A DNA stretch of 32,000 nucleotides, taken from positions 5,670,001-5,702,000 of the forward strand of contig CP001848.1 in NCBI GenBank assembly GCA_000025185.1, in the 5' to 3' direction. Shown in pieces: positions 1 to 32,000 of the stretch. The stretch is from Pirellula staleyi DSM 6068 (lineage in GTDB: Bacteria; Planctomycetota; Planctomycetia; Pirellulales; Pirellulaceae). How positions within the stretch are numbered: position 1 is the first letter of the stretch; each line of letters starts with the position of its first letter. Both the position numbers and the translations under genes were made by a program. The notes under the pieces are model-generated. The model had not been told where the DNA came from and did not search any database. It saw only the letters and a program-made list of their open reading frames with translations.

Positions 1-11
1 TCTTAGCAGGC

Positions 12-632
12 GTGCTGTGGTCGAAGGGATTTCTGACCGGCGATCGGATGACAGCTGCAATGGCTGCGTTCTACGGGATTCAGCCGAAAACGACGGCTGA
101 AACGTCGACTTCGGCTACCGATGTAACAGAGCAACCTGCGCTCGATGATCTTTCGAGCAAACGTGTGTTGGCAAGTCTCGATCTCGATTTGCGAGAGAAC
201 GCGATTGATAAGTCGCTCGGAGATCTGCGTGCTCTGCAAACGCAAATCAAAACCGAGCGCGAACGACTCGATCAGTGGAAGATGTCGTTCGATCAAAGGC
301 TCGCGACGCTTGAAACAGCGACTACTGACAGTGCCCTCGCCGAGGTGCAACGTACGCTCGAGAGTATGCAGCCGAAACAAGCGAAAGAGCAGATTTTGAA
401 GATGCTCGAAGCATCGCCGCGCGGTGCCAACGACAAGCCGATGCGCGACATTGTGACGATCATCAAAGCCTTGCCGCTCGATCGTCGCAAGAAGATTCTG
501 CTCGAGTTCAAAACTCCTGATGAAGCAGAAAAACTAGCGGAAATCCTGCGGGAGATTCGACTCGGAACACCCGATATCGATGTTATTCGCGACAGTCGAA
601 ACCAACTGCAGCAAACACCTTCCAATCGATAG
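12..632 (+). CDS. flagellar-cluster coiled-coil protein, YlxF/FlbB-like (C-terminus resembles the MgtE intracellular N-domain); possibly 5' partial
   Basis: 206-aa ORF ending 11 nt before the fliK ATG, the slot held by ylxF/flbB in Bacillus and Borrelia fla operons. Has a heptad-like segment LGDLRALQTQIKTERERLDQWKMSFDQRLATLE and a helical C-terminus KQAKEQILKML...IVTIIKALPLDRRKKILLEF...EAEKLAEILREI. The listed start is GTG at 12 and there is an in-frame ATG at 48. The frame has no stop back to position 3, so the true start may lie outside the window. Confidence 0.5.
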   Translation: MLWSKGFLTGDRMTAAMAAFYGIQPKTTAETSTSATDVTEQPALDDLSSKRVLASLDLDLRENAIDKSLGDLRALQTQIKTERERLDQWKMSFDQRLATLETATTDSALAEVQRTLESMQPKQAKEQILKMLEASPRGANDKPMRDIVTIIKALPLDRRKKILLEFKTPDEAEKLAEILREIRLGTPDIDVIRDSRNQLQQTPSNR

Positions 633-643
633 CGAGCACTGCG

Positions 644-2386
644 ATGCCAATCTCGGCAACCGATAATACGAAGTCCAAGCAGATGCTCGATCTGCTTCTA
701 AGTATTCCTACGAAATCGTCGTCAGCCGATGCCGCGACTGACGAATCGTTTGCTGAGCTGCTTGCGCCACCTGCGAGTGCTTCTTCGTCAAAACCACGGG
801 AATCAGCGGCAGCTACATCACCGCGCGAGAAACTCTCTGCCGAGCCTGCTAAGCGAAGTCGGCGTCCCGATGAGGTGCCACCTGCCAGCAGCAGTGAAAC
901 TCCATCGTCGGTAGCGGCTCCAGCATCAGATGCCACGAGTGAAGCAGCTGCCGATACAACGAGCATTGCATCAATTGAAGACTCAGCAGCTGAGCCGGCG
1001 TTAACGGAAGAAGCGTTGTCGGCGGAGGCAGAGCGCGCTGCAGCCGAAGCTGCTGCGGTCGCCCTGTTGGCAAGTACCTACGTTGTGTCGCCAGAGAGTC
1101 TATCGCCTGCAGAAAATGGTGATGCCGAGCTTCTGCCAACGGATGTGGTAGATGTTGATGCCGTGACACTCGGCGATGTATCGAAAAATCTTTGGAACCA
1201 GGCCACCACAGCCGATGTGGTAGCTGCGGAGTTGCCTGAAAGTGCGGACGTTGACGTAGCAGCAACTTCGCTCGATGCGATTGCGAGTGCATCAGAGGCT
1301 GTCGCAAGTGACACCGAAACATCGGTGACGACGCTCAACAATGCTGAGTCGACTATCTCCGAGGAACTGTCGGCCACGATCTCGGTGGAAACTGTGGGTG
1401 AAACTCAGGAAGCCCCCACAGCCGCTGAAATTGCCGTAGAAACAGCTTCCGCTGAACAGACTTCAGCGGATGACACGGAAGTAGCAAAGCAACTTGATCG
1501 CGATGGAACAAACGAAATAGAGTCCTCCATCACGAGCAGCAGTGTTGGTGAGACATCAGCGAGCATCGAGGCCACCACAACGACCGATGGTTCCACGAGC
1601 GATCGTGGAAGTGAGTCGTCCGACGATAGTTCCTCGAGCGAAAGAGCGACTTCTGCGACAAGCGACGAACTCAGCGCGAGTGAAATACTAACGTCGCTAA
1701 CAGGAAACAGTGCTACGACATCGGAGACGCCGGCCATCCCAGCGACAGTGCCAAGCGGCGCAGAGGCTGCCGCAGCGGCCGCTGCAAGTGGAAGCGCCGG
1801 TCGCACATCAAGCGTCAATGTCAGCGGAAGCACGAGTGGCAACAGCGCGAGCGCACAACCACTGCAAGCTCCTCCAGCGAAGTTGCCCGCTCAGGCCCTC
1901 ACTGCTGGGACGGCAAAGCAACCAGCGGCCGCGAGCACTCCCGTCGAAATCGATCCTGCAAAGTTCCTCAGCCGCGTGACGAAGGCGTTTGCAACGGCTC
2001 GCGAGCGTGGTGGACCAGTCCAGTTGCGGCTGAATCCACCGGAGCTCGGGGCTCTCAAGATTGAAGTGCAAGTTCAAGATGGGAGTATGACCGCGCGGCT
2101 CGAAGCAGAGACCTCAGCGGCCCGCGCGGCAATCCTCGAAAACCTGCCGCAGCTTCGCGAACGACTGGCCGAGCAAGGGATTCGAATCGATCGCTTCGAC
2201 GTCGAACTCCTCCCCGATCAATCGCAACAAAATCTGGCGAATCATCAGGGAAATTCGACCCCCGAACAGAATTCGACGGACGCAGGCAGAACAGCCACTC
2301 GCATCAAAAACGACGTAAATCCTGGTAGTATCGACAGTTCAGTTCCATCGGTGGTGGCCAATGATCGACTGAACGTAGTGGTTTAA
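644..2386 (+). CDS. fliK: flagellar hook-length control protein FliK
   Basis: 580 aa. C-terminal Flg_hook-type domain: VQLRLNPPELGALKIEVQVQDGSMTARLEAETSAARAAILENLPQLRERLAEQGIRIDRFDVELL. It is preceded by a long acidic S/T/A/E/D-rich low-complexity region. Lies between the ylxF-like gene and flgD. Confidence 0.85.
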   Translation: MPISATDNTKSKQMLDLLLSIPTKSSSADAATDESFAELLAPPASASSSKPRESAAATSPREKLSAEPAKRSRRPDEVPPASSSETPSSVAAPASDATSEAAADTTSIASIEDSAAEPALTEEALSAEAERAAAEAAAVALLASTYVVSPESLSPAENGDAELLPTDVVDVDAVTLGDVSKNLWNQATTADVVAAELPESADVDVAATSLDAIASASEAVASDTETSVTTLNNAESTISEELSATISVETVGETQEAPTAAEIAVETASAEQTSADDTEVAKQLDRDGTNEIESSITSSSVGETSASIEATTTTDGSTSDRGSESSDDSSSSERATSATSDELSASEILTSLTGNSATTSETPAIPATVPSGAEAAAAAAASGSAGRTSSVNVSGSTSGNSASAQPLQAPPAKLPAQALTAGTAKQPAAASTPVEIDPAKFLSRVTKAFATARERGGPVQLRLNPPELGALKIEVQVQDGSMTARLEAETSAARAAILENLPQLRERLAEQGIRIDRFDVELLPDQSQQNLANHQGNSTPEQNSTDAGRTATRIKNDVNPGSIDSSVPSVVANDRLNVVV

Positions 2387-2486
2387 CTCGCCAATACTTT
2401 CTTCGTAATTGATGTACACATCGTTACGATTAACTTAGCAAATACTCAAAACTTACTAAGCACATACTTACGACTTTAGGTGACCT
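2387..2486 (+). promoter_or_regulatory. AT-rich spacer upstream of flgD (candidate internal promoter or operator region)
   Basis: 100-bp spacer that is visibly AT-rich compared with the flanking coding DNA. Contains reiterated short words (aatact x2, acttac/acttag x3, ttacga x2). An AGGTGA Shine-Dalgarno sits just before the flgD ATG. No recognisable sigma-28 or sigma-54 consensus. Confidence 0.3.
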
Positions 2487-2924
2487 ATGTCGAGCGTAGC
2501 AGGAACAGGATCGACAAGCGGAGCTGGCGCGACGACCAATTCGGACAAGCCTAAATCGCTTGAGGACCTCGGCATTGACGAGTTTCTGCAGCTCATGATC
2601 ACGGAGCTGACGAATCAAGATCCACTGAATCCTATGGACAACGCACAGATGGTCGAGCAGATCGGCCAGATTCGCGAAATTGCCTCGAACGACAAGTTGT
2701 CGCGGACACTCGATTCGGTTCTCACCGGCCAAAGCCTCACGACAGCCAGCGGGCTGATTGGCCGAGAAGTGACAGCCCTCGATCTCAACAATGAGAACGT
2801 GGAAGGGATTGTGGATCGGGTCTCGATTGAAGTCGACGAGGATGACGCGACCAAACGAACTTACAAAGTGCACATCGGCGACAAAGAAATCGACCTGAAG
2901 AACATTCGCGAGATCAAGGAATAG
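2487..2924 (+). CDS. flgD: flagellar hook assembly (capping) protein FlgD
   Basis: 145 aa. N-terminal FlgD signature LGIDEFLQLMITELTNQDPLNPMDNAQMVEQIGQIREI. AGGTGA ribosome-binding site. Sits immediately before flgE. Confidence 0.85.
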   Translation: MSSVAGTGSTSGAGATTNSDKPKSLEDLGIDEFLQLMITELTNQDPLNPMDNAQMVEQIGQIREIASNDKLSRTLDSVLTGQSLTTASGLIGREVTALDLNNENVEGIVDRVSIEVDEDDATKRTYKVHIGDKEIDLKNIREIKE

Positions 2925-2928
2925 CAGG

Positions 2929-2968
2929 ACGCGCGCAAAAGCGCAATAAGTTGCGCTTTTGCGCGCGT
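2929..2968 (+). promoter_or_regulatory. perfect 17-bp stem / 6-nt loop hairpin between flgD and flgE (attenuator, RNA-stability or processing element)
   Basis: acgcgcgcaaaagcgca (2929-2945), loop ataagt (2946-2951), tgcgcttttgcgcgcgt (2952-2968). The arms are exact reverse complements. The hairpin starts 5 nt after the flgD stop and is followed only by a short tt-gaa tail, so it is not a textbook intrinsic terminator. Confidence 0.5.
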
Positions 2969-3094
2969 TTGAATACGAGATGAAACAGTTTTGAATTGGA
3001 CTTAGGCAGGTCGCTCGGCTGTTCCCGCCAACAGCTATCGCACCAGCCTTTCACCTGAACGATCACACTCACCTTCCCTCGGGAGGATTTTGAC

Positions 3095-5542
3095 ATGGGT
3101 TTAGCATCCGCACTTACGACCGCTCTCACTGGCATGACCGCTGCGGAAACGCAGATCGACGTGGTGGGCAACAACCTCGCCAACTCGCAAACTGTCGGCT
3201 TCAAAGCGAGCGACAGTGTGTTCGCCACGCAGTTCCTTCAGACTCAAAGTCTTGGTAGCGGGCCGACATCGGGAAGTGGTGGTACGAATCCTCGTCAAAC
3301 CGGTCTCGGTACACGCGTTGCCGAAATCACACCCGACTTCACCCAAGGAACCATCGAAGTAAGCTCGAATCCTTCGGATCTAGCGATCCAAGGAGAGGGT
3401 TTCTTCATTGTGCAAGACTCGCAAGGTGAGCAGGTTTACACGCGTAACGGCCAATTCAAAACCAACTCCGACAACGAACTCGTCACCACCACAGGCCAGC
3501 GTGTGCTTGGTTTTGGTGTCGACCAAGATTTCGAAATCCAAACGACCGAACTTGTTCCGCTCGAGATTCCGCTCGGTTCGGCTGCCGTGGCTCAGGCGAC
3601 GCAAAACGTCTATCTGCAAGGCGTTCTTTCACCTTCGGGCGATGTTGCCGACACTGCGGCGGTGATTCAAAGTGCCACGCTCGGCGACGCGCTGATTCCG
3701 CGTCCCGATGTCGATGCGTCGACCGCAGCCGTCGCTGCCATTCCATCGTCGGCTGGCACCACCTCCACCCATACTCAAGGGGCTGGCGGCACGCATGCGG
3801 AAGGTGCTGTCTATCGTTATCGCATCACTTACGTCGACGACAGCGGTACAGAATCGCTGGCTTCGAGCGAAATTCTCGTCTCGGTTCCTGCTGGCGACAC
3901 ACTGGCCAACAACTCGATCACGCTCAACAATCTGCCCGCTGCCACTGGCAGCTATTCGCAAGTAAACATCTATCGCACCGCGAGTGGTGGTAGCGATTTC
4001 TTTCTGCTTGATACAGCAGCGGCTGGTGGCAGCTATGTCGACGACAACAGTGTCGCGCTCAGCGCCACGGAACTCGATAACTCGACGATCAACGGCAACT
4101 ACAGCTACGTGGTGACCTACTATCGCGCTGGTGAAGAAGAGAGCCGTCCGTCGCTGATTCTCGGTCCTCAGAACGTGGTGAATGGTCGTGTGCAGCTAAC
4201 CGACTTGCCCCTTCCCCCGTCTGGTCCCGGCATCCCGGCCTACGACACCGTTCGCATCTATCGCAACTTGGCGGGGGACTCGACGTCGTTCTATCTCGTG
4301 GGAGAAGTGGCTCCCGGCGAAGAGTTCACCGACAACCGCGCTGATGCCGAGATCTCCGACCTCTCGATCCTCACCAACAAGTCGATCGATCTCGATGGCC
4401 CGAAAATCGACTCGAACACGCTGCTCATCAACGTGATCAAGCGCGACGGTCTCGACTTTCAAAATGTGTTTGAAGTCGGCACGCTGTCGTTCACGGCCCG
4501 CAAAGGTGATCGCTCGCTGGCTGCAAAAGACTTCACCATCACGGCCACCTCGACCGTGCAAGATCTCGTCGACTTTATGTCCGACGCGATGGGCATTCAA
4601 ACCTCAATCGACGATCCACAGCATCCGATTCCTGGTTCGGTGAACAATATAGCTGGCGAAACGCTGACACTCGCCCCCGGCATCACGATTCAGGATGGTC
4701 AAATCCGCGTCGTTTCGAACAACGGTGCCGACAACGCGATCAGCGTCGACTTGTCAGCGTTCCGCATCACCGCGCCCGATGGTGAAGTCCTCACACCCAA
4801 CCTCGGTTTCGGCAAGATTCAAGATGCGTCGGGCCAAAGCGCTGTCGCCGACTTCCTGGTCTACGACACGCTCGGCATTCCGCTCAACGTTCGTATCACA
4901 GCGGTTCTCGAAGAAGTGACCGACTCGGCAACGACCTATCGCTGGTTTGCTGATTCGTCGAGCAACAGCCCACTCGATGGTGCCGACATTTCGGTCGGTA
5001 CAGGGCTCGTGACATTCGATGGCCAAGGCAACCTGGTGAGCGTGACGAACGATCGCGTTTCGGTCGAACGACGCAACATTCCTTCGAGCGATCCACTCGA
5101 GTTTCGAATCGATTTCTCGCAAGTCTCGGGGCTCTCGACCGAAACCAGTTCGCTGGCAGCGTCGCGCCAAGACGGTTCGTCGGCTGGTACGCTCACCAGC
5201 TACATCATCGGCGAAGATGGTGTGATTCGGGGTGTGTTCAGCAACGGTGTGTCGCGAGATCTGGGACAGGTCCGTCTCGCACGTTTCGCAAACCCTGCCG
5301 GTCTCGAGCAACGTGGTCAGAACCTGTTTGCCCAAGGTGTGAACTCGGGACTTCCTGTCGAAGGAAATCCTGGCAACGACGGCATGGGCTCGATCATCTC
5401 GGGTGCCGTCGAGCTTTCGAACACCGACATCGGTAAGAACCTCATCGATCTGGTGCTCGCAACCACACAGTACCGAGGCAATGCACGAGTGATCACCGCC
5501 GCACAAGAGTTGCTCGATGAGCTACTTAACCTCCGTCGCTAG
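3095..5542 (+). CDS. flgE: flagellar hook protein FlgE (unusually long, 815 aa)
   Basis: N-terminus MGLASALTTALTGMTAAETQIDVVGNNLANSQTVGFKAS is the rod/hook N-terminal motif. C-terminus VELSNTDIGKNLIDLVLATTQYRGNARVITAAQELLDELLNL is the hook D0 C-helix. GGGAGGA Shine-Dalgarno upstream of the ATG. Confidence 0.95.
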   Translation: MGLASALTTALTGMTAAETQIDVVGNNLANSQTVGFKASDSVFATQFLQTQSLGSGPTSGSGGTNPRQTGLGTRVAEITPDFTQGTIEVSSNPSDLAIQGEGFFIVQDSQGEQVYTRNGQFKTNSDNELVTTTGQRVLGFGVDQDFEIQTTELVPLEIPLGSAAVAQATQNVYLQGVLSPSGDVADTAAVIQSATLGDALIPRPDVDASTAAVAAIPSSAGTTSTHTQGAGGTHAEGAVYRYRITYVDDSGTESLASSEILVSVPAGDTLANNSITLNNLPAATGSYSQVNIYRTASGGSDFFLLDTAAAGGSYVDDNSVALSATELDNSTINGNYSYVVTYYRAGEEESRPSLILGPQNVVNGRVQLTDLPLPPSGPGIPAYDTVRIYRNLAGDSTSFYLVGEVAPGEEFTDNRADAEISDLSILTNKSIDLDGPKIDSNTLLINVIKRDGLDFQNVFEVGTLSFTARKGDRSLAAKDFTITATSTVQDLVDFMSDAMGIQTSIDDPQHPIPGSVNNIAGETLTLAPGITIQDGQIRVVSNNGADNAISVDLSAFRITAPDGEVLTPNLGFGKIQDASGQSAVADFLVYDTLGIPLNVRITAVLEEVTDSATTYRWFADSSSNSPLDGADISVGTGLVTFDGQGNLVSVTNDRVSVERRNIPSSDPLEFRIDFSQVSGLSTETSSLAASRQDGSSAGTLTSYIIGEDGVIRGVFSNGVSRDLGQVRLARFANPAGLEQRGQNLFAQGVNSGLPVEGNPGNDGMGSIISGAVELSNTDIGKNLIDLVLATTQYRGNARVITAAQELLDELLNLRR

Positions 5543-5576
5543 TCATCGCGGCTGACGGGTCGTAACGATTAAACCA

Positions 5577-5607
5577 GCCGTGCGGTTCGAACCAAAGAAC
5601 CGGCGGC
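5577..5607 (+). promoter_or_regulatory. interrupted stem-loop after flgE
   Basis: gccg-tg-cggttc [gaaccaaa] gaaccg-g-cggc gives 10 bp of pairing with a small internal loop, 35 nt after the flgE stop. There is no U-tract, so the function is unknown. Confidence 0.25.
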
Positions 5608-5733
5608 CAGTACTTATGGTTGATTCCCATCCCCTAGCAGTTTCAGTGACCTACGTTTCCGCATCCGATTCCTACGAGCAAGTGAGATTGCTCCGGAATC
5701 AGTTGTTTTTGTTAGTGATGGAGAGTGACGCCG

Positions 5734-5967
5734 GTGATCAAGCTCACGCGACTCGACGGTGAACGGTTCGTGCTGAATGCCGAACTGATTCGCTACGTGG
5801 AATCGCGGCCTGATACCTTCGTGACCCTCACCAGTGGCGAACGGATGGTGGTTCGCGAGTCGATGGACGAGGTGATGAGCCTCGCCATCCAGTATCAGCA
5901 GAGCAAGTTTCTGATTCCGCTCCCCGCAGGCGCCGGATCATCGCGACAAGCATCGTCGGCGAAATAG
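5734..5967 (+). CDS. flbD: flagellar protein FlbD
   Basis: GTG at 5734 is preceded by GGAGAG (5720-5725). The product (M)IKLTRLDGERFVLNAELIRYVESRPDTFVTLTSGERMVVRESMDEVM matches the FlbD family pattern (MIxLTRLNG...PDT.ITL.nG....V.ES.dEV). It lies directly upstream of motA, as in Borrelia. The ORF-track start at 5725 is an alternative GTG. Confidence 0.85.
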   Translation: MIKLTRLDGERFVLNAELIRYVESRPDTFVTLTSGERMVVRESMDEVMSLAIQYQQSKFLIPLPAGAGSSRQASSAK

Positions 5968-5994
5968 TCGCGCGAGGAGTAAGGAAGCACACTT

Positions 5995-6774
5995 ATGGAT
6001 ATCGCAACAATACTTGGGTTGATTATTGCCTTCGCCATGATGGGCGCCTCGGTCATCATGGGTGGTGGTAGCTTCGCCTCGTTCTGGGACACCGCCTCGG
6101 TGCTGATGGTTTTCGGTGGTTCACTTGGCACCGTCATGGTCTGTTTTCCCATGAAAGTGATCTTGAAACTACCGAAAGTAATGATCAAGAGCGCGCTCAA
6201 TAAACCGCCCGATGTAAGTGCGTTGATCTCACAAATTGTCAGTTTGGCTGAAACTGCCAGACGTGATGGGCTTCTCGCGCTGGAGGCTCGCATCGGCGAG
6301 ATTCAGCATCCACTGATTAAGCTCGGCATTCAAATGTCGGTCGACGGAAGTCGTCCCGAAGCGATTGAAGAAGTGATGCGCACCGAAGTTGAATCCCTTT
6401 CACTACGCCACAAAGAAGGCAAAGGGATGCTAGATCAAATCGGCCGTTTCGCACCAGCTATGGGTATGATTGGGACGCTACTGGGGCTCATCATCATGCT
6501 CGGTAACATGAGCGATCCCTCGGCGATCGGTGGTGGTATGGCGGTGGCACTTATCACGACACTTTACGGTGCAGTGATTTCGAACGGATCGATCCTTCCG
6601 ATGGCCGAAAAACTGGCCTACGTGACGAAACAAGAGATTATCGCCAGCGAAATCATCATTCGTGGCATCATGGCCCTGCAGTCCGGCGAGAACCCGCGAC
6701 TGATCGAGCAAAAGCTCAACACGTTCCTCCCTCCTGCTGTCCGTAAAGCAAAAGAAGCGAAGGAGGGTAAATAG
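5995..6774 (+). CDS. motA: flagellar stator protein MotA
   Basis: 259 aa polytopic membrane protein. MotA/TolQ/ExbB-type C-terminal half: GRFAPAMGMIGTLLGLIIMLGN...AVALITTLYGAVISNGSILPMAEKL. GGAGTAAGGAAG upstream of the ATG. Confidence 0.9.
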   Translation: MDIATILGLIIAFAMMGASVIMGGGSFASFWDTASVLMVFGGSLGTVMVCFPMKVILKLPKVMIKSALNKPPDVSALISQIVSLAETARRDGLLALEARIGEIQHPLIKLGIQMSVDGSRPEAIEEVMRTEVESLSLRHKEGKGMLDQIGRFAPAMGMIGTLLGLIIMLGNMSDPSAIGGGMAVALITTLYGAVISNGSILPMAEKLAYVTKQEIIASEIIIRGIMALQSGENPRLIEQKLNTFLPPAVRKAKEAKEGK

Positions 6775-6776
6775 CG

Positions 6777-7562
6777 ATGGCCATTGAAGAAGATCCACCA
6801 GCAGGCATTCCCGAATGGGTCGTGACGTTTGGCGACATGATGTCGCTGCTCCTCACGTTCTTCATTCTGCTTGCTTCGATGAGCGAGATTAAGCAGAACG
6901 ATAAGTTCCAAGGTGTCGCCGACTCGATGCACGAGCAGTTTGGCTACGATAGCTCTATGTCTCACGTTCCCGGCGAGATGTCGCCACGCAACTCCAGCAT
7001 GGCAGCCATGGCGCTCACCGGCCGGGCGAAGCGCGCCAAGGTGGTGCAAGGTGGTGTGAAGTCGAAAGGGACGACGGGCGAGAACCAACACGTTCGCATC
7101 GTACGACCTGGCGATCGAACCACGATTGGCACCGTGGTCTATTTTTCCGAAGACTCGGCCACTCTCTCGGAAGATGCCGAGGTCGATCTGCTCGGAGCAG
7201 CAGAAACATTCGCTGGCAAACCCCAAAAGATCGAACTTCGTGGACACACATCGCGCGGCACACCCGCCGCCGATAGCGTTTTCAAAGACAACTGGGAACT
7301 CGCCTACAAACGTTCGCTCGCGGTCATGCATGTCCTGGTCGATCGGATGAAAATCGATCCCAAGCGGATTCGCATCTCGGTCGCTGGCCCGTTCGAACCG
7401 GTTCACACAGGCATCGATCCCGAGAAGCTCAAACAGAATCCCCGCGTCGAAGTGTTCCTGCTCGAGGAACTGGCCGACGATCTCGACGGAACCCCCGACG
7501 ACAAAAAAGAACGCTACGAGTTTGTTCCCCCAGCGACGGAAGCAACCGAAGCGAGCGAGTAG
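6777..7562 (+). CDS. motB: flagellar stator protein MotB
   Basis: ATG 2 nt after the motA stop, with AGGAGGG inside the motA 3' end. N-terminal PEWVVTFGDMMSLLLTFFILL carries the conserved channel Asp next to the TM helix. C-terminal OmpA-like region (LRGHTS...NWELAYKRSLAV). Confidence 0.9.
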   Translation: MAIEEDPPAGIPEWVVTFGDMMSLLLTFFILLASMSEIKQNDKFQGVADSMHEQFGYDSSMSHVPGEMSPRNSSMAAMALTGRAKRAKVVQGGVKSKGTTGENQHVRIVRPGDRTTIGTVVYFSEDSATLSEDAEVDLLGAAETFAGKPQKIELRGHTSRGTPAADSVFKDNWELAYKRSLAVMHVLVDRMKIDPKRIRISVAGPFEPVHTGIDPEKLKQNPRVEVFLLEELADDLDGTPDDKKERYEFVPPATEATEASE

Positions 7563-7725
7563 CAAGTGGCCGCAAGTTGGGCATAATCGCGCCAAAGCGA
7601 TCGAATCCAAACGCCGCATGCACGAAGAAAAAAGCTACGTTTTCCAAAGACGTCTACCTGACGAGTGAGTAGAGACCGCAATGGCCACGGATGGTTAGCG
7701 GCTCCGATAGTGGAGTACGATAACC

Positions 7726-8226
7726 ATGAAGTCGATGCTGGTAATGATTGTGGTGTGCGTGGTCATCTTGACCGAATGCGCTGTGGCCTACGTTTTGATT
7801 CCTAGCCCTGAGGCTCTCGAGGCAGCCGCCACGAAGTCGAGTGAGGAAGCAGAAAAAGCTGCCAGCGATGCTAGCACCACCACCGATGGCACGACCCCAA
7901 CTGCCGCCGAGATGGAGGTTGATCTGGGGAAGTTCAACGTCGTGGTGCATCAGCCCGGCGCAAACCTCACGCTCCGTATCAACTTCCATCTGATTGGCAC
8001 CGTTCCCTCGGAAAAACACGAGGAATTCGGCAAACTGCTGACGCACAATCAGCACCGCTTGCGCGATCAAATCATCTACGAAATCCGTAATTCGGCCATC
8101 GCCGACCTCACCGATCCCGGATTGGGCTTGATCAAACGGCGGATTTTGGCGAAAAGCAACGACCTCCTCGGCGCGCCGATGCTGACCACGGTTGTGTTCA
8201 GCGATTTCTCGTTCATCGAGCAATAG
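7726..8226 (+). CDS. fliL: flagellar basal-body-associated protein FliL
   Basis: 166 aa. Single N-terminal TM (MLVMIVVCVVILTECAVAYVLI), then a FliL-like domain (VDLGKFNVVV...LRINFHLIG...HNQHRLRDQIIYEIRNS). Positioned after motB. Confidence 0.8.
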   Translation: MKSMLVMIVVCVVILTECAVAYVLIPSPEALEAAATKSSEEAEKAASDASTTTDGTTPTAAEMEVDLGKFNVVVHQPGANLTLRINFHLIGTVPSEKHEEFGKLLTHNQHRLRDQIIYEIRNSAIADLTDPGLGLIKRRILAKSNDLLGAPMLTTVVFSDFSFIEQ

Positions 8227-8315
8227 TCGCGGCCGGAGAAGGGAACCTCTCGTCGCGCCTACCAAGGATGTTGTAGAGCGCGCGAGTGACTTGCTCGTGA
8301 TCGGAAGGGACTCCG

Positions 8316-8954
8316 ATGGGTGGCTCGGAACAAATCGGCCAGGATGAAATTGAAGACCTGCTTCGCCAGGCACAAGCCGCTGCGCAAGGTGGTAAGCCTG
8401 CGCCTCCACCCAAAGCGCCAGCCGATCCGCAGTCTCTCGGACAAGACGAGATCGAGGCCTTACTCGCACGCTCAGCCCCAGCTGCTGCAGCCGCTCCAGC
8501 ACCAGCACCGGTGGCCGTAGCACCTCCCCCTGCCCCACGTCCCCAAGCTCTCCCCCCAATGTCACAAGTGGGGGACGACATTCAGTTTCTTCTAGCGCAG
8601 GCCGAGCAAGCGATCGCCTCGGTCGATCAACCGGTCGATCCCGCGATTGCCGGAATCGCCCCCTTTGCTTTTCGCGATCTCGCAGCAGCTCCTCCGTCGG
8701 GTGAGAAAGCCACGCTCGAACTTCTGCGCGATGTCGATCTCGACTTGCGGATCGAACTCGGCCGCACCGAGATGTTTCTCGAAGATGTGCTGAAGCTGCG
8801 CCGCGGATCGGTCGTCACGCTCGACAAGCTCGCAGGCGATCCCGTCGATATTTATGTGAATGGCCGGCTCATTGCGCGCGGCGAAGTGCTGGTGCTCAAC
8901 GATAACTTTTGCGTCCGCGTGGCCGAGCTACTCAGCGGAGACGATTTCAAGTAA
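8316..8954 (+). CDS. fliN: flagellar motor switch protein FliN with an extended N-terminus carrying two CheY-binding-like peptides
   Basis: C-terminal SpoA/FliN domain [66 protein letters not shown]. The N-terminal ~130 aa are Pro/Ala-rich and contain [10 protein letters not shown] and [18 protein letters not shown] Shine-Dalgarno. Confidence 0.9.
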
Positions 8955-8987
8955 ATCGCCGTAAAAACAAGCGATAAACGACTACTT

Positions 8988-9014
8988 TTGCGATTCATCC
9001 TAGAGAAATCGCAA
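8988..9014 (+). promoter_or_regulatory. 8-bp perfect stem-loop after fliN
   Basis: ttgcgatt (8988-8995), 11-nt loop catcctagaga, aatcgcaa (9007-9014), 34 nt after the fliN stop. No adjacent U-tract. Confidence 0.3.
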
Positions 9015-9178
9015 GCCTATCACTTCGCATCTTTTGTTCGGCAAACGATGCTCACTCACTTCAGCTTAACTTTCGAAAAACGACCGAGTACTCAGCCGTG
9101 ACATCTTCCCTCACACAGCACTTGCCCCAGGTGACCACTCGTTGCCTGCGATTGTTGCTGCGCACGGGGGGACTATCG

Positions 9179-9967
9179 ATGCTGGTGCTCATGTCGCAAG
9201 CTCTTTTGCTACTGCTGGCAAGCACTGCATCAGCCCAATCGAGCAATCACTATGCCCCGCCAGGAGGTTTCTCGAGCCCCGAGCGTCCGGCATCGTTCTA
9301 CGGCAAGCCCATCAATCACGATCGCCCCTTGGTGGCCGAGCAACCAGTCGACCCGCGAGCGCGTCCCGCGACCAACTACGCCAGTGCTCCACTCCCCTCG
9401 CGGAGCGCAAGTGAGCCAGCTAGTTTCTCCGCGCCTGAGCAGCCCCTTCCAATTGCTAACGCTTCCGCAGGCAGCTCGCTGAAGCTCCCTCCGCGTCAAG
9501 CCCCCAAAACACTCGAGCGCGCGAAAGCTCCGACATCAAGCACCAGCGCCCTCATGACCATGGGTGGCGCACTGGCCGCAGTGCTCGGACTCTTCTTCTG
9601 CCTCGTTGTGCTGAGCAAAAAGTTTCAGCCCGCCGGTGGTGGTGCCCTCCCCAAAGAGGCCATCGAAGTGCTGGGGCGCACCGCGCTTGCCGGTCGACAG
9701 CAGCTGCAACTCGTGCGCGTGGGTGGCAAGCTGATCCTCGTTGCTCTCACTGCAGGGAGCGCAGAAACGCTCACCGAAATCACCGATCCTCACGAGGTCG
9801 AACGTCTCACCGCCATGTGCCGTCGCTCACAACCGGGCAGCAGCACGCAAACGTTTCAGCAAGTTGTTTCGGAGATCGAGCGCGAGCCCGTTTCCCGAGG
9901 TTTTCTCGGAGAAAACAGCAGTTCTCGTGGCGGCAGCAACGCTGGTTCCGCACGTCGCATCTCGTAG
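9179..9967 (+). CDS. fliO: flagellar export apparatus protein FliO (long form)
   Basis: The FliO core is a TM ([24 protein letters not shown]) followed by [39 protein letters not shown]. It lies directly before fliP. ATG 9179 is preceded by GGGGGGA and opens straight into a signal-like [20 protein letters not shown]. The ORF-track start GTG 9098 is an alternative. Confidence 0.65.
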
Positions 9968-10004
9968 TTTCACACCACTATCCATTCCTGACCGATTGCC
10001 CCTC

Positions 10005-10898
10005 ATGCTTCTGATCATTCAGCATCGATGCACACTCCTACTCGCAGCTCTGCTGCTTGTAGCGGCGGTGTCGCACACGCATGCTCAGGACGTGATGGGC
10101 CCGAATCTGCTCCCTTCGATCGACCCGACTCAAGAACTTGCTGACGGGGAGCTCGATCGCGAACTGATGCCCCCGGCTGATCCCGTCACCGAACTTTTGC
10201 GCGGCAATGGCGAAGCGCTCACGAGCCCTAAGCGGCTCAGCAGCACGCTGCAGATCATGCTGCTCTTGACGGTCCTCAGCCTTGCACCAGCCATCTTGTT
10301 GATGACCACCAGCTTTGTCCGGATCGTGGTAGTGCTCGGTCTCCTTCGTCAAGCGCTCGGCACCAACCAGTTGCCACCGAGTCAGGTGATCACTGCACTC
10401 GCGATGTTTTTGACGCTGCTGATCATGACCCCCACCTGGAACAGCGTCTATCACGAAGCGATCGAGCCCTACACCAGCGGCGCCGACCTCACTCCCGAAG
10501 AAGCCTGGAATCGTGGCTCGCTTCCAATCAAACGCTTCATGAGCCGCCAGATTGAAGTGGCTGGCAACAGCGATGATGTGTGGCTGTTCTACGAGTATCT
10601 GCCCGAAGAAAATCGCCCCGCCAAACCGCCAGAAACCTACGACGAAGTCCCTCTCTCGGTCCTTCTTCCTGCGTTCATGCTCAGCGAACTGAAGACCTCG
10701 TTCTTGATTGGCTTTCAGATCTACTTACCCTTTTTGATTCTCGACCTCGTGGTCTCGAGCGTCACGATCTCGATGGGCATGATGATGCTGCCACCGGTCA
10801 TGATCTCGCTCCCGCTGAAACTTCTGCTGTTCGTACTGGTTGACGGCTGGACACTGACGGTCCGCATGTTGCTCGAAAGTTTTGCGGGTCCTCTTTAG
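10005..10898 (+). CDS. fliP: flagellar type III export apparatus protein FliP
   Basis: 297 aa from ATG 10005. The frame is open from 9741, but that stretch overlaps fliO. Signal peptide [28 protein letters not shown]. Canonical FliP core [62 protein letters not shown]. Confidence 0.95.
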
Positions 10899-11030
10899 CT
10901 AGGAGCCCCTGCGCGCGCATCGCTCGTTTCTTATGAATGAATGATTGCCACGCTACTCGATGATCACCGTTTTTGTACTCGTCGTTACCTTCCGCTACTT
11001 CCGACGTTCCCTCCGAGAAAGAAACTGGCG

Positions 11031-11306
11031 ATGGATCCGCAAGACGCAGTCACACTCACCCAGCAAGCCATGATGACAGCGCTGGTGCTTTGTGCGCCGC
11101 TGCTCCTCGTCGGCATGCTCGTGGGTCTGCTCATCGGGCTCGCTCAAGCACTCACCCAGGTGCAAGACCAAACGGTCGCCTTCGTTCCGAAACTCGTGGC
11201 GATGGTGGCGGTGATGCTCCTCTGCTTGCCGTGGCTCATCGAGCAAATGATGGAATACTCCACCAATCTGTTCACAGGCATCCCTCAAATGATCATGGGA
11301 AGCTGA
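11031..11306 (+). CDS. fliQ: flagellar type III export apparatus protein FliQ
   Basis: 91 aa from ATG 11031. Two hydrophobic helices and the FliQ/SctS-like motif LAQALTQVQDQTVAFVPKLVAMV. Sits between fliP and fliR. Confidence 0.9.
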   Translation: MDPQDAVTLTQQAMMTALVLCAPLLLVGMLVGLLIGLAQALTQVQDQTVAFVPKLVAMVAVMLLCLPWLIEQMMEYSTNLFTGIPQMIMGS

Positions 11307-11368
11307 AACTTCGCTGGACGCACCTTTGCGAAAACAGCCGTTTTCGCTTGAAATTCGGGCCCTACTGC

Positions 11369-12202
11369 ATGTCTCCCCTCATCACGTCGCAGCTAGATCA
11401 AATTGTGATCTTCTCGCTCGTGCTGACGCGCATCGGGATGCTCGTTTTCATTCTCCCGATGTTTGGTTCGAGCAGTGTGCCGATGCAAGCTCGCGCGATA
11501 CTAGCGATTGCAATCGCGCTGATCCTGACGCCGGTCTATGCGGGAGCACTTCCGTCTCCGCCAGAAAATCTGATGATGCTCGGACTCATGCTCGCGCGTG
11601 AGTCGATGCTGGGACTCGCGCTCGGACTAGCGGTGATGATCCTGCTGGCAGGGATGCAGCTCGCCGGATCGATCATCAGTCAGATGAGTGGCATGACGCT
11701 TGCCGACGTTGCCAATCCGACGTTCGATACGAGTGTTCCCATCTTCTCGCAGCTGCTCGAAATGTTGTCGCTCGCGATTTTCTTTTCACTGGGTGGACAC
11801 CGCCTGGTGATGTCCGCGCTGCTCGATACGTTCAAGTTCATGCCTCCGGGACAAGCCACGTTTCCGGAAGAGGCGGTCGAGATGCTGGCGACTATTTTCA
11901 CCCACAGTTTTGAAATTGGGATTCGCGCCGCAGCACCTGCCATCATCTCGCTACTGCTGGCCATTTTGGTGGTCGCGCTCATTAGTCGCACACTTCCGCA
12001 GCTGAACTCGGTGGCTGTCGGCTTGAACTTCAACGCCATGATTGTGCTGGCGATTCTGGCACTTTCGCTCGGATCAGCCGCGATGGTCTTTCAAGAAGAA
12101 CTCGAGCCGACGATCGTTTCGATCACGCAGTCGATCTTGATTCCGAGCGACAGCCAGGTGGCAAGTGAAACGGCTGATTTACGCGTCTATCCCTCAGAAT
12201 AA
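11369..12202 (+). CDS. fliR: flagellar type III export apparatus protein FliR
   Basis: 277 aa from ATG 11369 (MSPLITSQLDQIVIFSLVLTRIGMLVFILPMFGSSSVP...). Polytopic membrane protein between fliQ and flhB. The upstream part of the 409-aa ORF overlaps fliQ and looks like out-of-frame sequence. Confidence 0.9.
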   Translation: MSPLITSQLDQIVIFSLVLTRIGMLVFILPMFGSSSVPMQARAILAIAIALILTPVYAGALPSPPENLMMLGLMLARESMLGLALGLAVMILLAGMQLAGSIISQMSGMTLADVANPTFDTSVPIFSQLLEMLSLAIFFSLGGHRLVMSALLDTFKFMPPGQATFPEEAVEMLATIFTHSFEIGIRAAAPAIISLLLAILVVALISRTLPQLNSVAVGLNFNAMIVLAILALSLGSAAMVFQEELEPTIVSITQSILIPSDSQVASETADLRVYPSE

Positions 12203-12246
12203 GTCGATTTTCTTCTTCCATTTAACGATCATTCTTCAGCAGATTC

Positions 12247-13338
12247 ATGGACGACGATAACGGAGAAAAGTCGCACGAAGCAACGCAGCATCGCCGCGAT
12301 AAAGCGCGCGAGGAAGGGCAGGTCGTTAAGAGTCAGGATCTCACGTCGGCTGCGATGCTGATGGCTTGCCTGCTTTTGCTCTGGTACTTCAGCAGCGGCA
12401 TGTTCGAACTAGTGGGAGCCTTTACACGCGATCAAATCACGGGCCAGTTGTGGCAGCCGATCACGCTGGCGGATGTGACGAGCGACTTTGCACGAATCGG
12501 TGGACTTCTCGCTCGCACACTGCTCCCTCTGCTGCTGATGATGATGCTCGCAGCAATCACCATTCAGCTGTCGCAAACAGGATTTCTGTTCCTGCCGAAC
12601 AAGCTGGCGATGGATCTCGAGCGGATTAATCCGCTGAACAATTCCAAGCGAATCTTTGCCGTCTCGAATCTCGTGAGCCTCGGCTTTGGACTACTGAAAG
12701 TGCTGCTGATTGGTGTGGTGGCTGGGCTCTCGCTCTGGCAGCAGCGCGCGACGATTTTAGAGCTGACCGATCAGTCGGCAGCTGTGATTGGCAAGTTCGT
12801 GCTGGAAACGGCACTCTGGACGAGCATCAAGATTGCAGCGGCGCTACTGGTGCTCGCGATCCTCGACTATGGCTACCAGTGGTGGAAGCACGAGCAAGAT
12901 CTCCGCATGACCACGCAGCAGGTGCGTGAGGAGATGAAAGAGCAAACGGGCGATCCGCAAACAATGCAGCGGCGGAAGCAGATTCAGCGTCAGCTGGTGA
13001 TGAATCGGCTGTCGACCAGCATCCCGAAAGCGGACGTCATTGTGACGAATCCCACCGAGCTTGCGATTGCGCTGCAGTACGATCCCAACACCATGCCGGC
13101 CCCCATTGTGATTGCCAAAGGGGCCGGTGTTTTAGCGCAGCGCATCCGACGTTTGGCGCTGGAAAACAACGTGCCGGTGGTCGAGCGAAAAGAACTCGCG
13201 CGGGCTTTGTATCAGCTGGTGGAAGTGAACCAGCCGGTCCCTTCCGAGCAGTATGCTGCGGTCGCTGAAGTGGTTCGCTACGTCTATCAGCTGAAGGGAA
13301 AAAAGCTCCCCGGCACACGCGCTAAATCAGCAGCCTAA
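12247..13338 (+). CDS. flhB: flagellar type III export switch protein FlhB
   Basis: 363 aa. N-terminus GEKSHEATQHRRDKAREEGQVVKSQDL, followed by four TM segments. C-terminal domain ADVIVTNPTELAIALQYD...PIVIAKGAGVLAQRIRRLALENNVPVVERKELARALY. Confidence 0.95.
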   Translation: MDDDNGEKSHEATQHRRDKAREEGQVVKSQDLTSAAMLMACLLLLWYFSSGMFELVGAFTRDQITGQLWQPITLADVTSDFARIGGLLARTLLPLLLMMMLAAITIQLSQTGFLFLPNKLAMDLERINPLNNSKRIFAVSNLVSLGFGLLKVLLIGVVAGLSLWQQRATILELTDQSAAVIGKFVLETALWTSIKIAAALLVLAILDYGYQWWKHEQDLRMTTQQVREEMKEQTGDPQTMQRRKQIQRQLVMNRLSTSIPKADVIVTNPTELAIALQYDPNTMPAPIVIAKGAGVLAQRIRRLALENNVPVVERKELARALYQLVEVNQPVPSEQYAAVAEVVRYVYQLKGKKLPGTRAKSAA

Positions 13339-13407
13339 CGCGCTGGTCAAGCTGCCTTCACGGTCTAAGGCAAACGTTGCTGCGAGCAGCCAATGCTTCT
13401 CGCGCTG

Positions 13408-14589
13408 CTATTTCTCGTAGCCATACTTGTCGAAGTAGAAGCCCCAATGCTCGCGAACGAGCTTGCGCGACTCTTCATCGAGTTCGTGCTTGTTCGTTTG
13501 ATAGTCTTTCTGCTCGGTGAGGAACTTCTCGATCTTCGGCTTAGCACCTTCAATCGAGGGGAGCTTCAGTGCGCCATAGATCCGCTCGAGTTCGGTCATC
13601 GGCGACTTGACGAGATCTTCGTACTTCACTTCCACGATCATTGCAGGATCGATCTTCGCGCGCTGCTTTTCATAGCCTTGATACATCCGCGTAAGGCACA
13701 TCAGCACGAACTCTTCGAGTCCCTTGTGCTTCGGCATTTGCAGCGACTGAACGGCGTCGAGCGATTGCCACAAGCGCACCGTCGATGAAAAAAGGGAGTA
13801 CGGGTTGCGGACGATGTGGATGAACCGAGCACCGGGAAAGAGCTTCGAAAGGAGCTCGATGCGCCCCGTGTGGGGAGGGCTCTTCAGGAGCAGCTGTTTT
13901 TGACTCCGGAACGTAATGAGCTTGGAAAACTCGATCATCGCCTCGGAGAATTTTTTCTCATCAGCCGGATCAACCCCTTCCATGTCAAGGAACTCGACGG
14001 CCGGGGGTGGATCGTTCGGAAAAGCGCAGCGGAGATAAGGGGTCGGTGCGCCGAGCGTCAGCAGCGCGAACTCATCTTCCTGCGGACGTTCCCAACCAGT
14101 CGCCATGTTGTCCATCGGACGTTGCCGTGGCATCAGCCAGCCGCCGTAGCCCGCAATCAGCCACTCGGTGAGCAAAAAGTGATGCGGCGCAAAGCACTGG
14201 TAGGTCGTGGGGGAATAAAATCGTTCATCCTGATGCATCACTTCGTGCAGGAACGTGGTTCCGCTACGCCAGTGACCGATGATGAAGACCGGCGGTTCCT
14301 CGATGCGCGTCCGATCGATCCGACTACCGTACTGAGCCCGCTGCCAGAGTCGTAAAATCGAGTTCACCGGGGTGATCATGCCGAGCAAGACCGCCATCGG
14401 CCAGCGGATCGGATGAATGCGAAAACCATGCTTGATGCATAGTTTCCACCAATCTCCGGCACGCATCCCGTGCCAAAAGCGGGGGCTCCAGAAAGGATAG
14501 CTATGGATTTTCGGCTGCTTACGCTTCGTCACCTTGGTGTCGGGCTTCTTCGCCTCGGGTGAGCTGCCGCTGTTGGTCGTGCTGTTCAA
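13408..14589 (-). CDS. sulfotransferase family protein
   Basis: 393 aa. PAPS 5'-phosphosulfate-binding loop PPVFIIGHWRSGTTFLHEVM. The rest is consistent with the bacterial Sulfotransfer fold. The first in-frame start after the upstream stop is TTG at 14589, so the 5' end is uncertain. Confidence 0.8.
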   Translation of the reverse strand: MNSTTNSGSSPEAKKPDTKVTKRKQPKIHSYPFWSPRFWHGMRAGDWWKLCIKHGFRIHPIRWPMAVLLGMITPVNSILRLWQRAQYGSRIDRTRIEEPPVFIIGHWRSGTTFLHEVMHQDERFYSPTTYQCFAPHHFLLTEWLIAGYGGWLMPRQRPMDNMATGWERPQEDEFALLTLGAPTPYLRCAFPNDPPPAVEFLDMEGVDPADEKKFSEAMIEFSKLITFRSQKQLLLKSPPHTGRIELLSKLFPGARFIHIVRNPYSLFSSTVRLWQSLDAVQSLQMPKHKGLEEFVLMCLTRMYQGYEKQRAKIDPAMIVEVKYEDLVKSPMTELERIYGALKLPSIEGAKPKIEKFLTEQKDYQTNKHELDEESRKLVREHWGFYFDKYGYEK

Positions 14590-14779
14590 GTTCCATCCCC
14601 AAAACGTCGTCTCGTAAAGCGTTTATTATAGGGTGGTCGGTCAATTCTCGAAACCTCACGAAAAACGTCCAAGTTCACCCCCTTCCTGGTCCTGCGGCTT
14701 GAAGCCTTTGGCCGCATCTGACACACTGCAAAGGTGTTGCGATTTTCCGTCTGCTTCTCGTGAGATCGGTACGCCAGCC

Positions 14780-15976
14780 ATGAAGTGTTTTGCATTTCAC
14801 CTGATGCCTTGGGACCGCCTGCCCGACGACTTCGAAGAGAAGTATGAATCGGCTTGGACTTGGCTTCCCAACTCGATCTACGACCCCGAGCATGGGGGCG
14901 AACTCTACAACCGTTATCTCGACGAACTCGTACTGGCCGATGAGCTCGGGTTCGATGGTGTGTGCGTGAACGAGCACCATCAAAACGCCTACGGGACGAT
15001 GCCGAGCCCCAATCTGATGGGTTCGATCCTCGCGCGGCAAACCAAGCGGGTGAAGATCGCGGTTGTCGGCAACGCGCTGCCGCTCTACAACCCGCCGACC
15101 CGCGTGGCGGAAGAGTTTGCGATGATCGACTGCATCAGCGGCGGTCGGCTGATCGCGGGACTCGTGGTCGGTGGTGGTCCCGAGTATTACAGCTTCTCGA
15201 TCAATCCAACGCATGCCCGCAGCATGTACGGCGAAGCGCTCGATCTGGTGATTCGCGCGTGGACCGAGCCTGGTCCGTTCGAGCACTATGGCGAGCACTG
15301 GAAACTGAAGTACGTCAACCCTTGGCCACGGCCGATTCAAAAGCCTCATCCACCGGTTTGGATACCTGGCGCGGGAAGCAAAGAGACGATCGATTTCGTG
15401 GCCCAGCGCCGCTTCAGCTACATGGGAATTCCGTACTTCCACATCGACTTCTTCAAGCGGAACTTCGATCTTTTCCGCGAAGCGTGCAATAAGTACGGCT
15501 ACGAAGCGCACCCCGAACAACTCGGCTGGCTCTGCCCGATCTATGTCGCCGAAACCGACGAACAAGCGTGGGCCGAGTACGAGCAGCATTTGTGGTTCTT
15601 TGCCCGCAAGCTGCTCAAGGGTCTGGTGGTCTTTCCGCCGGGCTACACCAGCGTGCGGTCGATCGCCGGGATTCACAGCGCGCTAACGAAGTTCCTCAGC
15701 ACGGTCGAAACGCGCGAGCAAATCGAAAAAGGTGCGTATGCGATCGTCGGCAGTCCCGCTACGGTTCGCGAGAAGTTGCTCGAGCATTCCAAGTACCTGG
15801 GAGTCGGAAACTTGCTCGGACTGTTCCAACTTGGCACACTTCCAGCCGACTTGACGCAAAAGAGCATGCGTCTGTTTGCCAGCGATGTGATGCCTCACTT
15901 GCAGCAAGCGGGCTACGGAGCTGGGGTCGGTGAGTTCAATCCGCACGCTGGACTGGCCGGGACCGCCAGTTCCTAG
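14780..15976 (+). CDS. luciferase-like (LLM class) flavin-dependent monooxygenase/oxidoreductase
   Basis: 398 aa from ATG 14780 (MKCFAFHLMPW...). LLM hallmarks: YLDELVLADELGFDGVCVNEHHQNAYGTMPSPNLM and RVAEEFAMIDCISGGRLIAGLVVG. The upstream 49 codons of the ORF-track entry look non-coding. Confidence 0.8.
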   Translation: MKCFAFHLMPWDRLPDDFEEKYESAWTWLPNSIYDPEHGGELYNRYLDELVLADELGFDGVCVNEHHQNAYGTMPSPNLMGSILARQTKRVKIAVVGNALPLYNPPTRVAEEFAMIDCISGGRLIAGLVVGGGPEYYSFSINPTHARSMYGEALDLVIRAWTEPGPFEHYGEHWKLKYVNPWPRPIQKPHPPVWIPGAGSKETIDFVAQRRFSYMGIPYFHIDFFKRNFDLFREACNKYGYEAHPEQLGWLCPIYVAETDEQAWAEYEQHLWFFARKLLKGLVVFPPGYTSVRSIAGIHSALTKFLSTVETREQIEKGAYAIVGSPATVREKLLEHSKYLGVGNLLGLFQLGTLPADLTQKSMRLFASDVMPHLQQAGYGAGVGEFNPHAGLAGTASS

Positions 15977-16083
15977 CGACGTGAGTTAGATTCCTGTGCC
16001 AGAACTTGCAGCCCAATTTCTCAGCCATATTTCACGACGGAACACGCCGCGCACGGCGAGCCAGTTTTCGATAAACTACCCAG

Positions 16084-16131
16084 CGGGAGCCAAGCAGCTG
16101 TAGCAAGCTCGCTTGCTCCCGTTTTGCGTTT
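16084..16131 (+). terminator. candidate rho-independent terminator after the LLM gene
   Basis: cgggag(c)caagc (16084-16095) pairs with gcttgctcccg (16111-16121): 11 bp with one bulge and a 15-nt loop. It is followed by ttttgcgttt (16122-16131). Confidence 0.4.
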
Positions 16132-16167
16132 CGACTTCGCCACTCCCTTGCAGCTCGACATCTCTCC

Positions 16168-16950
16168 ATGCCAAGCCCGACCACCAGCACGATTCTTGTC
16201 GCGGGAAAGAAAACGCAAGTGACAACCGGTGGGGATGGCCCGCCGCTGCTCTACCTGCATAGTGCGGGGGGCGAAACCGACTGGACCAAGTTTCACGACT
16301 TGCTGGCTGCAAAGTTCAAAGTGATTGTGCCAGCGCATCCCGGTTTTGCGTCGTCGGCGGGACTCGAATCGATTCGGGACGTGGCCGATTATGCGTGGCA
16401 CTACGTCGACTTTTTGAAGGTGATGAATCTGTCGCGTGTGCCGGTGATTGGCTTTTCGCTCGGCGCTTGGACCGCTGTGGAACTCGCCATCTTGCGCCCA
16501 GCACTCGTAGAGAAGATGATCCTGGTCAACGCGGCCGGATTGCATGTTCCCGGGAGTCCGATGGGGGAACTTTTTACCGACGATCTAACCTACCTTCGCA
16601 ATCTGCTGTTCTTCGATCCCAACTCCCCTGTCGTCAAAGAAGCGATGCCACTTTCGCTCGACGATTCGCGCATTTTGCAGTGGCTGAAGGCTCGCGAAGC
16701 CACAGCGCGGGTCGGCTGGAATCCGTATCTCCACAATCCGCGTCTGCGGGCGCATCTGTCGCGCGTCGAATGTCCAACGCAGGTCGTGTGGGGTCGTCAC
16801 GACAAGCTGATTCCACTCGCGCACGGCGAGACCTATAGCAGCGAGATTCCCGGAGCCCAGCTCACGATTTTGGAGCAGTGCGGTCACATGCTCCCGTTTG
16901 AAAAGCCCGAAGAACTCGCACGCATCACGACCGAATTCTTCAGCAGCTAG
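16168..16950 (+). CDS. alpha/beta-fold hydrolase
   Basis: 260 aa. Oxyanion region PPLLYLHSAGG, nucleophile elbow VIGFSLGAW (G-x-S-x-G) and C-terminal catalytic His context EQCGHMLPFEKPEE. Confidence 0.8.
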   Translation: MPSPTTSTILVAGKKTQVTTGGDGPPLLYLHSAGGETDWTKFHDLLAAKFKVIVPAHPGFASSAGLESIRDVADYAWHYVDFLKVMNLSRVPVIGFSLGAWTAVELAILRPALVEKMILVNAAGLHVPGSPMGELFTDDLTYLRNLLFFDPNSPVVKEAMPLSLDDSRILQWLKAREATARVGWNPYLHNPRLRAHLSRVECPTQVVWGRHDKLIPLAHGETYSSEIPGAQLTILEQCGHMLPFEKPEELARITTEFFSS

Positions 16951-16966
16951 AGAGCGTAGGTTTCAC

Positions 16967-17791
16967 TTAGCCGCCCAAGAGGGGCGAAGTGGGAAGTGGA
17001 AAGCTTGGGGCAAAGCCGAGGGGCAAAGCGACCCCGGTGATCCAGCGTGCATCATCGGAAGCGAGAAACGCCACCGCTGCAGCCACATCGCGAGGCAGTC
17101 CCATTCCCAGCGGATGGCAAGCTTCGATCTGACGCCAAACTTCGGGCGTGAGTCGCTCGCTATGTTTGTGCACCATCGGCGTGTGAACCATGCCGGGAGC
17201 CACCGCCACCACACGCATCTTTTTAGGTGCTAGTTCCCAGGCAAGCGATTGCGTGAAGCCAATCAAGCCCGCTTTGCTGGCGCTATAGACCGAGAAGCCA
17301 TTACAGCCCCCTAGCGCAAGCGCCGAAGCGATGTTGACGATCACCCCTCCGGGCTCGGTTAGCAGCGGCAACACAGCGCGACTCATCGAGATGGCGCCGA
17401 TCAAATTCACATCAATCAATTCGCGAAAACTGGCTTCTTCGTGATTCTCGAGCTGGGCCGCGAATTCAACACCGGCGTTGTTCACCAGAATATCGATCTT
17501 GCCAAACTCGCTCATGCATTCGTCGATCACACGGCGCACGTCAGCAGCCTGGCAAACATCGCCAGCGGTGTAGACCGCCCCTTCGCCGAGGCGCGACAGT
17601 TGCTTCATCAGCCGCGCTGGTTCTTCGCGCGAGATGATCGCGACCGAAGCACCTTCGCTGGCCATTTGCAGGGCGATAGCGCCACCAATGCCACGATCAC
17701 TGCCGCCAGTGATCAAGGCTACTTTTCCTTCGAATCGTCGCGTGGCAGGGGCTCGCTCGTGACTCGTCAGAGGCTCAGTTTCGAACTCCAT
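16967..17791 (-). CDS. short-chain dehydrogenase/reductase (SDR)
   Basis: 274 aa. Cofactor motif KVALITGGSDRGIGGAIA, NNAG motif (VNNAGV) and catalytic YSASKAG (YxxxK). GAGGA Shine-Dalgarno 5 nt upstream of the ATG on the minus strand. Confidence 0.9.
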   Translation of the reverse strand: MEFETEPLTSHERAPATRRFEGKVALITGGSDRGIGGAIALQMASEGASVAIISREEPARLMKQLSRLGEGAVYTAGDVCQAADVRRVIDECMSEFGKIDILVNNAGVEFAAQLENHEEASFRELIDVNLIGAISMSRAVLPLLTEPGGVIVNIASALALGGCNGFSVYSASKAGLIGFTQSLAWELAPKKMRVVAVAPGMVHTPMVHKHSERLTPEVWRQIEACHPLGMGLPRDVAAAVAFLASDDARWITGVALPLGFAPSFPLPTSPLLGG

Positions 17792-18209
17792 CAGATCCTC
17801 AGGAGACGCAGGGTCAAAAACTTCGCTGCATCCAAGCAGCTACTGTAATAGCACGTCGAGCACGCTGGATATTCGGCTCGACCAGCGACGCGCTCCAAGC
17901 TGTCCCTTTCCACCGCAAGGACAGCGGTCGCGCTGCTGAATGATGAACAAGTCCACAGAAGCTCTGTGTATTCTCTCGGGGAACCGGAGCAGCGTCAATT
18001 GACGCGCCGGAGCGATTTCACGGCGATTTTTCATCTTCGAACGAAAGGGGCGCGGCAAACTCAGCCTCGACTACCCCGTCGTACCGCTAGGCGGGGGAGG
18101 AGTCGAGCTGGCCATACTTCTGCGCCATGGGGACTAGCGTTATGCTGCTCGCTAGAGGCGGCTCTTGTACTACAACCGCCCGACTCACCACCTCTTTGAG
18201 TTGTTTCCT

Positions 18210-18953
18210 ATGTCGCGCCGCGTCGTTGTCCACCTGCTCCCCTCGCAGGCCACCACCCCCATCACCGCCGGCAAAACGGTCGCCGTGATCGACGTCCTGC
18301 GAGCTACCACCACGATCGTCACCGCCATGGCCGCTGGTGCCGCACGGGTCGTTCCGCTGCTCGAAGTCGACGAGGCCCGCGCGCGTGCTGCTGCGATTGG
18401 CGAGTCGGCTCTCCTGGGGGGCGAACGGCATGGCAAACGGATCGATGGCTTTCACTTCGGCAACAGCCCGGCGGAGTACACTCGCGATAAACTGGCCGGA
18501 AAAACGCTCGTTTTCACCACCACCAACGGCACCCGCGCTATGCTGGCGGCACGTCAGGCACGCGAGATTTACGTCGCCTCGTTCGTGAATTTTTCGGCCA
18601 TTTGCCGCGAACTCGCCGAGCGCGAAGAAGTCCATATCCTGTGCGCTGGAACCGACGGCGAAGTGACCCGCGAAGATACGCTTCTCGCCGGCGCCATCGC
18701 TGACGATGCAGTAGCCAGCGATCCGGCGACGCAGCTGAACGACGAAGCAGAGATCGCCGCCGATGCCTGGCGAGCCGCTGTCACGAACCTCTCGGGGCGA
18801 GTAGCCCTGGCTCAAGCGATGCGTCAAAGTCGGGGCGGTCGCAACCTGATCGAAATCGGACACGAGCACGACATCGATTTGGCCGCTGAGATTGACCGCT
18901 TCGATCTCACCCCACGTCTCGACGTCGCGAAGTGGGAAATCGTGCTCCCGTAG
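18210..18953 (+). CDS. 2-phosphosulfolactate phosphatase (ComB) family protein
   Basis: 247 aa from ATG 18210. Family-typical VAVIDVLRATTTIVTAMAAGAARVVPL and ...LVFTTTNGTRAM.... The ORF-track start at 18165 is a TTG and is less likely. Confidence 0.7.
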   Translation: MSRRVVVHLLPSQATTPITAGKTVAVIDVLRATTTIVTAMAAGAARVVPLLEVDEARARAAAIGESALLGGERHGKRIDGFHFGNSPAEYTRDKLAGKTLVFTTTNGTRAMLAARQAREIYVASFVNFSAICRELAEREEVHILCAGTDGEVTREDTLLAGAIADDAVASDPATQLNDEAEIAADAWRAAVTNLSGRVALAQAMRQSRGGRNLIEIGHEHDIDLAAEIDRFDLTPRLDVAKWEIVLP

Positions 18954-19092
18954 ACCAAACCTCGGCCCGACTGCTATTCTCATAGGTTTACGAAGTCCCT
19001 CCCCTGCCGCCCCCTCACAAGCGTAGGCCAGGTAAGGGCTTCGAGCGATCCTTTTCAGCAAGCAGAGTTTCAGGAAGTTGTGAGTAACTGCC

Positions 19093-20706
19093 ATGGATAT
19101 GGACAAACTGGTTTCGCTGTGCAAACGACGTGGTTTTCTGTTTCAGTCGAGCGAAATCTACGGCGGCCTCAACGGCTTTTGGGACTACGGTCCTCTGGGT
19201 GTCGAGCTCAAGCGGAACATTAAAGACGCCTGGTGGCGCGATATGGTGACCGGTCACGACGAACTGAGCACCCCTGCTGGTGCCCCTGCTCCGTACGAAA
19301 TGACGGGCCTCGACTGCACGATCATCATGCATCCGCAGGTCTGGAAAGTTTCGGGCCACTTCGATCTGTTCCACGACTTCATGGTCGATTGCCGCGAGAG
19401 CAAAAAACGATATCGCTACGATCAGGTGCGCGGTCGCTGGGTCACCTATCGCGAGCAAACGATTTTTGTCGCCACGAATGTCGAAGTCGATAAAGAACAA
19501 GAGGACGTACAAACTCGCGCGCTGAAGTTTTTCAAACTGCGCAATAAAGACGCGGAAGAAATCACCTGGACCAGCGAATTCGTGAGCCTCACGACGCTCG
19601 GCAACGACTTCACCAAAGTCCTCGCCCCCGATGCCAAAGAGCTCGGCACCTTGCTTGAGCCGCGTGAATTCAACCTGATGTTCAAAACGATCGTCGGCGC
19701 GCTCGGCACAGCCGAAGATGCCGCGTTTTTGCGTCCCGAAACGGCTCAGGGCATTTTCGTGAACTTCAAAAACGTGTGCGACAGCACCCGCGTTCGTGTT
19801 CCGTTTGGTATCGCGCAGGTCGGCAAAAGTTTTCGTAACGAGATCACGCCGAAGAACTTCACCTTCCGCTCGCGCGAGTTCGAGCAGATGGAAATCGAGT
19901 TCTTCTGTCACCCGAGCACTTCGCGCGAGTGGTATCAGTACTGGCGCGATCGCCGAATGAAGTGGTATACCGACATGGGTCTCTCGACCGAGCGACTGCA
20001 GCTCCGCGAGCATCATGTCGAAGAGCTGTCACACTATTCGTGCGGAACCGCCGACATTGAATATGCGTTCCCCTTCCTCCCCGCTGGCGAGTATGGCGAA
20101 CTCGAAGGGATTGCCCATCGTGGCGACTTCGATCTCCGCAGCCATATGGAAGGAAAGCTCGACCCCAACAGCAAACCTGATCTCAAGGTGGAACTGGGAC
20201 CGGATGGCAAACCGAAGCATCGTGGCAGCGGCAAGGACTTGACCTACCGCGATGATTTAACGAACGAACGTTTCACGCCGCACGTCATCGAACCGTCAGC
20301 TGGTGCCGATCGTGCGACGCTTGCCTTCCTGTGCGAAGCCTATCACGAAGATCAAGCGCCCGACGAAAACGGCGTGATGCAAACGCGTGTGGTCATGAAA
20401 CTCCATCCGCGCATTGCGCCCATCAAAGCGGCTGTCTTCCCACTCGTGAAGAAAGATGGCATGCCCGAGAAAGCGCAAGAGATCTATCGCGCTCTGAAGA
20501 AACGCTACAACGTGTTCTACGACGAAAAAGGTGCGGTCGGTCGTCGCTATCGTCGCCAAGACGAAGCGGGCACACCGTTCTGCATCACCGTCGATGGTCA
20601 GTCGCTTATTGACAACACCGTAACCATTCGCGATCGCGACACACTCGAGCAGAAACGTATTTCAGCTGATGCCGTGCTCGCCGAAATCGAAACTCGAATC
20701 GGTTAG
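19093..20706 (+). CDS. glyQS: glycine--tRNA ligase (homodimeric class II type)
   Basis: 537 aa. N-terminus MDKLVSLCKRRGFLFQSSEIYGGLNGFWDYGPLGVELKRNIKDAWW. Class II motifs (FRNEITPKNFTFRSREFEQMEIEFF; IEPSAGADRATLAFL). C-terminal anticodon-binding region. Confidence 0.95.
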   Translation: MDMDKLVSLCKRRGFLFQSSEIYGGLNGFWDYGPLGVELKRNIKDAWWRDMVTGHDELSTPAGAPAPYEMTGLDCTIIMHPQVWKVSGHFDLFHDFMVDCRESKKRYRYDQVRGRWVTYREQTIFVATNVEVDKEQEDVQTRALKFFKLRNKDAEEITWTSEFVSLTTLGNDFTKVLAPDAKELGTLLEPREFNLMFKTIVGALGTAEDAAFLRPETAQGIFVNFKNVCDSTRVRVPFGIAQVGKSFRNEITPKNFTFRSREFEQMEIEFFCHPSTSREWYQYWRDRRMKWYTDMGLSTERLQLREHHVEELSHYSCGTADIEYAFPFLPAGEYGELEGIAHRGDFDLRSHMEGKLDPNSKPDLKVELGPDGKPKHRGSGKDLTYRDDLTNERFTPHVIEPSAGADRATLAFLCEAYHEDQAPDENGVMQTRVVMKLHPRIAPIKAAVFPLVKKDGMPEKAQEIYRALKKRYNVFYDEKGAVGRRYRRQDEAGTPFCITVDGQSLIDNTVTIRDRDTLEQKRISADAVLAEIETRIG

Positions 20707-20787
20707 TTTTTCCCGCTCGCTCATTGAAAACCTAAACGGGGTGGCACTGCTGGCTTGCCCAGCGGTGTGCCCAGTGATGACCGAAAC

Positions 20788-21606
20788 ATGATTCCCACCG
20801 TCAGCCAAGTTTGCTCGCTTCATTCGCCCCTCGAGAAGGATCTCGAAGATTTCTCGGCGGGGCATTGCCGCAGCATCGAAATTTGGCTGACGAAGCTCGA
20901 GAACTATGTCGCGGCTAACTCGGTCGAGAAGTTCCGCGACTTGTGCGCGGAACTCGAAGTCACTACGCCGGTTGCCAGTTTTCATGGTGGACTGCTGGAG
21001 AGCCAAGGGGAGCGTCGCAAAGAGGCTTGGGATCATTTCAAGCGTCGCCTCGATCTCTGCGGCCTGGCAAAAATCCCCACCATCGTGGTCGCCTGCGATG
21101 TCGCCGCGCCACTTTCGGAGCAGGTGCTCGAGCGGGTGCAAGTCTCGCTGCAGCAACTCGCCACCGAAGTTGGCCTGCGTGGCCTGCGAGCCGCTCTTGA
21201 GTTTCAAGCCACCTCGGCGATTGGCAACAATTTGCAAACAGCCGTGGCACTCGTCACCGATGTTGGGAGCCCGCATTTGGGGGTTTGTCTCGATGCCTAT
21301 CACTACCATGTCGGGCCGAGTAAACCGGAAGACCTGGGCTATTTGACCAAGGACAATCTGCTGCACGTGCAGGTGTGCGATGTGGCCGATGTGGCCCGCG
21401 AACTGGCTTCCGACAGCATGCGGATTCTGCCCGGTGAAGGGGAAATTGCCCTCCCGGCGATCATCGATCGGCTGAAGCAGATTGGCTACACCGGCTGTGT
21501 GTCGCTCGAGCTAATGAATCCGCAGCTGTGGCAAGTTCCGCCGCGTCAAATGGGCGAAATTGGGATCACCAGCGTCCGAAAACTCCTCGGCCAGAACACG
21601 ATGTAA
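20788..21606 (+). CDS. sugar phosphate isomerase/epimerase (xylose-isomerase-like TIM barrel)
   Basis: TIM-barrel family pattern: LEFQATS..., GVCLDAYHYHVG, LLHVQVCD, GYTGCVSLELMNP. Start is uncertain: ATG 20788, or in-frame GTG 20767 or TTG 20755. Confidence 0.7.
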   Translation: MIPTVSQVCSLHSPLEKDLEDFSAGHCRSIEIWLTKLENYVAANSVEKFRDLCAELEVTTPVASFHGGLLESQGERRKEAWDHFKRRLDLCGLAKIPTIVVACDVAAPLSEQVLERVQVSLQQLATEVGLRGLRAALEFQATSAIGNNLQTAVALVTDVGSPHLGVCLDAYHYHVGPSKPEDLGYLTKDNLLHVQVCDVADVARELASDSMRILPGEGEIALPAIIDRLKQIGYTGCVSLELMNPQLWQVPPRQMGEIGITSVRKLLGQNTM

Positions 21607-21869
21607 CCCCCGAGTCCCCATGATTTCTGGGCTCTCAGCCGCACAAGCCGTCGCCAGGTAAGTAAGGGGAAAAATCTTTCCCTGGGGATGAACTTCATCT
21701 GGTCGCGCTGGCACTCTATCAAGCATAATTGTGAAGTTCGGGAATCTGGCCCGTTTTGGCTGCCAGTCCCCTCCTCGATCACCCGCCAGAAGAGTTACGA
21801 AGGTCTCCCCTTCACTTGGCTCTTCCAGCCCGTCCCTGGGTTTGCCCTCGAAGCGTGGAAGCACCTGCC

Positions 21870-22946
21870 ATGAGTTTATCGCGACGCCATTTTCTCTCCG
21901 CCGCTGCTGCTGGCACTCTGGCCGCACCGCTGCTCGCGCCTCGCGCGGCCCATGCTCAGGCGGAGGTAGACGAGGCCCGTTCGATCGACGTCATCACCCC
22001 CGACACGCAAAAAGCAATCGACCGTGGACTCGCCTGGCTCTCGAAGCGACAAATCCTCTCGGGTCGCAACAAAGGCGCTTATGGCCACGGTGGCTATGCC
22101 GGCGGCGTCGCCGTTTCGAGCCTCTCGGGACTCGCCTTCATGTGCAGCGGCAATCCACCGGGACAAGGTCCCTACGGAAAGTCGATCGATCGCAGCGTCG
22201 AGTTCATCACCAGCTGCGTGCAAGATAGTGGCTACATTTCGGTTCCCGGTTTTGGCCAGGACAACATGTATGGTCACGGTTTCGCCACGCTCTTCCTTTC
22301 CGAAGTCTACGGAATGAGCGATCGCAGCGACATCGATACCACGGTGGGGGAGAAACTCCGCAAGGCGGTGAAGCTCACCATCAGCTGTCAAAACGATCAA
22401 GGTGGCTGGCGCTATCAGCCGCAGAAGAGCGACGCCGATCTTTCGATCACCATCTGCAACATCATGGGTCTGCGTGCCGCCCGCGATGCTGGCATTCATG
22501 TTCCGGAAGAGGTCCGCGACAAGTGCATCGACTACGTGAAGAAGAGCCAGAACGGCGATGGTGGCTTCCGCTATCAAATCACTTCCGGGGGTGGCAGCAC
22601 GTTTCCGCTCACCGCCGCAGGTGTTGTTTCGCTCTATAGCGCGGGGATCTACGACGGCGATCAAGTCGAAAAAGCGCTCGCCTGGCTGATGAAGTACATG
22701 CCCGGTAGTGGCTCGGGCAACACCGGCTACTTCTTCTATGGCCACTACTATGCCGTGCAAGCGATGTGGCACGCCGGTGGATCGCACTGGCAAAAATGGT
22801 ATCCCGCCATTCGCGATCTGCTGCTGAAGCGTCAATCGGGCGATGGCTCGTGGAGCGACAGCGAGGTCTGCAGCGAGTTCGGCACCGCCATGGCCTGCAT
22901 CATCCTGCAGATGCCCAACAACTATCTCCCCATCTTCGCGCCGTAA
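21870..22946 (+). CDS. Tat-signal prenyltransferase/squalene-oxidase-repeat (alpha-alpha toroid) protein
   Basis: 358 aa from ATG 21870. Twin-arginine signal MSLSRRHFLSAAAAGTLAAPLLAPRAAHAQ. Three QW-like repeats: QNDQGGWRYQ, QNGDGGFRYQ and QSGDGSWSD. Confidence 0.7.
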   Translation: MSLSRRHFLSAAAAGTLAAPLLAPRAAHAQAEVDEARSIDVITPDTQKAIDRGLAWLSKRQILSGRNKGAYGHGGYAGGVAVSSLSGLAFMCSGNPPGQGPYGKSIDRSVEFITSCVQDSGYISVPGFGQDNMYGHGFATLFLSEVYGMSDRSDIDTTVGEKLRKAVKLTISCQNDQGGWRYQPQKSDADLSITICNIMGLRAARDAGIHVPEEVRDKCIDYVKKSQNGDGGFRYQITSGGGSTFPLTAAGVVSLYSAGIYDGDQVEKALAWLMKYMPGSGSGNTGYFFYGHYYAVQAMWHAGGSHWQKWYPAIRDLLLKRQSGDGSWSDSEVCSEFGTAMACIILQMPNNYLPIFAP

Positions 22947-22960
22947 AGAGAAGTTAGGCG

Positions 22961-23161
22961 ATGACTCCCAAAACGGTCGAGCTCAACGAAGCACAGCTAG
23001 CGCAGATTATCGATCGGGCGCGCTCTCAACCCGAGCCTGCTCTCGAGATTGCTCGCGCGATCATCGAGCAAGACGAGCAACATCGCGAACAAGAGTTCCA
23101 AAACGCCACCACCTATTTGCTCGAAAAGAATCGCGAGCTCTACAGACGGCTGAGCCAATGA
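22961..23161 (+). CDS. small charged helical hypothetical protein (66 aa)
   Basis: ATG 14 nt after the previous stop. Its composition (MTPKTVELNEAQLAQIIDRARSQPEPALEIARAIIEQDEQHREQEFQNATTYLLEKNRELYRRLSQ) looks protein-like, unlike the overlapping Arg/Ser-rich 166-aa ORF. No family recognised. Confidence 0.35.
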   Translation: MTPKTVELNEAQLAQIIDRARSQPEPALEIARAIIEQDEQHREQEFQNATTYLLEKNRELYRRLSQ

Positions 23162-23379
23162 GGTTCCTCACCGTAAACGGAGTGACTTCGAATCGAAAAG
23201 TTCCTTCGAGTAGCCCCCCGACTTCTGATCGGTTTCTGTCACAGGGCTGGCTGGCACCGCTAGCGATCGACCTTGCGCCGCAAGCGATTGGCGAAAATCT
23301 CCCTAGACGCCAAATTCGTTCATTGCTACAAGTCCCCCGCTGATGAACTAGAGTCCAACTGCGGCGGGCTTGCGCGCGT

Positions 23380-24861
23380 ATGCGAATGATTAGTATTCTT
23401 TCCTCGAGACAGTCTCGCGATTGGGGCCTGGGTGCGCTTGCACTAAGTGCTGTTTGGAGTGTGATGGCGCTCGCGCAAGAGTCGTCTCCCAGCCTCTTCA
23501 CACCTCCTTACCCAGCTACCGAAGAGGCCATCGCCTCCCCTTCCGACGCGGTGGTGAGCGACTTGCCGTGGGAGTCCGCCACACAGCCTGCTGCGCCGGC
23601 TTCGTATGAAGCCTTGGCTGAGGACGATGCCTCGCTGGCCGATCGACTGAAAGCGGTGGAGGCAGAGCTCAAAAAACTACGCGAAGCGGAAGCGAAGAAA
23701 AAAGAAGACGCCGCCAAGAAGCCTACGATGACTCTTGGTGGACAGTTGCAAGCCGACGCGATTTGGTTTGGCCAGGACCAAGCCAACATGAATGCTGTCG
23801 GAGACCTCGAAGATGGCTGGGCGTTCCGGCGTGCTCGCATCGTCTCGCGCGGTGAAGCATTCGATGTGGTCGAGTATCAATGCGGCTTCGATTTCGCGCT
23901 TTCGGGTCGTCCCAGCTTTCTCGACGTTTGGGTGGGACTGAAAGATCTGCCCCATCTCGATTCGCTGCGCGTGGGACATTTCTTCGAGCCCTTCAGCTTG
24001 GAGCGACTCACCCAGAATCGCTACAACACATTCCTCGAGCGATCGGTGGCCGATAGCTTTGCCCCCGCGCGCAATCTAGGGCTGATGGGAAGCCGGGCGA
24101 TTTTCGAAGAACACGTGACACTCGCCGCAGGTGTGTTCCGCAGCGACAGCGACGTGCTGGGAGACGACACCGGCGACGATGGCGAACAAGCGGCAACTGC
24201 CCGCGCAACGTGGCTGTCACACTACGACGAAGCGTCGGGAGGAGCGAGCTACGTCCACTGGGGACTCGCCTATAGCTATCGCGATACCGACGAAGGGCGC
24301 GTTCAGTTTCAAGCGAGGCCGGAAGTTTCGCTCAACGCGCTCGGCGAAGGGACGGTTCCCAGTTTCGTGAACACTGGTTTCATACCGGCCGATCACTACC
24401 AACTCTTCGGGATGGAATTTGCCTGGATTCAGGGCCCTTTTTCAGTCCAGAGCGAAGTGATGCTCGTTCCGGTCGACCGCCTCGCGGGGGACGATGTGAC
24501 GTTCGAAGCGGCCTATATCTACGGCAGCTATTTCCTCACCGGCGAGCATCGTCCGTATATTCGCAAAGTCGGCTTCATGGACCGCGTGATGCCGTTTGAA
24601 AACTTTTTTCATGTCAAAACGGAAGAGGGAACGATCGAGACCGGCAAGGGAGCGTGGGAAATTGCCGCGCGGCTGTCGTACATCGATCTCGACGACGACA
24701 ACATCGCCGGTGGCGAACTCACCGACTTCACGCTCGCACTCAACTGGTACCTCAATCCCTACACCCGCGTGAAATGGGAATACATTCACGCTCATCTCGA
24801 TCGCAATTCGGTCGAGAGTAACGCTCAGATTGCGGGCATGCGATTTGACATCGACTTCTAG
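23380..24861 (+). CDS. outer-membrane porin, phosphate-selective porin O/P-like
   Basis: 493 aa. Signal peptide (...ALSAVWSVMALAQE). Coiled-coil LADRLKAVEAELKKLREAEAKKKEDAAKK. Then a Porin_O_P-like start MTLGGQLQADAIWFGQDQ...WAFRRARI and a beta-barrel C-terminus ending GMRFDIDF. Confidence 0.75.
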   Translation: MRMISILSSRQSRDWGLGALALSAVWSVMALAQESSPSLFTPPYPATEEAIASPSDAVVSDLPWESATQPAAPASYEALAEDDASLADRLKAVEAELKKLREAEAKKKEDAAKKPTMTLGGQLQADAIWFGQDQANMNAVGDLEDGWAFRRARIVSRGEAFDVVEYQCGFDFALSGRPSFLDVWVGLKDLPHLDSLRVGHFFEPFSLERLTQNRYNTFLERSVADSFAPARNLGLMGSRAIFEEHVTLAAGVFRSDSDVLGDDTGDDGEQAATARATWLSHYDEASGGASYVHWGLAYSYRDTDEGRVQFQARPEVSLNALGEGTVPSFVNTGFIPADHYQLFGMEFAWIQGPFSVQSEVMLVPVDRLAGDDVTFEAAYIYGSYFLTGEHRPYIRKVGFMDRVMPFENFFHVKTEEGTIETGKGAWEIAARLSYIDLDDDNIAGGELTDFTLALNWYLNPYTRVKWEYIHAHLDRNSVESNAQIAGMRFDIDF

Positions 24862-24906
24862 GGCCATAGTCCCATGGAAGTGCGCGGTGATGAGCGAGCA
24901 GGATTT

Positions 24907-25482
24907 CTATTCGCTAGATTTCGGATGATCCTCTGTCGTCAACTGAAACGATTCGACGTGCCAAGCGACCTCGACCGTGGAACCGAACTGAATGCGGCGA
25001 TAGGTGATGGGGTAGCTGTATTCGGGATGAAATTCGGCCCGCAACAGCAGACGCGGTGTGCCGGGCTTGGCTTTTCCTTCGCGCCAAGCAAGATCGTTTT
25101 CGACATCGCGCGCGATCGTGCTGAGCATGCCGCCGATGCTCCACGTTTCAAATGTTCGTCGCTGCAAGAGTGGCTCGCCGTTGCGCTGGGCCGCAACTGC
25201 TTTTCCGTCGCGGACATCGACTTCATACACCCCTTCTTGGGTCCCCGTGACACGAATTCGAATGCTGTAGTTCTCGATCGGATGCGCGCGCCAATGCTCC
25301 CAAGCTGCATCGAAAGCAGCGGGAGTGAGAACCGGCGTAGGGTCCGCTGTTAGCCATCGCAGGACGATGATGGTAGTGATCGTTCCCATGGCGATTCCGG
25401 CAAGCAGCGTGAGCAAGATCGAGCGTCGCCGCGCCGTGGCAGCTGAAGAAGATTTCTGGACCGGTTCGGCGGGAGCGTTCAT
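24907..25482 (-). CDS. membrane-anchored hypothetical protein
   Basis: 191 aa from ATG 25482 (MNAPAEPVQKSSSAATARRRSILLTLLAGIAMGTITTIIVLRWL...). One N-terminal TM helix followed by a ~140-aa soluble domain. No family recognised. The 48 upstream codons in the ORF-track entry would run into the pyk promoter region. Confidence 0.55.
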   Translation of the reverse strand: MNAPAEPVQKSSSAATARRRSILLTLLAGIAMGTITTIIVLRWLTADPTPVLTPAAFDAAWEHWRAHPIENYSIRIRVTGTQEGVYEVDVRDGKAVAAQRNGEPLLQRRTFETWSIGGMLSTIARDVENDLAWREGKAKPGTPRLLLRAEFHPEYSYPITYRRIQFGSTVEVAWHVESFQLTTEDHPKSSE

Positions 25483-25625
25483 GAAGTTTGCCTTACAATG
25501 GGACTCGTCAGCAGTGCGACGCTCCACTAGAAATAGGGCCAGTATATCGACCGGTCCTTCGCATGACGCGGGGTGCGGCTGGTCGGCAAGCGTTTGCGAC
25601 ACCACGAGCGAGGGAACCTGAAGCA

Positions 25626-27074
25626 ATGGATCACACCAACACCCTGATGCAACGTGCTCGAACCAAGATTGTCGCCACGGTTGGCCCAGCGTGCCGCGAA
25701 GTGGAGAAGTTGGTTCAGCTGATTCGCGCGGGGGTGTCGGTGTTCCGCATCAACACCGCGCACGGCACGATGGAGCAGCGGAACCAGATTCTCGCCGACA
25801 TCCGTAAAGCCGAGGCGGAAGTGGGCTGGCCCGTGGGTGTGCTGGTGGATCTCGCTGGCCCCAAAATTCGTCTGGGCGAGCTGTTTCAAGACCCGACGAC
25901 CTGCCCTCCTGGCGCAGAGTTTCGCTTCATCAAAGGGGACAAGCCAGCAGCCGCTGACGAGTTCACCTGCACCTACACCACCCTGGTGAGCGAACTGCAG
26001 CTCGGCGACACAGTGATGCTCGCCGATGGGACGGTGAGTATGGTGGTGGTGGGAAAAAGTGCCGACGAAGTGAAGTGCCGCGTGGTGGGTGGTGGCATTT
26101 TGCGCAGCCGCCAAGGGATCAACTTGCCGGGCACCAAACTGAGCGTGGCTTCGCTGACCGAAGCGGATATGACCAACGCCATTTGGGCTGCGAAGAACGA
26201 TATCGATTTCGTCAGCCTCAGTTTTGTGCGATCGCCCGTCAATGTGCTGCTGCTGAAGGAACTGCTCAAGGCCCAAGGCTGCAACGCGATGGTGATCGCG
26301 AAGATCGAAAAACGGGAAGCCATGGATCAGCTGACCGAAGTGGTGGCTGCCGCCGACGGAGTGATGGTGGCGCGTGGCGACCTGGGTGTGGAGATCGACG
26401 TGGCAGAGATCGCCGTTTCGCAAAAGCGAATTGTGCGCGAGTGTCAGCTGCAAGGTAAGCCAGTGATTGTGGCGACTCAGATGCTCGACAGCATGCATCA
26501 CAATCGTCGTCCGACACGGGCTGAAGCGACCGACGTCGCCAATGCGATTCTCGACGGCGCAGATGCGTGCATGCTTTCGGGCGAGACAGCGATCGGTGAA
26601 TTCCCGGTCGAAGCAGTCCAGATGATGAGCCGCATCATGCTCGCCACCGAGCCGCTGCTCTGGGACAAATCGTACCGAACTTCGGAAATTCAAATCAACG
26701 CAACCGATGTGCACCCCATCACCGCCGCCGCTGTGCGGGGTAGTGCTGTGATCGTCGAACAACTCGGCGCGAAGCTCTTGGTGGTGGTCACACGTGGTGG
26801 TGGCACTTGCCGTATCCGCTCGAAACAACGCGATTTTGTGCCGACCATCGGTGTCAGCGATAGTAAGTCCGTGCTACGTCGCCTGTCGCTCTACTGGGGT
26901 GTGACCGCCATCGAAAATGCGCCAGTGCATGATGGACCTGCGCTGCGGGCCTACATCGATGCCTGGGGACGTTCGCAAGGGATCATCCAGAAAGGTGACC
27001 GGATTGTGTTCGTCACTGGCACGAACTTCTATCCGATGGCGCAAAACCTGCTCGTCGTTCACGAAGCAGAATAG
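25626..27074 (+). CDS. pyk: pyruvate kinase
   Basis: 482 aa from ATG 25626. Motifs: TKIVATVGPA, VFRINTAHG, VDLAGPKIRLG, MVARGDLGVEI, ATQMLDSM and MLSGETA. Confidence 0.95.
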   Translation: MDHTNTLMQRARTKIVATVGPACREVEKLVQLIRAGVSVFRINTAHGTMEQRNQILADIRKAEAEVGWPVGVLVDLAGPKIRLGELFQDPTTCPPGAEFRFIKGDKPAAADEFTCTYTTLVSELQLGDTVMLADGTVSMVVVGKSADEVKCRVVGGGILRSRQGINLPGTKLSVASLTEADMTNAIWAAKNDIDFVSLSFVRSPVNVLLLKELLKAQGCNAMVIAKIEKREAMDQLTEVVAAADGVMVARGDLGVEIDVAEIAVSQKRIVRECQLQGKPVIVATQMLDSMHHNRRPTRAEATDVANAILDGADACMLSGETAIGEFPVEAVQMMSRIMLATEPLLWDKSYRTSEIQINATDVHPITAAAVRGSAVIVEQLGAKLLVVVTRGGGTCRIRSKQRDFVPTIGVSDSKSVLRRLSLYWGVTAIENAPVHDGPALRAYIDAWGRSQGIIQKGDRIVFVTGTNFYPMAQNLLVVHEAE

Positions 27075-27099
27075 GCTCTGCTTGCTGCCCGATATCTCG

Positions 27100-27149
27100 C
27101 TGGCGATCGCCCGGCATCTTGCTGGCGTTCGCTCAGTGGCGGTCGCCAG
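27100..27149. other. 12-bp long-range stem-loop in the convergent pyk / 951-aa-gene spacer
   Basis: ctggcgatcgcc (27100-27111) pairs with ggcggtcgccag (27138-27149): 11 Watson-Crick pairs plus 1 G-U, with a 26-nt loop. There is no U-tract on either strand, so a terminator role is only a possibility. Confidence 0.3.
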
Positions 27150-27171
27150 GATCGTTGCATAGCAGCGCCGG

Positions 27172-30027
27172 CTATTCAGCTTTGCCCGGCTTGAGCAGCG
27201 TGAAGTCGTCGATCGAGCGTCCGAGATAGAGATGGTCGAAGAAGGCAGCTTGTCCATCGACCGCTGAGAACGCGATGCCGGTGAGGGTGAACTCGCCGAA
27301 ATCAGCAAAAAGATCGCGCGTGACAACGGCGAACTTACCTGGGAGCTTTTCGTCGATCACTACGGAAGCGCCGTAGCATTCTCCACCCGGTCCAGCGTGG
27401 TAGCGAAACTTGGCACCTTCGCGACCAGTCCCCCCGGGTCCCCAAGTGCCGTCATGATTCAGCTGCAGGCAAATCGAGTTGCCCCCCTGCTTGCGCCAAG
27501 CGAAACGAAGGTAGCGAAATTCGCCGGGGCCAGGATTCTCGCGAATCTTGATCCCCTCGGCAGCTGGCACTTGGTGCTTCTGATCGGGCGTGATTTTCAG
27601 CCCCGCTTTGCCGGAGTATTTCTGGCGTTCATCGAGCTCAACCTTGCCTGCTCCTTGCGTCAGCGTGGCGACAAATTCGGGCTCGTCTTCGAAGATCACT
27701 TGCGGCTGTTCAGCGACAGGCTTAGTCCCTTCGATCACCTCAATCTCCACTGGAATCGAAGCCGAGCGAACTGAAGTAGCTGACACCGGCGGCTGAATTA
27801 CGACGAGTGTCGCGCCCGCAATTTTTTGCGGCTTCACTGCAAAGGGGAAGCGAACTTCAAGTTCGAACTCGTTTTTATCAGCTGGGATAATCGCCACCGG
27901 CGCGGTGAGGCCCTTCGGCAAGTTCTCGAGCGTGACAGCCAGGTCGCCAGTAAAACCGAATTGACGAACGATGGCGCCGGTGAATTTGCCGGTCTCACCA
28001 TCACCAGCTTTTGCCTGGATCATCGGCGGCGAGCTGAGTGTTGCAGAAAAGGGTACAACGGTTTCAATACGACGGACCGGTGTAACGACACTTGCGAGCA
28101 CAGTTTTCCCGTCGGCTGAAACCAGTTCGGCTTCGATCGCAATATCCCAAGGTTGTTTGGGAAGATCGGCGGGAACCAGCAGTTGGGCGACGACATCGGA
28201 CGTGACGGCATCCATCAGTTCGGCCGATTCAAGACGGAGTGTACGCTCGACATCATCGACCACTTGATCGGCGTTGTTCACCTTCACCGTCTTTTTGGGC
28301 ATCTGCTGCGTAGTGATCGCCTTCAAGCGATACTTGGCCCCCATCGCGCTGCTGGTGAGCTTGAGGGGAATCGCCAGTTTGTTGCCGAGCGGCAATCGAT
28401 CGGCGTCGTTGGCTTGCCAAACGATTTCGAGTGGCGATTTCTCGGCAATAGCGACGGCAAATTGTGTTCGCAAATCACCTCGCATCGCGGTGCCAGCGTA
28501 CGGAACAAACGAGGCGACGCGCGAGACAGTACCATCGGGCGAAGTGCCGAGGACACGAACACCAGCGGCCCCTTTGGCATCGGCTGCAGCAGCGAGGACC
28601 ACGATGGCACTGCTAGAACCTTCGGCGACGAGATTTCCCGAAACTGTGATGCCAGCGGGAAGTCCCAGGAACTTGAGTTCGATCGGACCGTTGTAGTTGC
28701 GGCGCGTGGCATCGACTCGCACGAGTTGCGCGCTCCCGGCAGCGATGTTCACTTCGCTTCGGGTGAGCAACAGATCGAAATCGGGTCGCGCGAGGTCGCT
28801 GATGGCAAGTCGATAGGTGTGATCGGCACCGGCGCGACGCTGCATGTCGGTGACCACCACTTCGAGCTGCGGTGTATCGCCTGGAACATTGAAATCGAGC
28901 AGCGGATCGGCGGAACCGCTGGCATCGTCGCTCGTGGCGAGCTGCGCGCCTCCCGGCTTGCGGACCGAAAGGACCGCGTCGATCGACGAGCCTACGCGCT
29001 GCGCGAAAACTTGCAGTCGCAACTTTTGGCCAGCGACCACATCAATCAGATATTTGTCGGCTTCACCAGCCGTAGCGAGCGTGCCGGTGACAGCGACAGG
29101 CACCGTCGCGAGAGGCTGTCCTTTTTCGGTGGTTTCAGCGGTTTCAGTAGCCTCGATGAAGTTGCTGACGGTGGCGAGTGGTCGATGTCCCGTGAACCCT
29201 TGCTTGCTGGCGATGGTGGCGAGGATTTCGTCGGACTGTGCGACTTCGGTGGTCGCGGCAGCATCGAGTCGCACCACAGTGCCCGCACTTCCGGAGCTCA
29301 CTTTGGCATCGATCGCTTCGCCCCATTTGACTCCCAGAGGAAGCGTGAGATCGGCATACGAGAGATCGCCGATTTTCAGTCGATAGTAGCCTGAGCCGGC
29401 AGGACGCAGCAGCTGATCGTGGAGCTCGATGGTGTAGTTGCCATCTTCGGGAAGGACCGTTTCGAGACGTGCATCGCCCGACAATTGGCGACGGGGTGGG
29501 CTCCACGCCACTTGTGCTCCGCGATTTCCATAAAGGCGAATCACCGGCTTGAGTCCCGAGCCGATGCGCTGTGCTTCGCAGTCGACCACGAGCTTGTCGT
29601 TCTTCTTTCCGACGAACTCGAATTTCTGTACCACGTTGGCCCCGACACTTCCATGCAGCGCTAGAGGGAGCACGAGAGGAGTTGGCGGCGTGACGAGTTG
29701 GGGCAACGTATCGACCCCAACGAGCACCGGGGCTGAAACACCCTTCGACGATGCCAAGCGGAGTGGGTAGATGCCAGGCTGAGCTTCAGCATCGATCGTG
29801 ATTTCGATTTCAACGCGGGCTGCTGTTGCCCCTGGCTTGATTGTTTGCGATGCGATTTTTACCGGGAGCAAAATCGTGGGGGCGTCGAGCAGATCGGCAC
29901 CGCTGATAACGATGGTGGTGGGCTGGCCGATTTGCAGCCCATGCATCGAGAGCTGAGTGACGCGTGGTGCGGCGCTCGCCACTTGCAGAGCGAAGAGTGA
30001 CAGGAGGATCGAGGTGAGCCACTTCAT
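27172..30027 (-). CDS. large secreted multidomain protein with two pre-peptidase-C-terminal (PPC)-like domains and an unassigned C-terminal beta-rich domain
   Basis: 951 aa. Signal peptide MKWLTSILLSLFALQVASAAP. PPC-like modules at about aa 122-219 (...KFEFVGKKNDKLVVDCEAQRIGSGLKPVIRLYGNRGAQVA...DGNYTIELHD...YYRLKI) and aa 313-409 (GTLATAGEADKYLIDVVAGQKLRLQVFAQRVGSSIDAVLSVRKPGGAQLATSDD...HTYRLAI). GGAGG Shine-Dalgarno before the ATG on the minus strand. Confidence 0.8.
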   Translation of the reverse strand: MKWLTSILLSLFALQVASAAPRVTQLSMHGLQIGQPTTIVISGADLLDAPTILLPVKIASQTIKPGATAARVEIEITIDAEAQPGIYPLRLASSKGVSAPVLVGVDTLPQLVTPPTPLVLPLALHGSVGANVVQKFEFVGKKNDKLVVDCEAQRIGSGLKPVIRLYGNRGAQVAWSPPRRQLSGDARLETVLPEDGNYTIELHDQLLRPAGSGYYRLKIGDLSYADLTLPLGVKWGEAIDAKVSSGSAGTVVRLDAAATTEVAQSDEILATIASKQGFTGHRPLATVSNFIEATETAETTEKGQPLATVPVAVTGTLATAGEADKYLIDVVAGQKLRLQVFAQRVGSSIDAVLSVRKPGGAQLATSDDASGSADPLLDFNVPGDTPQLEVVVTDMQRRAGADHTYRLAISDLARPDFDLLLTRSEVNIAAGSAQLVRVDATRRNYNGPIELKFLGLPAGITVSGNLVAEGSSSAIVVLAAAADAKGAAGVRVLGTSPDGTVSRVASFVPYAGTAMRGDLRTQFAVAIAEKSPLEIVWQANDADRLPLGNKLAIPLKLTSSAMGAKYRLKAITTQQMPKKTVKVNNADQVVDDVERTLRLESAELMDAVTSDVVAQLLVPADLPKQPWDIAIEAELVSADGKTVLASVVTPVRRIETVVPFSATLSSPPMIQAKAGDGETGKFTGAIVRQFGFTGDLAVTLENLPKGLTAPVAIIPADKNEFELEVRFPFAVKPQKIAGATLVVIQPPVSATSVRSASIPVEIEVIEGTKPVAEQPQVIFEDEPEFVATLTQGAGKVELDERQKYSGKAGLKITPDQKHQVPAAEGIKIRENPGPGEFRYLRFAWRKQGGNSICLQLNHDGTWGPGGTGREGAKFRYHAGPGGECYGASVVIDEKLPGKFAVVTRDLFADFGEFTLTGIAFSAVDGQAAFFDHLYLGRSIDDFTLLKPGKAE

Positions 30028-30109
30028 GGAAGCCTCCGGGAGAGAGTTGCGGCAGGTTGGGCGCTGCTGACGAATCGTGCTGCGGCGCGGCGGGAGGAAA
30101 CTGGGGCGG

Positions 30110-30151
30110 AGACGAAAACAGCCGCACCGAGATGATTTCGGCAGCGGCTGT
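30110..30151 (-). terminator. candidate rho-independent terminator downstream of the DPF-repeat gene
   Basis: acagccgc (30118-30125) and gcggctgt (30144-30151) are exact complements, with an inner ccga/tcgg pairing. Read on the minus strand, the stem is followed by TTTTCGTCTCC. It lies 65 nt after the repeat-gene stop and 90 nt before the 951-aa gene start. Confidence 0.4.
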
Positions 30152-30215
30152 CGCTCGTTAGTCGGCGAGTGCGAAGAGGGGAAATCGCACGCGCCTCATA
30201 AGGTCGTCGTGAACG

Positions 30216-30672
30216 CTATTCAGCAAACGGATCGTCGCTCGGCGCTGGGGCTGGCGCAGGTGCCGGAGCAGCTGGCGCGGCTGGAGCAGCAGGTTCCTCA
30301 GCGAACGGATCATCGCTCGGAGCAGCGGGAGCTGGGGCCGGTGCGGGAGCCGCTGGTGCTTCTGGAGCATCGTCAGCAAACGGATCATCGCTTGGTGCTG
30401 GGGCTGGAGCAGGTGCCGGAGCAGCAGGCGCGGCTGGAGCAGCGGGCTCCTCGGCGAACGGATCATCGCTCGGAGCAGCGGGAGCTGGGGCTGCAGGTGC
30501 AGGAGCGGCGGGTGCTGCGGGTGCTGCTGGTTCTTCAGCGAACGGATCTTCCGAAGGTGCTGGAGCCGGTGCCGGTGCTGGTGCTGCAGGCGCTGGAGCG
30601 GCTGGTGCCGCTGGTTCCTCGCCAAAGGGATCATCGCTCGGTGCAGGAGCTGGTGCTGGCGCAGGAGCTGCA
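30216..30672 (-). repeat. degenerate 75-84-bp coding periodicity (DPFA-type units)
   Basis: aacggatc anchors recur every 75-84 nt. A 38-nt identical stretch gcgaacggatcatcgctcggagcagcgggagctggggc occurs at both 30301 and 30454 (153 nt apart). Confidence 0.6.
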
Positions 30673-32000
30673 GGCTTCACAGGAGCAGCGGGAACTGCTG
30701 GTTCATCACCGAAGGGATCGTCACCAGCGGGAGCTGGTGCAGGTGCTGGCATCGGAGCAGGAGCTGCGGGGGCAGCAGGCTCTTCACCAAACGGATCGGC
30801 ACTGGGTGCAGGAGCAGCTGGCTTTTCTTCGGCTGGCATCTCAGCAGCAGGTGCTGCGGGGGCTGGAGCTGCCGGTTCAGCGCCAAACGGATCATCGCTC
30901 GGTGCTGGGGCAGCTGGTGCGGCTGGCTTCACAGGAGCAGCGGGGGCTGCTGGTTCATCACCAAAGGGATCGTCACCAGCGGGAGCTGGGGCAGGTGCTG
31001 GCATCGGAGCAGGAGCTGCGGGGGCAGCGGGCTCTTCACCAAACGGATCGGCACTGGGTGCTGGGGCAGCTGGCTTCTCTTCGGCTGGCATCTCAGCAGC
31101 GGGTGCTGCGGGGGCTGGAGCCGCTGGCTCGGCGCCAAACGGATCATCGCTCGGTGCTGGGGCAGCTGGTGCGGCTGGCTTCACAGGAGCAGCGGGGGCT
31201 GCTGGTTCTTCGCCGAAGGGATCAGCAGCGCCTGGTGCAGGTGCTGGCATCGGAGCTGGGGCGGTTGGCTCGGCACCGAAAGGATCGTCACCAGCAGGTG
31301 CAGGAGCAGCTGGCTTCTCTTCGGCTGGCATCTCAGCAGCAGGTGCTGCGGGGGCTGGAGCTGCTGGCTCAGCGCCAAAGGGATCCTCAGCGGCGGGTGC
31401 CGGTGGAGCTGGCATCGGGGCTGGTGCAGGAGCAGCGGGGTCAGCACCAAACGGATCTTCACCAGCAGGCGCTGGCATCGGAGCCGGTGGAGGCGATGCT
31501 GGGTCGGCTGGCATTGGGGCTGGAGTGCCAAACGGATCTTCACCAGCAGGCGCTGGCATCGGAGCCGGTGGAGGTGTTGCTGAGTCGGCTGGCATTGGGG
31601 CTGGAGTGCCAAACGGATCTTCACCAGCAGGCGCTGGCATCGGGGCCGGTGGAGGCGTTGCTGGGTCGGCTGGCATTGGCAGCGGAGCAGCTTCGCCCGA
31701 CTCAGGCAACGTGGCAGGAGCCTCGGCACCACCAAACGGATCGCTTGGGTCGGCCTTCGGCGTCACACCTGGAACTGCTGGAGCCGTGCGCGTCGGGTCG
31801 CGAAGCACTTCGTCTTCAGCACGTTTGGTCTCTTCGTAACGAGCTTTGTCGCGCGTCGTTTCTTGGTTGTAAACACTCAGGCGGGCCGAGCGGCGGGCCC
31901 CTTCAATCGCCATCCGATCGCCACCTTGGATGCGTTCCAAGCTGCGACCAATCGGAATCGGCAATCCACCCACGACTTCGAGTTCGGCACCCGTTTTGAA
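30216..32000 (-). CDS. Pro/Ala-rich intrinsically disordered-type protein with 19 acidic DPF(G/A) motifs; 5' end outside the window
   Basis: Minus-strand frame with its stop at 30216-30218, open to position 32000. The codons above the listed GTG at 31973 read ...FKTGAELEVV with no stop. A non-repeat charged segment RMAIEGARRSARLSVYNQETTRDKARYEETKRAEDEVLRDPTRT is followed by ~500 aa of P/A linkers with DPFG x14 and DPFA x5. The strand choice is supported by silent-site divergence between repeat copies (see findings). Confidence 0.75.
   Translation of the reverse strand, partial: FKTGAELEVVGGLPIPIGRSLERIQGGDRMAIEGARRSARLSVYNQETTRDKARYEETKRAEDEVLRDPTRTAPAVPGVTPKADPSDPFGGAEAPATLPESGEAAPLPMPADPATPPPAPMPAPAGEDPFGTPAPMPADSATPPPAPMPAPAGEDPFGTPAPMPADPASPPPAPMPAPAGEDPFGADPAAPAPAPMPAPPAPAAEDPFGAEPAAPAPAAPAAEMPAEEKPAAPAPAGDDPFGAEPTAPAPMPAPAPGAADPFGEEPAAPAAPVKPAAPAAPAPSDDPFGAEPAAPAPAAPAAEMPAEEKPAAPAPSADPFGEEPAAPAAPAPMPAPAPAPAGDDPFGDEPAAPAAPVKPAAPAAPAPSDDPFGAEPAAPAPAAPAAEMPAEEKPAAPAPSADPFGEEPAAPAAPAPMPAPAPAPAGDDPFGDEPAVPAAPVKPAAPAPAPAPAPSDDPFGEEPAAPAAPAPAAPAPAPAPAPSEDPFAEEPAAPAAPAAPAPAAPAPAAPSDDPFAEEPAAPAAPAAPAPAPAPAPSDDPFADDAPEAPAAPAPAPAPAAPSDDPFAEEPAAPAAPAAPAPAPAPAPSDDPFAE
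30673..31395 (-). repeat. 252-bp tandem repeat, about 2.9 copies (84 codons, three DPFG motifs per unit)
   Basis: The anchor ggcttcacaggagcagcgg occurs at 30673, 30925 and 31177, spaced exactly 252 nt. By hand alignment, units 1 and 2 differ at about 13 positions with no indel (~95% identity). Unit 3 is more diverged and carries a net 12-nt deletion. Confidence 0.85.
31447..31689 (-). repeat. 81-bp tandem repeat x3 (27 codons, unit EDPFGTPAPMPADxAxPPPAPMPAPAG)
   Basis: The anchor ccaaacggatcttcaccagcaggcgctggcatcgg occurs at 31447, 31528 and 31609. Units 1 and 2 differ at 3 positions. Confidence 0.85.

Follow-up and report, generated by a model that had tools for sequence, protein, structure and literature searches.

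The right-hand end of the window, by which we mean the whole 32,000-nucleotide stretch of Pirellula staleyi DSM 6068 DNA that was analysed, carries a minus-strand gene for a member of a conserved, unnamed, Pirellulales-wide protein family. Judged from the signal peptides of its orthologues, the protein is exported (periplasmic or envelope-located) and not cytosolic. A TPR domain is joined in this family to an acidic tail that displays repeated Asp-Pro-Phe (DPF) motifs, and we refer to its members as TPR-DPF proteins. The reading that we prefer, and to which we give an even chance of being correct, is that the protein is an exported multivalent array of short linear motifs on a TPR handle, the motif being a putative docking epitope. 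By analogy, the array looks like a bacterial version of the multi-copy docking motifs of eukaryotes.

The frame comprises 594 codons and a stop, and upstream of these it stays open to the window edge. The family profile places about 90 N-terminal residues, with the signal peptide and the first two TPRs, beyond that edge. An exact 60-nt search of the genome contigs for the missing N-terminus gave no match, exact look-ups of two window proteins found no entry, and the two closest contigs, which were found via the neighbouring protein (99% and 73% identity), each break off within the repeats. More generally, DPF arrays are places where metagenome assemblies break and where gene callers are misled to the antisense strand. 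Both strands are open across the repeat in the window, where an antisense ORF of 640 aa (30077-31999, plus strand) is present, and in two related contigs the antisense frame is the one that gene callers chose. From these observations it might be proposed that the minus frame is open by chance, the DNA being GC-rich and repetitive, or that the 640-aa ORF is the true gene, but we give either hardly any likelihood at all. The minus frame runs into a conserved TPR domain that more than 100 signal-peptide-bearing homologues share, its stop, directly after the last motif, is conserved, and its motif codons vary synonymously (CCG, CCC or CCT for Pro, TTT or TTC for Phe), which shows that the frame is constrained at the amino-acid level. 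The antisense gene was rejected on these grounds, and the same comparison indicates that the minus-strand DPF ORF is a real protein-coding gene. The features of the locus are collected in the table.

Table. Features of the TPR-DPF locus (window positions; a dot marks features without a strand)
Feature	Position	Strand	Description and basis
TPR-DPF array protein, partial CDS	30216..32000	-	C-terminal 594 aa and stop codon (30216-30218); translation, 39 homologues, hhalign
Folded N-terminal domain, visible end (aa 1-85)	31746..32000	-	Last TPR-like helix pair, then long charged helix
Acidic Pro/Ala-rich tail, predicted disordered (aa 86-594), with 19 [S/G/A][D/E/A]-D-P-F-[G/A] motifs	30219..31745	-	Motif positions, shuffles, charge, family logo, AF2 model of an orthologue
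Tandem DNA duplication, period 252 nt (84 aa, three motifs per unit)	30673..31385	.	2.9 copies, 89% match (TRF)
Tandem DNA duplication, period 81 nt (27 aa, one motif per unit)	31447..31679	.	2.9 copies, 96% match (TRF)
Degenerate tandem array, period about 84 nt	30220..30646	.	5.3 copies, 70% match (TRF); encodes five DPFA units
Spacer between the DPF gene and the 951-aa gene	30028..30215	-	188 nt
Conserved downstream partner gene, 951-aa secreted protein	27172..30027	-	AF2 model, fold matches, conserved adjacency

Translation reproduced what an earlier note on this DNA had read from the letters, namely a minus-strand ORF running off the right edge, 19 DPF motifs of which the first 14 are DPFG and the last five DPFA, and the C-terminus SDDPFAE-stop. 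The array extends from a first motif at 31734-31742 to a final one at 30225-30233, after which two residues remain before the stop. The array is regular, as had been claimed, but the spacing of 21-41 aa is slightly wider than the 24-33 aa given there. All Phe residues in the 509-aa repeat region fall within motifs. The region consists largely of Ala (179) and Pro (167), which together make up 68%, followed by Glu (39), Asp (37), Gly (23) and Phe (19). The 76 acidic residues against six Lys and Arg give a net charge of about -70, and the pI is about 4.05; a charge of this size might by itself let the tail act non-specifically, as a polyanion or by binding cations. Composition-preserving shuffles (20,000) contained 0.45 DPF on average and four at most, compared to the 19 observed, a comparison in which the motif copies are not independent because they lie in tandem DNA arrays with periods of 252, 81 and 84 nt. 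The 252-nt duplication in particular points to recent expansion of the array. Asp or Glu is found at +2 or +3 in 15 of the 19 motifs.

Homologues were found as 39 database proteins and, with a five-sequence family alignment, at 78 genome loci, all from Pirellulales-type Planctomycetota. Candidate carriers that can be cultured are Stieleria magnilauensis, Roseiconus nitratireducens and Anatilimnocola sp. NA78. The 78 loci and 38 of the 39 database matches share one architecture, in which a Sec-type signal peptide leads into a three-repeat TPR domain, and a long charged helix connects the latter to an acidic, disordered DPF tail. The N-terminus is signal-peptide-like and followed by the TPR domain in 113 of 115 complete sequences, while a lipobox-like pattern is present in two. 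What had been described in the earlier note as a short charged non-repetitive segment ahead of the repeats is instead the C-terminal half of the conserved folded domain (last TPR and long helix). The window fragment aligned to columns 62-133 of the family profile with an hhalign probability of 99.6%; its last TPR-like helix pair contains the conserved IGRSLERIQGGDR motif and the charged helix terminates in VLRDP. Neither Pfam nor NCBIfam holds a family for the DPF protein, in line with the earlier statement that no characterised family was recognised, and literature searches for DPF, FG-repeat, disordered or proline-rich proteins of Planctomycetes or Pirellula turned up nothing on TPR-DPF proteins.

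The assignment of the folded domain draws on paired helices in an AF2 model together with the family profile, which matched TPR proteins in the PDB at E = 1e-23; the window itself shows the last repeat and the capping helix. In the model of orthologue P0001, helices at 79-95 and 112-152 had pLDDT values of 85-98. The best fold matches were peptide-binding three-repeat TPR domains (Hip, Hop, CHIP, SGT and SycD/PcrH) with a probability of 1.0 and a weak E of about 2e-3. The likeness to these modules (Hop TPR1/2A among them) lies in size and fold, with three helix pairs and a capping helix, whereas the TPR-DPF domain is periplasmic and not cytosolic. By manual alignment, the positions of the two Asn residues of the Hsp70/90 'carboxylate clamp' appear to be hydrophobic in TPR-DPF proteins and the basic pair of the third repeat appears to be kept. 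The tail of P0001 was modelled without secondary structure (pLDDT 50-72), consistent with the disorder proposed in the earlier note.

The number of motifs per tail ranges from 1 to 19 in the family. Copy number appears to be plastic, given this range, the tandem DNA duplications and the near-identical N-termini that carry unequal numbers of repeats (P0007/P0010 and P0001/P0002). The 112 distinct tails contain 1106 Phe residues, 74% of which follow DP and 7% NP, and the residue after Phe is Gly in 63% and Ala in 19% (82% together). Acidic residues are enriched around the motif at positions -3, +2 and +3, with Asp or Glu making up 31% at +2 and 23% at +3. In 88 of the 112 tails, no more than three residues separate the last motif from the C-terminus. 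In contrast, the linkers differ completely between clades, being Pro/Ala-rich, Lys-rich or Ser/Asp/Glu-rich, and vary in length; a closer orthologue, whose partner protein is 73% identical, retains the ending DDPFAE-stop with different linkers. No other ORF with two or more such motifs was found in about 0.95 Mb of related loci and the window. These patterns point to selection on the DPF motif and not on composition, and they answer in favour of the motif the question set in the earlier note, whether highly divergent orthologues keep the motif itself or only its Pro/Ala surroundings.

They also bear on the simplest alternative, that the tail is a passive spacer or polyanionic brush, acting through length, stiffness and charge as a periplasm-spanning linker, entropic bristle or cation buffer, with DPF as a by-product of duplication. 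The extreme composition and charge of the window tail, the highly variable length of the arrays and the recent tandem duplications are what such a tail would have. We nevertheless consider it unlikely: the motif persists between clades while their linkers agree in neither length nor composition, Phe is hardly found outside it, the chain stops right after the last motif, and the orthologues have neither an N-terminal membrane anchor nor a TonB_C/TolA domain. A TonB/TolA-like spacer had been put forward as the more ordinary possibility, and both kinds of protein are indeed envelope proteins with an extended Pro-rich stretch of low complexity. TPR-DPF proteins, unlike TonB and TolA, have a cleavable-type signal peptide and a TPR domain in place of an N-terminal transmembrane anchor, a tail that is acidic and not built of alternating Glu-Pro/Lys-Pro, a conserved Phe motif, and no C-terminal TonB/TolA domain by Pfam, the window protein ending in the last motif without a folded domain. 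Membership was rejected on this architecture and is likewise ruled out by the retention of the motif while linker length and composition vary.

In the reading that we prefer, the small three-repeat TPR domain and the long charged helix would form a folded handle, from which a strongly acidic, disordered Pro/Ala-rich chain would display 19 copies of an acidic-D-P-F-G/A-acidic motif. The Pro-Phe of each motif would insert into a pocket on a folded partner domain and the linkers would be spacers only. Binding several copies of the partner, or one with high avidity, the chain would tether or cluster the partner in the cell envelope. That the motif is a binding epitope is something we infer, as is the identity of its binder. 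Candidate receptors, ranked for the window, are the 951-aa beta-sandwich protein encoded downstream, then planctomycete SHD1 domains (SH3-fold), then the protein's own TPR groove. The last would give self-assembly; in the AF2 model of a full-length orthologue, with pLDDT read as 10-residue averages, no motif was clearly docked on its own TPR.

In eukaryotes, disordered chains with multivalent short linear motifs are central to how trafficking is organised; to our knowledge, they are hardly documented for the envelope proteins of a bacterium itself. Like the arrays of endocytic proteins (DPF/DPW in Eps15, epsin and AP180, NPF in epsin/Ent1), the tails of TPR-DPF proteins carry many Asp/Asn-Pro-Phe cores with acidic flanks, spaced by roughly 20-30 residues along a disordered chain; NPF takes the place of DPF in some members of the family. 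Unlike the endocytic proteins, the TPR-DPF protein is bacterial, is exported via a signal peptide, carries a TPR domain and is not known to pair with an adaptor-appendage or EH domain. It resembles ligands of the AP-2 appendage in having a disordered stretch with several DP[FW] motifs, but the export signals of the orthologues do not agree with the cytosolic location of such ligands. The likeness is at the level of the motif only and may be convergent. No link to clathrin adaptors, membrane coats or endocytosis, to which the earlier note had drawn attention, was found, and an adaptor appendage was absent among the 50 fold matches listed for the neighbouring 951-aa protein, which were generic beta-sandwiches. 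An order-wide exported family that keeps a DPF/NPF epitope while its surroundings drift, that has a conserved partner gene and whose sister family joins such arrays to SHD1 bears on how planctomycetes organise their unusually large periplasm and on whether their eukaryote-like features are convergent.

The 951-aa protein has about eight beta-sandwich domains, two of them PPC/collagen-binding-like, and a conserved C-terminal domain (AF2 pLDDT 87.5). Fold matches were to Ig/MG/PPC, S-layer and alpha2-macroglobulin-type domains. The protein gave no Pfam match above threshold, no NCBIfam match and no sequence match in the PDB, and segment-wise Pfam scans returned PPC and Ig-like domains, both below threshold. 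A gene of this type lies directly downstream of the DPF gene on the same strand at 23 loci, the two genes are paired at 25 loci in addition to the window, and the pair persists where the 951-aa-type proteins are only about 32-33% identical; the adjacency is limited to one clade of the TPR-DPF family. The spacer between the two genes in the window contains one weak terminator-like hairpin (30125-30143), which is not above chance expectation.

Other clades have other neighbours. In one of them (about 22 loci, from Rhodopirellula, Stieleria, Rubripirellula, Roseiconus and related genome bins) an S41-type PDZ peptidase is encoded immediately upstream of the DPF gene, which also adjoins the genes for a DUF4013 membrane protein and an HtrA protease. 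TPR adaptors of S41 tail-specific proteases are known in NlpI-Prc of E. coli and LbcA-CtpA of Pseudomonas, and an exported TPR protein of a peptide-binding type of fold, encoded beside such a peptidase, might likewise be an adaptor of a periplasmic S41 protease, to which its TPR domain would dock, with the tail as regulator, decoy substrate or substrate-recruiting arm. This seems to us rather improbable for the protein studied here, since no S41 peptidase was found in the 32-kb window and the clade of the window pairs the DPF gene with that for the 951-aa protein. Moreover, TPR-DPF proteins, unlike these adaptors, are not lipoproteins and bear a long motif-carrying tail, the PDB profile matched generic TPRs with NlpI absent among the 60 matches listed, and an adaptor model leaves the need for a repeated DPF epitope unexplained. 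The adjoining proteases, or the acid-labile Asp-Pro bond present in every motif, could also be taken to mean that the chain is a multi-copy precursor cut at each motif into many short peptides. We regard such a precursor as highly improbable: outside the motif, neither the sequence nor the length of the resulting peptides would be conserved, and no maturation enzymes are conserved beside the gene across clades.

In another clade the DPF gene is placed after a gene for a 1460-aa membrane-anchored TPR solenoid. This arrangement, the F-G dipeptides evenly spaced along a disordered chain and the Pfam matches to Nucleoporin_FG (PF13634), which were sub-threshold or precomputed, are compatible with a cohesive mesh of the kind formed by FG nucleoporins, in which Phe-Gly would stick to itself or bind a solenoid, giving rise within the enlarged periplasm or envelope pores to a gel or selective barrier. 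FG domains are low in charge or net basic, whereas the TPR-DPF tail is strongly acidic, and each motif is surrounded by strong net negative charge, which should oppose self-cohesion. What is conserved is D-P-F and not F-G, the Gly being replaceable by Ala as in a quarter of the window motifs, and the Pfam score of 18.8 bits is below the gathering threshold of 32.2. Membership in the FG nucleoporins was rejected on that score, the parallel drawn in the earlier note was not supported, and we consider a mesh very unlikely.

A second planctomycete family brings the motif together with a possible reader. D-[L/P]-F-G arrays are fused to a C-terminal SHD1 domain (PF03983) in at least 57 of the 151 SHD1 representatives examined. 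These representatives came from a full phmmer scan, whose query carried motifs of its own and so biased the ranking of SHD1; with SHD1 alone as the query, a word-index search gave one match. The SHD1 domain of yeast Sla1 binds NPFx(1,2)D, and GPFAD is an accepted, functional variant of this ligand in Ste2p (Howard et al. 2002, PMC2199253). Bacterial SHD1 receives only a brief mention, as an SH3-fold domain found extracellularly (PMC5906684). The ligand pattern, x-P-F with an acidic residue at +2 or +3, fits 15 of the 19 window motifs; the window motif starts with Asp and not Asn, and the window protein has no SHD1 domain. An SHD1 profile run over about 0.95 Mb of family loci and the window gave two matches, with no adjacency to or enrichment near family genes. 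There is no SHD1 gene in the window, and the gene context of the SHD1-fusion protein P0038 gave no link to the TPR-DPF family. Only tentatively, and as an unlikely extension of the docking reading, do we propose a periplasmic motif network of endocytic type in Pirellulales, in which bacterial SHD1 domains, homologues of the one in yeast Sla1, would recognise [D/N]-[P/L]-F-[G/A]-acidic arrays on TPR-anchored and on Cys-rich SHD1 proteins. If so, the motif-reader pair would predate the eukaryotic endocytic machinery or have been transferred to or from it. Peptides representing the motif are DDPFGAEPAAP and SDDPFAEEPAAP, and also DDPFGAEP and DDPFAEEP.

The minus-strand frame at the right-hand end of the window translates into 594 codons plus a stop and is free of stops up to the window edge. 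As the earlier note had read from the DNA, it encodes 19 DPF motifs (residues 87-590), 14 DPFG followed by five DPFA, the last at the C-terminus (SDDPFAE-stop); the measured spacing of 21-41 residues is slightly wider than the 24-33 or so given there. All Phe of the 509-residue repeat region lies inside DPF motifs. The region is 68% Ala plus Pro, with 76 Asp or Glu and 6 Lys or Arg (pI ~4.05), and an acidic residue occupies +2 or +3 in 15 of the 19 motifs. Over 20,000 composition-preserving shuffles the DPF count averaged 0.45 and reached at most 4, compared to the 19 observed, a count that overstates independence because the copies are partly recent duplicates, lying on tandem DNA arrays with periods of 252, 81 and ~84 nt. 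The motif Pro and Phe codons differ synonymously from copy to copy.

The plus strand across the array is also open (640 aa). Only the minus frame continues into a conserved domain, as a profile alignment shows, and this domain together with the conserved stop of the minus frame excludes an antisense artefact. The open antisense strand is an annotation trap for the TPR-DPF family; gene callers preferred it to the DPF frame in two related contigs. The contigs carrying the closest homologues of the neighboring 951-aa protein (73% and 99% identity) both stop within the DPF array. Short-read assemblies are broken by the repeat, a possible reason also for the truncation of the gene at the window edge.

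Coordinates of features in the window and in related contigs (L numbers)
Feature	Location	Strand	Remark
DPF protein, partial ORF	30216-32000	-	runs to window edge
Open frame antisense to DPF array	30077-31999	+	
951-aa secreted protein gene	27172-30027	-	directly downstream of DPF gene
Flagellar export and hook cluster	644-13338	+	annotation of window
Prenyltransferase/squalene-cyclase-like protein	21756-22946		weak twin-arginine signal match
Phosphate-selective porin	23380-24861		Porin_O_P
Antisense gene calls over DPF frame	L083:72-587; L084:2-730		
Contig stops within DPF array	L083:1-832; L084:1-911		
GT4 glycosyltransferase	L085:6365-7642; L086:6537-7634		same strand as preceding gene pair
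Family members with mid-tail segment	L085:2811-3920; L086:2854-4053		

A database search matched 39 proteins, 38 of which share one architecture: a start resembling a signal peptide; a domain of ~100 residues in which the motifs YGxGVH, DPR and ERxQG are invariant; a long charged helix that runs to about VLRDP; and a low-complexity tail with many DPF[G/A] motifs that ends at, or a few residues past, the final one. The first 71 window residues aligned with columns 62-133 of the domain profile (hhalign probability 99.6%); since the alignment starts at column 62, ~90 residues, with the signal peptide and repeats one and two, lie beyond the window edge. Profile and model identify the N-terminal domain as a TPR. 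In the PDB the profile matched TPR proteins at E = 1e-23, and the AF2 model of the orthologue P0001 has helices at 21-41, 45-57, 63-75, 79-95 and 112-152 (pLDDT 85-98). The top fold matches, the closest known systems at the fold level, were three-repeat peptide-binding TPRs (Hip, Hop, CHIP, SGT and SycD/PcrH), with weak E-values. The P0001 tail was predicted to be without secondary structure (pLDDT 50-72), which bears out the disorder proposed earlier, and at the resolution of 10-residue pLDDT averages none of the motifs in this model showed up as docked.

Sequences like Sec signal peptides were present in 113 of 115 complete N-termini and a lipobox-like sequence in only 2. These orthologue signals point to export, not to the cytosol, and no link was found to the membrane coats or endocytosis-like uptake raised in the earlier note. 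Its more ordinary alternative, a TonB/TolA-like envelope spacer, was rejected because both the anchor and the C-terminal domain are missing.

Scanning species-representative genomes gave 78 loci, all in Pirellulales-type Planctomycetota by the taxonomy on the records (Anatilimnocola, Pirellula, Rubripirellula, Rhodopirellula, Stieleria, Roseiconus, Bythopirellula, Lacipirellula and Thermoguttaceae). The family falls under no Pfam or NCBIfam model, and public records label its members 'hypothetical' or 'tetratricopeptide repeat protein'. We rate it as an uncharacterised family whose members would be an exported, bacterial counterpart to arrays of multivalent motifs. One locus is titled 'Phycisphaera sp. 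RhM' (L052); its gene order and the DPFGGDPFGN ending of its family protein match Stieleria/Rhodopirellula loci, suggesting that this genome bin is mislabelled or contaminated.

Conservation across the family is specific to the motif. Among 1106 Phe in 112 distinct tails, 74% are preceded by Asp-Pro and 7% by Asn-Pro, and of all these Phe 63% have Gly and 19% Ala after them; acidic residues are over-represented at -3, +2 and +3, and Trp and Tyr are almost missing. Motifs are a median of 21 residues apart (interquartile range 14-30), and the last motif lies 0-3 residues before the C-terminus in 88 of the 112 tails. The linkers are wholly unlike between clades: those of the window are Pro/Ala-rich and those of P0021 Lys/Ala-rich, Bythopirellula has Ser/Asp/Glu-rich ones, and in Rhodopirellula and Stieleria they are short and rich in Gly and Asp. 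Orthologues thus keep the motif and not merely the composition, so the idea withstood this check, which the earlier note had named as a possible refutation. Rubripirellula has NPF in place of DPF, and in a closer orthologue, whose partner protein is 73% identical, the chain still ends in ...DDPFAE-stop, with changed linkers and some DLF motifs. Copy number is plastic, from 1 to 19 per protein and differing among near-identical proteins. No other ORF with at least two such motifs was found in the window or in ~0.95 Mb of related loci. In P0011 and P0019 a long array precedes the TPR domain and a short one follows it, so the array acts as a movable module. About 30 of 121 members, including P0003, P0008, P0016 (GSLFRAFTKAIP) and P0017/L043/L044 (GQLFFALGQWLGS), carry one Pro-free amphipathic mid-tail segment, perhaps a helix that binds membranes, or else a second motif; the window protein and its closest relatives do not.

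The reading best supported by sequence and models is that of an exported, TPR-anchored, multivalent short-linear-motif array, in which a folded partner would recognise the Pro-Phe of each motif as its epitope, the acidic Pro/Ala linkers serving as spacers. A passive spacer or brush ranks lower, as it leaves the motif conservation unexplained, and so does a peptide precursor, from which release would yield no conserved peptide. An FG-like mesh also ranks below the motif array: the tail has a strongly acidic character and the Pfam match does not reach the threshold, so that by Pfam's criterion the protein is not an FG nucleoporin. In terms of the motif, it comes closest to eukaryotic DPF/NPF arrays and to the SHD1 ligand NPFx(1,2)D. 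We infer three candidate receptors: the 951-aa neighbor, SHD1 domains and the TPR groove of the protein itself.

A homologue of the 951-aa protein occupies the same downstream position in 23 loci (23-51% identity), and a family member again directly precedes each of two more distant homologues (32-33%), so that the gene pair is conserved. Its AF2 model (mean pLDDT 87.5) is a string of beta-sandwich domains with fold matches to Ig/FN3/MG and PPC (collagen-binding) domains, alpha2-macroglobulin-type proteins and S-layer proteins; no recognisable enzyme domain or sequence family was found. In the window the two genes are 188 nt apart, with a single terminator-like hairpin between them, at chance level. 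In other clades the context is HtrA, a DUF4013 membrane protein and an S41 PDZ peptidase upstream (~22 loci), or a 1460-aa membrane-anchored TPR protein upstream and a small protein downstream (15 loci). Conserved neighbors across clades are all envelope proteins. An NlpI-like protease adaptor, which ranks lower, finds support in one clade but is confined to it, with none in the window.

P0038, the match without a TPR domain, carries a D-[P/L]-F-G array fused to an SHD1 domain at the C-terminus (Pfam 43.3 bits, cut-off 23.7). Yeast Sla1 SHD1 reads NPFx(1,2)D, with GPFAD a working variant (PMC2199253); in bacteria, SHD1 is on record only as an extracellular module of SH3 fold (PMC5906684). Queried with a related SHD1 fragment, a full phmmer scan gave 1155 representatives at E < 1e-3. 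At least three D-x-F-[G/A] motifs, mostly DDLFG[T/A]P and some DPFG, occurred in 57 of 151 examined, a ranking biased because the query contained motifs; despite this, the fusion is clearly recurrent. The gene neighborhood of P0038 was uninformative, and the lack of SHD1 enrichment near TPR-DPF genes (2 in ~0.95 Mb) counts against a simple link. P0042, P0043, P0055 and relatives share the conserved start MSK.F.YW.RC..VATL...TFNPAWAGR, after which come a Cys-rich segment, a DLFG/DPFG array and SHD1, an unusual exported architecture that is apparently uncharacterised.

The gene following the pair is a GT4 glycosyltransferase in the two distant loci, compared to pyruvate kinase on the other strand in the window. 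The order prenyltransferase-like gene, porin, pyruvate kinase, 951-aa gene is kept in the 73%-identity relative. The window also holds assorted metabolic genes and prolyl-tRNA synthetase. Its flagellar cluster (FliK-like hook-length protein, 815-aa FlgE-type hook protein, MotA, FliO, FliP, FliR-type and FlhB) shows, as judged from gene content, a flagellated source organism, unrelated to the DPF finding.
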